Assembly (NCBI GenBank): GCA_965261545.1
Contig: CBDHDF010000002.1
Coordinates: 130,417 to 194,416, forward strand
Direction: 5' to 3'
DNA length: 64,000 nucleotides
Source of the DNA: Bdellovibrionales bacterium
GTDB lineage: Bacteria > Bdellovibrionota > Bdellovibrionia > Bdellovibrionales > UBA1609
Shown here: positions 1-64,000 of the stretch, one piece after another
Layout: the number at the start of each line of letters is the position of its first letter
How positions within the stretch are numbered: the first letter of the stretch is position 1
Notes under the pieces: generated by a model
The model's database searches: none
Told to the model about the DNA's origin: nothing
Seen by the model: the letters and a program-made list of their open reading frames with translations, nothing else
Made by a program: the position numbers and the translations under genes

Positions 1-218
1 TTTTCCTTTTTCCCAACAATGTTAATAATATTTATTTTCTATCACCCATGATGGGGTTAGGGCCTTTCTACCCACACTTTAATGTATATAGAATAACATG
101 ATTGGCTGCAAGCCACTAGTAAGATTTCCCACCTGACTTCTTGAATTGAACCTTGGTCTCTTTAGTTTATAAAAAATCTATGAAAAATCTATGAAATTTA
201 GGGAACTTTAACGCTCTT

Positions 219-239
219 GGGAGTTTCAATGAAACTCCC
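219..239 (-). terminator. Possible stem-loop just downstream of tilS, with no U-tract
   Basis: Perfect 9-bp stem gggagtttc/gaaactccc with a 3-nt loop, 26 nt past the tilS stop. No T-run follows on either strand, so its role as a terminator is uncertain. Confidence 0.25.
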
Positions 240-264
240 ACACCGCAGGGATTTTATTTGAATT

Positions 265-1311
265 TTAATGGTTGGTGGAGGGCACTGTGGGGCACTTTTT
301 TGTTTGGAGGGGCTGAGCAGAGATTCGTCCTCGGTCAATGGTCCATTGATGCTGTAGGAGAGAAAAATAGCTCTTTGTTGGGGTTTGACTCAATCGCTTA
401 AGAACTTCATTGATATGTGTTTGCCCATAGTTTTTCATACCCTTTGAGCGCATAAACTGAGCGAGTACTGAGGCTTTATCTTCGAGGGGAAGGAGGATTA
501 TGGAAGACCAACTTAGGCCTTCCACAGTTTTTCCCTCCGCATCTTTGTATTTGACACAATGGCTTGCAAGTTCAAGTTTTTTGAGATTTGGAGAGGGGGC
601 TTGGGAAATATGGCGGAGGGATCGAGACAAAGATTTGAGAGATCCAGGAGACCTTTGCTCTAAAAGGGGAAACCAGGTGTGGCGTAGCCAATTGCGTAGA
701 TACTGGTTATTGTCATTGCTGGGATCTTCTAAAAATGAAATATTGTGATTTTGAGCATACTGTTCTAGTTCACAGCGAGTGGTGTCTAAAAGGGGACGAA
801 ATCGCTTGGATTCCATAAGACTCATAGCTTTAAGGCCATGGGGTCCGGTTCCTCGAATGAGTCTAAGAAGTTGGGTTTCCAGAAGGTCGTCGGAATGATG
901 AGCAGTTGTGACAATAAGCTCCATTTCTCTGGCCCATGAATCCAAGTGATGATAACGAAAGTATCTCATTTCAGCCTCAGATGTCCCTGGTTCTTTTTTA
1001 AGGAGGTTGGTGACATACTGTAGTCCTTTCGCTTGGGTCAGAGATAAGACATGATTTTGAGCCCTTTGACGAAAGCTGTTCTTGGAAGCTAAACAGTGAT
1101 GTCCTTGAGAAGGAGAAGAGGCTTTTCTGGTAGAAAGTCCGTGATGCACATGACCTACAACCAGATGAAGATTCATCAAGGGTTGGAGTTTGAGAAAGAT
1201 ATCTAGCAAGACCATGGAATCCAAGCCACCAGAAACAGCCAGCAAAAGTGATTTCTGGTCAAACTTTTTAAGATGGCTTAGCACTTTGTGCTCTATATGA
1301 CTCCAAGGCAT
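265..1311 (-). CDS. tilS: tRNA(Ile)-lysidine synthase
   Basis: 348-aa ORF with an N-terminal PP-loop ATPase motif LAVSGGLDSMVLL (SGGxDS). Length and layout are typical of TilS. Confidence 0.88.
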   Translation of the reverse strand: MPWSHIEHKVLSHLKKFDQKSLLLAVSGGLDSMVLLDIFLKLQPLMNLHLVVGHVHHGLSTRKASSPSQGHHCLASKNSFRQRAQNHVLSLTQAKGLQYVTNLLKKEPGTSEAEMRYFRYHHLDSWAREMELIVTTAHHSDDLLETQLLRLIRGTGPHGLKAMSLMESKRFRPLLDTTRCELEQYAQNHNISFLEDPSNDNNQYLRNWLRHTWFPLLEQRSPGSLKSLSRSLRHISQAPSPNLKKLELASHCVKYKDAEGKTVEGLSWSSIILLPLEDKASVLAQFMRSKGMKNYGQTHINEVLKRLSQTPTKSYFSLLQHQWTIDRGRISAQPLQTKKCPTVPSTNH

Positions 1312-1388
1312 GCTTTGTGACTCAACTTTAACAGAAATTAAGGTTTGTTATTAATATTGCTATTATTTATCATTGCCTATCATTGTTG

Positions 1389-4300
1389 TCATTGGATTTT
1401 GAAGCTCTCCCAATTGTGATTGTCTTTGAGAAAAAATCCTTCTGTTTCTTCCAGAAAGAAATCATCAATTTTTTGTTGAGTGTTTAAATAATGGATGCTC
1501 AGTGGTATGAGATTGGATGCTTTCTTACTCATACTTATTTGAATCATATCTTCGAATCCTCCCTTATCTTTAATATATCTAATAAATTCGTCACCTCGAC
1601 GCTCTAACTGTTCTAAAAGGTCATATTTTATACGAAGCTTTGATTTATGATATTTAAAATCATCTTTTATAATTTCAAGATCATAATTAAACATGAGTTT
1701 TGGCCTCTTGAATCGAGCGAAAAAGAATTCTTTAGCTTGGTAGCGTTCATTTTTCCAGTAACAACCATTCCTTTGCCCTTCGCAACTGAAGTCTACCCTT
1801 TCCCCCATACCTCCTCCAGCATTTCGATTGATACCTTCATCCCAATCTGTTTGGAAAGATGATCCTAAATAATTAGAGTCTATCATTTTGTAAACGATAT
1901 CAAAAATACCTGCAACCTTCTGGAAAGGCCATGAATCTATTTTGTAATCATAGGGAGTATTAGGATCATATTTGATAATTGTATGAAGTCCAATATTTCC
2001 TATCCAGCCGTTTCCATTTATTAATTTAAGATATTTACGTTGCTTGTTATTAATAGCATAGGCTCCGAGGAGGTTCTTCATAACTTCTACAATGTTCATG
2101 AGATCAGGGTTTTCTCTTATAATACAATGATCATCTTGAATCTGATCGTTCTTATAAGCCTCATGGTCAAGGCATTCAGGTTTCTCAACATTTATATATC
2201 GTTGTTCTGGTATTTGAAGAAGTGTAACTTCATATTGGAGGCGGTGCTTCATGTCTTTTATATAATTCTGAGTATCATATCGATCCCAATTTGTAAATTT
2301 ACTGAAAGAAAGCATACTTTCTCTTAGAGCACCTGTAGTGACATTGGAGATAGATTTAGCAAACTTAGATGAGTTTTCTTCAAATATGAATTTCAACGTG
2401 TCTTGAGTATAATTGTTTGTATAAATATAAGGATTGCTGTTATCATTCATGAAGTCTGATGGGATGGGAATTTCTAAATGATTCCCAACTATAGGTGGAA
2501 TAGATAGTGGTGATGTATACTGACTATTAAACTCTTGGCCTGAAATTAAGAATTTTCTTGTTCTCAACATATAAGTCAGGTGAGAGGCAAAGAAAATAGG
2601 TTCTTTTGAAGAAGATATCACAATTTTATCTAACATTCCCTCTGAGAGATCATGAAAATCTTGTAATACTGAATTGGCTTGACTTAGGCTGATCTCACCA
2701 TCTTTTACATTTGCCATGAGTGGGTGTACAACTTTAGAGAAATAATCAGAATGGGCAAATGCTAAGTCCATGGATCGACGCTTTGCCTCTTTTTCTCCAA
2801 TGAACTCACAATTATCGATTTTCTTAGAAATCATCTTTTGCATGCCTAGATATTTCATTTTGAGAAAGTCAAAGCCTTTAAGATGTCTTTTTGTTTGATT
2901 CAGAGGATTTATGCCGAGTTGAGGATAAGAATATCTCACACGGTCTGTTATCGCAACATATTGATTTAAGGTATACAAAATAGGACTTAACTCTAGGCGG
3001 TATTTATCATGAAGTGTAGAAGCATTCATACCACTCAGTCCATGGCTAAATATTTTTTCGATATTAGAAAACGTATATTGAGAGGGTGTAAGAGGTGTTG
3101 TGTTTTCACTTAAAGAATAAAAATGAATAAATTCTTTTTCTTTTCTAAAATGGTCGAGATGTTCAAGGTGGCTTTCTTTTATTCCTTGGCACCATTTTAT
3201 CAATTGATTGATTTTTGTATTGCTGGTCATGTATAATTTTCTTTGAATCGATAAAGCTTCTTCAAAGGAAGTTCTTCTTTTTTTAAGAATAGATTCACCA
3301 ATGAGAGAAAGAAAATCATCGGGGTTTATTTGATAAGTTTCGAATACTTTTGATGTTAGAAAATAATATAAAGAATCATATATTTCACTCCTAAAAAGTG
3401 ATTTTTTATTTTCTATGTCCCAGAACATTTGTTTTTCTTTGAGATTTGTAAAATTAAACCATGGATCAGAATAACGACCAGCCATCATGTAATTCATAAT
3501 AATATTTGTGTTTAATGAGATTCGAAACCATAAGACACGTATTGTTGCTGACCATTCTGTTTTTGCCATATAAAATGCAAATGCCATCATGTTTGGGTAT
3601 ACGGTTGTTTTTAAGATATTACGATTGATAGATGTAAAAAAATGTTGAACATCAATTTCATCAAAGTCATGGCTGTATTTTGCATTAGTTTCTAAAAAAG
3701 ATTTTGAAAAAAAAGCTCTTTCTGTATGAAATTTGTTCCAAATAGGAATAAGATTCTTACTCCAGTCTAGGGTTTCTTGTAAAAATGGTTGTGTTTTAGT
3801 GCTTTGTTGTGAGAACTTCCAGTGCAATTTCTCTGTAGAGTAAATGCTCAATTGAGCCAAATCCCATCGAATAAGAAGTTTAAATATTTTAAAGCTATTA
3901 TCCATAAATAAACTCTTATTATCAATGAACTCAAGATATTTTTGAGAATCAGTAATGCCAATTCTTTGAAAATAGACTCCAAGAGTTAAATAAGATATTT
4001 CAATAGGATAGCCTAAAATTAGGTCCAAAGTGATTCCTTCGTAGGCAGGGTATTGATTTAGGTCTTTTTTATTTATTTTTATATCTTGAATTTCAGATTC
4101 GACATAATATAACAATTCATTTTTTATATTCTTATTGTTTTTGGCATAAATAGGTATGAATGGAATCAACTCTTTTCTAAGAGAGCCGAATATAGGATCT
4201 TCTTTTTTTGCATTGTATTTCCATGGTTTGATGGTCTCAAAGTATTTTATTTTGATATGGTCAATTTGTGACCAATTTAATGTTTTTGTTATCCTAAGAA

Positions 4301-5141
4301 TATTAGTAAGATGCTTGCGAATCATTTTATTTGTTATGTTTTTGGACTCATCTGTTATGCTATTTTCATGGTTCTTTCCATGGTCAATTTCATGGTTCTT
4401 TCCATGGTCAATTTCATGATCAATATTATTTTTATAGTACTCTTTATTAAAGCTATTTAATAATGATAAAACCACTTCTAAGTAATAATTTTCTAATTTT
4501 TTTATATTTTTATTTCTACTTATATCAAAGGTTGCTCCTAAGAGTTTTATTTTTTCAATAGTATTTTTTTCTCGACTAGCAATCATAATAATAATATTTG
4601 AAATAGAAACTTCTTTAGAAAGAGAAGTTTGAAGAAGTTCACAGTTTTGAGATTCTTTAATTAAACAATCTTTTAAAAAATGATTATAGAATTTTTCTAA
4701 AGATATCGATAATTCTTCTCTTAATTCTTTTCTATACTTCCGGGTATTGGGTGTGATATTAATTTGGTTTTTAGATAAGTCATTTATTTTTTTTAGTAGT
4801 GTCGCATAGAGACCTAAATAACCAGTATAGTTTCTTGATGTGTAAATTTCTTTATGAAGACTCTTCTCTCCATAAATTTCTTTTTCTAGAGATGTTCTGG
4901 CTTCTTCATAAAGTTCATTTTGAATCATATTGTGTATATCAAGATGATCCTGTGTATATCTGTTGTTTGATTCATTCTTTATAGACGCGTTGTTCGGAGG
5001 AACTTCGACCTCTTCTTGAATGACCTTGCTATGAGGTAGGGCGATCTTATTATTTGTAATCGTTTCCTCTGTACAGGAAGCAAGAGAAATTATCATGGAT
5101 AGACAAGTAAAGAATTTCTTAAAATCCAATTTAAAAAACAT
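1389..5141 (-). CDS. Giant orphan lipoprotein, paralog A (function unknown)
   Basis: 1250-aa uninterrupted ORF with a canonical lipobox ...IISLAS-C-TEE. It is extremely AT-rich and N/K/I-rich. It shares blocks with the 6076..9954 product (YPNM, [SD]PWFNF, Y..YY.L.[ST].[VI]FETY). Its start overlaps the stop of the upstream barrel gene by 11 nt. Confidence 0.75.
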   Translation of the reverse strand: MFFKLDFKKFFTCLSMIISLASCTEETITNNKIALPHSKVIQEEVEVPPNNASIKNESNNRYTQDHLDIHNMIQNELYEEARTSLEKEIYGEKSLHKEIYTSRNYTGYLGLYATLLKKINDLSKNQINITPNTRKYRKELREELSISLEKFYNHFLKDCLIKESQNCELLQTSLSKEVSISNIIIMIASREKNTIEKIKLLGATFDISRNKNIKKLENYYLEVVLSLLNSFNKEYYKNNIDHEIDHGKNHEIDHGKNHENSITDESKNITNKMIRKHLTNILRITKTLNWSQIDHIKIKYFETIKPWKYNAKKEDPIFGSLRKELIPFIPIYAKNNKNIKNELLYYVESEIQDIKINKKDLNQYPAYEGITLDLILGYPIEISYLTLGVYFQRIGITDSQKYLEFIDNKSLFMDNSFKIFKLLIRWDLAQLSIYSTEKLHWKFSQQSTKTQPFLQETLDWSKNLIPIWNKFHTERAFFSKSFLETNAKYSHDFDEIDVQHFFTSINRNILKTTVYPNMMAFAFYMAKTEWSATIRVLWFRISLNTNIIMNYMMAGRYSDPWFNFTNLKEKQMFWDIENKKSLFRSEIYDSLYYFLTSKVFETYQINPDDFLSLIGESILKKRRTSFEEALSIQRKLYMTSNTKINQLIKWCQGIKESHLEHLDHFRKEKEFIHFYSLSENTTPLTPSQYTFSNIEKIFSHGLSGMNASTLHDKYRLELSPILYTLNQYVAITDRVRYSYPQLGINPLNQTKRHLKGFDFLKMKYLGMQKMISKKIDNCEFIGEKEAKRRSMDLAFAHSDYFSKVVHPLMANVKDGEISLSQANSVLQDFHDLSEGMLDKIVISSSKEPIFFASHLTYMLRTRKFLISGQEFNSQYTSPLSIPPIVGNHLEIPIPSDFMNDNSNPYIYTNNYTQDTLKFIFEENSSKFAKSISNVTTGALRESMLSFSKFTNWDRYDTQNYIKDMKHRLQYEVTLLQIPEQRYINVEKPECLDHEAYKNDQIQDDHCIIRENPDLMNIVEVMKNLLGAYAINNKQRKYLKLINGNGWIGNIGLHTIIKYDPNTPYDYKIDSWPFQKVAGIFDIVYKMIDSNYLGSSFQTDWDEGINRNAGGGMGERVDFSCEGQRNGCYWKNERYQAKEFFFARFKRPKLMFNYDLEIIKDDFKYHKSKLRIKYDLLEQLERRGDEFIRYIKDKGGFEDMIQISMSKKASNLIPLSIHYLNTQQKIDDFFLEETEGFFLKDNHNWESFKIQ
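4367..4414. repeat. Perfect 24-bp x 2 in-frame tandem duplication inside paralog A
   Basis: catggttctttccatggtcaattt occurs twice in tandem and encodes the duplicated peptide HEIDHGKN-HEIDHGKN. Confidence 0.9.
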
Positions 5142-6063
5142 AAGTCACTCCGCCTATAAAAGTCTTGCGATACTTATCATAGTATCCAAGATCAATTTTA
5201 TCGTTTTCTTGGTATGAATTATTAATCATACTAAGTGAGAAATTAAAATTATTTAATTGTGTAAATAAAGATAAATTATTTCCGAAATCAAGATTCCAGC
5301 TTCCATCAAGATACCTTTTCATATTTGCTCGATAAATAAATCGGAGACCAATCATCTCTGCAATCATGTACGTGAGACCAAGGCTATTTGAAGTAAGCCA
5401 ATCACGATTCATTTGGTCGTCTAAGAACAATGAAAATCGTTGAGTGTTCCAAAGATAATTGGTAGAAAGTCTATTAAATAGAGAAAAATTATTCCATTTA
5501 TGAGTTTGTATAAAGTAGCTTAAAGATACATTTGCAATATGCTTATCAACACGGCTGCGTTCACTGGTAGGAAGACTTAAATTGAATGTGCTTGAACTTT
5601 TACTTAGAGAATCAAAGTATTTATCAAATGGTTTGTTTTTTCGATAAACGATGCCTAAATTAATATTTGCTATTTTATGGAATGGGTCACTCTTAGTGTC
5701 TCTAACAATATGTCTTTTGTAGGATTCATGACTCATTCCAATGCTTCCATAGGCGCTCCAATTTTTATCAAAACTATAAGCATTAGAAAAACTTATTTTG
5801 TGTTTATTTGTTTTTGACTTAACCTGCTCAAGGTCATTGTAGTATATGGAATATTTTCCAATAAATCCAAATTTATGAGACGTGGGCATAAGGTTTGATT
5901 GATCTAAGATGATTGTTTTTTTCTTTATGGTTCTACGCTCTTCTTTACTAATATCTTTATTAAAATTATTCGTTTCTATCTTACCATATATCACCTGGCT
6001 GGCTGCCATCAATGAGAGGCAGCTCGCAGAAAACATAAGAAGTAGAAGTATTAGGCTTTTCAC
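5131..6063 (-). CDS. Putative outer-membrane beta-barrel protein
   Basis: 310 aa with an N-terminal signal peptide (MKSLILLLLMFSASCLSLMAAS). The sequence alternates hydrophobic and polar residues like beta-strands. The C-terminus ...FIGGVTYVF ends in Phe, the typical BAM beta-signal. The gene sits 12 nt from the upstream gene and overlaps the downstream one by 11 nt. Confidence 0.6.
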   Translation of the reverse strand: MKSLILLLLMFSASCLSLMAASQVIYGKIETNNFNKDISKEERRTIKKKTIILDQSNLMPTSHKFGFIGKYSIYYNDLEQVKSKTNKHKISFSNAYSFDKNWSAYGSIGMSHESYKRHIVRDTKSDPFHKIANINLGIVYRKNKPFDKYFDSLSKSSSTFNLSLPTSERSRVDKHIANVSLSYFIQTHKWNNFSLFNRLSTNYLWNTQRFSLFLDDQMNRDWLTSNSLGLTYMIAEMIGLRFIYRANMKRYLDGSWNLDFGNNLSLFTQLNNFNFSLSMINNSYQENDKIDLGYYDKYRKTFIGGVTYVF

Positions 6064-6075
6064 AATGAGACCTCC

Positions 6076-9000
6076 TTACTCTGAGTCTACAACAATGTCG
6101 GATATTTCATCTTGATAAATATTTATGGTATCTAAGAAAAACCCACTCGTATTATTATTTATTTTTTGAGAGAGACCTTCAAATTTACTATAAATCAAGT
6201 CACTTATGAGAGGTTCGAGGCTCACACGATCGTTGTAGCTCGATTTATTGGTGACTGTATTTAATTGATGAGTTCTTTTTGTTCCCGAGATTGGGTCTAT
6301 GCGATAGCTATAAGTTGTGAGTTTGGCATGGTTTGTTTGATTCTTAATTTCTTGTAAGAAATCTTTATTGTATTGGTAATAATCTTTTAATAATTGTGAG
6401 TATTTTTTCATGAATATCTCATTAATACGATCTGGGACTGGGAAGATAAAATTTGAACCACTCATCTTATGAACAGAAGTAACATAGTTAACAAGAGGGC
6501 CAGAAAACCAGATATCTTCAGATGAAGTCACTCCAGAATCTGAGAATAATCGCTTAAATGTGAGATCGTAAATGGAATGAATGGCATGTTCGTTTTCTTT
6601 CTTTATTAGATTCTCATACAGCTTTTGTTCGTACTTATATTCTTGTCCAAGAAGCAAGAGAATATCTCTGTCTCGATCATCGATATTCATATAATTAATA
6701 ATAAAATTAAAATGAGATATAATTCTTTTTGGTGTTATTTGCATGCAATTTCTCGATCTTATATGACTATCGAGGTCCTTGTTATGGCAATTAACACTTG
6801 GATCCTTTTCTAAAAGACCCATCTTAAAGAGACTAATAAGAATATCTCCTTTATTTATAGTTGTTGTAACAGGAGCTGCCTTTTCTGCCCATTTCATTTG
6901 ATTGGCTAGGGCTTGTATACCCGATGTGATGAATGCTCTTCTGGCATTATTTTTATTAGAGGATAAATCAAATGAGATGATATTTGGATTAGATTCATCA
7001 TATATGCTCTCATTTTTAAAATTTGTCGGCATAGTGACTACATATTCGTCAGGAAAAAGTTCATTTAAATAGGCATAAATACGAGCGGCAGTGTCCATTT
7101 TATAAGAGACTACTTGAGATTGAGAAATGAGTATTTGATTATATCCAAAACGATGGGTGTATGAATCAGGAAATTTTGGTTGAAGTCCATCTGGGTGGTT
7201 ATGGTTTTGAGTATAGCGATTGAATTCTCTCCTAATATTTTCAATCTCAATGGCTTCTTCACTTTCTGGGCTTAAGGATTGTCTTTGAGTGTTTGTAAGC
7301 TTGCTCAAAACACTCCAGATTTTATCAAAGAGCAGACCTAATTCTTCTGCCTCTTTGTAAATCAACATATGTCGAATATCACGCGCACGACTTAGTAACA
7401 AACTATCGCAAGAGCGTATTTTAGATTCTGCTTCAGTGTATATTCTTATATAGTCAGTTTTTAATTCATAGTATGATTGAAATTGCTCTTTAAAGATTTC
7501 ATCAATTTTAGATGAATTTGTTCCTTTAAAATCTTTAAACACATCAAGAATCGTACTTGCCAATATTTTTTTCTGGGTAAAGTTTTTTCTCATTGAATTA
7601 AAAGTTTGAAGTATTTGATGAGAGTATATGTTTCTGATGTACTCTCCAATTGTATTATCTTTGTTGTTGATTCCTTCATAGATAATAGATGAGTCAATGT
7701 CATTAAAAGCCAATTGATTTTTAATATGCCTTCGTGGCTTCATTGCTTTTTGATATTTCATGGTTTCATACCAACGAAAGTCTGATCCTAAATGTGTTCT
7801 TGCATTTGAGAGATCATTGGCCTCTTGGCTCTGAAGTTCTTCTTCTTCTTTACATATTTTTCGTAACCATTGAGCATTGTTCTTAAATGTCTCAAGTTTT
7901 TTAAGAAGATCTGTTCGTTTGGCTTCAAGAGATTGTTCTTCCGATAAAATAAGTTTTTTTATGACGACTCTAAAGAAGTCTTCATGCGTAAATGTTGCAA
8001 TGGTATTTGTTGAGTAGGTTTCAAATATTTGAGTTATAAGAGCATAGTAATAGGTGTAAATGATCTCTCTTGCGTCAAGCTTTTCACCATCATGACCAAA
8101 ATTAAACCAAGGGCTCATATGGCCATTAAAGAATATACTAATAATATCATTACTATCTATTGTGAATGCACCAAAGAAAGTTTGAATTGTATCTTTCATC
8201 TCTAGAGATGCCATAACATGCATCAAAGGAAACATATTTGGATAGGTAACGAGAAATTTAATATTTTTTCCTATAACCTCTATAATTGAATTGATTCGGT
8301 TGTATAATTTTTTACTTTTTTCATCAATTTTATTTGTATCTATAAGTCTGCTAAGTAGGCTTTTAATCATTTTAGATCTAACTATTGTTTTTGTCCAAGC
8401 CTTACGAATTTTGCTCGCTTCTTTGTCTGACTCTCTTAAAATATTAATAATAGACATATTTTCATTTCTATTATAAAAATCGTTCATTCGATTGTTTGTT
8501 AGAACAATATTATTGACAATTTGATATTTAATAATTTTTTCTATATTTACCATTAAGCGCATGGAGTCTTTCTTAGTGTGAGACCAGAAAGACGTGGCGT
8601 CTTCGAGATTAAAGTGTCCATAAAATGACTGATATATTAGATAAAAATATTCATCAAGATCATCTTTTTTGAAAGAATTTTCTCCAATAAGAGTCTTAAG
8701 AATATCTTTACTTTCAGGTCCGTAAAGTTCAATGTCTCCATCATGTAGATCAATTTGAGGAAAAATCTTTTTTTGAAGTTCACTCAGTTCAACTTTTTTA
8801 TCTTGATGAGGCGAATGGGATGACTGATCTTTGGATTTAACATATTTGTTGTACTCATCTTTAAGTTCACCTTTTATATTTGCCTCTTGAAACTTAAATC
8901 CTTGTTCATAATTTTTTGTGACGTTGTAGGGAATAGAAGAGGTGATATCATTCTTTAATTCGTCGGATAAACTTCCATCTTTTTTGTAGAGAAGATATTT

Positions 9001-9954
9001 TCCGGCAATATCAATAATATTTGTCATAGATGGATTTTTTGTATCATCTATGTTTCGAGAAAGTTTCCAAGGGTTTAGAGACTTGATGAGGTTTATATAT
9101 TTTTTCTGATCTCCTTTAGAGCTTCCAACCAATTTAGGACTTATCTTTAATGTGTTGGCGAAAAGATCAGAATCTTGACTTTTTCGGAGGGGACTTATTG
9201 TCCCATTATCTTCTTGAAATAAAGAGGTTGCCACTCTCTCAAGCAGCATGAATCTTAGGGTAGAATCAAGCTGTCTATTTTTAATTTCGATACCAGCTTT
9301 AATAATTCTTATTTTCTCAGTATCATCTGTCTCTCTTTTGTACATGATTTTAGTGATTTGGCTCATATTGACGCTATCATGGTATTTAAAAAATTTAATA
9401 AATTCACAAGATCCTTTGAGATTCTTGTCACAATCCCAAAAAAGAATCTTTTTATATTTATCCATAAGGTCTGAATTTACAATGAGACTTGGTTTTTGTT
9501 TATTGACAAGCAAGATGGCGTCGTTAAACAAATTGACCATTCGTGGCATGATGTATCGACCACTCTGAGTTTTAGCATAACGATTTTTTTCAATGCTAAG
9601 ATAGTTTACATTGAGGATCATCTTTTTTAAAGGATTGATGACCTCATTCATTAAAATTTCTGTATTGATATTTTTATTATCTTCAATACTTGCCTGGTGG
9701 GTGACAACGGGCTCTATGGATTGAAGTAAGTGTTCAAGTTGAATGGACTGTGTTTGAGTTGAAGGACCTGAAACAGATTGGTTCAAGATAGACTTGATTG
9801 TTTCTTGAGTTTGGTTGACCTTGTTATCAGGATAGCTTCTTTTTCGCTCGGACTCTTTCGGGCTACAGCTAGCTAAAAGAAATTCTAATGTAAAAAGAAT
9901 GATAAATATTTTTAAGGTATGAGTTTTTAAAACCTGGTTTCCTAAAATTTTCAT
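6076..9954 (-). CDS. Giant orphan lipoprotein, paralog B (function unknown)
   Basis: 1292-aa ORF with a canonical lipobox ...FLLAS-C-SPKE. It is AT-rich and shares sequence blocks with the 1389..5141 product. Confidence 0.75.
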   Translation of the reverse strand: MKILGNQVLKTHTLKIFIILFTLEFLLASCSPKESERKRSYPDNKVNQTQETIKSILNQSVSGPSTQTQSIQLEHLLQSIEPVVTHQASIEDNKNINTEILMNEVINPLKKMILNVNYLSIEKNRYAKTQSGRYIMPRMVNLFNDAILLVNKQKPSLIVNSDLMDKYKKILFWDCDKNLKGSCEFIKFFKYHDSVNMSQITKIMYKRETDDTEKIRIIKAGIEIKNRQLDSTLRFMLLERVATSLFQEDNGTISPLRKSQDSDLFANTLKISPKLVGSSKGDQKKYINLIKSLNPWKLSRNIDDTKNPSMTNIIDIAGKYLLYKKDGSLSDELKNDITSSIPYNVTKNYEQGFKFQEANIKGELKDEYNKYVKSKDQSSHSPHQDKKVELSELQKKIFPQIDLHDGDIELYGPESKDILKTLIGENSFKKDDLDEYFYLIYQSFYGHFNLEDATSFWSHTKKDSMRLMVNIEKIIKYQIVNNIVLTNNRMNDFYNRNENMSIINILRESDKEASKIRKAWTKTIVRSKMIKSLLSRLIDTNKIDEKSKKLYNRINSIIEVIGKNIKFLVTYPNMFPLMHVMASLEMKDTIQTFFGAFTIDSNDIISIFFNGHMSPWFNFGHDGEKLDAREIIYTYYYALITQIFETYSTNTIATFTHEDFFRVVIKKLILSEEQSLEAKRTDLLKKLETFKNNAQWLRKICKEEEELQSQEANDLSNARTHLGSDFRWYETMKYQKAMKPRRHIKNQLAFNDIDSSIIYEGINNKDNTIGEYIRNIYSHQILQTFNSMRKNFTQKKILASTILDVFKDFKGTNSSKIDEIFKEQFQSYYELKTDYIRIYTEAESKIRSCDSLLLSRARDIRHMLIYKEAEELGLLFDKIWSVLSKLTNTQRQSLSPESEEAIEIENIRREFNRYTQNHNHPDGLQPKFPDSYTHRFGYNQILISQSQVVSYKMDTAARIYAYLNELFPDEYVVTMPTNFKNESIYDESNPNIISFDLSSNKNNARRAFITSGIQALANQMKWAEKAAPVTTTINKGDILISLFKMGLLEKDPSVNCHNKDLDSHIRSRNCMQITPKRIISHFNFIINYMNIDDRDRDILLLLGQEYKYEQKLYENLIKKENEHAIHSIYDLTFKRLFSDSGVTSSEDIWFSGPLVNYVTSVHKMSGSNFIFPVPDRINEIFMKKYSQLLKDYYQYNKDFLQEIKNQTNHAKLTTYSYRIDPISGTKRTHQLNTVTNKSSYNDRVSLEPLISDLIYSKFEGLSQKINNNTSGFFLDTINIYQDEISDIVVDSE

Positions 9955-10003
9955 TATATCTCCTAATTTTTCTTAATTTCCTTAATATTCCTAACTTTTT
10001 TAA

Positions 10004-13000
10004 TTATTTTTTAATATACTCGTATATTTGTTGAAGAAAAAATCCGTTTAAAGAAAGAGCCGTTGATGCTATCAGGCCAACACCCTTCACAGATTCTTCA
10101 CAGCCAAGTTGATCGGGTCTCAATCCTTTTCTAGAATGGTATACCTTGAATCCTTCATTTAAAGTTTTTTCAAAATTGGTTTGAGCATCGGGGTCTGTGG
10201 CAATGCCTGGGTCGATTTGAAATCCACTAAATTCTTCATTGCTATTAAAGAATGAACCAAGTCCTTTGGAGCCAGACATACATTTATTTAGCTCTTGAGT
10301 GCTTAGTTCAGAAACCACATTCTTTACAGTAAACCCTTGGAGAGGATCATCGTAGGAAGTTTTATCATAAGACACTTCGATGGCCCATACATAAGCGGCT
10401 CTTTGATCAATGAATCTCATTTTTGTGATAGGTATAATGATCTGTGAGTCATTTCCTCTCACAATAACTCTTTTTTCGGGAAGCACATAAGCCTCTGGGA
10501 GGTCTACTAAACTCCGTTTTGCTGGGTTAAATAGCTTGGGTCGGAAACCAAATCGTTTGTTCTTAGGTTCTCCGGAAATATCAATCGTTTCGAGAAGTAT
10601 GGCGACCAGATTGATATGAAAATGAGTTTGCTCCTTTAAATTTTTAAGGTAATTGGAGTTAAATCCACGAGATTGGTTGTCATTACTCATGAAAAATGTT
10701 CGGAAGAGAAAGTAATTCATGTAAAGATTTGCAATACTCATATTCGCTGTTTCTTGCAGTTGAGACCCGCCGAATTTCATATTGTTTTTTATCGTTGTGC
10801 TAATAATACTTGTGAATTCCTTAGGATAAAGGGAGAAATAGCCGAACTTTCCTTCATTGGAATCATTGTACATGGGTTTGCCAATATTCCACCAGCGATA
10901 GCGCATGGTGGAGGATGTATTTGTTAAAACATCCAAGGTTGCAATCTTAATAGGAAGCAAACCAAGTTGGTCATAGGTTCCAAAGAGACGTGAATAGTCA
11001 TAAGATGCCTGCCCTCCACGAAGACCTGTTGGAGAAATAGCTGTGTCGTAATCCATAATTGTGTGATCTTCACCCTTTAAACTTAGAAGTAAGTTAGCGA
11101 CGTCTAAAGACTTTTTTGAAGCGCGACACAGTTTTTGAAGCTCGCTAAAGGCCAGTCCATTTTTGTTGAGCTTCGTTTCGAGATTATCCATCGCCTTTTC
11201 TCCCTGATCTAGGCTGTGGATACTGTATTCTCGGGCGATATTTTTGTAGCGATGGTAGATGTTTTTATAGGAAAGAGGGCTGTCATCAGATGCATACACT
11301 TGCTTTTCTTGAAGGTCTTGCAGAGTGGAAGCTTCAGTCTCAGACATTAAAGGTTCAATAGCCAGTTTTGTAAACTCAACACCCCATGTATCATTTTTGG
11401 CAGAACTAGGATCTATACAAGCCTTTGTAAAGCTAAGCAGAGCTTCTTCATCTTTTTTTAATTTGTCAAAGACACTACGGTAAACCTTATTATTGGCAAG
11501 ATGGTACCTCATATTGTCGTAGAAAGTACGGTTGTGATTCATGAGATCGTAAGTTTTTCTCCATAATCGATATTGAGCCCAATGAGGAGATCCACCGGTG
11601 GCTTCTGTAAATGAGTTCATTTGTTTGATGAAAGAGTCTGTATATGACTTGAGGTTTTCTTTTACTAAGGAGGGAGCATCATGCCCACGATCCCAGCGAC
11701 GACAGTAGGGGTTTGTGGCTAGCCAAGCATCTAGATCAGAGCATTGAGGCATATAGCGAGTTCGGTAGGCATTATTTCCCTTGATTGTTTGATTTGGGAT
11801 CACTCCATTGGGTGGCACTTTGAAGAATGTAAAATTCTCATCACCAGACTTATATGACGAGTATTCTTGATTATAAAGGTAGGATAAGGTCAATTCATCT
11901 TGAATCTTCATTTTTACTTTTTCGTAGGGGAGAGAAACTCCTGTGATTCCACTCATATAATCCATGATGGAAGAGTAGTTATGGAGGCGAGGGACTTCAG
12001 TTGCAAGCTCGTTGTAAATTTTCGAAGGAACCATACCTTTTTTTGGCATGTGATTGGCTTCAAATTGGTGCCCCAATCCAATGACGTGTCCAAGCTCATG
12101 GAGTGTTACATTTTTAATGAAGGATCGAGTGGCCTTGAGCCTCTCCATTCCGTTCATATTACTCACAGCAACACTTATCTCGTCGTAATAATTTTCAAGA
12201 GTATTGTCAGCATCAAATGGTATGTGCTGTTGGCTTAATTGCTCTTTGATCATGGATTGAACTTTTTCTAGGCTCATATTTTTAGATTGAGCATATTTAA
12301 ATTTTTGTTTTTCTTCATCTGTGTAATCAATGGGGGTACCAAGTCCTGTTCCTGCAATAAGACCTTGTATATATTCTTCTTCGCTTTCAGGTTGGTAAGT
12401 GTTGTCATAATCTAAGTCTTGATCATCAAGAGATAATTTCATGACACTATGAGGATTAAATCGACTTAGGTATTTAAGATGTGAATTGGTTTTATCTATT
12501 TCTTTGACTAGCTCTTTTCTTTTCGTTGTCATATATTGACTGGATTTAGAATTATCATCTTTATTTTCATTCATGTTCTCGATAGATTCATTTATTCTTT
12601 CATTTCTCTTTTGGAGTTGATGAAGTATATCTGAAATATTAATATGAGAATTGTTTGAATTCACCACATCTTTAAGTGTGGTGAAGCCATGGGCCATTGA
12701 TTTTATATTCAGGTGACCTTGGATATCTTCAAAGTAGGAATTATTGTGCCTGGATGAATTCTGTGATGTCTCTGAGGCGATCATCATATCATGGGTGTTT
12801 TGAAGAATGGCATCGGCGACTGGCTCACTGTAATTGTTTACAATACGATCGATGAGTCCTCCCCAAATGACAGCACCTCCCCACAAGATTTCGCCGGTTT
12901 TTATATTTGTGTTCACTAAGCCAATGCCGAGGGGGGCACGAAGAGATAAGATAGCATCATCCACCCAAGTGATGGATGGGCAGCGTAGGTCGAAGTGATA

Positions 13001-14044
13001 TTTGGGTTGCTTTTTAGAAATTATAAAAGCCTTTTGGTCTTCTTTAACAGCTCCTATTTTAACCATGGCCTTGTTGGCTTCTTCAAGGACGTCTTCAGCA
13101 ACTTTTTTGTAGTTGCGAGAGTCATCAGGGAATCCATTGAGGCAAAATTCAACAGGTTCAGAAACGTCCCAATGGGCAGCGTAGTTGACTTCGTCAAATC
13201 CATTGGGTTGGTAACCCAGAATATGAAGAATATTCATGTGTTTGGCATTTCTTGAATTATAAGGGGTTTTCTTAAAATTTGGATTCTCTTTAATCTCGAG
13301 AAAATTAAATCGATAAACATGTTGCACTTTGGAGCCAAAGGCACTGTTGACAAGGGTTCCATTAAAAGCAAGAAATTGTTGACTATCTTCTTTAGAAACT
13401 TCGATGTCAAAAACATCAGTGACTTGACTGGGTGGTGAGCCAAACCTTCGAGAGGCATGAGGTCTGCGAGTTAAATCGTGAAAATGAATACCTTTGAGAT
13501 CTAAATCCATAATGGGTGCAAGTTGCCAGTTTTTGCGATCTGTGACTTTTTTATATTTGTTGAGTTGACGCCCACGAGAATCGACATCTTTTTCATAGAA
13601 AAAATGTTGTTTAATGGGGATTGTGAAAAGCAAGGGCCATCTTTCATAGTCATTGAGAAAATTGAGATTGATGGACCGGGCTTCAAGATTTTTGCCGTCC
13701 TTGCTAATGCGAAATTCCATATTGCAGTGTCGTGAACGATAGGGAGAGTGTGAAAGTCCATAGACACCGTGCCAGGAACCACTTTGCGTGACAGGAGCCC
13801 AGCCGCAGAGCCAATTTTTGCGAGTGTTTTTGACCGTGTTTGTTTTTTGATTGATTTCGTACCCAATGACTCTCTTTCTTAAGGATATGGTTCCATCTTT
13901 AACTTGAAAGTCCGTGGAGAGTTTTTCTAATCCTGGGTTTGGATTTTCAGCTTCGGGGGTGACATAGCTACATGAAGATGAGAAAAAAGATACGATAGAA
14001 AAAAATATGAATGCAACGGGAAGAGTGAAAGTAGGCCTTGTCAT
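10004..14044 (-). CDS. Large secreted/lipoprotein zinc metalloprotease with a metzincin motif
   Basis: 1346-aa ORF with a signal peptide ending FFSSS-C-SY. HELGHVIGLGH (HExxHxxGxxH) is encoded at 12068..12100. About 640 aa precede the motif and about 690 aa follow it. This is the first gene of the AT-rich operon. Confidence 0.8.
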   Translation of the reverse strand: MTRPTFTLPVAFIFFSIVSFFSSSCSYVTPEAENPNPGLEKLSTDFQVKDGTISLRKRVIGYEINQKTNTVKNTRKNWLCGWAPVTQSGSWHGVYGLSHSPYRSRHCNMEFRISKDGKNLEARSINLNFLNDYERWPLLFTIPIKQHFFYEKDVDSRGRQLNKYKKVTDRKNWQLAPIMDLDLKGIHFHDLTRRPHASRRFGSPPSQVTDVFDIEVSKEDSQQFLAFNGTLVNSAFGSKVQHVYRFNFLEIKENPNFKKTPYNSRNAKHMNILHILGYQPNGFDEVNYAAHWDVSEPVEFCLNGFPDDSRNYKKVAEDVLEEANKAMVKIGAVKEDQKAFIISKKQPKYHFDLRCPSITWVDDAILSLRAPLGIGLVNTNIKTGEILWGGAVIWGGLIDRIVNNYSEPVADAILQNTHDMMIASETSQNSSRHNNSYFEDIQGHLNIKSMAHGFTTLKDVVNSNNSHINISDILHQLQKRNERINESIENMNENKDDNSKSSQYMTTKRKELVKEIDKTNSHLKYLSRFNPHSVMKLSLDDQDLDYDNTYQPESEEEYIQGLIAGTGLGTPIDYTDEEKQKFKYAQSKNMSLEKVQSMIKEQLSQQHIPFDADNTLENYYDEISVAVSNMNGMERLKATRSFIKNVTLHELGHVIGLGHQFEANHMPKKGMVPSKIYNELATEVPRLHNYSSIMDYMSGITGVSLPYEKVKMKIQDELTLSYLYNQEYSSYKSGDENFTFFKVPPNGVIPNQTIKGNNAYRTRYMPQCSDLDAWLATNPYCRRWDRGHDAPSLVKENLKSYTDSFIKQMNSFTEATGGSPHWAQYRLWRKTYDLMNHNRTFYDNMRYHLANNKVYRSVFDKLKKDEEALLSFTKACIDPSSAKNDTWGVEFTKLAIEPLMSETEASTLQDLQEKQVYASDDSPLSYKNIYHRYKNIAREYSIHSLDQGEKAMDNLETKLNKNGLAFSELQKLCRASKKSLDVANLLLSLKGEDHTIMDYDTAISPTGLRGGQASYDYSRLFGTYDQLGLLPIKIATLDVLTNTSSTMRYRWWNIGKPMYNDSNEGKFGYFSLYPKEFTSIISTTIKNNMKFGGSQLQETANMSIANLYMNYFLFRTFFMSNDNQSRGFNSNYLKNLKEQTHFHINLVAILLETIDISGEPKNKRFGFRPKLFNPAKRSLVDLPEAYVLPEKRVIVRGNDSQIIIPITKMRFIDQRAAYVWAIEVSYDKTSYDDPLQGFTVKNVVSELSTQELNKCMSGSKGLGSFFNSNEEFSGFQIDPGIATDPDAQTNFEKTLNEGFKVYHSRKGLRPDQLGCEESVKGVGLIASTALSLNGFFLQQIYEYIKK

Positions 14045-14592
14045 TTAATAACTCCTTTTCTTTGGTTGGCCCCCCTCCCAATTTATTTAAAGTTTATTCA
14101 TTTATTTTTAATTCTTTTATTTCTTTTATTCCTAATTCTTCTATTCTTTTATTTCTACTTCAGTGACGTAAATCTCAGGAAAGCGTTCACTAAGCAAGTT
14201 TTATTTGAAGAAAAGGGGTGATGTGATTAAGATTTCATATGTTATAATAGCATCTTATGAATGCAGGAGTGGCGGCGGAAGTGTATAATAGTATTTTATG
14301 AACACAATAAGATTGTGGTATTATGCTCTTCTCAGGAATCGTTGTGTGGGCTGTGGATACCTTTAGCGAGCTTGTTTTACAGAAGCAACAATTCCGTCGA
14401 AAAATAGTTTAGGCCACAGTAGTGGCTTCCAAATTGACCTCTTGGATTCCTTTGGACTCAACATCTTTTTTCGGCTGGAGGCTCAATTTTTTGTTGATAC
14501 GAATTGTTACTTCAGGACTACCGCGGTGCGTCAACAAAATCTTAACTTTTAGCGTGACACCAAAGTTCATCTTCAATAGGCTGCGGTACACT

Positions 14593-15258
14593 ATGGCTTT
14601 ATCAAAAAATTCCGCAGACCACTTAAACACAAACCACCCCATCTCTACATTTATTGCCTTTGACCTTGAAACCACAGGCTTTCTTGCTGGGGTGGACCAA
14701 ATTATTGAGATAGGAGCCTTGCGCTTTGTCCATGGGAAGCCTGATGCTGTTTTCTCCACTCTTGTGAATCCAGGAATCCCTATTCCTCCAGGTGCTTCTA
14801 AGGTCAATGGCATCACTGACGATATGGTTCAAGGGAAGCCTTCCATAGAGTCTCTTCTTTCACCTTTTGCAAAATTTTGTGGTGGAAGTGCTTTGGTGGC
14901 TCACAACGCACCATTTGACGCACAATTTTTAACAGCCGCCATTAAGCAACACTGTTCTCCTGCTCCCCGAGGAATTGTCTTGGATACTCTCCCTATGGCT
15001 AGAAAAATATTTCCTGGTCTTTCCAACTATAAACTGGGAACTCTTGTTCAACATTTAAGCATCAAAACCACAAAGTTTCACAGAGCTGAAGAAGACGCTT
15101 CCTACTGCGGTCAACTCTTTATAAAAATTATCGATAGAATGATAAATCAAAGCCACAAAGCTCCCTCCTTGGATCATTGCATTGCAATGACGGGAAAACC
15201 CGCACTTAAATTTCCACACATTGAGCCTGTCCCTAAGCAACTTGAACTCAACTTGTAG
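14593..15258 (+). CDS. DEDDh 3'-5' exonuclease (DnaQ/epsilon-like)
   Basis: Exo motifs are present: FDLETTG (ExoI), VAHNAPFDAQFL (ExoII) and HRAEEDA (ExoIII). The track ORF starts at a GTG at 14422, but the first 57 aa look non-coding, so I chose the ATG at 14593. The start is uncertain. Confidence 0.78.
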   Translation: MALSKNSADHLNTNHPISTFIAFDLETTGFLAGVDQIIEIGALRFVHGKPDAVFSTLVNPGIPIPPGASKVNGITDDMVQGKPSIESLLSPFAKFCGGSALVAHNAPFDAQFLTAAIKQHCSPAPRGIVLDTLPMARKIFPGLSNYKLGTLVQHLSIKTTKFHRAEEDASYCGQLFIKIIDRMINQSHKAPSLDHCIAMTGKPALKFPHIEPVPKQLELNL

Positions 15259-15524
15259 CAAGGTTCTTAAATTGTAACTAGTTCCTGTCTAGGAATGGCT
15301 CTTTTTCGCCAATTTGCTTCTCCTAATCAAACCTAACGGGATTTGAGAGATAAAATACTCAAAATAAAATACTCAAAAAAAGGCATTCTCGCTGTGTCTC
15401 TCTGTAATCATGCCCCCCCTGAATAGATACGAAATATTTCGGAAAGAAAATAATATTTTATCAATATTTTTAAGCATTTATAATATGACTTAGACCCAAT
15501 AAGTGAGGGCACTATAAATTTTTA

Positions 15525-15622
15525 GTGAGTTCTGACTGGATATAAAAATTAAAAATATAGGGAAAAGGGCATGAGCCTCGGCAGTCCCTTGCAAGCAAAT
15601 TTTATATCCAGTCAGAACTCAC
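15525..15622. repeat. Perfect 23-bp inverted repeat with a 52-nt spacer, in the 697-bp gap upstream of the FN3-SRCR cluster
   Basis: gtgagttctgactggatataaaa (15525-15547) is the exact reverse complement of ttttatatccagtcagaactcac (15600-15622). Confidence 0.9.
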
Positions 15623-15955
15623 AATTTTTAAATGCATTTATCTCATATTCTTAAAGTTCAGTCAATTATATGACGATGACCCTTTAGTATGGATTAGTAT
15701 GGATTAATAATATTTGAATGACAATAACTACTTACTGTTCTTCATCATTCTAAAAAGCATCCGAGTATTTACTTTGATTGGGCAACCTTTAAATGTAGTT
15801 ATTCTTGTTTGATTTAGAGGTGACATAACTGTTCAGAGAGAAGCAGTTCAAGAGATAAATTTTTCCTTTTTACTAGGGAAGATGTAAATATCTCTCTGTA
15901 AACTCATTATCTCTAAGAATAGATACAAAAAATTTACTATACAAAGAGGAGTGCC

Positions 15956-18900
15956 ATGAAGAATCTTGAACATATGCATATAAAAAAAGGCAGTCATATG
16001 AAAACAATTTGTAATAGCCTCATTTTAGGTATCATCATATTGTTATCTTTTTTATCCTTAGGTTGTCAAAAAAAGAAAGCATGGACTCCCCGTTCAATTA
16101 AGGCACCACAAACACTGGTGGTACAGCCTGGAGATAGGCAAGTCACCTTGTCTTGGAAAACCTCCACCAACAGCGGAAAAAAAACCATTACCAGTCACCA
16201 ATATCGAAAAAAAGTAGGAACAGGAGCTTACGGAAAATGGATGAGTATTCCCAATAGTGGACAAGGAAAGTCCCATGAAACAAGCTTCATCGTCACGAAG
16301 CTCACCAATGGAACTTCCTACACCTTTCAGGTAAGAGCTATTAATAGTGGTGGACACAGTGCCCCCTCCAATGCTGTCACAGCCACACCACGGGCCGCTG
16401 CCCCCACAGCCCCCACGGGTCTCACTGCAAACCCTAGGAGTGGAGCGGCTTATTTAATATGGACAGCTTCTGGCAGCCCTGGAAGTAGTTCCATTATCAA
16501 ACACCAGTATCGAATGAAAGCAGTGGCCAACAACGGAAGCTACAAATCTTGGACAGATATTCCAAGCAGTGCTCCTGGCCAGACAAACGCAACGAGTTTT
16601 ACGATGACAGGTCTCACCAATGGAGCCACCTACACCTTTCAATTGAGAGCCGTCAACCGTACCAACAATAGCCTCCCATCCAATGAAGCTACGGTCACTA
16701 CGAGTGACACAACTCAACCCCCTACCGCCCCTAGAAATTTTACTGCACACCCTAGAGACAAAGCAGTTCTTTTAGCCTGGGGAGCTTCTAGCAGCGATGG
16801 GGGCAGTCTCATCACCAAGCACCAATATCAAAAAAAACAAGGGTCTGGAAACTATGGAAATTGGACCGATATTCCAAACAGTGCTCCTGGCGAGACAAAC
16901 GCCACAAGCTTTACGTTGACAGGTCTCACCAATGGGACTTCCTACACCTTTCAGGTGAGAGCTACAAATCATAATAATAATACGGACTACTATAGTCCCG
17001 CTTCCAGTCCTGTTACAACCACTCCCATGGTCAGTGCCCAAAAGCCCGAAGCTCCCACAAATTTGACTGCACATTCGAGGAATGCAGGGGCTTATTTAAC
17101 TTGGACTATAGGCAGTAATGGGGGCAGTCCCATCACCAAACACCAATATCGAAAGAAGCAAGGAACCAACGGAGTCTATGACAATTGGGAGGATATCCCA
17201 AGCAGCGCTTCTGGCGAGACAAACGTCACAAGCTTTACGGTGATAGGTCTCAATAATAGAACGACCTACACCTTTCAGGTGAGAGCCAAAAATAGTGAAG
17301 GTTATAGCCTCGTCTCCAATGTTGTCACAGTCACACCTGGGGCCGTTGAAGCCCCCACAGCCCCTAGGGGTCTCACTGCAAACCCTAGGAGTGGAGCGGC
17401 TTATTTAATATGGACAGCTTCTGGCAGCCCTGGAAGTAGTTCCATTATCAAACACCAGTATCGAATGAAAGCAGTGGCCAACAACGGAAGCTACAAATCT
17501 TGGACAGATATTCTAAGCAGCGCTCCTGGTCAGACAAACGCAACGAATTTTACGGTGCCAGGTCTCACCAACGGAGCCACCTATATCTTTCAAGTGAGAG
17601 CCTTCAATCGCAGCAATCATAGCCCCCCATCCAATGAAGCTAGGGTCACCACGAGTGGCACAACTCAACCCCCTACCGCCCCTAGAAATCTTACTGCACA
17701 CCCTAGAGACAGAGAAGTTCGTTTAGACTGGACACCTTCTAACAGCGATGGCGGAAGCCCCATCACCAAACACCAGTATCGAAGAAAGCAAGGAGCCAAC
17801 GGAGTCTATGACAATTGGGAGGATATTCCAAGCAGCGCTCATGGCCAGACAAATGCAACAGCCTTCACGGTGAGAGGTCTCACCAATGGAACTTCCTACA
17901 CCTTTCAATTGAGAGCCAAAAATAATACAAATTCGAACTATAGCGGAGAATCCAGTCCTGCCACAACCACTCCCATGGCCAGTGCCCAAAAGCCCGAAGC
18001 TCCCACGAACTTGACTGCAGATGCGAGGAATGGAGGGGCTTATTTGACCTGGGTTATAGGCAGTAATGGGGGCAGCCCCATCACCGAACACCAATATCGA
18101 AAGAAGCAAGGCTCTGGAAGCTATGACAATTGGACCAATATTCCAAGCAGCGCTTCTGGCCAGGCAAATGTCACAAGCTTTACGGTGACAAGTCTCACCA
18201 ATGGGACTTCCTACACCTTTCAGGTGAGAGCCAAAAATAGTAAAGGCGAGAGCGGAGCATCCACCGATAGTCCCACTGTCACACCAAAGACAATTCCCAC
18301 AGCCCCCACAAACTTTAGTGCCAACGCTAGGGATCAAGGGGTTTATTTAACCTGGGCTACAAGAAGTGATGGGGGCAGTCCCATCACCGAACACCAATAT
18401 CGAAAGAAGCAAGGGAGCGGAAGCTATGAAAATTGGACGAATATTTTAAGAAGTGCCTCTGGCGAGGCAAATGCCACAAGCGTTACGGTGAGAGGTCTCA
18501 TCAATGGAACGAACTACACCTTTCAGGTGAGAGCCAAAAATAGTGAAGGTTATAGCTCCGTCTCCAGTGCTGTGAACGTAAGCCCGTCAGGATCGGCCCC
18601 CAAACCTCCTGGAGCTCCTAGGGACCTCACAGCAAATCCTAGGAACGGAGGGATTTACTTAACTTGGAGGGCTCCTAGCAGTGATGGTGGGAATCCCATC
18701 ACCAAGTACCAGTATCGCAAAAAACAAACAACTGCCAACTACGATACTTGGGATGACATTAAAGACAGTGCCCCCAGTGGTGCCAATAACACAAAGTTTA
18801 TGGTGACAGGTCTCACCAATGGAACGTCCTACACCCTTCAGTTACGAGCGTATAATCGCGCCGGCGGCCCAGGTGCCGTCTCCACTGTGACTCGCATCCC

Positions 18901-21790
18901 CATGGGCAATACTCCCGTGCCCACGCCCCCTCGAAGTCTTATGGCAAGCCCTAGGGATACAGGAGCTTATTTAACTTGGAAAACTCCTTTCAGTGATAAT
19001 GGCAGTGCCATCACCCACTACGAGTATCAAAAAAGACTCATAGGCGTGAGCAGCTACGAGGATTGGCAGCAGATTCCAACCAGTGCTCCTGGTGGTCTCA
19101 ATAGCACAATTTTTAAGGTGGCAGGTCTCAACAATGATGCATCTTATGTTTTTCAGATACGAGCAATGAGTGGTTCTGGTGGCAGCACCCCCTCCAGTGA
19201 AGCCACCGTCACACCGAAGGCAGCTTTTCAAGCTCCCACGATTCCTCGAAACCTCATGGCAAGCCCCCGGAATGGAGGAGCTTACTTAACTTGGAAAATT
19301 CCTGTCAGTGATGGGGGGAAGCTCATCACCCAATACCAGTATCGAAGAAAGCAGGGAGTGAACAGTTATGATGGTTGGACAGATATTTTGCGGAGCGCTC
19401 CTAGTGAGACCCATGACACAAGCTTTACGGTGATAGGTCTCAGCAATGATCAAGCATACACCTTTCAGTTAAGAGCGGTGAATGCCACCGGAAACAGCGA
19501 GGTTTCCAACGAAATCACCGCGACACCAAAGGCAGCCTCTGAAGTCCCCCAAGCCCCTCGCCTCATTGTAGTTCATCCTCGGAATACGGGAGCTTATCTC
19601 ATCTGGGCTCCTCCGACCCACGATGGTGGAAATCCCATTACTAAGTACCAATATCGAAAAAAAGAAGATTCTAACGCCTACGACAACAACTGGATGGATA
19701 TTTCAAGAAGTGCTCCCGGCCAAATTCACGAAAGAAGCTACAAGGTCACTGGTCTCACCAACGACACGATCGCTTATACCTTTCAAATGCGAGCTGTAAA
19801 TAGAGATGGTAAAAGTTCCGTCTCCAATGAGGTTGTTGGAGTCACCCCCGCACTGGTGACAGCCCATGACCCAGGGATACCTTCCCTCACGGTTTCCCCC
19901 GGCGATAGAGAGGTTTATTTCACCTGGGAGCATGTCAATGATGGTGGATCCCCTGTTAAGTATCAGTATAAAAAGAAATCAGGCGGAGGCAACTTCGGAA
20001 GCACTTGGACAGGTATTCCAGGGAGTGCTTTTGGTGGCATCCATGAAACAAGCTACAAAGTGACAGGCCTCATCAATGGAACAGCCTACACCTTTCAACT
20101 TCGCGCAGTAAGTCTTTTGGACCAGGAGGGAGTGTCCGACGAAGTCAGCGCCACACCAGCCGCAGGCCCCGACGCCCCCGGATCACTCGTTCCAACCTCC
20201 GGAAACAAAGAAGTGAGCTTAGCTTGGACGACTCCCCCCAATGGTGGACAGCCTATTACCAAACACCAATATTGGGCTGCCATAGAGGACTGGAATATCA
20301 TAGCACATGATTGGACCGATATCACTTTGAGTGGAGAAGGTGAAATCAATGTGGCCAGTTTTATTGTACCAAATCTCAACAATGGTTTTGAATACAAACT
20401 GAAACTTCGAGCTGTGAATGATATCTCCAATGGTGCTGCCTCCGACGAGGTGAAATTCACACCCATGGCAGATGCGGCAACACCAAGCTTTCAGGCAGAA
20501 ATAAAGGCCGTTGCCGGATTGGCCGGGACCTATAAAATCAACCCCTACAAAGACATCTCAGGCCTACAAAGCAGCGGAAGCTACACCATCGAGCTCACTG
20601 GCTCTCCTACTGGTATCACCTTCAATAACGCATCGAAGACTTTTTCTTGGAACGCTAACGCTACTACACAAACCTTAGCTGGAACCATCAAACACAGCAG
20701 TGACCCCAACGAGACATATAACTGGGATTTTAACTTCACCCCCATAACCATTCCAAACACTTTGTCCACCGAATCCCGAAATGGCAAAATTGTGTTGTCT
20801 TGGTTGGTCAAGCCGGGAACAACACCCACTTCATTTCAGTATCAAGAAAAAACAGGAACTGGTGCCTATGATGATTGGACCACCATAACCAACAGCGGTG
20901 CCAGGGGCGCCAATAGGCAAAGTTATACGGTGACATCGACCAATGGAGATCTAAAAACTTTTAAACTGCGAGCCTTAGACTCAAGTAGTAGCTCCATTCT
21001 TGATTATTCCGAATCCAAAGGGATCGCCTTCCAGTCCCTTACCAACCTCACAGCGACCACAGGAGAAGCGGACCCTGGCACGGGGGGAACCCGATGGGTG
21101 AGATTGTCATGGACTCGAATGACATCCCAGACCATCCAAAACCTTGTCGAAAAATACGCTTTGGAAGTGTCCTTGGATGGAGGGACCACATGGTGGACGG
21201 CTCCAGAATTCGACCCACCCAGCCCCAGCGGCAACAGCAGAACAGTTTATCACACCTATATTGGTACAGAGACGGGCCAAGGAGAAACATGGAAATTCCG
21301 CATCTCAGCAAAAACCTCCAGCGCCAATGGGGAGGTTCTTTCACCGCCCTCCTCCATTGTGAGTATTTCAACTTCAACTTTTACGAAATTGGATGAAAGA
21401 ATCACCAATGGTGAAATTCGCCTTGTGGGTGGCACAAAGTCCTACTTAGGAGTTGTTCAAGTTGGTTACAAGAACAGCTGGAGAGCCATTTGTGATGACG
21501 GCTGGGATGCCAATGCAGCATACGTCGCCTGCCGCCGTGCGGGCTACTTAGGTACGACCAGTACGACCAATGAAGGAAACCATGGAATTTTATCCTCACC
21601 TCTGAAATCAGCCTACTGGCTCGACGATGTGAAGTGTGATGGGAGTGAAGACTCTCTTCTCGATTGCTCGCACGCCACCATGGGAGTTCACAATTGCAGT
21701 TTGGTGGAAGAAGTGGGTGTGAGCTGTATTGAGGTAATCCCAAGCGACAACGGTTATACCATCGGCCCCAGTCGAGTAAGTGGTTTTTAG
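15956..21790 (+). CDS. Giant surface lipoprotein: about 14 FN3 modules, a conserved C-terminal cassette and an SRCR domain
   Basis: 1944 aa with an RBS aaagaggag 5 nt upstream and a signal ending LSFLSLG-C-QKKK. There are 14 modules of about 95 aa with FN3 signatures (..AYLTW.., GGSPITK[HY]QYRKK, GLTNGTSYTFQ[VL]RA.N..G). Next come a YKINPY-containing module and two degenerate FN3-like modules. The C-terminus is SRCR-like. Confidence 0.9.
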   Translation: MKNLEHMHIKKGSHMKTICNSLILGIIILLSFLSLGCQKKKAWTPRSIKAPQTLVVQPGDRQVTLSWKTSTNSGKKTITSHQYRKKVGTGAYGKWMSIPNSGQGKSHETSFIVTKLTNGTSYTFQVRAINSGGHSAPSNAVTATPRAAAPTAPTGLTANPRSGAAYLIWTASGSPGSSSIIKHQYRMKAVANNGSYKSWTDIPSSAPGQTNATSFTMTGLTNGATYTFQLRAVNRTNNSLPSNEATVTTSDTTQPPTAPRNFTAHPRDKAVLLAWGASSSDGGSLITKHQYQKKQGSGNYGNWTDIPNSAPGETNATSFTLTGLTNGTSYTFQVRATNHNNNTDYYSPASSPVTTTPMVSAQKPEAPTNLTAHSRNAGAYLTWTIGSNGGSPITKHQYRKKQGTNGVYDNWEDIPSSASGETNVTSFTVIGLNNRTTYTFQVRAKNSEGYSLVSNVVTVTPGAVEAPTAPRGLTANPRSGAAYLIWTASGSPGSSSIIKHQYRMKAVANNGSYKSWTDILSSAPGQTNATNFTVPGLTNGATYIFQVRAFNRSNHSPPSNEARVTTSGTTQPPTAPRNLTAHPRDREVRLDWTPSNSDGGSPITKHQYRRKQGANGVYDNWEDIPSSAHGQTNATAFTVRGLTNGTSYTFQLRAKNNTNSNYSGESSPATTTPMASAQKPEAPTNLTADARNGGAYLTWVIGSNGGSPITEHQYRKKQGSGSYDNWTNIPSSASGQANVTSFTVTSLTNGTSYTFQVRAKNSKGESGASTDSPTVTPKTIPTAPTNFSANARDQGVYLTWATRSDGGSPITEHQYRKKQGSGSYENWTNILRSASGEANATSVTVRGLINGTNYTFQVRAKNSEGYSSVSSAVNVSPSGSAPKPPGAPRDLTANPRNGGIYLTWRAPSSDGGNPITKYQYRKKQTTANYDTWDDIKDSAPSGANNTKFMVTGLTNGTSYTLQLRAYNRAGGPGAVSTVTRIPMGNTPVPTPPRSLMASPRDTGAYLTWKTPFSDNGSAITHYEYQKRLIGVSSYEDWQQIPTSAPGGLNSTIFKVAGLNNDASYVFQIRAMSGSGGSTPSSEATVTPKAAFQAPTIPRNLMASPRNGGAYLTWKIPVSDGGKLITQYQYRRKQGVNSYDGWTDILRSAPSETHDTSFTVIGLSNDQAYTFQLRAVNATGNSEVSNEITATPKAASEVPQAPRLIVVHPRNTGAYLIWAPPTHDGGNPITKYQYRKKEDSNAYDNNWMDISRSAPGQIHERSYKVTGLTNDTIAYTFQMRAVNRDGKSSVSNEVVGVTPALVTAHDPGIPSLTVSPGDREVYFTWEHVNDGGSPVKYQYKKKSGGGNFGSTWTGIPGSAFGGIHETSYKVTGLINGTAYTFQLRAVSLLDQEGVSDEVSATPAAGPDAPGSLVPTSGNKEVSLAWTTPPNGGQPITKHQYWAAIEDWNIIAHDWTDITLSGEGEINVASFIVPNLNNGFEYKLKLRAVNDISNGAASDEVKFTPMADAATPSFQAEIKAVAGLAGTYKINPYKDISGLQSSGSYTIELTGSPTGITFNNASKTFSWNANATTQTLAGTIKHSSDPNETYNWDFNFTPITIPNTLSTESRNGKIVLSWLVKPGTTPTSFQYQEKTGTGAYDDWTTITNSGARGANRQSYTVTSTNGDLKTFKLRALDSSSSSILDYSESKGIAFQSLTNLTATTGEADPGTGGTRWVRLSWTRMTSQTIQNLVEKYALEVSLDGGTTWWTAPEFDPPSPSGNSRTVYHTYIGTETGQGETWKFRISAKTSSANGEVLSPPSSIVSISTSTFTKLDERITNGEIRLVGGTKSYLGVVQVGYKNSWRAICDDGWDANAAYVACRRAGYLGTTSTTNEGNHGILSSPLKSAYWLDDVKCDGSEDSLLDCSHATMGVHNCSLVEEVGVSCIEVIPSDNGYTIGPSRVSGF
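16400..18300 (+). repeat. Intragenic segmental duplication: two copies of a three-FN3-module block of about 951 bp (boundaries approximate)
   Basis: ctcactgcaaaccctaggagtggagcggcttatttaatatggacagc... at 16421 recurs at 17372 (offset 951 bp = 317 codons). The first ~55 codons are identical in the translation (APTAP.GLTANPRSGAAYLIWTASGSPGSSSIIKHQYRMKAVANNGSYKSWTDI). Later modules are diverged. Confidence 0.85.
21420..21731 (+). other. SRCR-like domain-coding segment of gene 1
   Basis: GEIRLVGG...GVVQVGYKNSWRAICDDGWDANAAYVACRRAGY...AYWLDDVKCDGSEDSLLDCSH...GVHNCSLVEEVGVSC. It has six Cys and the hallmark R[LV]V.G, W.[TA][IV]CDD.WD, VCRQ-like, WLD.V.C.G.E..L..C, HNC and GV.C blocks. Confidence 0.8.
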
Positions 21791-21834
21791 CTTGCTAAAA
21801 CCACGGGAACAAATTTTCTACCCCACCCATGTGC

Positions 21835-21902
21835 AAAAAGAAAAGACAGAAGAGAAGAAGAAAAGATAGAAAAGAAGAAGAAAAAAGAAAAATAAGGGAG
21901 AA
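21835..21902 (+). other. 68-nt polypurine (A/G) tract forming the leader of the second FN3-SRCR gene
   Basis: aaaaagaaaagacagaagagaagaagaaaagatagaaaagaagaagaaaaaagaaaaataagggagaa has only 3 pyrimidines in 68 nt and ends in the RBS agggag. Confidence 0.9.
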
Positions 21903-21908
21903 TCAACA

Positions 21909-24900
21909 ATGATAAATTTTAGGCATATAAGTAATAATATGCATATAACTTGTAAGTTTTTTCACTTCTATAAGAGCCTTCATTTTTGTCTCATTGTTAC
22001 ACTGTTGTCTTTTTTATGCTTAGGTTGTCAGAAAAATAAAATGCAAAGCCCCATCTTTACGAAGAAGACGCCACCCCTAGGGGCGCCACCTCTAGAGGCA
22101 CCCCCCTTAGAGGCGCCACCTCCTTCGACTCCGACCCCCCAAACCTCTACAGCCCCCACAAATCTCAGTGCCAACCCTAGGGATCAAAAGATTCATTTGG
22201 CCTGGACAACTCCTAACAACAATAGTAGCAGCCATCCCATTACCAGCCACGAGTATAGACAAAAGCAAGGAACAGGAGGAGCCTATGGAAACTGGGTGAG
22301 CATTGCAAACAGTGGCCCCGGTGAAAACAGGGCCACAAGCTTCACACTGGAGGGGCTCACCAATGGAGTCTCCTACACCTTTCAATTACGAGCGGTGAAC
22401 AACGGCGGCCCCACTTCCTCCCCCCCCTCCAACTCTGTCACAACCAGCCCCGTGACAGCCACCCAAGCCAGCTCTCCTAGAGCTCCCAGAGACCTCAGAG
22501 CAAACCCTAGGAATCAAGGAGTTTATTTAACCTGGGCCATTCCTAGCAGTGACGGTGGAAGCTCCATCACCAAGTACCAGTATCAGAAAAAACTAACAAC
22601 TACAGCCAACTACGGTACTTGGGAAAATATCCCAAACAGCGCCCCTGGTCAGGAAAATGCCACAAGCTTCACAGTGATGGGACTCACCAATGGTCAATCT
22701 TATCATTTTCAGATGCGAACGGTGAATCGTCCCGGCAGCGGAACCCCCTCACTCCCTGTGACTGGCATGGCGAAAAGAATCACCCCCGCACCCTCAGCCC
22801 CTAGGAGATTCCTAGCAAGCCCGAGGGACACAAAGGCTTATTTAATTTGGAAGACTCCTTTCAGCGATAATGGAGAACCCATCACCACCTATGAGTATAG
22901 ACAAAAACAGGTCGACGCCGCAGACTATGGAGATTGGCAAGGAATTCCAAACAGTGTCCCTGGTGACCTCAATAGCACAAGCTTTACAGTGACAGGTCTC
23001 ACCAATGATCAAGCCTACATCTTTCAGTTGCGAGCTGTGAGTCGTTCTGGTAACGGTCTTCCCTCCAGTGAAGTTATCGCCACACCCACCGCAACCTCTC
23101 AAGCTCCTATGATGCCAAGGAATCTCGCTGCAAACCCTCGAAATAAAGGTGTTTATTTAACCTGGACCCATCCCATTCATGACGGTGGGAATCTCATCAC
23201 CAAGTACCAATATCGAAAAAAAATGGGAATCACGGAAATCAATAGCTACGGTGATTGGCAAGATATTTCGGACAGTGCTCCCGGTGAGGCCACAAATTAC
23301 ACAGTGACAAGTCTTACCAATAATCAAGCCTACACCTTTCAATTGAGAGCGGTGAATATCACTGGGAACAGCGGGGCCTCCAAGGAAGTCATCGTGACGC
23401 CCATGGCCAATTCTCAAGCCCCCCAAGCCCCCAGAAACTTCAATGTAGGCCCTAGAGAGGCCGAAGTTTACTTAACCTGGACTCCGCCCATTCACGATGG
23501 GGGACATCCCATCACGAAGTACCAATATCGAAAAGCAGATGGCAGCGGCGATCCACTAGTTTTCGAAAATTGGGTGGATATCCCAGTAAGTGCTCCCGGT
23601 GAAGTCCATGAAAGAAGCTATATCGTGACTGCTGGCCTCAACCCTTTCTCCACTTATTTCTTTGAAGTGAGAGCGGTGAATATCACTGGCAACAGTCCCT
23701 CCTCCAACCAAGTTGCTGATATCTCGCTCTTCGCAGCCGCCGCTATCGCCCCAACATACACATTCAATCTCAGTATCGCCCCTGGAGATCGCAAAGCCCA
23801 TTTAACTTGGACTCGTACTTTTGGTCATGACGGTGGAAGTCCCATTATTAAGTACCAATATGCAAAGCGCCTATCTACAGACACTACTAGTGTAGACCAA
23901 TGGGTAGATATTGTAGGAAGTCATTTTGGAGGCATCCATGAAACAAGCTACACGCTGACAGGTCTCACCAATGACGCAAATTACATCGTGAAATTGCGAG
24001 CGATGAACAAAATAGGTCATAGCCAAGCTAGTGAGAGTAACACATTCATGCCCTTTGCCCCCCCCACCCCTCCTGGTGCCCCCAGATCATTCATTGCGAC
24101 CACAAACAATGGCGGAGTGGATTTAACTTGGAAGTCGCCCCTCGACGATGGTAATGGTACCATCACTAAATACCAATACAAAATCTTTGTAGAGGGCTGG
24201 AACGTCATCCTTGATTGGCAAGACATCAGTGGCAGTGGAGCCACCAGTTTTAACCTACCAAGCCTCAGCACGGGCTTTAAGTACAAATTTAACCTGCGAG
24301 CTGTGAGTACCCACCATAGTTCCAGCACGAGGAACATTCATGGTAAGGCTGCTGAGACAATACTCACACACGAAGCAGCACCGAGGACCCTCCTCGACTT
24401 TAATCCATCCATAAAGGTTATTCTTGGCATCGCTGATTCCTATAAAATCAACCCCTACAGAGACATTGTAGGCTTACACAGCGATGGAAATTACATTATT
24501 AATGTAATTTCCCATCGAGACAGTATTACCTACAATTCTGCCCTGAAAACTTTAAGTTGGCCATCCATATCTATAGATTCACCCGATAACCGAAGGGGTG
24601 ACCGGTTGGAAGGAACCATTCAACATAGTTCTGATCTCAATCAACAGCATACATGGGGTTTTGACTTTAAATTTTTTAACATTATCGACACTCTGTCCAT
24701 CCAATCCCAAGATGGAAACATTGTGTTGTCCTGGACTGTGGACCCGGGCGTTATACCTGACTTATTCCAATATCGAGAGTACAGGGGACCGGAGTATCAT
24801 GCAGGCTGGGCGAACATACCCAACAGCGAAGACGGACAAAAAAACAGGAAAAGCTATACCCTTCCATTGGTAAATGGGACTGTCAAATCCTTTCAAGTGA

Positions 24901-25724
24901 AAGGCATTTTATCCAACGGCAACCACACGCTCATGACCTACCTGCCAGTCAAAGGAATGGCTCTGCCCGCCCTCACCAATTTAACAACCTCCACAGGGGA
25001 GGCCAATCCTGGCACTGGGGGAACCCGGTGGGTGAAATTGTCATGGAATCAAGCGGCAAGTGCACTCATCAACCTCATCGAAAAATATGTTTTGGAAGCC
25101 TCCCTAGATGGAGGGACCACATGGTTTAAGGCTGCAGAAATCCCACGACCCGGCTCTTCCTACAATACGGTCTTTCACACCTATATTGGCAAAGAGTCCG
25201 GCAAGGGAGAAGTATGGAAGTTCCGTGTCTCATCAAAAACCAACGGAGACAGTGGATACGCGGTTTCACCAGCTTCCTCTATTGTGAGTATTTCAACTTC
25301 AACTTTTACGGCCTCGAACCCAAGAATGAACGACGGTGAAGTTCGCCTTGTCGGCGGAACAAGTCCCAACTCGGGACTTGTTTACATGGCATACAATAAC
25401 AGTTGGAGAGCCATTTGTGACACTGCTTGGAATGACCATAACGGCGGTGTGGCATGTCGCCAGATGGGCTATCCAGGTGTGGAAACTTCTGTAGCCAACC
25501 ATGGAAGAATATTATCTGCACCTCTTCATTCCGCTTACTGGATGGACAATGTTGCCTGCGATAGTGCAGAAAGCTCCCTTCTCGATTGTCAGCACTCCAC
25601 ACCCATAGGAACTCATAATTGCGATTTGACGAACGCCATAAGTATCACCTGCACCGATATCGACGCAAACAATAACAACGACTACACCATTGGCCCTCCG
25701 GCCCGAGAGGGAACTGACTTTTAG
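21909..25724 (+). CDS. Giant surface lipoprotein paralog: Pro-rich linker, about 7 FN3 modules, conserved cassette and SRCR
   Basis: 1271 aa with a signal ending LSFLCLG-C-QKNK and a linker PPLGAPPLEAPPLEAPPPSTPTPQ. It has seven FN3 modules and the same YKINPY / TGEA.PGTGGTRWV.LSW / WKFR.S.KT cassette. The SRCR-like end reads GEVRLVGG...WRAICDTAWNDHNGGVACRQMGY...YWMDNVACDSAESSLLDCQH...HNC...ISITC. Confidence 0.9.
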   Translation: MINFRHISNNMHITCKFFHFYKSLHFCLIVTLLSFLCLGCQKNKMQSPIFTKKTPPLGAPPLEAPPLEAPPPSTPTPQTSTAPTNLSANPRDQKIHLAWTTPNNNSSSHPITSHEYRQKQGTGGAYGNWVSIANSGPGENRATSFTLEGLTNGVSYTFQLRAVNNGGPTSSPPSNSVTTSPVTATQASSPRAPRDLRANPRNQGVYLTWAIPSSDGGSSITKYQYQKKLTTTANYGTWENIPNSAPGQENATSFTVMGLTNGQSYHFQMRTVNRPGSGTPSLPVTGMAKRITPAPSAPRRFLASPRDTKAYLIWKTPFSDNGEPITTYEYRQKQVDAADYGDWQGIPNSVPGDLNSTSFTVTGLTNDQAYIFQLRAVSRSGNGLPSSEVIATPTATSQAPMMPRNLAANPRNKGVYLTWTHPIHDGGNLITKYQYRKKMGITEINSYGDWQDISDSAPGEATNYTVTSLTNNQAYTFQLRAVNITGNSGASKEVIVTPMANSQAPQAPRNFNVGPREAEVYLTWTPPIHDGGHPITKYQYRKADGSGDPLVFENWVDIPVSAPGEVHERSYIVTAGLNPFSTYFFEVRAVNITGNSPSSNQVADISLFAAAAIAPTYTFNLSIAPGDRKAHLTWTRTFGHDGGSPIIKYQYAKRLSTDTTSVDQWVDIVGSHFGGIHETSYTLTGLTNDANYIVKLRAMNKIGHSQASESNTFMPFAPPTPPGAPRSFIATTNNGGVDLTWKSPLDDGNGTITKYQYKIFVEGWNVILDWQDISGSGATSFNLPSLSTGFKYKFNLRAVSTHHSSSTRNIHGKAAETILTHEAAPRTLLDFNPSIKVILGIADSYKINPYRDIVGLHSDGNYIINVISHRDSITYNSALKTLSWPSISIDSPDNRRGDRLEGTIQHSSDLNQQHTWGFDFKFFNIIDTLSIQSQDGNIVLSWTVDPGVIPDLFQYREYRGPEYHAGWANIPNSEDGQKNRKSYTLPLVNGTVKSFQVKGILSNGNHTLMTYLPVKGMALPALTNLTTSTGEANPGTGGTRWVKLSWNQAASALINLIEKYVLEASLDGGTTWFKAAEIPRPGSSYNTVFHTYIGKESGKGEVWKFRVSSKTNGDSGYAVSPASSIVSISTSTFTASNPRMNDGEVRLVGGTSPNSGLVYMAYNNSWRAICDTAWNDHNGGVACRQMGYPGVETSVANHGRILSAPLHSAYWMDNVACDSAESSLLDCQHSTPIGTHNCDLTNAISITCTDIDANNNNDYTIGPPAREGTDF
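25335..25655 (+). other. SRCR-like domain-coding segment of gene 2
   Basis: Same six-Cys SRCR pattern as in gene 1, read from the translation. Confidence 0.8.
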
Positions 25725-25776
25725 GAGAAAATTAAGAAGAAATACAAGACCCCCACTGAAAAACATGTAAGAGGCT

Positions 25777-28700
25777 ATGATTATGAATATTATTTGCAAA
25801 ATCCGTAATTCTTATAAAAAAATTCATTTATATCTCATTGTCATCATGATTTCTGCTTTATGTTTAGGTTGCCAAAAAAAGAAAAAGTGGAAGTCCATCA
25901 CTCAGGCTCCCACCACCTCTGCTCCAGTTGCACCCGCTTCCGTACCACAGCAATCACCACCTAGTTCGCCCACACCACAGCCACCACCTGTGTCACCTGT
26001 TTCCCAGCAACAGCAACTCCCACCACCTAGTTCGCCTGCACCACAGCCACCACCTGTTTCCCAGCAACAGCAACTCCCACCACCTAGTTCGCCTGCACCA
26101 CAGCCACCACCTGTTTCCCAGCAACAGCAACTCCCACCACCTAGTTCACCCGCACCACAACCACCACCTGTTTCCCAGCAACAGCAGCAACCACCACCTG
26201 TTCCTCTCGCACAGCAACCCCCTACAGCCCCCAAAGACCTCATGGCAAGCTCTAGAGATACAAGGGTTTATTTAGAGTGGAAGGCTCCTAGCAGTGGTGG
26301 AGGCACAATCACCCATTACCAGTTTCGAAAAAAACCACGCGGCTCACATGAGTATCATGCATGGAAAAATATTCCAAACAGTGGGCCTGGCGGAAGCAAC
26401 AATGCGAGCTTCGGAGTTGGAAGTCTTACCAACAATCATATCTATTATTTTCAGGTGCGGGCGGTGAACAGTGCCCGCCACGGCCCCGCTTCCCGTGAGG
26501 TCGGTGCCAAACCTTCGAGTTTCCCTCGATCTCCCAACTCCCCCCGACTCATTGGAGCCATCCGCCACAGGGGAAATGTTCATTTAACCTGGGACCCACC
26601 TACGGATGATGGTGGAAGCCCTATTGTAAGATACGGGTATTACATACAACACGACGGTAGTAACTACGATAATATTCGTTATAAGAATATTCCCGAAAGT
26701 GGCCCCGGCGAGGTTCATGAAAGAAGTTATCTGGTGGAAGAAAATCTCGCCCGTAATAGTTACCACTTTTTCATAATAGCTTTCAATATGGACGGCCAGA
26801 AGTCCGATCATAGCCGAACATACTCAGTCAACATACCATATCACCATCTGGCTGAGTTCCGCCAAGCGGCAACCTCCCCCCGGAGCCCCCCTCACAACTT
26901 AACTGGCACCGCAAGGGACAAAGAAATTTATTTAAAATGGGGATTTACTTCAAATCATAATAATGGCGGAAAGCCCATCACCCACCACCAGTATCGAAAA
27001 AAAGCAGGAACTGGCTCCTACGAAAGCTGGGTCAACATTCCAAACAGTGCTTTCAGTAAGGCCCATGACAGAAGTTATATGGTGACAGGTCTACAAAATA
27101 ACACGGAATACACCTTTCAGGTACGATCTGTGAATTCTGTGGGTGAAAGTTCAGCATCCAATGAGGTGGCTCTCACTCCGAGGGCATGGGTCCGCCCCCC
27201 TCTTCCCCGAGCCCCTTTGGCCCCCCAAGCCTTCACCGCTGAAAATACATGCACCGACGTCTCAAGAGAACTCAGAACCCATTTATCTTGGAAATCCCCC
27301 CTCGATTCTGGGACCAGCCCCATCACCAAATACCAATATCGAGCCGAAATAGAAGGTTGGAATATAGTAACACAGGATTGGACAGATATACCTCCTGAAA
27401 GAGGCACTCTCTTGCCAAAAAGCCATAGCACCACGGACATCCATTATGGCTTGGAATACACATTTAAAGTTCGGGCTGTGAGTAAGGTCTCTCCCGGTCT
27501 CCCATCCACTGGTCAGAAGGTGACACCAAAGAAGTGGAGGGTTGGAAAAAGAGATATCGGCTTTCAACCATCCCCAAAGGTCGTTGCGGGAATCGCTGGG
27601 AGCTATAAGATCAATCCCTACAGGGACATTCCCAGTTTACCACAAGGGGGAACTTGCACCATAGCACTCACCGAAGGTAGAGGTTTCTCCTACGAGGACA
27701 CAAGCAAGGTTTTGTCTTGGCCATCTTCAATAACTGTGGGGGCAAAAGCCCTAGAAGGGACGATACAATGCTCTCCAAACAACCTCATGTATTGCACAAA
27801 CTTGTCGAACCCCAGCGACACCACCCCACCGCCCCCCCATGACTGGACTTATAGCCTTGAAGTGATAGAGGCCCTTAACACTCTATCCACCCAATCCAAA
27901 AACGGAAGTATTGTGTTGTCCTGGAAAGTTTCCCCCATGGGTACAGTCCCTCACTCATTTGAATATCGCAAGAAAGCGGGGACGAACAACTATAGAAGCT
28001 GGACCCCCATACCCAACAGTGGTGCTGGGCAAGCCAATAGGGAAAGTTATAGTGTTTCATCGGCCAATGGGGTGATGCAAACATTTGAGTTGCGTGCCAA
28101 GTCTTCCCCCGGCACAAATGCGACTTTTTCTGATTACAATGCCGCCAAAGGGATGGCCCTCCCTGCCCTCACCAATTTCAGAGGGACCACAGGAGAGGCA
28201 GACCCTGGCACAGGGGGGAGCCGGTGGGTAAGATTGTCATGGAACCGAATGAGCAGTTCATACCGAAGTTTCATCGCCAAATATGTTTTGGAAGCGTCCA
28301 TGGATGGAGGAACCACATGGTTTACATCATCTGAATTCAACCCACCCAGAAGTGCCTTGGATGCCTCAGCCACCCACACCTATATTGGCACAGAGTTAGG
28401 TCGAAGAGAGATGTGGAAATTCCGCATCTCAGCGAAAACCTCTAGCACCATGGGGGAGATTCGTTCCATACCTTCCTCCACACTCTCTATCCGCACTTCA
28501 AATTTTAATGCCTTGAACGAAAGAATTGCCAATGGTGAGATTCGCCTTATCCACGGAGGGCGAGACAGAGGGGGCGGAGAAGGAGTGGCTCAGTTTGGTC
28601 ATAGTGGAAGTTGGAGAGCCATTTGTCACGACAGCAGTTGGGGAATAGAGGAAGCACAAGTGGCCTGTCGCCGTGCGGGCTATCCAGGTGCAACCAGCAC

Positions 28701-28926
28701 CAAGAAAAGCCAATGGACTCTGTCTTCCCCTCTTCGATCCGCCTATTGGCTGGCCAATGTGAGGTGCAATGGTGAGGAACAGTCTCTTCTCAATTGTGGT
28801 GGTGTGTTCCAGTCCTCCCTCGGTCAACATAATTGCCAACTGACAGATGCGGTCCATATCACCTGCACCACCGTGGATGCAGATAACAACAACAATTACA
28901 CTGTTGGCCCTCCGGAGAAGGAGTAG
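25777..28926 (+). CDS. Giant surface lipoprotein paralog: Pro/Gln repeat linker, about 4 FN3 modules, conserved cassette and SRCR
   Basis: 1049 aa; the start may be the second ATG at 25783. The signal ends ISALCLG-C-QKKKK and is followed by three copies of QQQQLPPPSSPAPQPPPVS. It has four FN3 modules and the conserved cassette. The SRCR-like end reads GEIRLIHGG...WRAICHDSSWGIEEAQVACRRAGY...YWLANVRCNGEEQSLLNCG...HNC...VHITC. Confidence 0.9.
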   Translation: MIMNIICKIRNSYKKIHLYLIVIMISALCLGCQKKKKWKSITQAPTTSAPVAPASVPQQSPPSSPTPQPPPVSPVSQQQQLPPPSSPAPQPPPVSQQQQLPPPSSPAPQPPPVSQQQQLPPPSSPAPQPPPVSQQQQQPPPVPLAQQPPTAPKDLMASSRDTRVYLEWKAPSSGGGTITHYQFRKKPRGSHEYHAWKNIPNSGPGGSNNASFGVGSLTNNHIYYFQVRAVNSARHGPASREVGAKPSSFPRSPNSPRLIGAIRHRGNVHLTWDPPTDDGGSPIVRYGYYIQHDGSNYDNIRYKNIPESGPGEVHERSYLVEENLARNSYHFFIIAFNMDGQKSDHSRTYSVNIPYHHLAEFRQAATSPRSPPHNLTGTARDKEIYLKWGFTSNHNNGGKPITHHQYRKKAGTGSYESWVNIPNSAFSKAHDRSYMVTGLQNNTEYTFQVRSVNSVGESSASNEVALTPRAWVRPPLPRAPLAPQAFTAENTCTDVSRELRTHLSWKSPLDSGTSPITKYQYRAEIEGWNIVTQDWTDIPPERGTLLPKSHSTTDIHYGLEYTFKVRAVSKVSPGLPSTGQKVTPKKWRVGKRDIGFQPSPKVVAGIAGSYKINPYRDIPSLPQGGTCTIALTEGRGFSYEDTSKVLSWPSSITVGAKALEGTIQCSPNNLMYCTNLSNPSDTTPPPPHDWTYSLEVIEALNTLSTQSKNGSIVLSWKVSPMGTVPHSFEYRKKAGTNNYRSWTPIPNSGAGQANRESYSVSSANGVMQTFELRAKSSPGTNATFSDYNAAKGMALPALTNFRGTTGEADPGTGGSRWVRLSWNRMSSSYRSFIAKYVLEASMDGGTTWFTSSEFNPPRSALDASATHTYIGTELGRREMWKFRISAKTSSTMGEIRSIPSSTLSIRTSNFNALNERIANGEIRLIHGGRDRGGGEGVAQFGHSGSWRAICHDSSWGIEEAQVACRRAGYPGATSTKKSQWTLSSPLRSAYWLANVRCNGEEQSLLNCGGVFQSSLGQHNCQLTDAVHITCTTVDADNNNNYTVGPPEKE
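26005..26175 (+). repeat. 57-bp x 3 in-frame tandem repeat (QQQQLPPPSSPAPQPPPVS), with partial copies flanking
   Basis: Three consecutive 19-codon units are visible in both the DNA and the translation. The alternative-frame ORFs 25902..26243(-) and 25928..26275(+) are shadows of this repeat. Confidence 0.9.
28534..28870 (+). other. SRCR-like domain-coding segment of gene 3
   Basis: Same SRCR pattern, with a slightly longer first loop (GGRDRGGGEGVAQFGHSGSW). Confidence 0.75.
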
Positions 28927-29014
28927 CAAGCCTAGAGGCAAAGAAGGAAGGACAAATGAAAGTTAAATTGGTTTCACACATTTTAGAGCCATCTGATGGA
29001 GGTCTCTCGTCGTG

Positions 29015-30709
29015 CTATGGAGATCGGGAATCGGGAGGACTGTACTCACGAAATGTACCATCTTTTACCTGAAGGCCGTTGAGCAAGGGGTCTGTTCCTA
29101 GTTTTTGCACACTGTGCTTAAGAATCCCCATGCTATCAGGATCGTCTTGTAAAACCTGGATATAGTAAACAAGAACAGCATTTTCATGGGCCTCATGCTC
29201 AAGCCCTGGAAGGGTATTGCCCGCTGGCACAGCCAGTGTTTCGTAGACCGGGAGCACCCTTTGTTGAAAACTATAGCAGTCTTTTTTCACATCATTGAGG
29301 GGTGTTAACCTTGTATCATAGGCAGCCACGTCGGGATCTTTGAACAAAGGGTTTCTATGCTGTTTTATCTGCACAAGAACACTTTCCTCTCCATCTGGGT
29401 TATCCTTGATATTTTCACGGTCGAGAGCCGCCGTATAACGAGTGGACCGACCCGTCCTTTGGGCAGCAAAGTAGATAAATGTTTCAATTCCATCTAAAAC
29501 CCCATCCTTATCTGTATCAAAAGCTTCAGGGTTTCCCCTCGTCATCGTAAGACCTTGCGTACGACCACTGCCTGAATGCTTCCTAATTTCATGTTCTTCA
29601 CATTTTGTCAGTAAATCAAAGTCTTGGTCAGAACGATCCTGACATGCTGGCAACAATGTTCCCGGATACCTAAAGCGCAGCCAGTGAAAAAAGTCTCCAT
29701 AGCCATCTCCAAAACTAAAGCGGTTGGCGGGATCAAAGGTTTTCCCCTCCTTCTTTAATTCTTCAGCATACAAATTGTTCATTGTCCTTTCATCGCGATC
29801 ACACATTCCATCTGCATCTGAGTCCACATCAACCCTTCCGTCAAAACAAAATCCAGCATTGAGATTGTAAACCAAAAATTCCTTAAGACTCCATGGCATC
29901 ACAGTATTGGTGACAAAAAGTTGATCCAAATCCCATTTGTCACCACTCTCAAAATTGACAAAATTTCCACCACCCACTTTTGCCATATCTTCAAGTATCT
30001 TAATCGCACCGGCATTGCCATTGCCATAAAAGGCTGTGCTTAAATAAATTTTCCCACCTACCGTATTGGCAAGACTGGAAACTGTGGATTTATTATCTCC
30101 ATCATTTGGTCGTCCATCTGAAATAAGAAATACGATATATTTTGACCTTTCATCGGGAAACTTCAACATGTCATTCTCAATGGCACTTTTTGTCATCATG
30201 AGGGCCAGTCCATACTGTGTACCTCCACGGAAGGGATTTGCCCGGATTTTATTGGTGGCTAATTTGACTTCATTGGAATCCTTTGTAAAAGTGGCCTTCG
30301 TTTTGTCACCACTGTCATGAATAAGAGCCCTAGGTTGGTTATTAAATAAGATGACTCCATACTGATAGTGCTTTTGATTTTGCAGGGACAAGTCATCTAC
30401 AAATTTGTCAATATTGTCAGCACGCTTGGACCCATTTTTGTCTGTCCCGCTGTTACTTCCTGAGATATCCACCACAAACATAATCTTTATAAAGGTTTTT
30501 TTGTCTAGAGGATCGTCAATACAGAAATTATCTTGAGAAGCCACAGACGATGCCTCTATGGGAGGTGAAGGAACAATAGATACATCCGCACATCCATTGA
30601 AGATCAAAGCCAAGGCTAAAGCCAAAGCCCAAGACAAAAAAAGAGGATAAATCCGAGATTTTCCACGCTGTTTTAAAATGATATGTCCTATATGATTTGA
30701 ACTGTACAT
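29015..30709 (-). CDS. vWA-domain lipoprotein with thrombospondin-type-3-like Ca-binding repeats (copy 1 of 3)
   Basis: Signal ...LALALALIFNG-C-ADV. The MIDAS-type vWA start is KIMFVVDISGSNSG and is followed by FLISDGRPNDGD. Acidic Ca-binding repeats are DVDSDADGMCDRDE and DTDKDGVLDGIE. I chose the ATG at 30709 (preceded by aggggga); the track uses the GTG at 30724. Confidence 0.85.
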   Translation of the reverse strand: MYSSNHIGHIILKQRGKSRIYPLFLSWALALALALIFNGCADVSIVPSPPIEASSVASQDNFCIDDPLDKKTFIKIMFVVDISGSNSGTDKNGSKRADNIDKFVDDLSLQNQKHYQYGVILFNNQPRALIHDSGDKTKATFTKDSNEVKLATNKIRANPFRGGTQYGLALMMTKSAIENDMLKFPDERSKYIVFLISDGRPNDGDNKSTVSSLANTVGGKIYLSTAFYGNGNAGAIKILEDMAKVGGGNFVNFESGDKWDLDQLFVTNTVMPWSLKEFLVYNLNAGFCFDGRVDVDSDADGMCDRDERTMNNLYAEELKKEGKTFDPANRFSFGDGYGDFFHWLRFRYPGTLLPACQDRSDQDFDLLTKCEEHEIRKHSGSGRTQGLTMTRGNPEAFDTDKDGVLDGIETFIYFAAQRTGRSTRYTAALDRENIKDNPDGEESVLVQIKQHRNPLFKDPDVAAYDTRLTPLNDVKKDCYSFQQRVLPVYETLAVPAGNTLPGLEHEAHENAVLVYYIQVLQDDPDSMGILKHSVQKLGTDPLLNGLQVKDGTFREYSPPDSRSP

Positions 30710-30838
30710 GCTTCCCCCTAACACTTTAAGGATGCAAGTTAGAGGCCAAAAAATAGGGACTTCTCTTTGAGTTGAATGGGGGGATGAGGTCGGATCGGGT
30801 CGGGCTGATGTTTATAGTTTGAACAAGCTTTATAAAAA

Positions 30839-32085
30839 CTAACAGTGACCTAAAGCCATGAGACACTTGGGGCAAATTCCTTCGTATTCCCCCATTGTAC
30901 CTAAATGAGAACTATAATGCCAACAACGCGGACACTTATCACCAGCAGCTGAGTGGGCTTCCACTTTGAACTCATCAGCTTTCAGTTCATTGGCCTCTTG
31001 AAGTTGAACCTGGGAAACAATAAGAATTTCTCTCAAATAATCAAATGGACCCTTTTCTTGGCCCTCTCCCTCTAAGGGGAGGTCTTGACCCTTCTGAATA
31101 CCCTGAAGAACCTCTAAGAAAGTGGGTGGAGCATAAATAGTCACAGCGGCATCCAAACTAGAACCAATAACCTTATCCTTTCTCATGGGTTCAAGGACCT
31201 TAGACACAGCTGATCGCACCTCCATAACTTTTTCAACTTGCTCTTGAATTTTCTTGTTTTGCCATGCCGGTTGAAATTGAGGAAAATTCTCAAGAAAAAC
31301 AGAAGGCGATCTCGTACCTGGAATATAACTATAAACCTCCTCACTGAGAAAACTTAAAATGGGGGCCATCAAAGTATTGAGGTGGGTTAACAGTTCATAA
31401 AATACTGTTTGAGAGGACCTTCGATTTCGCCCTTCTTTCGACCAAGTATAGAGGCGATCTTTTAGAATATCTAAGTAGGTCGCTGACAAGTCCACAGTAT
31501 AAAAATGGTTTACAGTATGATAAACCTTACAATATTCATAGGAGTCATAAAAAGATGTGACATCTTTGACCAACTGGTTGAGCTTTATGAGAGCCCATTG
31601 ATCCAAGGGAGGCATATGGGAAAATTCAACCCCATGTATTTCTGGGTCGAAGTCCACAAGATTGCCCAACAAAAACCGAAGGGTGTTTCTGATGCGTCGA
31701 TAAGACTCCGTCACTCTTTGGAAAATTTCTTGGCCCGCATTGACATCTTGGCCATAGTCCTCATAAGCCACCCAAAGTCTAAGAATCTCAGCTCCACTGC
31801 TCTTAATAACCTCTGCGGGGTCCACAACATTTCCACGACTTTTGCTCATTTTCATGCCCTCGCTATCGTTGACAAAACCATGGGTGAGCAGGGCCTTAAA
31901 AGGAGGTTCACCATAGGCGGCAAGAGAAGAAACAAGACTTGTTTGAAACCAACCACGGTGCTGATCGCTTCCCTCAATGTAAATATCTGCGGGAAAACCC
32001 AACTCCTCCCTCTTTTTTTGAACCGCCGTATGACAAACTCCTGAGTCAAACCACACATCGAGAATATCCCGGCCATGGGTAAAAA
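30839..32085 (-). pseudogene. Truncated 3' fragment of ileS (C-terminal ~405-415 codons) created by the amplification
   Basis: Identical to the last 1247 nt of full-length ileS (37099..38345). It lacks the HIGH motif and the editing domain. It retains KMSKS, the anticodon-binding region and the CPRC...CPKC zinc finger. A TAA stop lies 5 codons upstream of the junction in frame. Confidence 0.9.
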
Positions 32086-32144
32086 ATGAAAGTTAAATTG
32101 GTTTCACACATTTTAGAGCCATCTGATGGAGGTCTCTCGTCGTG

Positions 32145-33839
32145 CTATGGAGATCGGGAATCGGGAGGACTGTACTCACGAAATGTACCATCTTTTACCT
32201 GAAGGCCGTTGAGCAAGGGGTCTGTTCCTAGTTTTTGCACACTGTGCTTAAGAATCCCCATGCTATCAGGATCGTCTTGTAAAACCTGGATATAGTAAAC
32301 AAGAACAGCATTTTCATGGGCCTCATGCTCAAGCCCTGGAAGGGTATTGCCCGCTGGCACAGCCAGTGTTTCGTAGACCGGGAGCACCCTTTGTTGAAAA
32401 CTATAGCAGTCTTTTTTCACATCATTGAGGGGTGTTAACCTTGTATCATAGGCAGCCACGTCGGGATCTTTGAACAAAGGGTTTCTATGCTGTTTTATCT
32501 GCACAAGAACACTTTCCTCTCCATCTGGGTTATCCTTGATATTTTCACGGTCGAGAGCCGCCGTATAACGAGTGGACCGACCCGTCCTTTGGGCAGCAAA
32601 GTAGATAAATGTTTCAATTCCATCTAAAACCCCATCCTTATCTGTATCAAAAGCTTCAGGGTTTCCCCTCGTCATCGTAAGACCTTGCGTACGACCACTG
32701 CCTGAATGCTTCCTAATTTCATGTTCTTCACATTTTGTCAGTAAATCAAAGTCTTGGTCAGAACGATCCTGACATGCTGGCAACAATGTTCCCGGATACC
32801 TAAAGCGCAGCCAGTGAAAAAAGTCTCCATAGCCATCTCCAAAACTAAAGCGGTTGGCGGGATCAAAGGTTTTCCCCTCCTTCTTTAATTCTTCAGCATA
32901 CAAATTGTTCATTGTCCTTTCATCGCGATCACACATTCCATCTGCATCTGAGTCCACATCAACCCTTCCGTCAAAACAAAATCCAGCATTGAGATTGTAA
33001 ACCAAAAATTCCTTAAGACTCCATGGCATCACAGTATTGGTGACAAAAAGTTGATCCAAATCCCATTTGTCACCACTCTCAAAATTGACAAAATTTCCAC
33101 CACCCACTTTTGCCATATCTTCAAGTATCTTAATCGCACCGGCATTGCCATTGCCATAAAAGGCTGTGCTTAAATAAATTTTCCCACCTACCGTATTGGC
33201 AAGACTGGAAACTGTGGATTTATTATCTCCATCATTTGGTCGTCCATCTGAAATAAGAAATACGATATATTTTGACCTTTCATCGGGAAACTTCAACATG
33301 TCATTCTCAATGGCACTTTTTGTCATCATGAGGGCCAGTCCATACTGTGTACCTCCACGGAAGGGATTTGCCCGGATTTTATTGGTGGCTAATTTGACTT
33401 CATTGGAATCCTTTGTAAAAGTGGCCTTCGTTTTGTCACCACTGTCATGAATAAGAGCCCTAGGTTGGTTATTAAATAAGATGACTCCATACTGATAGTG
33501 CTTTTGATTTTGCAGGGACAAGTCATCTACAAATTTGTCAATATTGTCAGCACGCTTGGACCCATTTTTGTCTGTCCCGCTGTTACTTCCTGAGATATCC
33601 ACCACAAACATAATCTTTATAAAGGTTTTTTTGTCTAGAGGATCGTCAATACAGAAATTATCTTGAGAAGCCACAGACGATGCCTCTATGGGAGGTGAAG
33701 GAACAATAGATACATCCGCACATCCATTGAAGATCAAAGCCAAGGCTAAAGCCAAAGCCCAAGACAAAAAAAGAGGATAAATCCGAGATTTTCCACGCTG
33801 TTTTAAAATGATATGTCCTATATGATTTGAACTGTACAT
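32145..33839 (-). CDS. vWA-domain lipoprotein (copy 2 of 3, identical)
   Basis: Identical translation to 29015..30709, offset 3130 bp. Confidence 0.85.
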   Translation of the reverse strand: MYSSNHIGHIILKQRGKSRIYPLFLSWALALALALIFNGCADVSIVPSPPIEASSVASQDNFCIDDPLDKKTFIKIMFVVDISGSNSGTDKNGSKRADNIDKFVDDLSLQNQKHYQYGVILFNNQPRALIHDSGDKTKATFTKDSNEVKLATNKIRANPFRGGTQYGLALMMTKSAIENDMLKFPDERSKYIVFLISDGRPNDGDNKSTVSSLANTVGGKIYLSTAFYGNGNAGAIKILEDMAKVGGGNFVNFESGDKWDLDQLFVTNTVMPWSLKEFLVYNLNAGFCFDGRVDVDSDADGMCDRDERTMNNLYAEELKKEGKTFDPANRFSFGDGYGDFFHWLRFRYPGTLLPACQDRSDQDFDLLTKCEEHEIRKHSGSGRTQGLTMTRGNPEAFDTDKDGVLDGIETFIYFAAQRTGRSTRYTAALDRENIKDNPDGEESVLVQIKQHRNPLFKDPDVAAYDTRLTPLNDVKKDCYSFQQRVLPVYETLAVPAGNTLPGLEHEAHENAVLVYYIQVLQDDPDSMGILKHSVQKLGTDPLLNGLQVKDGTFREYSPPDSRSP

Positions 33840-33968
33840 GCTTCCCCCTAACACTTTAAGGATGCAAGTTAGAGGCCAAAAAATAGGGACTTCTCTTTGA
33901 GTTGAATGGGGGGATGAGGTCGGATCGGGTCGGGCTGATGTTTATAGTTTGAACAAGCTTTATAAAAA

Positions 33969-35215
33969 CTAACAGTGACCTAAAGCCATGAGACACTTGG
34001 GGCAAATTCCTTCGTATTCCCCCATTGTACCTAAATGAGAACTATAATGCCAACAACGCGGACACTTATCACCAGCAGCTGAGTGGGCTTCCACTTTGAA
34101 CTCATCAGCTTTCAGTTCATTGGCCTCTTGAAGTTGAACCTGGGAAACAATAAGAATTTCTCTCAAATAATCAAATGGACCCTTTTCTTGGCCCTCTCCC
34201 TCTAAGGGGAGGTCTTGACCCTTCTGAATACCCTGAAGAACCTCTAAGAAAGTGGGTGGAGCATAAATAGTCACAGCGGCATCCAAACTAGAACCAATAA
34301 CCTTATCCTTTCTCATGGGTTCAAGGACCTTAGACACAGCTGATCGCACCTCCATAACTTTTTCAACTTGCTCTTGAATTTTCTTGTTTTGCCATGCCGG
34401 TTGAAATTGAGGAAAATTCTCAAGAAAAACAGAAGGCGATCTCGTACCTGGAATATAACTATAAACCTCCTCACTGAGAAAACTTAAAATGGGGGCCATC
34501 AAAGTATTGAGGTGGGTTAACAGTTCATAAAATACTGTTTGAGAGGACCTTCGATTTCGCCCTTCTTTCGACCAAGTATAGAGGCGATCTTTTAGAATAT
34601 CTAAGTAGGTCGCTGACAAGTCCACAGTATAAAAATGGTTTACAGTATGATAAACCTTACAATATTCATAGGAGTCATAAAAAGATGTGACATCTTTGAC
34701 CAACTGGTTGAGCTTTATGAGAGCCCATTGATCCAAGGGAGGCATATGGGAAAATTCAACCCCATGTATTTCTGGGTCGAAGTCCACAAGATTGCCCAAC
34801 AAAAACCGAAGGGTGTTTCTGATGCGTCGATAAGACTCCGTCACTCTTTGGAAAATTTCTTGGCCCGCATTGACATCTTGGCCATAGTCCTCATAAGCCA
34901 CCCAAAGTCTAAGAATCTCAGCTCCACTGCTCTTAATAACCTCTGCGGGGTCCACAACATTTCCACGACTTTTGCTCATTTTCATGCCCTCGCTATCGTT
35001 GACAAAACCATGGGTGAGCAGGGCCTTAAAAGGAGGTTCACCATAGGCGGCAAGAGAAGAAACAAGACTTGTTTGAAACCAACCACGGTGCTGATCGCTT
35101 CCCTCAATGTAAATATCTGCGGGAAAACCCAACTCCTCCCTCTTTTTTTGAACCGCCGTATGACAAACTCCTGAGTCAAACCACACATCGAGAATATCCC
35201 GGCCATGGGTAAAAA
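33969..35215 (-). pseudogene. Truncated 3' fragment of ileS (second copy)
   Basis: Identical to 30839..32085, offset 3130 bp. Confidence 0.9.
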
Positions 35216-35274
35216 ATGAAAGTTAAATTGGTTTCACACATTTTAGAGCCATCTGATGGAGGTCTCTCGTCGTG

Positions 35275-36969
35275 CTATGGAGATCGGGAATCGGGAGGAC
35301 TGTACTCACGAAATGTACCATCTTTTACCTGAAGGCCGTTGAGCAAGGGGTCTGTTCCTAGTTTTTGCACACTGTGCTTAAGAATCCCCATGCTATCAGG
35401 ATCGTCTTGTAAAACCTGGATATAGTAAACAAGAACAGCATTTTCATGGGCCTCATGCTCAAGCCCTGGAAGGGTATTGCCCGCTGGCACAGCCAGTGTT
35501 TCGTAGACCGGGAGCACCCTTTGTTGAAAACTATAGCAGTCTTTTTTCACATCATTGAGGGGTGTTAACCTTGTATCATAGGCAGCCACGTCGGGATCTT
35601 TGAACAAAGGGTTTCTATGCTGTTTTATCTGCACAAGAACACTTTCCTCTCCATCTGGGTTATCCTTGATATTTTCACGGTCGAGAGCCGCCGTATAACG
35701 AGTGGACCGACCCGTCCTTTGGGCAGCAAAGTAGATAAATGTTTCAATTCCATCTAAAACCCCATCCTTATCTGTATCAAAAGCTTCAGGGTTTCCCCTC
35801 GTCATCGTAAGACCTTGCGTACGACCACTGCCTGAATGCTTCCTAATTTCATGTTCTTCACATTTTGTCAGTAAATCAAAGTCTTGGTCAGAACGATCCT
35901 GACATGCTGGCAACAATGTTCCCGGATACCTAAAGCGCAGCCAGTGAAAAAAGTCTCCATAGCCATCTCCAAAACTAAAGCGGTTGGCGGGATCAAAGGT
36001 TTTCCCCTCCTTCTTTAATTCTTCAGCATACAAATTGTTCATTGTCCTTTCATCGCGATCACACATTCCATCTGCATCTGAGTCCACATCAACCCTTCCG
36101 TCAAAACAAAATCCAGCATTGAGATTGTAAACCAAAAATTCCTTAAGACTCCATGGCATCACAGTATTGGTGACAAAAAGTTGATCCAAATCCCATTTGT
36201 CACCACTCTCAAAATTGACAAAATTTCCACCACCCACTTTTGCCATATCTTCAAGTATCTTAATCGCACCGGCATTGCCATTGCCATAAAAGGCTGTGCT
36301 TAAATAAATTTTCCCACCTACCGTATTGGCAAGACTGGAAACTGTGGATTTATTATCTCCATCATTTGGTCGTCCATCTGAAATAAGAAATACGATATAT
36401 TTTGACCTTTCATCGGGAAACTTCAACATGTCATTCTCAATGGCACTTTTTGTCATCATGAGGGCCAGTCCATACTGTGTACCTCCACGGAAGGGATTTG
36501 CCCGGATTTTATTGGTGGCTAATTTGACTTCATTGGAATCCTTTGTAAAAGTGGCCTTCGTTTTGTCACCACTGTCATGAATAAGAGCCCTAGGTTGGTT
36601 ATTAAATAAGATGACTCCATACTGATAGTGCTTTTGATTTTGCAGGGACAAGTCATCTACAAATTTGTCAATATTGTCAGCACGCTTGGACCCATTTTTG
36701 TCTGTCCCGCTGTTACTTCCTGAGATATCCACCACAAACATAATCTTTATAAAGGTTTTTTTGTCTAGAGGATCGTCAATACAGAAATTATCTTGAGAAG
36801 CCACAGACGATGCCTCTATGGGAGGTGAAGGAACAATAGATACATCCGCACATCCATTGAAGATCAAAGCCAAGGCTAAAGCCAAAGCCCAAGACAAAAA
36901 AAGAGGATAAATCCGAGATTTTCCACGCTGTTTTAAAATGATATGTCCTATATGATTTGAACTGTACAT
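35275..36969 (-). CDS. vWA-domain lipoprotein (copy 3 of 3, identical; directly downstream of intact ileS)
   Basis: Identical translation, offset 6260 bp from copy 1. Confidence 0.85.
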   Translation of the reverse strand: MYSSNHIGHIILKQRGKSRIYPLFLSWALALALALIFNGCADVSIVPSPPIEASSVASQDNFCIDDPLDKKTFIKIMFVVDISGSNSGTDKNGSKRADNIDKFVDDLSLQNQKHYQYGVILFNNQPRALIHDSGDKTKATFTKDSNEVKLATNKIRANPFRGGTQYGLALMMTKSAIENDMLKFPDERSKYIVFLISDGRPNDGDNKSTVSSLANTVGGKIYLSTAFYGNGNAGAIKILEDMAKVGGGNFVNFESGDKWDLDQLFVTNTVMPWSLKEFLVYNLNAGFCFDGRVDVDSDADGMCDRDERTMNNLYAEELKKEGKTFDPANRFSFGDGYGDFFHWLRFRYPGTLLPACQDRSDQDFDLLTKCEEHEIRKHSGSGRTQGLTMTRGNPEAFDTDKDGVLDGIETFIYFAAQRTGRSTRYTAALDRENIKDNPDGEESVLVQIKQHRNPLFKDPDVAAYDTRLTPLNDVKKDCYSFQQRVLPVYETLAVPAGNTLPGLEHEAHENAVLVYYIQVLQDDPDSMGILKHSVQKLGTDPLLNGLQVKDGTFREYSPPDSRSP

Positions 36970-37098
36970 GCTTCCCCCTAACACTTTAAGGATGCAAGTT
37001 AGAGGCCAAAAAATAGGGACTTCTCTTTGAGTTGAATGGGGGGATGAGGTCGGATCGGGTCGGGCTGATGTTTATAGTTTGAACAAGCTTTATAAAAA

Positions 37099-40038
37099 CT
37101 AACAGTGACCTAAAGCCATGAGACACTTGGGGCAAATTCCTTCGTATTCCCCCATTGTACCTAAATGAGAACTATAATGCCAACAACGCGGACACTTATC
37201 ACCAGCAGCTGAGTGGGCTTCCACTTTGAACTCATCAGCTTTCAGTTCATTGGCCTCTTGAAGTTGAACCTGGGAAACAATAAGAATTTCTCTCAAATAA
37301 TCAAATGGACCCTTTTCTTGGCCCTCTCCCTCTAAGGGGAGGTCTTGACCCTTCTGAATACCCTGAAGAACCTCTAAGAAAGTGGGTGGAGCATAAATAG
37401 TCACAGCGGCATCCAAACTAGAACCAATAACCTTATCCTTTCTCATGGGTTCAAGGACCTTAGACACAGCTGATCGCACCTCCATAACTTTTTCAACTTG
37501 CTCTTGAATTTTCTTGTTTTGCCATGCCGGTTGAAATTGAGGAAAATTCTCAAGAAAAACAGAAGGCGATCTCGTACCTGGAATATAACTATAAACCTCC
37601 TCACTGAGAAAACTTAAAATGGGGGCCATCAAAGTATTGAGGTGGGTTAACAGTTCATAAAATACTGTTTGAGAGGACCTTCGATTTCGCCCTTCTTTCG
37701 ACCAAGTATAGAGGCGATCTTTTAGAATATCTAAGTAGGTCGCTGACAAGTCCACAGTATAAAAATGGTTTACAGTATGATAAACCTTACAATATTCATA
37801 GGAGTCATAAAAAGATGTGACATCTTTGACCAACTGGTTGAGCTTTATGAGAGCCCATTGATCCAAGGGAGGCATATGGGAAAATTCAACCCCATGTATT
37901 TCTGGGTCGAAGTCCACAAGATTGCCCAACAAAAACCGAAGGGTGTTTCTGATGCGTCGATAAGACTCCGTCACTCTTTGGAAAATTTCTTGGCCCGCAT
38001 TGACATCTTGGCCATAGTCCTCATAAGCCACCCAAAGTCTAAGAATCTCAGCTCCACTGCTCTTAATAACCTCTGCGGGGTCCACAACATTTCCACGACT
38101 TTTGCTCATTTTCATGCCCTCGCTATCGTTGACAAAACCATGGGTGAGCAGGGCCTTAAAAGGAGGTTCACCATAGGCGGCAAGAGAAGAAACAAGACTT
38201 GTTTGAAACCAACCACGGTGCTGATCGCTTCCCTCAATGTAAATATCTGCGGGAAAACCCAACTCCTCCCTCTTTTTTTGAACCGCCGTATGACAAACTC
38301 CTGAGTCAAACCACACATCGAGAATATCCCGGCCATGGGTAAAAATTGTTCCCTGGCACTCCGAGCATTGGTAACCCTCTGTGAATTCCGAAGCGGGAGT
38401 GGAGTAAAAAGCCTCCAACCCTTGTCCTGTGGTTTTCATTTTATCTGCCACTCGATTCATGATCTCCGAGTGAGCCAATGGGGCCTCACATTGAGTGCAG
38501 AAAAAAACGGGCAATGGGACCCCCCAAATTCTTTGACGACTGAGACACCAGTCGGGACTGTGGCTTAACATGGATTCCAATCGCTGCTGCCCCCAGGAAG
38601 GGAAAAAAGCAATTTTATCTCGGCTGGCCTCTAGGGCTTTTGCCCGAATGGGGTGTTTCTCATCATCCATGCGTATAAACCACTGAGGGGTGGCTCTAAA
38701 AATGAGAGGGGTTTTGGTCCGCGGATTATGGGGGTAACTGTGAACCAGCTCACTGACACCGAGCAGATGCCCCGAAACCTTTAAATCATCGACAATCTTG
38801 GAGTTGGCCGTCCAAATTTTTTCCCCCGCATATTTGGAAACTTCTGAGGTATAGCGTCCGGCCTTATCCACGGGACTCTCCACGGGGAGCTTATACTTTT
38901 GAGCCACATAGTAATCATCCATACCATGGCCCGGTGCCGTATGCACACAGCCTGTCCCTGCCTCTAAGGTCACATGTTCACCAAGAATCACTAAGGAACT
39001 TCTTTCCATAAAGGGGTGCCTAGCCTTCATGCCCTCAAGCTCCGTCCCCTTAAAACGACCCATTTCCACAAGTCTGAAACCACAGGCTTTTTCCATGGAT
39101 TCTTTAAGGTCACAGGCAATAATAATATAATCTAAGGATTCTACAGAAGAGGATGGAGGAGCACCTGAAGTCTGCAAAGAGCCTACAGAACTTAAAGAGT
39201 TGTCACCGCTCTCAATCCACTTGAGTTGGAAGAGGCCATAATCAAAGTCCCCATGGAGAGCTATCCCATAGTTGGCAGGAAGGGTCCAAGGAGTGGTTGT
39301 CCAAATGACAAAAGAGAGGGAATCCCCTTCTCCAAAGAATCTCTCTACTTTTTCTTCTATTTTCTTTCTCCCAAATTTTTCCAGTTCAAATTTTACGAAA
39401 ATACTCAAACTCTTGTGATCACGATACTCAACCTCGGCCGCTGCCAGTGCTGTTTGAAGGGCGGGGCACCAATAAACAGGCTTTTCCCCATGGTAAAGAA
39501 GCCCCTTATCAAATATCTTCGCCACAACGGAAATCTCCTCAGCCTCATAGTCCGAGGTCATTGTAAGGTAGGGGTTTTCCCAATCTGCTAAAACCCCCAA
39601 TCTCGAAAACTGATCTCGATGCTTGACCACCCAACCTTGAGCCTCCTTACGGCAAAGCTCTCGAACTTGCTTGTCTGCCATCTCCTTGCGCTGTGAGCCA
39701 AGCTTTTTCATCACATTGAGTTCAATGGGTAATCCGTGGCAATCCCAGCCAGGGATAAAGGCGGCATAGAAACCTTTCATATTTTTGTATTTCATTGTTA
39801 TATCTTTTAAAATTCTATTCAAAGCATGGCCCACATGGATATCACCATTGGAGTAAATAGGGCCATCGGGCATCACAAACTTAGGGCGTCCCTGATTTTT
39901 TTCTACCATTTTCTTATAGATTTTTGTGGACTGCCACTTTGCAACAATTTCGGGCTCTTTCTTGGGAAGATTGCCCTTCATGGGAAAGTTTGTTTGAGGG
40001 AGATTGAGTGTGGATTTGAATCCGTTTTCTTGGGCCAT
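37099..40038 (-). CDS. ileS: Isoleucine--tRNA ligase (class I, type 1 with C-terminal zinc finger)
   Basis: 979 aa with the HIGH-type motif GDIHVGHALN, KMSKS, and C-terminal CPRCWHY...CPKC. Overall IleRS similarity is recognisable by eye. Confidence 0.95.
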   Translation of the reverse strand: MAQENGFKSTLNLPQTNFPMKGNLPKKEPEIVAKWQSTKIYKKMVEKNQGRPKFVMPDGPIYSNGDIHVGHALNRILKDITMKYKNMKGFYAAFIPGWDCHGLPIELNVMKKLGSQRKEMADKQVRELCRKEAQGWVVKHRDQFSRLGVLADWENPYLTMTSDYEAEEISVVAKIFDKGLLYHGEKPVYWCPALQTALAAAEVEYRDHKSLSIFVKFELEKFGRKKIEEKVERFFGEGDSLSFVIWTTTPWTLPANYGIALHGDFDYGLFQLKWIESGDNSLSSVGSLQTSGAPPSSSVESLDYIIIACDLKESMEKACGFRLVEMGRFKGTELEGMKARHPFMERSSLVILGEHVTLEAGTGCVHTAPGHGMDDYYVAQKYKLPVESPVDKAGRYTSEVSKYAGEKIWTANSKIVDDLKVSGHLLGVSELVHSYPHNPRTKTPLIFRATPQWFIRMDDEKHPIRAKALEASRDKIAFFPSWGQQRLESMLSHSPDWCLSRQRIWGVPLPVFFCTQCEAPLAHSEIMNRVADKMKTTGQGLEAFYSTPASEFTEGYQCSECQGTIFTHGRDILDVWFDSGVCHTAVQKKREELGFPADIYIEGSDQHRGWFQTSLVSSLAAYGEPPFKALLTHGFVNDSEGMKMSKSRGNVVDPAEVIKSSGAEILRLWVAYEDYGQDVNAGQEIFQRVTESYRRIRNTLRFLLGNLVDFDPEIHGVEFSHMPPLDQWALIKLNQLVKDVTSFYDSYEYCKVYHTVNHFYTVDLSATYLDILKDRLYTWSKEGRNRRSSQTVFYELLTHLNTLMAPILSFLSEEVYSYIPGTRSPSVFLENFPQFQPAWQNKKIQEQVEKVMEVRSAVSKVLEPMRKDKVIGSSLDAAVTIYAPPTFLEVLQGIQKGQDLPLEGEGQEKGPFDYLREILIVSQVQLQEANELKADEFKVEAHSAAGDKCPRCWHYSSHLGTMGEYEGICPKCLMALGHC

Positions 40039-40183
40039 AAAGCGTCCTCCTCCACAAAGTATTAAGAGTGCAACAATATAAAAGTGTAAATGTGTAAATG
40101 CGTAAATTTGTAAAAATATACAGTGTAAAAGCGTCGTTTTTTATGCGCCAAAAGAGCCACTGTCAAGGCACATTTGAAAGTAG

Positions 40184-40861
40184 CTATTTGATCTTTTCAA
40201 ACCCCAATGCCACCAGAAAGCGAAGGGCTTCGTTGGGGTGGCTCAAGTTGAGCCGCTCACAAGTCATATGAATGCAGGTTCTCGTCCTCTCATCAATAAC
40301 TAGAACTTGGGCATGCCCCCCCTGGGCAGGAGCAGCCAAAATCTGGTCATAATGACCCCCAGCCCCTTGGACAGGAGCAGCCAAAATCTGGTCATGATGG
40401 CTTCCAGCTCCTTGGGCAGGAGTAGCCAAAGTTTCATGAAAAGATAAATCATCTTCGACAACGTCGGATCCTAAATTTTCTCCCAAGATTTCCCTAGGTG
40501 GCGTAGGTGGCGATGGCGATTCAAGTGGACCAACTTGAGCCACTTGAGGGGACTCCTCCTCATCATCAAAGGCTTTTAGGCCCTGAGCCAAGTTTTTGAG
40601 ATCAGATTGAAACTCCTCAGGACTCACGCGGCTCTTGGCTCGTCCCCTTTGACGCTGTTGCTGCTTAAACAAAGAAACCATGTCATCTGCCGACCGTGCT
40701 AATTCACGAATGGACGGAGGTTGGTGCTGCAGCCAATCATAGGCTTCAACAAGCATTTCTCGAGTATAGGCTTGAGGGGGCAAGGGTCTTATCATGATAG
40801 AACCCATACTAGGGACTCTCTTCTCGTCCATCAAGATCAAATCAACACTGCACCCCTCCAT
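40184..40861 (-). CDS. Hypothetical protein with internal repeats of about 15 aa
   Basis: 225-aa ORF. The central part repeats the unit A.PAQGAG.H.DQIL (about 48 bp at the DNA level, 40300-40440). No motif was recognised and the start is uncertain (several in-frame Met). Confidence 0.5.
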   Translation of the reverse strand: MEGCSVDLILMDEKRVPSMGSIMIRPLPPQAYTREMLVEAYDWLQHQPPSIRELARSADDMVSLFKQQQRQRGRAKSRVSPEEFQSDLKNLAQGLKAFDDEEESPQVAQVGPLESPSPPTPPREILGENLGSDVVEDDLSFHETLATPAQGAGSHHDQILAAPVQGAGGHYDQILAAPAQGGHAQVLVIDERTRTCIHMTCERLNLSHPNEALRFLVALGFEKIK

Positions 40862-40976
40862 AATTCACCCATAGGTGTCAACAATAGGAGTTAGCAATGA
40901 AGAACCGGCAATAGACAGGCAAGGCTTCTTCCTTTCAAAGCCCCTTTTCTTAGTAAAATTCTTAGTAAAATTTACG

Positions 40977-41008
40977 AAAAAAAAGCCTTTCCCCAAAAAG
41001 GAAAGGCC
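40977..41008 (-). terminator. Rho-independent terminator for the 41093..41695 gene
   Basis: On the minus strand, the 8-bp stem gcctttcc/ggaaaggc with a 7-nt loop is followed immediately by T8. Confidence 0.7.
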
Positions 41009-41092
41009 CTGCTACTTGCTAAATCTCTAAATTGTTTGTCACATATAGTCACAAATATTAAATTTTGTCACGCTAAAAGCTTGTTGTTAAAG

Positions 41093-41695
41093 TTAAAATG
41101 CAAGTTCACCATAGACATCAATAACAAGATCACTAGCTTGATCAATACCTGTAAGATTGTCAGTGCGCCCCATAGTCATGTTCCATTCAGCACGGCTGAA
41201 ATCATTGTAATATTCGCTGATACGCTTTGCAAAAGTAAATGCCGCAAGAACACGATTATTCTTTTGAGCCTTAATCACAACATATAAGGTGTCACAAAGC
41301 GTTCCTGTGCAAAAGGCATCAGCAATGAGATTTTGATCCTTGTGCTTTAAAGTTCCAGCAAAAGTGTTAAGAGACGTATCATTATGGTGATTGGATTTGT
41401 AGTTGCGCTTAATAACACCCTCCATACGAATCTCTATTTCTTTGTCTTCTTCACCGTCGATAAGAATATCTGCATCCATATTCAAAGAGATGTCCAACTT
41501 GTCAGAACTTCGCAACTGAAAATCTACACTTGCTGTGGCCTCATCTTGCAATCTAAGAACTCCTTGGCCATCCGCAGTGGCTGCCGTGTTAGGCTCCCCT
41601 GCTGGTTTGTAAGATCGAGGTCCATTGCAAGCAATGACCAATGCAATTAAACTTCCTAAGGTTGATAATGCTATAATTCCCTTCACTCTATTCAT
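41093..41695 (-). CDS. Hypothetical lipoprotein
   Basis: I chose the start at the ATG at 41695, preceded by the RBS aaggag. The signal is MNRVKGIIALSTLGSLIALVIA-C-NG (canonical lipobox). The ORF-track N-terminal extension is unlikely. Confidence 0.65.
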   Translation of the reverse strand: MNRVKGIIALSTLGSLIALVIACNGPRSYKPAGEPNTAATADGQGVLRLQDEATASVDFQLRSSDKLDISLNMDADILIDGEEDKEIEIRMEGVIKRNYKSNHHNDTSLNTFAGTLKHKDQNLIADAFCTGTLCDTLYVVIKAQKNNRVLAAFTFAKRISEYYNDFSRAEWNMTMGRTDNLTGIDQASDLVIDVYGELAF

Positions 41696-42020
41696 TTTCT
41701 TCTCCTTTGTGGATGGAGCTTTGTTTTGAAAACCCCATGGCTTCAATGGTTTCAATAAATACTTCTCCCGCTCTCTATCCAACACTCTTCTAAACATAGG
41801 CTGAATATGCTGAAATATTTATTGCTGACATATTTATAGGAATAATAAGAAGCAAAAGAGATACCACCTTCACTGTATTCGCTCTATTGAAATCATTCAG
41901 TAATTTAGGATAAGAAACTTCGCACAGATTCTCGGCTGTCTACTTTTTGACAAAACAACACGAAATTAAACAAAAAGACACTGTGGATAACCAGATCCAG
42001 TGATATCATCCCCAGCAGTA

Positions 42021-43424
42021 TTAAACCCAGCGATACAGAGCGACTGTCGCAATGCCTAGAAAAGAAAGATAACTACAGATATCTGTCACCATAGTGATAA
42101 GAACTCCACTTCCCAGAGCGGGATCCTTTCCCATTTTTCTCAGAAAAAGAGGGGTGAGTGCGCCCGCCGCCGAAGCAATGACAGAACTTAGCACCATGGA
42201 GATACAAAGAATAATAGACACCTTCAATTGCCCCTTCCAAAAGTATGTCAATAGACCGCCGGTGAGCCCCATAATAAAGCCAATGGAGAGCCCCACAGCC
42301 ACTTCTCTTAGAATGGCCTTTGAATAGGAAGTAAAGCCAAAGTCACCCAAAGCCATCCCCCGAGTCATCACTGTCAATGTTTGAATAGCTGTATTTCCGC
42401 TCATTCCCGCCACAATATTCTTAAGTGTGGCTAAAATAATCACCTCATTCATAGTCCTCTCAAAGACACTGACCACAAGACTCGCCATCACAGCAAGAAA
42501 AAGATTGAGTAACATCCATGGCAGTCGATTTTTAAGCTTTTTAGTATATGTTGAAAAAACCCTATCATCCTCTTGAAGACCCACTTGAGCATAGATGTTG
42601 GCTGTGGCCTGATCCTGTATAATATCTAAAACATCATCAATGGTCACAATTCCCAAAAGCCGACTCTGGGTATCCACCACAGGGACAGCAATAAAGTCAT
42701 AGCGAGAAACAATTTGCGCCACATCTTCTGAAGATGTCTCTGGCGAAACCGTCACAATATCCCTCTGAATCATATCTTCCAGCTTCACATCAGACTTCGC
42801 CACAGCAAGCTTGCGCAGAGAAACAATGCCCGCCAAACACCCCCACCCTATACCTTTCACTTTTTCATCCACATCATCATTATCTGCACCCACACAGTAT
42901 ATATAGTATATAGAAAGCTCTGGAGACTTTGTTCGAATCCTCTCCAAGCCCTCACTGGCTGTAAGGTGTGAGGGAAGGCAAAATATCTGTGTCTGCATGA
43001 TACGCCCTGCGCAACCTTGGGGATAATTGAGAAACTGCAAAATACGCTGACACTGGGGGGCTTGTAGCTGCTCCAATATCTTGTTTTTTAGCTCCTCTCC
43101 TCCTCTCATCTCAGAGATAACATGGAGAAAATGAGCCCCATATTCTTCTGAAGAATAAACAACCAGCTTGAATATCTGTTCTTCTTCCAACTCCTCCAAA
43201 ATATCTTGGAGCTGCTGCTCGGGAAGTTCCATAAGAACTTGGGTCGCTCGCCCCACAGAAGTTAAAACATCAAAAATAAGACGAACTTCTCGAACACTCA
43301 AATCCCCCATTAAAGAAGCGATATCTGCGGGCGCAAGCTTACAGAGAATCGAGCGCAGAGGGCGACTGCTACGCCCCACAAGAAGACGCTTAATAATAGA
43401 AATATTGCCTAAATTCAGTTTCAT
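42021..43424 (-). CDS. mgtE: Magnesium transporter MgtE
   Basis: 467 aa with an MgtE-type N-domain and a CBS pair (...LLGIVTIDDVLDIIQDQATANIY...). The C-terminus has a five-helix membrane domain. Confidence 0.88.
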   Translation of the reverse strand: MKLNLGNISIIKRLLVGRSSRPLRSILCKLAPADIASLMGDLSVREVRLIFDVLTSVGRATQVLMELPEQQLQDILEELEEEQIFKLVVYSSEEYGAHFLHVISEMRGGEELKNKILEQLQAPQCQRILQFLNYPQGCAGRIMQTQIFCLPSHLTASEGLERIRTKSPELSIYYIYCVGADNDDVDEKVKGIGWGCLAGIVSLRKLAVAKSDVKLEDMIQRDIVTVSPETSSEDVAQIVSRYDFIAVPVVDTQSRLLGIVTIDDVLDIIQDQATANIYAQVGLQEDDRVFSTYTKKLKNRLPWMLLNLFLAVMASLVVSVFERTMNEVIILATLKNIVAGMSGNTAIQTLTVMTRGMALGDFGFTSYSKAILREVAVGLSIGFIMGLTGGLLTYFWKGQLKVSIILCISMVLSSVIASAAGALTPLFLRKMGKDPALGSGVLITMVTDICSYLSFLGIATVALYRWV

Positions 43425-43458
43425 AAAGCTCCCCCCCCCTTATAGCACCTAGCTTGCC

Positions 43459-43668
43459 ATTGGGTCATAAATAACCGACACCAAGGCACTCATGCCTCTA
43501 TGCCCCATGAAGGGTTCCAAAGTCATGGCTATTTAGTACATAATATGCAAGAATGCCTTGAATATTGAATGCTAGATACTGGATACTCAATTTAATATCC
43601 CATTCAATATTCAATATTAAGACCATGGGGCCATGGGGCATGAGTGAATGATTGAGCTTTGACCCAAT
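43459..43668. repeat. Long imperfect palindrome of about 210 bp in the divergent mgtE/greA intergenic region
   Basis: Nested inverted pairs: attgggtca (43459-67) with tgacccaat (43660-68); cactcatgcc/atgccccatg (43488-43509) with catggggcatgagtg (43632-46); gaatattgaatg (43560-71) with cattcaatattc (43601-12). Confidence 0.75.
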
Positions 43669-43745
43669 CCCATTATAGATATAAACTATAGAAAGTCGGC
43701 TTAGGGCTAAACTAACCTAACTGAGGGCCTATTTGGAGAGAAACT

Positions 43746-44225
43746 ATGGTAGATCATAAACACCCGATGACAACCTACGGCAAGCTCCAGCTTGAAAAAG
43801 AACTCAAGCGACTTTTACAGGAGGAGCGACCTGCTATTATTCAGTCCATTGAAGAGGCTCGCAGTCATGGTGACCTTAGTGAAAATGCGGACTACGATGC
43901 CGCCAAGGAGAGACAAGCCTTTGCAGAAGCTCGCATTGGAGAGCTTCAAGGTAAGATTGCCGGCGCAGAAGTCATCGACCCCTCCCAAATCCATGAAGAT
44001 CACATTGTTTTTGGCGCCCATGTCATCCTAGAGGATCCCAATACTGAAGAAAGATCCACATACCAACTCGTTGGTGAAGATGAAGCCAATGTCAAAGAGG
44101 GAAAAATTTCTGTATTTTCACCCCTCGCTCGCTCTATGATTGGAAAGAAGGAGGGAGACTCCTTTGAGCTTCGAAGTCCAAAAGGAGTGAGAGAATTTAA
44201 AGTTATTAAGCTTTTCTTTCAATAA
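43746..44225 (+). CDS. greA: Transcription elongation factor GreA
   Basis: 159 aa with an N-terminal coiled-coil carrying ...HGDLSENADYDAAKE... (the conserved acidic tip). The RBS ggagag lies 5 nt upstream. Confidence 0.9.
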   Translation: MVDHKHPMTTYGKLQLEKELKRLLQEERPAIIQSIEEARSHGDLSENADYDAAKERQAFAEARIGELQGKIAGAEVIDPSQIHEDHIVFGAHVILEDPNTEERSTYQLVGEDEANVKEGKISVFSPLARSMIGKKEGDSFELRSPKGVREFKVIKLFFQ

Positions 44226-44291
44226 CTTCATTCATAAAAACAAAGAGATGAGATCATAAAAGAGATTAAGTCATAGAGAATTGATATCACT

Positions 44292-46469
44292 GTGAAATCA
44301 CAAGCCCCATGGATCATTTTTACCTTCTGCCTTCTCACAGCCTCATTCATGGGGGGGGCCATTAGCTCCCTATCTTCCCAGACTCAGATCCGCAAGGCTT
44401 TCCAAGAGTTCATCAAAGACAAAAAGATTCCCCTTGAATTTCAATCTGAATCCATAAATATGAGTCTTTCCAATGGAATATGGCCTCGATTTGGCGTGGA
44501 ATTTAAAAAAATTGATATCTCATCCACAGAGGAGTGCGTGGGAACCACGCTCCACATTCCCTATGCCTACCTGCCTGTTTCCATCTTTTCCCTCCTTCGA
44601 CAGCATTTCAAACTGGGAACCATTGATATCCAGTCTTCCCACCTCCATTGGCACCCCAACCGATGCCAAGAAGAAGCCTCTCCACTCAAACCTACTCCAC
44701 AACGGGAGCGAGAGAATATAGGCCAAAAAAATAATACGCCGGGCCAAGAGGAGAGCCCACCCTCTAATAAGTCCCATTTTCACAGAGATCTCTCCTCCCA
44801 GGGTCTCCAAAAAGCCATGAAAAGGGTCCAAGAAAATATACCCCAAATTCAAGATTTCATGAGAAATCAATGGGTCTCCGATATCCAACGACTCTCTCAG
44901 TGGGTGGGGGGGCTGCACCTAAAAAACACCAGCATCTCCCAAGGCCCCCACCACAAACATGTGGTCACTGTCCAAACGATCTTCACTTACTTATCTTCAA
45001 AAGACAACAAACTCGTTATTAGCGCCCATCTACAGCCCACTCAAAAAAACTATAAAAGCTGGACGTTTCGAACTCCCTTACAAGTTCGCCTGGAAATAGG
45101 GCCTCAGTCCCAACAATTTTTTCTCACTTTCCAGATCAAAGAAGGAAAAGTCAGGCTGCACGCTAGAGCCAACACGGATAATTTACATTTCGATACCGAA
45201 GTTGATATTCGCCATTTACCCCTCAAAGAAATGGTTCACCTTTTGGGTCCATATGGAGGTCTTTCCCCCGAAGTACAAAAAATGCTGATGCTAAAAATGT
45301 TCTGGCTTAACTGCAAAGCACACTGGAGTGGACTCCTCAATCACCTAGAAAGGAGTCAAATTCAAACAAAATCTTGTCAATTTATCAGTAACAAGGGAAC
45401 CATTTCTTTCCCTCTTCTAGATATTCACCCTTTAAAAGAAACCTTCCTAAAGCGCACTTCCATCAAGATAGAAAAACTTTCTATTTCAAAGATAGTCCAC
45501 TCACTCACAAAAACAAAAGCAACAAGGGCTCTAGCTCACTTTGGGATCCTCAATGGAGAAGTAAATTTCTTACCTAGCGATGGGTGGAAAATACTCTTAA
45601 ATTTCCAAGATATGACCCTCCCTTTTTCTAAAAGAGGAAAACGCATTGTTCAAGAAATCTCAAGCCTCCACTTAATTGGCAACTATCATAAGAACGAGGG
45701 ACTTCACCTCAAAGTGAATGATATTCAAATGAAAGACGGAAGCTTTCAAGGAAATATCAAAATTCATTCAAATAAAGACTCCAAAGAAATCAATTTTTTG
45801 GCTCAAATAAAACACCTCGACTTTGCTCCCAGCGTCAAAGAATTGATGTCTATAGACTCAATATCTCCCTTTGAACTTCGCCTCTCTCACAATATCAAGC
45901 AAGAAAAGTGGGGAGCTTGGACAGGCGAAATCAAAGCCTCCAAGATTCAAGGCAAGCAATTTCTTATTAAAGATTTTTCCATAAAAGGACAATTTGAAAA
46001 AAGAATTTTCATAGGAACCTTTAACATCGACCAAGTTAAATTCACATCCAAACACCCTTACTTCCCTTGGATCACCCCCCTTTTTTTAGGACAAGTCCAC
46101 AACACGAAAAGTGTCAGCTTGAAAAAATTCACTGCCTCCATGGCCATTCAAAGAGAAGGTGGAGCTTGGAAGAAAGCCTCTGGTCATGAACTCCATAATA
46201 CCTTTGCCTTTCAGTCTGAAGGGTTTTGGAAGAAAAAAGGGGCGATGCAAGGACGATTCCTTCTCAAAACCTCTACACGCCCTCCCTTAATGTGGGACAT
46301 AGGTGGGAGCACCCATGCCCCCACTCTCATACCTCAAGCCCAAGTCATTGAAGTCCTCTCCAAAAGTTCTATGAGTGGAGACTCTGTAAGTAAAGATCCT
46401 GTAAGTAAAGATCCTGTAAGTCCAAACATGTCTCCTCGCGAGCGCTGGCAATATGTCAAAGATTTATAA
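44292..46469 (+). CDS. Large membrane-anchored hypothetical protein (AsmA-like architecture, speculative)
   Basis: 725 aa with a GTG start and a single N-terminal TM helix (WIIFTFCLLTASFMGGAI), followed by a long beta-rich region. The C-terminus has a tandem VSKDP duplication. Confidence 0.55.
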   Translation: MKSQAPWIIFTFCLLTASFMGGAISSLSSQTQIRKAFQEFIKDKKIPLEFQSESINMSLSNGIWPRFGVEFKKIDISSTEECVGTTLHIPYAYLPVSIFSLLRQHFKLGTIDIQSSHLHWHPNRCQEEASPLKPTPQRERENIGQKNNTPGQEESPPSNKSHFHRDLSSQGLQKAMKRVQENIPQIQDFMRNQWVSDIQRLSQWVGGLHLKNTSISQGPHHKHVVTVQTIFTYLSSKDNKLVISAHLQPTQKNYKSWTFRTPLQVRLEIGPQSQQFFLTFQIKEGKVRLHARANTDNLHFDTEVDIRHLPLKEMVHLLGPYGGLSPEVQKMLMLKMFWLNCKAHWSGLLNHLERSQIQTKSCQFISNKGTISFPLLDIHPLKETFLKRTSIKIEKLSISKIVHSLTKTKATRALAHFGILNGEVNFLPSDGWKILLNFQDMTLPFSKRGKRIVQEISSLHLIGNYHKNEGLHLKVNDIQMKDGSFQGNIKIHSNKDSKEINFLAQIKHLDFAPSVKELMSIDSISPFELRLSHNIKQEKWGAWTGEIKASKIQGKQFLIKDFSIKGQFEKRIFIGTFNIDQVKFTSKHPYFPWITPLFLGQVHNTKSVSLKKFTASMAIQREGGAWKKASGHELHNTFAFQSEGFWKKKGAMQGRFLLKTSTRPPLMWDIGGSTHAPTLIPQAQVIEVLSKSSMSGDSVSKDPVSKDPVSPNMSPRERWQYVKDL

Positions 46470-46561
46470 CCACTATTTTCTTGCAAATTAGGAATTCATC
46501 AGTTAAATATTTCCTATTTGACTGCAACTTTTATGAGTTCCCTATTTTTATTGGAGAGGCT

Positions 46562-47695
46562 ATGAAGAAAAAGAAAATATATAAAGAAGCATATAAAAAA
46601 ACATGTAAACGACTATTGACTTTTGCGATCGCTCTTACTAGCTTAGGACTCTCTTTTGGGTGCGCCACCATGATCCAGCGTGATCTACCTTCGTTTCAAT
46701 CAAAGAACAAAAACAAGAAGTGTTACAATCGTAAAAAAGAACCTTATACATTTATCACCGATACCCATGCGCATTTTCGCCCCTTTGGGGGGGCGGCCAT
46801 CCCCTTCAAGAAACTCAATGAGTATTTCAAAAAAACGGGGGTCCTCTTTGTCAATGTCTACGGCATCGGGCAATCTCTCCCCACCCACTCAAGCTGCACT
46901 TATTACCTAGACTGTCCCGGTGAACCCGTGATTCCAAGTATAAAAAATGACTTTGTCAACGCAGCCAATTACATTGAATTTCAACCCAAAGATGTTCATT
47001 TAACCCTTTCCATGACTTTTCTCGATTTGGCCCACCCCGAAAATATCACTCAACTGATAGCTCTGTATGATAAAGAGTACCCCAAAGTATTTAAGTGGAT
47101 GGGAGAAGTCAATCTCAACAAACAAGCCCTTCTCAACAACCATCATCAACCAGCCTCTAAGAAGCATATTGAACAATGGAAAGATTTTATGACAATTCTC
47201 CGCAACCGAGACATTCCCATCACCATTCACTCAGACCTAGGTGACAGCAGGGCACCCACAAAATTTGTACACTTTATGGAACATGTGTTAACACTCTATC
47301 CCGACAATAAAATTCTATGGGCTCACATGGGGCTTTCTAAAGAATTAAAAACCATGGACCCTCTCCAACATATTCAGATTATGGAATCCTTTTTGAATAG
47401 ATTTCCTAACCTCATGCTCGACATCTCTTGGCGTATTCTCGAAGATAATCATTTCAGTAAAAATAGAAACGCCTATGTTTCTTTCTTAAATAAATACTCT
47501 CAGCGCATTTTACCAGGAACAGATTTTGTAGCTTCAGAGAAGAAAAGCTTTGATCTCTATAAAACTGAGTTGGAAGTCACAAGTAAAGTCAACAAATACT
47601 TAAATGATGAAGCCTTTCAAAACATCGCCTTGGGAAACAATTATTTTCGACTCCTTGGGCTCAACTACCAAGCCCCTCCCATTTGCCGCCAGTAG
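46562..47695 (+). CDS. Secreted metal-dependent hydrolase of the amidohydrolase (TIM-barrel) type
   Basis: I chose the start at the ATG at 46562 (RBS ggagag). The signal is ...FAIALTSLGLSFG-C-. The metal-binding motif FITDTHAHF lies near the N-terminus, with later WAHMG and TDF blocks. Confidence 0.6.
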   Translation: MKKKKIYKEAYKKTCKRLLTFAIALTSLGLSFGCATMIQRDLPSFQSKNKNKKCYNRKKEPYTFITDTHAHFRPFGGAAIPFKKLNEYFKKTGVLFVNVYGIGQSLPTHSSCTYYLDCPGEPVIPSIKNDFVNAANYIEFQPKDVHLTLSMTFLDLAHPENITQLIALYDKEYPKVFKWMGEVNLNKQALLNNHHQPASKKHIEQWKDFMTILRNRDIPITIHSDLGDSRAPTKFVHFMEHVLTLYPDNKILWAHMGLSKELKTMDPLQHIQIMESFLNRFPNLMLDISWRILEDNHFSKNRNAYVSFLNKYSQRILPGTDFVASEKKSFDLYKTELEVTSKVNKYLNDEAFQNIALGNNYFRLLGLNYQAPPICRQ

Positions 47696-47864
47696 ACCAC
47701 GGTCGAGATGTAGCAATCAGGCGACCATACTTGCATATTGACCACTTGCATATTGACCACATTCCGACAAACCACACACGACCGAAGTGCAACCATCACA
47801 GACAGTCGCAACAGCCAGTCGTATAAATATTGATCTCCTTCAAAGCTGCTCCACTGAACAACCC

Positions 47865-49488
47865 TCACCTCACTTGAAATCGAATTGTCCCCCAGTCTTC
47901 CGTGGAAATAAGAGGAATACCATACTTGCGAAGACGCCTGTGAACAGATCTATGGGGATGACCGTACCTGCTTTTTCGACTGGAAACTACCGCTTGTCGC
48001 AGATATGGCAGAGCGTAGAGCAGTTCATTTGAAGTGCTGGTCTGGCTCCCGTGGTGGCCAAGAACAAGAACCTTATACTTCAAGGAGTCCAGTTTCTGGG
48101 CCCACTGAACTTCCATATTTTTAGTGCTGTCTCCAGGGATGAGAAAGCCGTGAATGCCAAAGACATGACTACTATCATTGGCATTTCTTTGACGAAACGA
48201 AGGCTTAAAGTGAAAGTGAATATCCTTGACAGAGCCCCTCGAACATTTGGGAAAATTTTGAAAAAAATGAGTTCGCTTTTTTGGGAGAGTGGGTTTATTT
48301 TTAAGACATATTTTTTTGATGCGACGTCGGGCTTGATGGGCAAAGGAAATATGATCCCAATCTCCATGGCTAATGAACAACAAGTTCTCTTTACGCTGGC
48401 ATTCCTTTTGGGCAGCTCTCCAATCAACTCTCTCCCCACCGATATCAAAGTGGATGCATTGAGACACTGTGGAAAAAGTCGCCCACTGACCTTGCCCCAC
48501 CCTCCACAGAATAAAGTAGGACCACTCTTGGGGACTTAAACTATGGGAGGCCCCAGTCATGAGAAAAAAAATCAATGCCATCGCTTTAAATGAATGTACC
48601 AACAATAACACCCCCATTGAATGAGAAATAAATAAATCCAAAAATAAAGCAAATGAATGAACATCTGCCCTCCATGAGGGAATCCAGGAAATGAGCTTGA
48701 GAAAAGCTCAAGAAACTCTAAGAGCAAACTCCAAAAACTATTGTAAAACCCCTCAAAAAATGGAAGGAGAACCGATAAAAAGCTCAACGGAAGAAAAATT
48801 CCCAAAAAAGCAGGGGCCATAAAGGCATTGAGAAGAATACTCATGGGGTGAGTGTATAGCCCCAAGTCCATGTAAAAGGTATAAGAGCTATATAGAGGAA
48901 GGGCAGACGCCACCAGGAGATTTTTGTGGGCATTGTGATGATCAGTGTCGCTAACCAGCTAAGGATAAGAGACTGAGAATTCCACCATGGAGGATGAAAG
49001 ACCAAGCAAAACCCACCTGAAATAAAAGCGATAAGAGGAGAAGGCCAATGCAAAGAGTACCTCGCACTAATAATGCGACATAAGACGGCTATGAGAGCCC
49101 TCACCACGGGAGCACTTCCATGGGTCACAATGGTAAATAAACTTAAGAACAAAATAGAAATAAGCCTGTGAGGCCACCCCCATGACTGGCAAAGCTTTGT
49201 GATCGATGACTCTATGTAACTAAGATGAGCACCTGATATGACAAGCAAATGGGCCATACCTGAAAGCCAAAACCCTGAAAATGCAGATGGGTTTTCATAA
49301 AAACCACACAACAGAGCTGATGAAAGCCCCGCGCCCTCGCTTACACCCAAACCATCACCCGCAGCACCTACTCCCTCACTCGCACCTGAAACCGCTGTCA
49401 TTTCTAAGCATGCGCAATGAAGCTCATAGGACAATTCTGCTAAAAAATGAGGCACATATGAGGTCATAGCCATGGCTCCTAACAACAC
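47865..49488 (-). pseudogene. comEC: comEC/rec2 DNA-uptake channel gene split over three reading frames and lacking the usual N-terminal domain
   Basis: ORF 48841..49488 carries the competence membrane domain (SGMAHLLVISGAHLSYI, GSAPVVRALIAV). ORF 48572..48913 continues the TM region in another frame. ORF 47865..48641 carries VGQGQ...FDIGG and the metallo-beta-lactamase domain (FISHGDWDHI, VLGHHGSQTS, RYGHPH). At least two frameshifts are needed to join them. Confidence 0.7.
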
Positions 49489-50146
49489 TGACTTGGGCTA
49501 GTTCTGGATATTTTGAGCTAGCCGTACTAAGCACAGGGTTCTGATGCACAAATTATGCTATTTTATAGCGCATTCAGACTTCAGTCAGATAATGTAAGTT
49601 TTTTGGTAGGAAATATCAGATAATGAAATAAAAAACTCATAATTATCAAAGAAATTAGAAGTATCCCAATAATATCAATATTTTGAAAATTGTTCATATA
49701 TTAAGCAAGTGGCTGAAAGTCCCATCAGATATTAGGTCCAAGGTCCTGAAAACCTTGAATTCCACATTTCTTGTGGATAATCTCCCCACTCAGTGAATAA
49801 ACCTTAACCTCTATACAATACAATGCGGCGCACAATATTTCTTTATAGGCATCACTAGTGTTTTTCTATGAAGACAAATTAGGGTAGAATTTTTCTTAAG
49901 GGAGGGAAGAATCCTCATGTAGCTGTTAGTTTAATTAGATAGATGTAGCTTCGTGTAATTTACCGCTCGTAGAAGAACCCCCTCAATGGTGACAATAAGG
50001 TGGATAGCGCTAACTCACCACCTCAAGCACTTAACAACAACCATTTGAAGGATGGGTCCATCCCCATGATAAGACTCGGCAGTCCATCGTCTGGGTGAAA
50101 CCCGGTTGAAGCAACAACCTTCTTCAAAACCCATGGAGCTTTGAAT

Positions 50147-51022
50147 ATGCAAATTTCAAGAAAGACAATAAAAGCAGCAACGGCAATAAAGACAGTGGAT
50201 GTAAAAACATTGATAATACAAAACACATTGGCCGCACAGACATTAATTTCAATCAAAATAGGGATTATTTTTTGTAGTCTATTGTTGTCTGCCTGCGCAG
50301 GCATCCATAAGCCAGATCCTAAACACAAAAATCGAGCGAATTACTTGAGTCACCAGCTTATTAAAACTCAAGCACGATTGGAAAGGTTCAAAGCTGAAAA
50401 CCTTGTTTTACGAAAGAAAATCAAAAAGAGTCAAAAATACAAAAAACAACTTCTCCGCCAACGAGAAGCACCAAATCGAGAATTTAAAAAGAATCATTCT
50501 CCTCGATCCACCCAAAGGCTTGCGAAAAGAAAAACCAAGTCTAAAACCATGGGTCGCTCTCGTACCCAAAGAGCGCCTGTCATAAAGTCGATACAAAGCC
50601 GATTCCCTCGCCACTCCATAAACCCAAAATTGGATGACGATTTATATAGAACCATTCTAACTCTCTATGAGAATCAACAGGGAGAGAAGCTCTATAAATA
50701 TGTCAAAAAACTACTTACTGAGTACCCAAAAAGTATCTATGGAGATAATGCCTTGTATTTACAAGGAAAATACTTATATACAAGATTCCAATACTTTCAG
50801 GCCATTGCCTCCTTTGACCAAGCCTTAGAGCTGTTTCCCAAAGGCAATAAAAGAGCTGCCATTTTATTGGCCAAGTCAAGAGCCTACAAAAAACTCAACT
50901 TGGCTTCCCAAGCTCAGAGTCTTTTAAAAAAAATTATTGTGACTTATCCTAGCAGCATGGAAGCGCAAAGGGCTCAAATGGAACTTTCTTCAACTTCTAT
51001 GAAGAATCGAGACAAAATGTAA
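50147..51022 (+). CDS. CpoB/YbgF-like TPR protein, probable lipoprotein
   Basis: Lipobox ...FCSLLLSA-C-AG, then a basic coiled-coil segment. The C-terminal TPR region (YGDNALYLQGKYLY...AIASFDQALELFPKGNKRAAILLAKSRAY...) resembles the YbgF C-domain. The ATG at 50147 has GGAG 8 nt upstream. Confidence 0.55.
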   Translation: MQISRKTIKAATAIKTVDVKTLIIQNTLAAQTLISIKIGIIFCSLLLSACAGIHKPDPKHKNRANYLSHQLIKTQARLERFKAENLVLRKKIKKSQKYKKQLLRQREAPNREFKKNHSPRSTQRLAKRKTKSKTMGRSRTQRAPVIKSIQSRFPRHSINPKLDDDLYRTILTLYENQQGEKLYKYVKKLLTEYPKSIYGDNALYLQGKYLYTRFQYFQAIASFDQALELFPKGNKRAAILLAKSRAYKKLNLASQAQSLLKKIIVTYPSSMEAQRAQMELSSTSMKNRDKM

Positions 51023-51094
51023 AAGTACCGAGTGATATACAGGCAAGATACTGTGGCCCTTTGCCACATAACACTTTAACAAGGATGTTCAAAA

Positions 51095-52600
51095 GTGACG
51101 AAATTTCTTATAGAGAAAATGCCTCTCATTGTTATTGTTTCACTACCACTGACTTTGATGATTTCGTACTTGCACTCACATAACTCCATGGCTCAGGGGC
51201 AAGAAGGAACAGCCTCAGTTTACGAAGCTCAACTCTTTGATATTTATGTAAAGTATCACAATCAACCCACAGCCCTAGAACAGTGGTCGGAGCTTACAAA
51301 CCGCATGAATGATATCTATGAAGTCCGTCCAGGGGATAGCCTCTGGAGTATTAGCCAAATTCTTTTTGGTGATGGACACTTTTGGCCAAAAATCTGGTCA
51401 CAAAACCAAAGCATTGCAAACCCCCACCTTCTTAAAGTGGGAAGTCAAATCACATTTTTTCCAGGAAATGAATCCTCTGCTCCCAACTACACAGTCACAG
51501 ACAATAATACTAAAGAAACGGACTCACCAGACGAACAAGAAACCTCCCAATCAGTTGAAAAAATCATTGCTAAAAAAGAATCTCCCAGTGGTGAAGAAAC
51601 CACCACCCACGGAGTACGAATACCAGCCCCTTTAACCCCCCTAGTCCCTGTTCTTAGAAACTTGCCTCCCAGTTTACCTCACTCAGCAATAAGTCTAAAC
51701 CCTGATAAGAGCCTCGGCATTGACTTTGTTTTTGTACCTAAGGCTGATCTCAATCATTCTATAAAGCTAGGGTATTATATCACTGAAACAGAATCACAAG
51801 GAGTGGGAAAAGTCATCGCTGTTGAGGGAGCGGGAGATGGCGGTAGCCGCATTGCTGGGTCAGGCCAGTATGTTTATGTTGAAATAGATTTGGGTCAAGC
51901 CCGTGTGGGTGAGCACTTTACAACTGTGAAAAGTCTCGGTAAGTTGCGCAAGCTACAAAACCGCCTTCAAAAAGGAGAGATCAATGCCTACAATATTGAA
52001 GTTCAAGGTCGCCTTAAGCTCATCCAACAGCTCTCACGCGAGTTGAATATTGGCGATACTAAGAAGAAAAATGTAGATATCTTTAAGGCTAAGATTTATC
52101 AGTCTATCAATGTAACTATGGTGGGATCCACACTTATAAAAGAAAAGATTCCCATAGTAACCTTAAATAAAAATGGACCTCAAAGTGATATAAATTCTGA
52201 AATTATTGGTGGAGGATATGACAACACTCGTGTGATGTTAGGGCGAGGATCCATTGTATTTGTAAACAAGGGCTCTGAAGCTGGCTTAAGAAAGGGGCAT
52301 GTATTGACAGTGCGTGAAACCCCTCAGGCAAGGAACCCTCGCTCCCAACTCAAAGGAAGTTTTCGACATATTGGACTCATTCAGATTGCAAAAGTTGAGT
52401 CCAATTTTGCTACCGCCGTGGTTTTGGAGTCATTGGCTCCAATAACTCCTGGCGACCTTACCGGCCCAGGAAGCCATGAGTCTCTTGACCCCAATACAAA
52501 TGACCTTGAGGATAATTCCAAGGACGAAGAGTTTGAGGACTTCGAAGATGAAGGTCTTGATGATGATTTTGAAGACGAAGAGCTTGAGGACTTTGAATAA
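51095..52600 (+). CDS. LysM domain-containing secreted protein with an acidic C-terminal tail
   Basis: The LysM motif is YEVRPGDSLWSISQILFGDGHFWPKIWSQNQSIANPHLLKVGSQITF. The tail is DEEFEDFEDEGLDDDFEDEELEDFE. The start is either GTG 51095 or ATG 51119. Confidence 0.75.
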   Translation: MTKFLIEKMPLIVIVSLPLTLMISYLHSHNSMAQGQEGTASVYEAQLFDIYVKYHNQPTALEQWSELTNRMNDIYEVRPGDSLWSISQILFGDGHFWPKIWSQNQSIANPHLLKVGSQITFFPGNESSAPNYTVTDNNTKETDSPDEQETSQSVEKIIAKKESPSGEETTTHGVRIPAPLTPLVPVLRNLPPSLPHSAISLNPDKSLGIDFVFVPKADLNHSIKLGYYITETESQGVGKVIAVEGAGDGGSRIAGSGQYVYVEIDLGQARVGEHFTTVKSLGKLRKLQNRLQKGEINAYNIEVQGRLKLIQQLSRELNIGDTKKKNVDIFKAKIYQSINVTMVGSTLIKEKIPIVTLNKNGPQSDINSEIIGGGYDNTRVMLGRGSIVFVNKGSEAGLRKGHVLTVRETPQARNPRSQLKGSFRHIGLIQIAKVESNFATAVVLESLAPITPGDLTGPGSHESLDPNTNDLEDNSKDEEFEDFEDEGLDDDFEDEELEDFE

Positions 52601-52830
52601 GGTAACTTTTCAGAGGGAACTGCTTCATTATCTCTCAGAGAAATGAGTCATATCAATCTTTAGAGGTTTTTGTTCTTCAAGATGAAACCTACCGAATGAA
52701 GATAAGTTTTACAGGAAGCAACAAAGTTTTAGCTTCTCCCTTTGAAGCGATCGAGTTAGATTTAGGGGCACTATGGGATTACGATTAAAGGGATTACGAT
52801 TAAACTCTCATTTGCTCATTTTTTTGTAAT

Positions 52831-54084
52831 TCATCCTTTATAGACTATTGTAAGTGCTTGATGGAGCTTGTCAAGGCTCATGGCTTCTTGTTGTCCATTG
52901 TCAAAATTCTTCAGTTGGATCACACCTTTTTCTAGCTCTTCTTGGCCTATGATGATGGCAGCTATAGATTTGGCTTTATGGGCTTTTTTTAGTCGCTTGT
53001 TGAGATTACCACTGTAAATGGTTTCAATGTGAAAGCCTTGTCTTCTTAGGTGATGGGTGATTTCCATGGCTTTGGTCTCGGTGGTTTCATTTATGGAAAT
53101 CATGCTTATGGGGCGAATTTTGATAGGAATTTTCTCAACCATGAGGTGGAGGCGCTCGACCCCTGAGGCCCAGCCTACACCATGGGTTTCGGGTCCTCCC
53201 ATGAGGGAAATGAGTTGATTATATCGACCTCCGGCAAGGACCACATTTTGAGCCCCTAGTTGCTTTGTGGACTTAAATTCAAAAACGCAGTGGGTATAGT
53301 AATCGAGACCTCGTACGAGTTGGGGGTTTTTCTTGTAGGGAATGCCCATCTGATGGAGGCCCTGACAAACCTTGGAGTAAATGGATTGAGATTCTCCATT
53401 GAGAAATTCTTCTATTTGAGGAGCTTGGGATGCAATTTCTTGGTCAGCCTCGTCTTTGGAGTCAAGAATTCTCAGGGGATTGAATTTGAGGCGTTTAAGG
53501 CTATCTTCGCTTAGTTTTGACTTGTGTTTTTCAAAAAAGTGGACGAGTTCTTTGCGGTAATCTTGGCGGCTTGCTATGTCTCCAATACTATTGATTTCAA
53601 GCTGAATATGGGCCTCTATTTTGAGCTCTTCCAACATGATTTGGGCCATGGAAATAGCTTCGATATCTGCCCAGGGGGGCTCTATGCCTAAAAGTTCTAC
53701 ACCGATCTGGTGGAACTGTCTTAATCGCCCCTTCTGAGGGCGTTCGTAGCGAAACATAGGGCCTTGATAGAAGTATTTAATGGGAAGTTGGCGTTGGAGA
53801 GTGTTGGATATAAAGGCACGGGCAATGCCCGCTGTTCCTTCAGGTCTCAGTGTAAGCATGGCCCCACTGCGGTCTTCAAAGGTGTACATTTCTTTGTTGA
53901 CGATATCGGAACTCTCCCCCAAGGTTCTTTTGAAAACTTCAGAGGACTCAAAAATAGGGGTAGAAACTTCATCACAGCCAAATCGTTGGGCCACTTTCCT
54001 TGCTGTTTGTATGATATACTGGTGATGTGCATAGTCTTCTGGAAGCAGGTCATGGGTGCCTCGAGGTGGTTTTAAGTGGGACAT
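52831..54084 (-). CDS. hisS: Histidine--tRNA ligase
   Basis: 417 aa with GTHDLLP, class II motif 2 (RPEGTAGIARAF; FRYERPQKGRLRQFHQ) and motif 3 (GGGRY-like LAGGRY). Confidence 0.93.
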   Translation of the reverse strand: MSHLKPPRGTHDLLPEDYAHHQYIIQTARKVAQRFGCDEVSTPIFESSEVFKRTLGESSDIVNKEMYTFEDRSGAMLTLRPEGTAGIARAFISNTLQRQLPIKYFYQGPMFRYERPQKGRLRQFHQIGVELLGIEPPWADIEAISMAQIMLEELKIEAHIQLEINSIGDIASRQDYRKELVHFFEKHKSKLSEDSLKRLKFNPLRILDSKDEADQEIASQAPQIEEFLNGESQSIYSKVCQGLHQMGIPYKKNPQLVRGLDYYTHCVFEFKSTKQLGAQNVVLAGGRYNQLISLMGGPETHGVGWASGVERLHLMVEKIPIKIRPISMISINETTETKAMEITHHLRRQGFHIETIYSGNLNKRLKKAHKAKSIAAIIIGQEELEKGVIQLKNFDNGQQEAMSLDKLHQALTIVYKG

Positions 54085-54306
54085 GGTTTCCTTTAAGTGT
54101 AGAGCTATTTTTCTCTTTTCTCCATTATTTTATTTCTTCTTTTTTTTCTTCTATTTAGTTTTATCATTATCGTCCACCAGGTCAAAAGGAAAGATTTGTT
54201 CATAGATTCTTTATTTTATCCACAAATAATATATGATTAATTAATATTATTAATACGCCACATTAGCATTTATTTATACAAAGCTCACTCAAAAAAAGGA
54301 GGAAGC

Positions 54307-54673
54307 ATGAAATCACTTATTTGCTTCACCACCATTCTCATAACCTTTGGCCTAGTCTCAAATATAGCCTTGGGACAAAAAATAGAGTACACGGAAGATT
54401 GGGGTTATATGCGTGTTAATAATTACAGTGAGTATCTTATTTCAACAAAGTGTTACGACAAAAGAGGGCGTGGAGTATCAAAATGGAAGCGCGTCTTATA
54501 AAGGGCGTTTTAGAAGTTGCTATGGTGCTTACATGAGAGTAGATTTTTCCGATTTAAATGGCAAAAAGATTTTCCGCATTCAAAGAAAACGCTTCTGTGA
54601 CAAAAAGCTTTATATCGGAGCCCATGGCAAGCTCTTGTTCGAAGACCCTCGGATCACAAAAAGTTGTAGGTAA
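54307..54673 (+). CDS. Small secreted Cys-containing protein, apparently interrupted by a 1-nt frameshift
   Basis: ORF 54307..54501 has the RBS aaggagg and a signal peptide (MKSLICFTTILITFGLVSNIALG). ORF 54413..54673 in the +1 frame continues with a related motif (GYMRVNNYSEY versus GAYMRVDFSDL). Removing one A from the aaaa run in gacaaaagaggg would fuse them into about 121 aa. Confidence 0.4.
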
Positions 54674-54701
54674 AAAAAGTATAAAAGAAATGAGGTAACG
54701 A

Positions 54702-55418
54702 TTAGATCACGGACCACTGACCATCTTTCAACCTGAGAAGCCTTGAAAACCTCGATGCAAATTGATAATCGTGGCTGACTGCAACCAATGTCAGGCCGAA
54801 TTCCTTTCTGAGATCAAAGAAAAGCTCTTGAATCACTTTTCCATTTTTTGTGTCTAAGTTACCCGTGGGCTCATCGGCCATAAGAATTTCAGGCTTTTGT
54901 ACAAGGGCTCTAGCTATGGCCACCCGCTGCTTTTCTCCACCACTTAATTCCACAGGGTAATGTTCTTTCCGATCTCTAAGCCCCAAACGATCCAAAAGTT
55001 CTTGAGCCTTTTTCAGGGCCACCCCCCTTGATTCCCCCCCAATCAACACAGGCATCATCACATTTTCTAAGGCTGTAAACTCTGTCATAAGATGGTGAAA
55101 CTGAAAAACAAAGCCGAGGCTGCGATTTCGAAAGCGAGCAAGAGCCTCATCACTCATAGCTATAAGGTCTTCTTTTTTAAAATAAATCTTTCCACGAGTG
55201 GGTCGATCCAAAGCCCCTAATAAATGCAAGAGAGTGCTTTTGCCCGCCCCCGAGGCTCCCACAATACACAGATCTTCTCCTTGATAAATATCGAGATCAA
55301 TCCCCTTAAGTATCTGCAAATGCCTCACCCCCTGCTGATAACTTCGCTCCACTCCTCGGGCGGAAAGCAATACTTGACGAATTCTATCCATATTGATCCT
55401 TTCGATGACAATCTTCAT
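54702..55418 (-). CDS. lolD: Lipoprotein-releasing ABC transporter ATP-binding protein
   Basis: Walker [10 protein letters not shown], signature [15 protein letters not shown] and Walker B ILMADEPT. It lies directly downstream of a LolC/E-type permease gene. Confidence 0.8.
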
Positions 55419-55517
55419 TCATATTCATATCCGTACGTCACACCCATATTATTCTGCACTCCTACGCCTGCCCTCGTAGCTGCCTGCCCTCGTAGCTGCT
55501 TGCACTCATATCTCTCT

Positions 55518-56807
55518 TCACTCATATTTAAAACCATCAACGAGGGAAAGGTTCCCACTCCTCAAAGACGGACCAATAGTGGATAAATAACACACTCCCA
55601 AACACACGACAAAAATCAAAAATAAATCCATGAAACGAATACTTAACTCCAAGCCATCAAGCCTGTAGACTTCACCACTTAATAAACTATACTTCTTGTA
55701 GCTATACATAAAAGCCATCCCTGCAAGCCACCCCCAAAAGAGACCTAAGAGGTAACCCATAACTCCAATGATAAGACCATGGATGACAAAGAGGGATCGT
55801 ACCACAGAGCGAGTCATTCCCAGGGCTCGAAGGGTACTGATGTCTCGAAACCTCTTGAGCACGCTGACAAAGAGGGTGCTGGCCACATTAAAACTTGCAG
55901 CCACCACGATAATCATGAGTATGAGAAAGATAATAACTTGTTCATAGTCAACAGCATCAAATAAAGTGCGATTAACTTGTCGCCAATTCATGGCCCAATA
56001 GTCCTTGTCACTCAATTTTGAAATGATGAGTTGACTTAAAATAAGAGCATTGTCAGAATTTTCAATATTGAGGCGCAGACCTGAAATTCGACTCTTGAAG
56101 CCAACAAAACTTTGAAGCTCCTTAAGGTCAATAAGTATATTACGTAGATCATACTCATAACGTCCAAAAGTTAAAATTCCCGTAACCCTTAAAACTTTTA
56201 CTTTTGCCTTAAAATTCCCATAGCCTTGAATAATAGGCACAACAACCTTAAAGGTATTCCCCAAGGAAAGTTGAAACTTATCTGCCATGGTTTGTCCAAT
56301 GGCAACTCCTGTGATTTGCCCTTGGGTGGAGAGATCAATCTCCCCCTGAACAACCCTTGAATCTAAATTTAAAACACCGGTGTAATTGGACGGGTCTAAA
56401 CCCTGCAAGACAATACCAGAAACCTTTTTCTGATGGACAACCAGTCCCTCAACAGTGGCATAGGGGGTCATCGAGAGAAGTTTGATTTTGCCTGATGGTA
56501 AATCTGAAAGAACCTCCTTATCAGCATTGATTTCCTCAATAAGTTGCTTAATCTCCCTCTCTGATCTTTGAATGGCCTTGGTACTTTTCATGGATTTGAC
56601 AACCACAACATCCCCAAAAACATCGATTACAGATTGTTTAAGAGTGGATTTAAACCCACTAATAATGGACATGGCGACCACAAGAGCCGCCACCCCTATG
56701 CTCAAACCAAGAATGGAAAGGGTGGATGTAAGATTAAAAAGTGTTTTTTCTGATTTTAAATATCGCCAAACCAACCAACACCGAAGCCAAAGTCGAAGTC
56801 GAAACAT
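55518..56807 (-). CDS. lolC: Lipoprotein-releasing system permease (LolC/LolE family, FtsX-like)
   Basis: 429 aa with an N-terminal ...RYLKSEKTLFNLTSTLSILGLSIGVAALVVAMSIISGF, a large periplasmic loop and a C-terminal three-TM FtsX domain. Its ATG (56807) abuts the prfB stop codon (56808-56810). Confidence 0.75.
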   Translation of the reverse strand: MFRLRLWLRCWLVWRYLKSEKTLFNLTSTLSILGLSIGVAALVVAMSIISGFKSTLKQSVIDVFGDVVVVKSMKSTKAIQRSEREIKQLIEEINADKEVLSDLPSGKIKLLSMTPYATVEGLVVHQKKVSGIVLQGLDPSNYTGVLNLDSRVVQGEIDLSTQGQITGVAIGQTMADKFQLSLGNTFKVVVPIIQGYGNFKAKVKVLRVTGILTFGRYEYDLRNILIDLKELQSFVGFKSRISGLRLNIENSDNALILSQLIISKLSDKDYWAMNWRQVNRTLFDAVDYEQVIIFLILMIIVVAASFNVASTLFVSVLKRFRDISTLRALGMTRSVVRSLFVIHGLIIGVMGYLLGLFWGWLAGMAFMYSYKKYSLLSGEVYRLDGLELSIRFMDLFLIFVVCLGVCYLSTIGPSLRSGNLSLVDGFKYE

Positions 56808-57936
56808 TTACTGCGGCCTCTTTGGGCCAGCTTGGGATTTTAAATAGGCTTGAATAAAGCCCTCAAGTTTACCGTCGAGAACATCAGAGGGTTGACTTGA
56901 TTCAAAGTTGGTACGATGGTCTTTCACCATTTGATAGGGGTGAAGGACGTAGGAACGAATTTGACTTCCCCATTCATTGGCCATTTTTTGTGCATTCATC
57001 TTGTCTTTTTCAGCTTGCTTTTTCTCCACTTCTTTTTGATACAAAGCCGCGTTGAGCATCTTTAAAGCCTTATCTTTATTGGCGTGCTGGCTTCTCTGGC
57101 TTTGACACTGCACAACAATTCCCGTGGGTTCATGGGTGATACGAATGGCCGAATCCGTCTTGTTGATATGCTGCCCTCCCGCACCACTGGCCCGGTAGGT
57201 GTCCACTCGAAGATCCTCGCTCTTCACTTCAACTTCAATGTCTTCAGACACCTCTGGCCAGGCAAAAACAGAGGCAAAGCTTGTATGTCTTCGTGCATTG
57301 GAATCAAAAGGACTTATTCGCACCAAGCGGTGCACTCCCGATTCAGCCTTTAAATGACCATAAGCAAAGGGGCCCTCAAACAAAAGGGTTGCCGATTTGA
57401 TACCTGCCTCCTCTCCATCTGTTATGGAAAGAATATCGACCTTAAAGCCCTGGCGCTCCCCAAATCGCACCAACATTCTCATGAGAATCTGAGCCCAATC
57501 ACAGGCTTCGGTGCCCCCGGCTCCTGAGTTAATGGAAAGGTAACTTGAATGAAAGTCCTTTTCTTGGGAAAGCAAACTTTTGATCTCAAGCTCATCAATG
57601 AGGCTTGCAATACTACCAATCTCACCTTTGAGTTTGGTAAATTCGTCTTCATCCCCCTCTTCCACCAACATCTCCAACATCATAAGGGCATCATCTGTGC
57701 GAGAGCGAAGGGCTTTCCAGTCCACAATGGCCCTGTCAAGAGCATTGCGTTCTTTATTAATGCGCTGCATTTCACGGTGGTCATTCCAGATATCAGGGTT
57801 TTGACAGAGGTTTTCCAACTCCTCTAGGCGCTTGGTCTTAACATCAATATCAAAGATACCTCCGAAGGCGAAGGATTTTTTCATCGAGATTACTGAGTTG
57901 TGAACCAACGGTGGTGGCTTCAGCTTCAATAGACAT
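56808..57936 (-). CDS. prfB: Peptide chain release factor 2, expressed through a programmed +1 frameshift
   Basis: Frame 0 runs from the ATG at 57936 (MSIEAEATTVGSQLSNLDEKILRLRRYL) to an in-frame TGA at 57852-57850. The +1 frame continues DIDVKTKRLEELE... to 56808. The protein carries SPF (RISPFDS) and GGQ (GAGGQHINK). Confidence 0.92.
57850..57863 (-). promoter_or_regulatory. RF2 autoregulatory +1 frameshift site
   Basis: The minus strand reads ggagg tat ctt tga t. An internal Shine-Dalgarno-like GGAGG lies 3 nt before the slippery CTT and the TGA stop, as in the classical prfB site. Confidence 0.9.
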
Positions 57937-58028
57937 CTTAGAAAACAGGGTATATGACCCTGCCACTCTATGCAAACATTTCCATGGAGTTACGGTCATT
58001 TCCAGAGGAAGAGTGACACTCATTGTCT

Positions 58029-59042
58029 TTAAGAATTGATCCTCAATTTAGAAAGAGGGTGATGGGCTTCAATTTCTTTAAGAGCCTTGGTCATGTTCAC
58101 ATGGGTGTAAATTTGCGTTGTCTGAATACTTGAATGCCCAAGAAGCATTTGGATGGATCTTAAATCCGCTCCTCCCTCTAATAAGGCTGTGGCAAAGCCA
58201 TGGCGAAATCGGTGGGGATAAACCGTTTTCTTAAATTGAGCCTTCTGAGACCAAGTGGCAAGCCATCTCCAAATATCCACCCGGCTGGGACGCTTTCCAC
58301 GATCATTAATTAAAATAGAGAAGGTTGCCCCCTCCCTCTCTTTCATTAAATGCCCTCTCACATGGGATAAGTAGTCTTTGAGTTCACACTGAAGAGTATC
58401 TGTTAGGGGCACAAGACGCTCCTTTTGTCCCTTACCCACCACACTTAACCATCCGCCTGTTTCACTGAAATCTTGAAGATCCAAACCAATAAGTTCACTC
58501 ACTCGACAACCTAAACCATAGAGTAGCAACAAAGTGACTTGATTGCGCCCCGTACGATAAAGACTCTCCACTTCACAGGATTTATAAAGTTTTTCAAAAT
58601 CAGCCATATTCAGTGGCCTTGGCAGACCCACTCGCACCTTGGGGAGGCGAAGCTCTCTTAATTCATGGGCCTTATCTCCCCGGACCTCACAAAAATGAAA
58701 ATAAGTTCGTAGGCTACTAACCACACGGGCCTGGGACCTCTGGCTTAAACCCCTTTGGGACATAAAACTATAAAATCTTGATATCTCCTTGGAGTGCTTT
58801 AAAAACTCCTCATAAAGCTCAAGATCACGACGATAGGCCATGACTGTATGACGTGATCGACCACGAACATTTTGCAAGTCTTCAAAGAATTCAACCCATC
58901 GCTCAAGCTTTGAGTGATGAGATGGACCGCTTGAACCATGCCTGGCACTCTGGCCAACGAGGCCACGCTGACCACTTCGTTCGCTTTTGGCACTTTCTCC
59001 TCTTTTACTATTTTTACAAGTCAACAGTCCCCCTGTATTCAT
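58029..59042 (-). CDS. Tyrosine recombinase of the XerC/XerD type
   Basis: N-terminal SAM-like domain (...RSRHTVMAYRRDLELYEEFL...). The C-terminal catalytic region reads HRFRHGFATALLEGGADLRSIQMLLGHSSIQTTQIYTHV. The start is uncertain: every in-frame ATG (59042-59090) overlaps the end of the upstream acyl-CoA dehydrogenase gene. Confidence 0.8.
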   Translation of the reverse strand: MNTGGLLTCKNSKRGESAKSERSGQRGLVGQSARHGSSGPSHHSKLERWVEFFEDLQNVRGRSRHTVMAYRRDLELYEEFLKHSKEISRFYSFMSQRGLSQRSQARVVSSLRTYFHFCEVRGDKAHELRELRLPKVRVGLPRPLNMADFEKLYKSCEVESLYRTGRNQVTLLLLYGLGCRVSELIGLDLQDFSETGGWLSVVGKGQKERLVPLTDTLQCELKDYLSHVRGHLMKEREGATFSILINDRGKRPSRVDIWRWLATWSQKAQFKKTVYPHRFRHGFATALLEGGADLRSIQMLLGHSSIQTTQIYTHVNMTKALKEIEAHHPLSKLRINS

Positions 59043-61470
59043 CTTCACTAAAATCATCCACTTGAATAGCATCCCAACGAAGATCTGCACTTTCTTTAAT
59101 CATCTCGGCCTCCTCGTGGGAAATAATATTCTTTTCCAAAGCCTCCTCCACAACAAAAATAACCCTTTTTGCTTTCGGAAGCTGTTTTTTTCGGATCGCC
59201 CTTCGTACCTTGCGCTCAGCTCCCTCGGCCTTTTTAATAAAGGCAAAAGCTTTTTCCAAGCGAGCCAAGGATTTCTTTTCATCCCTAGGGAAATAAACCC
59301 CATGGGTGAGACGGTCACGAGCTTGACTGGGAGTCTGAATCAATTGAGCCACACTTTGGGAAAGTTCATCACTGGGTGGAGCCATCACCACATTCAAGAA
59401 AGACCACCAACGAATGGGACCTTTAAAAAACCAACCCACCACAGGCACATTAAAATTGGCTAAAATACCATCAAAGGATTTTTGAATTTCACTGAAGGCC
59501 ATTTGCATAGAATAATGAAAAAATGGACGATCTTCAGGACGACAGCCTTCCTCTTTAAATTTCTTTAAAATCGCCACGGCGGCATACATCCACATAAGAA
59601 TATCTGCATATCGTCCTGTTAATTTTTCCTTGGTCTTAAGCTTCCCCCCCAGGGTGACCATGGCAATGTCTGCCATAATGGCATATGCAGAAGACATCCA
59701 GGAGAGCTTTTGAAAATATCTCCCCGTACCCTCACCATATCCAGGGGATGCAAAACAACCCCTTGTCACACTTAAAACAATGCAACGAAATAAATTACGG
59801 TGAATATGACCAATATGACCCCAAAAAGCCCTATCAAAAGCTTTTAAATCCCCCTCCTCCACAGCCTTCATCTCCTTAAAGGCATAGGGGTGAGCCTTTA
59901 AGGCTCCTTGTCCAAAAATCATGAGAGTTCTCGTTAGAATATTGGCTCCCTCCACAGTGATCCCCACGGGAGCAATAAAGTAAACGGGAGCCACCAAATT
60001 ACGAGGCCCTAATGAAATACCAGCTCCTCCCATAATATCCAAGGCTTCATTGACGGAAGATCGCAGTAACTCTGTGCTCATATACTTGGTCATCGCTGTC
60101 ACCACAGGGGGTTTGATTCCCTGTTGGATAGCTCCAATGGTATAAAGACGTAGGGCTTCTTGCAAATAAGCTTTTCCTCCAATTCTAGCTAATGGTTCTT
60201 CCACCCCCTCAAAGCGACCAATAGCCACCCCAAATTGCTTTCGAATACTGGCATGATTGGAAGTGACACGGGCGAGAAGTTTTATGCCCCCCGTGGATAA
60301 AGCCGGCAAAGAAATTCCTCGCCCTACACCGAGACACTCCATGAGCATTCTCCAACCATCTCCTGCTTTATCCAAGCCACCGATGATGCTATCTTCGGCC
60401 TTCACAATAACATCATGCCCTTCAATGGGGCAGTTATAAAAGGGACATCCTAAGGGATCATGACGACGCCCAAGAATAACACCCTTGGTGTTTGAGGGAA
60501 TAAGACCACAGGTGATGCCTAGGTTCTCTTCCCCCCGGCCTAATAGATTGTCGGGGTCTCTCAATTTAAAAGCTAGACCCACCACAGTGGAAATAGCCGC
60601 CAAAGTAATCCAGCGCTTACGCCAGTTGATCCGCATATAAATCTCACCATCTTTGCCCCGAAATAAAACAGCTTCAGAACGAATGGCACTGGCATCACTG
60701 CCTGCCTGTGGCTCTGTGAGGCCAAAACATGGCATCTCTTCCCCCGTGGCGAGCCGAGGGAGGTAATGCTTCTTTTGAGATTCTGTTCCAAATTCCATAA
60801 GAAGTTCCGCCGGCCCCAAGGAGTTAGGCACCATAACAGTCACAGCTAAACTAGAAGACTGGGTACCTAATCTAAGAATGACTTCGCTATGGACATAGGC
60901 AGAAAAGCCAAGCCCACCATACTTTTTGGGAATAATCATTCCAAAAAAACCATGGCTTTTTAACTTTTCCATCACTTCGTCAGAGAGAGCACGATTTTTC
61001 CAAAATACCCAATCATTGATCAACTCACAAACCTCAACCACAGGACCATCGAGAAAAGCTTGCTCCTCCTCGGTAAACTTTGGATAGGGAGCTTCCATGA
61101 GCTTAGTAAAGTCTGGTTTGCCTGAAAATAATTCGGACTCGGCCCCGACCACCCCTGCCTCCAAGGCCACCCTTTCTGTTGTTGAAATTCTTGGTAAAAT
61201 GGATTTCATCACTTTCATCACAATTTTTGTAATAAAAATTTGCCTCACTGGAGGCAGGGATAGTGTCACTCCTGCCATTAAAAATATCACGATCACAACG
61301 AGGGGAATTCCCAAAACCCCAAGACCAATGGCAAACAAAACCACCCAAACAAAAAAGGGAAGCCCCATATAACCGCAGGTCAACACAGTAGCCCCAGCAA
61401 GGGTGATAAAAATCCCCACAGCCAATGGATCGCTCCAGGATAGCTCATAAAGAGGGCTCCATATATTCAC
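59014..61470 (-). CDS. fadE: Large FadE-type acyl-CoA dehydrogenase
   Basis: 818 aa with N-terminal TM helices and the ACAD motif GLTEPQAGSDASAIRSEAV. The length matches the ~814-aa FadE class. Confidence 0.8.
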   Translation of the reverse strand: MNIWSPLYELSWSDPLAVGIFITLAGATVLTCGYMGLPFFVWVVLFAIGLGVLGIPLVVIVIFLMAGVTLSLPPVRQIFITKIVMKVMKSILPRISTTERVALEAGVVGAESELFSGKPDFTKLMEAPYPKFTEEEQAFLDGPVVEVCELINDWVFWKNRALSDEVMEKLKSHGFFGMIIPKKYGGLGFSAYVHSEVILRLGTQSSSLAVTVMVPNSLGPAELLMEFGTESQKKHYLPRLATGEEMPCFGLTEPQAGSDASAIRSEAVLFRGKDGEIYMRINWRKRWITLAAISTVVGLAFKLRDPDNLLGRGEENLGITCGLIPSNTKGVILGRRHDPLGCPFYNCPIEGHDVIVKAEDSIIGGLDKAGDGWRMLMECLGVGRGISLPALSTGGIKLLARVTSNHASIRKQFGVAIGRFEGVEEPLARIGGKAYLQEALRLYTIGAIQQGIKPPVVTAMTKYMSTELLRSSVNEALDIMGGAGISLGPRNLVAPVYFIAPVGITVEGANILTRTLMIFGQGALKAHPYAFKEMKAVEEGDLKAFDRAFWGHIGHIHRNLFRCIVLSVTRGCFASPGYGEGTGRYFQKLSWMSSAYAIMADIAMVTLGGKLKTKEKLTGRYADILMWMYAAVAILKKFKEEGCRPEDRPFFHYSMQMAFSEIQKSFDGILANFNVPVVGWFFKGPIRWWSFLNVVMAPPSDELSQSVAQLIQTPSQARDRLTHGVYFPRDEKKSLARLEKAFAFIKKAEGAERKVRRAIRKKQLPKAKRVIFVVEEALEKNIISHEEAEMIKESADLRWDAIQVDDFSEDEYRGTVDL

Positions 61471-61618
61471 AGAAATCTCCTTCGTGATATATAGGTAGGT
61501 AATAACAAGCTTATAATAGTCATCTTATAAAAGTAAGCATTTAGCTAACAGGTAAAGTAAGTATTCAACGTAAATAACCCTAGAGTAGCATAAACATCTT
61601 TAAGAAGGGAGTTTTTTG

Positions 61619-62854
61619 TTATAATGTGAGAAGTACAGGCAATCTTATGTTACAAAAATGAATTGTCACGCGTTGCTGAATTTTTAATTCCTCACCTTTG
61701 TTTTGGCCAGAATTGAATTGAACAAGTAAACTCTCCCCTGACTTAAGGGAGTAAACCTCAACAAGTTGATAGGCTCCATAGTTCTGGATATTTTTAACAT
61801 AAAAGTCTCCCCTTTTTTTCCCTTGAGGTGCCTTCTCAATTTGAACTTGCTCGGGGCGAATAAAAATTTTATTTTTCTCCAGTTCTTCCTGCGGCTCTCG
61901 CTCTTCCAACCCCTGCTCCCGTTCTTCCCATTTCTCCACCCAATGAATGGGCCCAAACTGAGTCTCTCCTCCATAAGGGCCACAACAACGAATATGAATC
62001 CAACTCCCACGGCCCACAAGAGAAGCCACTTCAGGTGTTTGAGGATACTGATACAGCTCATTCACCTTAGACCACTGGGGCAAATGCCCCTCCACAAGAA
62101 CTCCACCTTCATCAGCCCACTGAAAAAACTCCTCTTGAGAATGGGTCACAAACAAAATTGTTTGCCTCAACTCCTTCATAATTTTTTTTAGATCCACAAG
62201 AAGCTGCCTCTTGAGAACTCCATCGAGGTTGGAAAATGGCTCGTCCATAAGAAGGATATCGGGCTTTGGAGCTATCGAACGGGCCAATGCCACCCTCTGC
62301 CTCTGCCCTCCTGAAAGCTCATGGGGAAATTTCCTCCCCAAAGAAGCCAAATCAAAAAGATCCAATATCTCCAAAATCCTTCGTTTTTTTTGACTGGAAC
62401 TCCATTCACTTAAACCAAAGTCAATATTTCTCTCCACATTTATATGGGGAAACAAAGCCAAATCCTGAAAGACAAATCCAATGCCTCTTTTATGAATAGA
62501 TGAAGGTGCGACCACTCCCCTGAGACAAATCTTTCCACAAAAATCCAGGTGGAATCCTGAAATACAGCGTAGTAATGTTGTCTTACCACAACCACTCGCC
62601 CCTAAAAGGCCAGCAATCACACCCCTGTGCAAACTCAAATTCACACCTTTTAAAACCTCGACCTCACCAAAGGATACAGAAAGGTCCTGAACCTTCAGTA
62701 TGGGTTCAGTCTCTGATATAGGACTTGATATAGAGTCCGATAGTGACTTAGTCTCTGATATAGGACCTGATAGTGACTTAGTGTCTAGCATGGCTTCTCC
62801 CATAGAAGTTAAAGTAGAAATTGAAAGTACGAAGATAAAATAGAAGTGAACCAA
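61619..62854 (-). CDS. ABC importer ATP-binding protein (FbpC/PotA-like, iron(III)-type)
   Basis: Walker A GASGCGKTT, signature LSGGQRQRVALARSI and Walker B LLMDEPFS. A C-terminal regulatory/OB-like extension carries an acidic insert. The start is uncertain (Met at 62854, 62803 or 62791). Confidence 0.8.
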   Translation of the reverse strand: MVHFYFIFVLSISTLTSMGEAMLDTKSLSGPISETKSLSDSISSPISETEPILKVQDLSVSFGEVEVLKGVNLSLHRGVIAGLLGASGCGKTTLLRCISGFHLDFCGKICLRGVVAPSSIHKRGIGFVFQDLALFPHINVERNIDFGLSEWSSSQKKRRILEILDLFDLASLGRKFPHELSGGQRQRVALARSIAPKPDILLMDEPFSNLDGVLKRQLLVDLKKIMKELRQTILFVTHSQEEFFQWADEGGVLVEGHLPQWSKVNELYQYPQTPEVASLVGRGSWIHIRCCGPYGGETQFGPIHWVEKWEEREQGLEEREPQEELEKNKIFIRPEQVQIEKAPQGKKRGDFYVKNIQNYGAYQLVEVYSLKSGESLLVQFNSGQNKGEELKIQQRVTIHFCNIRLPVLLTL

Positions 62855-62875
62855 TGAAAGCTAAAACCTTGGAAA

Positions 62876-64000
62876 TCAAAGCCTCGTAGTCTGTATCCAC
62901 CAAGAAGCCACCATTCCCAATAGAGCCATCATAAGGGCCGGCAGGGCCGCTCCCTCCCAATTTCCCTCTGAGGTAAACTCAAATATCTTCACGGCAAGAG
63001 TGTTCCAACCAAAGGGCCTTAACATCAAAGTCAAGGGCATCTCTTTGACAATTTCAATAAAAATGAGAAGGCCACTAACAAGCCAAGCCTTGTGCACGAG
63101 GGGAAAGTGGAGTCTCCAAAGACGACGAACCCCTGACTTCTCCAAAAGAACCGCTGATTCATCGAGAGCTGGAGACAAGCGCTGAAAGGCCGAAGATAGC
63201 TGCCCCACACCAAGGGCTTGAAAGCGAATGGTGTAGGCCAATAATAAGAGAGAAAAACTCCAAAAAATGGATGATTGCCCAGAGGGCCATAGGTAAATGG
63301 AAAGTCCTAAAACGCCCACAGCAAGCACCGTTCCCGGCAAAGTGTAACCCAAATAAAAAATGCCCTCACTCCAACGACATAGTCTATGATTTTTGTTTAC
63401 ACGCAAGCCATAGCTTAAGAAAAAACTTAAGATGGAAATAAACAAAGCTCCCAAGAAACCTAAAGCAAAACTATGCTGAACATATCCTAGGAAATTCCAC
63501 CCATTTTCAATGCTGAAAGAAATGGTCCAATAAATCAATTGGAAAAGAGGTATAAACAGAGCCACTCCAAGAAGGAGACCGAAGAAGATGTATATAAAAA
63601 TCTGGCCCCACCAGGGAACTTTTTGGCGACCGTCTCCATGATTTTGGTCCGAAATATACTCTCGACCCTGAAGACGATGGAACCTCAAAATCTTGACGAT
63701 AAGAACAAAGATCAAAAGAAAGCTTGCCAACTGTGAAGCTCCCCTCCACGACTGCATTCCAAACCATACTTTATAAATAGATGTGGATAGTGTCTCGTAG
63801 TTGAACATAGATACAGCCCCAAAGTCTGCAACAACTTCCATGGCTACAAGAGCCAGCCCACTAAAAATCCAAGGGCTGCAAAAAAGCCACTCCACACTCA
63901 CAAAAGAAGACCACTTGGATCGCCCCAAACTTTGAGCCACCTCTCTCCAGCGACGGCCTTGGGTTGAAAAGGCGCTCAAAGAAAAAAGATAAACATAGGG
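62876..64000 (-). CDS. ABC importer permease (FbpB-like), 5'-truncated by the window edge
   Basis: Polytopic membrane protein with an EAA-like loop (...LSPALDESAVLLEKSGVRRLWRLHFPLV...). The reading frame stays open to position 64000, so the gene continues beyond the window. Confidence 0.75.
   Translation of the reverse strand, partial: PYVYLFSLSAFSTQGRRWREVAQSLGRSKWSSFVSVEWLFCSPWIFSGLALVAMEVVADFGAVSMFNYETLSTSIYKVWFGMQSWRGASQLASFLLIFVLIVKILRFHRLQGREYISDQNHGDGRQKVPWWGQIFIYIFFGLLLGVALFIPLFQLIYWTISFSIENGWNFLGYVQHSFALGFLGALFISILSFFLSYGLRVNKNHRLCRWSEGIFYLGYTLPGTVLAVGVLGLSIYLWPSGQSSIFWSFSLLLLAYTIRFQALGVGQLSSAFQRLSPALDESAVLLEKSGVRRLWRLHFPLVHKAWLVSGLLIFIEIVKEMPLTLMLRPFGWNTLAVKIFEFTSEGNWEGAALPALMMALLGMVASWWIQTTRL

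Follow-up and report, generated by a model that had tools for sequence, protein, structure and literature searches.

Is the perfect threefold repeat beside ileS in this Bdellovibrionales bacterium a property of the cell or a product of its assembly? The type of event is already known in either case: the locus records either an ordinary, recent amplification of a gene or an error of long-read assembly, and the question is which of the two. The window, that is, the whole 64-kb stretch of DNA analysed, was compared with itself, and positions 28954-38345 proved to be exactly periodic, with a period of 3130 nt and no mismatches, for a total of 3 x 3130 + 2 nt. The longest run in which each base equals the one 3130 nt further on is 6262 nt, starting at 28954, and a repeat search returned copies at 28954, 32084 and 35214, spaced by 3130 nt at 100% identity. 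The three units are direct, head-to-tail and byte-identical, and such a periodicity cannot have arisen by chance. The features of the locus are as follows.

25777-28926, plus strand: third FN3-SRCR gene, the left neighbour outside the repeat, convergent with vWA copy 1
28954-38345: whole periodic array, from self-comparison and repeat search
28956-32085, minus strand: unit 1, promoter-distal, with vWA copy 1, spacer and ileS' fragment
29015-30709, minus strand: vWA gene (putative lipoprotein), copy 1, 564 aa from ATG, with the Shine-Dalgarno-like run GGGGGAAGC just upstream
30710-30838, minus strand: ileS-vWA spacer, 129 nt, repeated at 33840-33968 and 36970-37098
30839-32085, minus strand: ileS' fragment 1, 1247 nt from the 3' end of ileS, corresponding to IleRS aa ~565-979
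30894-30923, minus strand: sigma-70-like match TTGGCA-18-TACAAT, 10/12, within the ileS 3' end, a consensus match only
32084-32087: novel junction 1, GGGTAAAAA joined to ATGAAAGTT, with a 2-nt AA microhomology
32086-35215, minus strand: unit 2, with vWA copy 2, spacer and ileS' fragment
32145-33839, minus strand: vWA gene, copy 2, identical
33969-35215, minus strand: ileS' fragment 2, identical to fragment 1
35214-35217: novel junction 2, same as junction 1
35216-38345, minus strand: unit 3, with vWA copy 3, spacer and the 3' 1247 nt of intact ileS
35275-36969, minus strand: vWA gene, copy 3, identical, directly downstream of intact ileS
37099-40038, minus strand: full-length ileS, 979 aa, its last 1247 nt within unit 3

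The first-pass annotation had described three perfect 3130-bp units at 28956-38345, and this description holds, except that the periodicity begins 2 nt earlier. Its account of the unit content (vWA gene, 129-nt spacer and last 1247 nt of ileS) agrees with the ORFs and domain matches, and the full-length ileS was rightly assigned to the rightmost unit only, one 979-aa IleRS standing against two 405-aa fragments. It had also noted about 2 nt (aa) shared by the parental flanks and an array that borders the FN3-SRCR cluster; we likewise find a 2-nt AA overlap with no other homology, and the third FN3-SRCR ORF ends at 28926, 27 nt before the first periodic base.

The junctions constrain how the array could have formed. 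Within the window, the only two copies of the junction 46-mer lie at 32056 and 35186, whereas the left and right parental flanks occur once each; the 30-mer across the junction is GGCCATGGGTAAAAAATGAAAGTTAAATTGG. Beyond the 2 nt (AA) of microhomology, no further homology was detected between the two parental breakpoints: their local alignment scored 10, shuffled sequences averaged 10.5, and not one 10-mer is common to both. For want of any similarity above shuffled controls, the idea that a breakpoint repeat caused either the event or a loop in the assembly graph was rejected. A transposon or integrative mobile element can be dismissed as well, since no transposase gene lies within the unit, which codes for the vWA gene and ileS' only, no inverted repeats of at least 40 nt occur in the 64-kb window, and a 2-nt overlap is not a target-site duplication. 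Direct repeats, one type of novel join, unique parental flanks and a microhomology join, the features that define a tandem gene amplification in sequence, are all present. Perfect periodicity, two identical junctions, unique flanks and the lack of a mobile element count towards a real amplification; zero divergence, equally expected of an assembly artefact, counts against it.

We then consider what the units encode. The 979-aa protein is an isoleucyl-tRNA synthetase, matching TIGR00392 with 883 bits (cut-off 621) and carrying the HIGH-type motif (HVGH, aa 68), KMSKS (aa 643) and the editing domain. The two 405-aa ORFs match the C-terminal part of IleRS and keep KMSKS, the anticodon-binding domain and the Zn finger, without HVGH and the editing domain. 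In fragment 1 an in-frame TAA lies just upstream of the junction, and the sole start is a GTG at 32056 that has no Shine-Dalgarno sequence. Since they lack the HIGH-type motif, the editing domain and a credible start, these fragments are dead by-products and not functional IleRS. The 405-aa protein is already catalogued in databases.

The other gene in the unit encodes a protein of 564 aa from ATG, or 569 aa if the ORF is counted from an upstream GTG, and this protein belongs to the von Willebrand factor A domain class. It matches VWA_2 (PF13519) with 45 bits against a cut-off of 27 and VWA (PF00092) with 40.3 bits against 23.8, and its top Foldseek matches over aa ~70-265 are all vWA domains (probability 1.0, TM to target 0.6-0.7). 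The MIDAS motif is intact (D81-x-S83-x-S85), and D81, S83 and S85 together with D198 are invariant across 14 homologues. When the family profile was run against PDB sequences, only a marginal vWA match came back, and NCBIfam gave none for the protein. The N-terminus (...LALALALIFNG-C40) reads as a signal peptide followed by Cys40, which is invariant in the family, with a lipobox that is non-canonical at -3/-2 (F, N). BatB of Bacteroides, the vWFA domain of LapA and the I-domain of the anthrax toxin receptor share the fold (aa ~70-265) and the DxSxS MIDAS with this protein; unlike them, it has a C-terminal part of 300 aa, with conserved Cys residues and two DxDxDG loops, that has no solved or Pfam relative. 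The TSP3-repeat label that had been attached to the protein finds no Pfam support (no match to PF02412 or PF18884 even at E<=10) and survives at the motif level only, as just two DxDxDGxxDxxE-type, Ca-loop-like motifs at aa 296 and 398. PF18884 is present in two distant homologues.

All three vWA copies are preceded by the same 129-nt spacer, Shine-Dalgarno sequence and 1.25 kb of upstream DNA. By periodicity the sigma-70-like match recurs at 34024-34053 and 37154-37183, that is, one per unit. Neither the unit edge nor the spacer showed an intrinsic terminator or hairpin above shuffled controls.

Comparison with relatives places the array in context. Conservation of the vWA family extends across Bdellovibrionales, and the family is confined to Bdellovibrionales-type MAGs. 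A scan of genome contigs with the family profile retrieved 22 loci, none closer than 59% at the amino-acid level, and ileS lies within 10 kb of vWA at none of the 22, so none of them offers a single-copy outgroup for precisely this locus. Four MAGs have two vWA copies on separate contigs, and L014 also has a partial second copy in tandem. The order downstream of ileS in relatives is ileS-lspA-lgt, and the DNA at this point is already a site of rearrangement in the lineage. Only one further large contig has a short IleRS (P0178, in L023), and this is an ordinary frameshift-split ileS followed by lspA-lgt and not a duplication. Neither the array junction nor a diverged or fixed duplication was found in any relative searched. 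The junction also had no matches in JGI metagenome contigs, a result that is uninformative because the best JGI vWA protein is at most 51% identical and the organism is absent from the JGI data. The contig of a close strain, L024 (98.3% nt identity), breaks off at window position 21426, within FN3 gene 1, ~7.5 kb before the array. The rearrangement point, the conservation of the vWA family and the two-copy MAGs were also counted for a real amplification, and the failure to find the same junction in any relative searched was counted against it.

Taken together, we lean, by a modest degree, towards a tandem amplification that is genuine and very recent, in a Bdellovibrionales bacterium with a reduced genome. 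In a first step, a RecA-independent illegitimate join would have linked a site within ileS, after codon ~564, to the DNA 59 nt past the vWA stop codon, using the 2-nt microhomology and doubling a segment of 3130 nt; in a second step, the two copies of 3.1 kb would have undergone unequal homologous exchange and so yielded the third. The outcome would be one intact ileS, three expressible vWA copies and two ileS' remnants, an arrangement that should be viable because the essential ileS is intact and the vWA gene is complete with its regulatory DNA. With no intrinsic terminator between the genes, transcription of the vWA copies would start by read-through from ileS, at a promoter in the ileS 3' end carried by every unit, or by both routes, and vWA dosage could thereby rise up to ~3-fold. 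The copy number in cells may differ from the three assembled. The first-pass interpretation, an illegitimate duplication followed by homologous expansion, fits the anatomy of the locus, and it too allowed for either a real amplification or an assembly artefact; the part of it that Pfam does not support is the TSP3-repeat label.

The process would be a familiar one. Duplication-amplification in Salmonella and E. coli, reportedly worked out by Roth, Andersson and Hughes, is said to underlie many cases of heteroresistance. Those amplifications share with the array head-to-tail units, one novel join with little or no microhomology, zero divergence and truncated genes at the unit edge; they also involve unequal homologous recombination and increased dosage, both of which we infer for the array. 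They differ in having been demonstrated by experiment, where the selective agent is known and changes in copy number were followed, whereas the array is a single assembled sequence and its bacterium is uncultured. In bacteria proficient in recombination, tandem repeats of kilobase size are unstable, as the work of Roth and Andersson established, and for this reason selection, a bottleneck or weak recombination would be needed for the array to be the consensus genotype.

A rather unlikely alternative is that the array is an artefact of assembly or library preparation. The true state would then be a single copy in the order FN3-SRCR, vWA, ileS, and the extra units would come from false duplication, an over-traversed loop or one or a few chimeric reads. 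Perfectly identical copies in a whole-integer number are in line with this explanation. The L024 contig bears an assembler-style name that states 3.59x coverage (ctg96415_3.59x_l), which we take, with some uncertainty, to follow the naming style of a long-read assembler and which might suggest the same class of assembler for the data source. In addition, other ~1-Mb contigs of the group hold truncated genes whose products match proteins of the window exactly (P0071, and P0322 with 100% identity over 164 aa); such pieces could stem from chimeric assemblies. Long-read metagenome assemblers, metaMDBG in particular, are documented to emit long direct duplications unsupported by any read (Trigodet et al., bioRxiv 10.1101/2025.04.22.649783), and the array resembles these in being a long perfect direct repeat in an apparent long-read metagenome contig. 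However, the documented false repeats, which are diagnosed by read clipping and a coverage drop, are mostly in short contigs (bioRxiv 10.1101/2025.04.22.649783), whereas the array sits in one of 920 kb. A graph loop would also have no sequence basis: because the non-homologous breakpoints give the assembler no repeat to loop on, junction-bearing molecules are the simplest source of the junction, which normally needs at least one read containing it. An uncollapsed, perfect array of 9.4 kb on a contig of this length presumably implies long reads, and the array is short enough for ordinary HiFi or ONT reads to span. Finally, base-level quality is high throughout the window, as judged from its long ORFs, all of which are intact, including those of 1944 aa and 979 aa.

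Less probable again, and in our view doubtful, is that the duplication is real but that the population is mostly single-copy, or a mixture of 1 to n copies, with the assembled path unrepresentative of the majority. Tandem amplifications are intrinsically heterogeneous and unstable, and assemblers can follow the variant of a minor subpopulation; the finding of no diverged or fixed duplication in relatives is also compatible with such a genotype.

What the locus means depends on which explanation is correct. If it is an artefact, it would illustrate cleanly how a long-read MAG can acquire a false tandem duplication, here one that has added two surplus vWA genes and two spurious 'class I tRNA ligase' genes to public databases. 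If the amplification is real, it would have been caught at the earliest point of its history, before any divergence, in an uncultured bacterium whose genome measures ~0.9 Mb, and the vWA putative lipoprotein would be flagged as a gene under current dosage selection, beside eukaryote-like surface proteins. A possible parallel is Octomom in Wolbachia wMelPop, whose amplification, described by Chrostek and Teixeira in 2015, reportedly alters the interaction with the host according to copy number. Like the array, it amplifies a small block of genes in tandem in a bacterium with a reduced genome, the bacterium of the array being only presumptively host-associated; in contrast, Octomom spans ~21 kb and 8 genes, is bounded by repeats and has a copy number that was measured and linked to phenotype, while the array unit, of 3.1 kb, contains a single intact gene and lacks repeats at its flanks. 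We regard it as a long shot that the array is both real and held at high frequency by selection, with the dosage of a MIDAS adhesin-like lipoprotein tripled beside the FN3-SRCR cluster as an Octomom-like copy-number 'dial' for interaction with host or prey. If true, such a dial would be the first described in the lineage, in a bacterium that is probably host-associated and whose FN3-SRCR cluster is eukaryote-like.

A self-comparison of the window established that the array is strictly periodic. Shifted by 3130 nt against itself, the sequence agrees base for base over a longest run of 6262 nt from 28954 onwards, so that the periodic region covers 28954-38345, or 3 x 3130 + 2 nt. The units and the genes that define them are as follows.

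28956-32085, minus strand: unit 1, letter-identical to units 2 and 3
32086-35215, minus strand: unit 2, letter-identical to units 1 and 3
35216-38345, minus strand: unit 3, letter-identical to units 1 and 2
36969-35275, minus strand: vWA ORF of unit 3, 564 aa, following a 129-nt spacer 3' of ileS
40038-37099, minus strand: full-length ileS, 979 aa (TIGR00392, 883 bits), with HVGH at aa 68 and KMSKS at aa 643

An independent repeat search placed the copies at 28954, 32084 and 35214 with a spacing of 3130 nt and 100% identity, and there are no N bases in the window. The three identical 3130-nt units described in the first-pass annotation were thus borne out by both approaches, and such an array cannot have arisen by chance. 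The junction sequence proposed there was also recovered: the junction 46-mer occurs exactly twice in the window, at 32056 and 35186, while each of the parental flanks occurs once. Immediately to the left of the array lies the third gene of a cluster encoding FN3 repeats and SRCR domains; this gene is convergent to the array, and its ORF ends at 28926.

Each unit boundary lies 59 nt past the stop codon of the vWA gene, and the next unit begins within ileS after codon ~564; a unit therefore holds only the last 1247 nt of ileS. This 3' piece (ileS') retains the KMSKS motif, the anticodon-binding domain and the Zn finger, and lacks both the HIGH-type motif and the editing domain. An in-frame TAA stands directly upstream of the junction, and the sole start for ileS', partly by our reading of the sequence, is a GTG without a ribosome-binding site. 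On these grounds the two ileS' pieces look like dead by-products; nevertheless, the source record annotates each as a gene of 405 aa. Neither the spacer nor the edge of the unit contains a terminator-like hairpin, and both fold no better than shuffled sequence. A sigma-70-like match (10/12, a consensus match only) at 30923-30894 lies inside the ileS 3' end and is thus present in every unit.

The amplified gene encodes a protein with an apparent N-terminal signal peptide ending at Cys40 and a vWA domain that scores over both Pfam cut-offs (VWA_2, 45 bits; VWA, 40 bits). Its AlphaFold2 model has a mean pLDDT of 71.8, with values mostly of 76-93 across the vWA domain, and every one of its top PDB hits is a vWA domain (ITIH1, complement factor B/C2, ANTXR2, Bacteroides BatB and the LapA vWFA domain; TM-scores of 0.6-0.7, normalised to target). 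In 14 homologues the MIDAS residues D81-x-S83-x-S85 and D198 do not vary. Cysteines are conserved in the C-terminal 300 aa, which also contain a pair of DxDxDGxxDxxE loops (aa 296 and aa 398). Since no Pfam TSP3 match appeared in the protein even at E<=10, the earlier TSP3 label holds at the motif level only. The protein is likely a metal-dependent, ligand-binding envelope lipoprotein. The family is restricted to Bdellovibrionales/Bdellovibrionia-type MAGs, four of which carry two paralogues at separate loci; at L014 a partial second copy stands in tandem with the first. At 8 of the 22 loci (L004, L005, L006, L007, L010, L011, L013 and L016) the vWA gene is convergent to a conserved cluster, ExbB-ExbD-ExbD-TonB_C/FHA-large TPR, similar to a motor cluster of the Agl/Glt or Tol-like type. 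A functional link between the two is speculative.

We then compared the locus with those of relatives. The vWA protein, IleRS and the ileS' fragment all lie on one 920,239-bp contig (NCBI/ENA) of a genome-reduced Bdellovibrionales MAG, which, judged by assembly quality, we infer must come from long reads. No IleRS in the database is nearer than 69% identity. In the nearest relatives with a readable ileS locus, L025 (IleRS 69% identical) and L023, lspA and lgt come next after ileS, and upstream of ileS they share a conserved ORF with the window. This comparison refers to the following positions.

37099 in the window, downstream of ileS
10001-12721 in L023
3459-7700 in L025

Neither lspA (signal peptidase II) nor lgt is present in the whole 64 kb of the window, where ileS is instead followed by the putative vWA lipoprotein gene. 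The ileS-vWA adjacency is therefore derived, and the site, at which synteny breaks exactly at the array, was already a rearrangement point. None of the relatives examined contains the junction or the ileS' fragment. The contig of a close strain, L024 (ENA ERZ26694896, ctg96415_3.59x_l), stops within the first FN3 gene, before the array.

At the sequence level the array shows the traits of a tandem amplification. The breakpoints have only the dinucleotide AA in common; within 400 nt on either side there is no shared 10-mer, and a local alignment scores 10 against a shuffle mean of 10.5. There is no transposase in the unit and there are no long inverted repeats in the window. These features fit an illegitimate join followed by expansion, the textbook route of duplication-amplification from work in Salmonella and E. 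coli. A RecA-independent illegitimate join would first create the duplication, and unequal homologous exchange between the 3.1-kb copies would then give three.

We lean slightly towards a real amplification. With no breakpoint repeat on which an assembly graph could loop, the array is most simply derived from a molecule that bears the junction; base-level quality is high, all long ORFs in the window being intact, and the 9.4-kb array is within the span of ordinary long reads. A pure assembly artefact, to which the missing repeat runs counter, is rather unlikely, though the copies are perfectly identical and two other contigs of this group, of ~1 Mb, carry truncated gene pieces 100% identical to parts of window proteins. 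One, of 1,061,510 bp, has a vWA gene split into 415 aa (P0001, 94% identical) and 119 aa (P0071), the latter 100% identical to the C-terminal 118 aa of the vWA protein; the other, of 1,107,388 bp, has a 164-aa MgtE C-terminal piece (P0322) identical to the final 164 aa of the window MgtE. Such pieces could reflect recombination between co-occurring strains, pseudogenisation or chimeric assembly. Also on the side of an artefact, the contig naming of related ENA assemblies (ctgN_coverage-x_l) may point to a metaMDBG-class assembler, an uncertain reading of our own. Trigodet et al. report that assemblers of long-read metagenomes can produce direct duplications for which no read exists, that repeats are most numerous with metaMDBG, and that a contig may trace a variant present in one read only (10.1101/2025.04.22.649783). 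A real array confined to a minor or variable genotype is improbable. Of the earlier reading, amplification versus artefact, the observation stands, the anatomy fits and the interpretation, with its two alternatives, is reasonable.

Three successive large genes at 15956-28926 on the plus strand (1944, 1271 and 1049 aa) encode up to 14 FN3 repeats, and each gene ends in one SRCR (scavenger receptor cysteine-rich) domain, typically a metazoan domain. The Pro/Gln-rich linker of the third contains an in-frame 57-nt x 3.7 tandem repeat (25994-26203, 95% matches); another, 45-nt x 2.5, lies at 40318-40430 within a 225-aa ORF upstream of ileS. The GC content of the cluster is 47-50%, versus 29-39% in the 14 kb to its left, where four successive large ORFs (1389-14044, minus strand; 1250, 310, 1292 and 1346 aa) match no Pfam family. 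Their conservation at 98% nt in L024 identifies them as real genes. Over window 25-21426, L024 is 98.3% identical in these orphan genes (the value for 25-14854) and only 92-93% in FN3 gene 1, which evolves faster than its flanks. In L024, an insertion of ~2 kb that includes a DDE transposase also separates the RNase T-like gene from the 1346-aa gene. The gene at 58029-59090 (minus strand; Phage_integrase plus SAM-like N domain) encodes a XerC/D-type tyrosine recombinase, probably the one that resolves chromosome dimers; as called, its ORF overlaps a fadE-like acyl-CoA dehydrogenase gene at the start of the latter.

The presence of a cluster of eukaryote-like surface proteins in a Bdellovibrionales genome of ~0.9 Mb hints at host association. 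The array works like classical bacterial duplication-amplification and, if the organism is host-associated, resembles the amplification of Octomom in Wolbachia wMelPop; at most it adds one more case to a known type of event. As assembled, it leaves one ileS intact beside three complete vWA genes that share the same upstream DNA, by which vWA dosage may be raised up to threefold.
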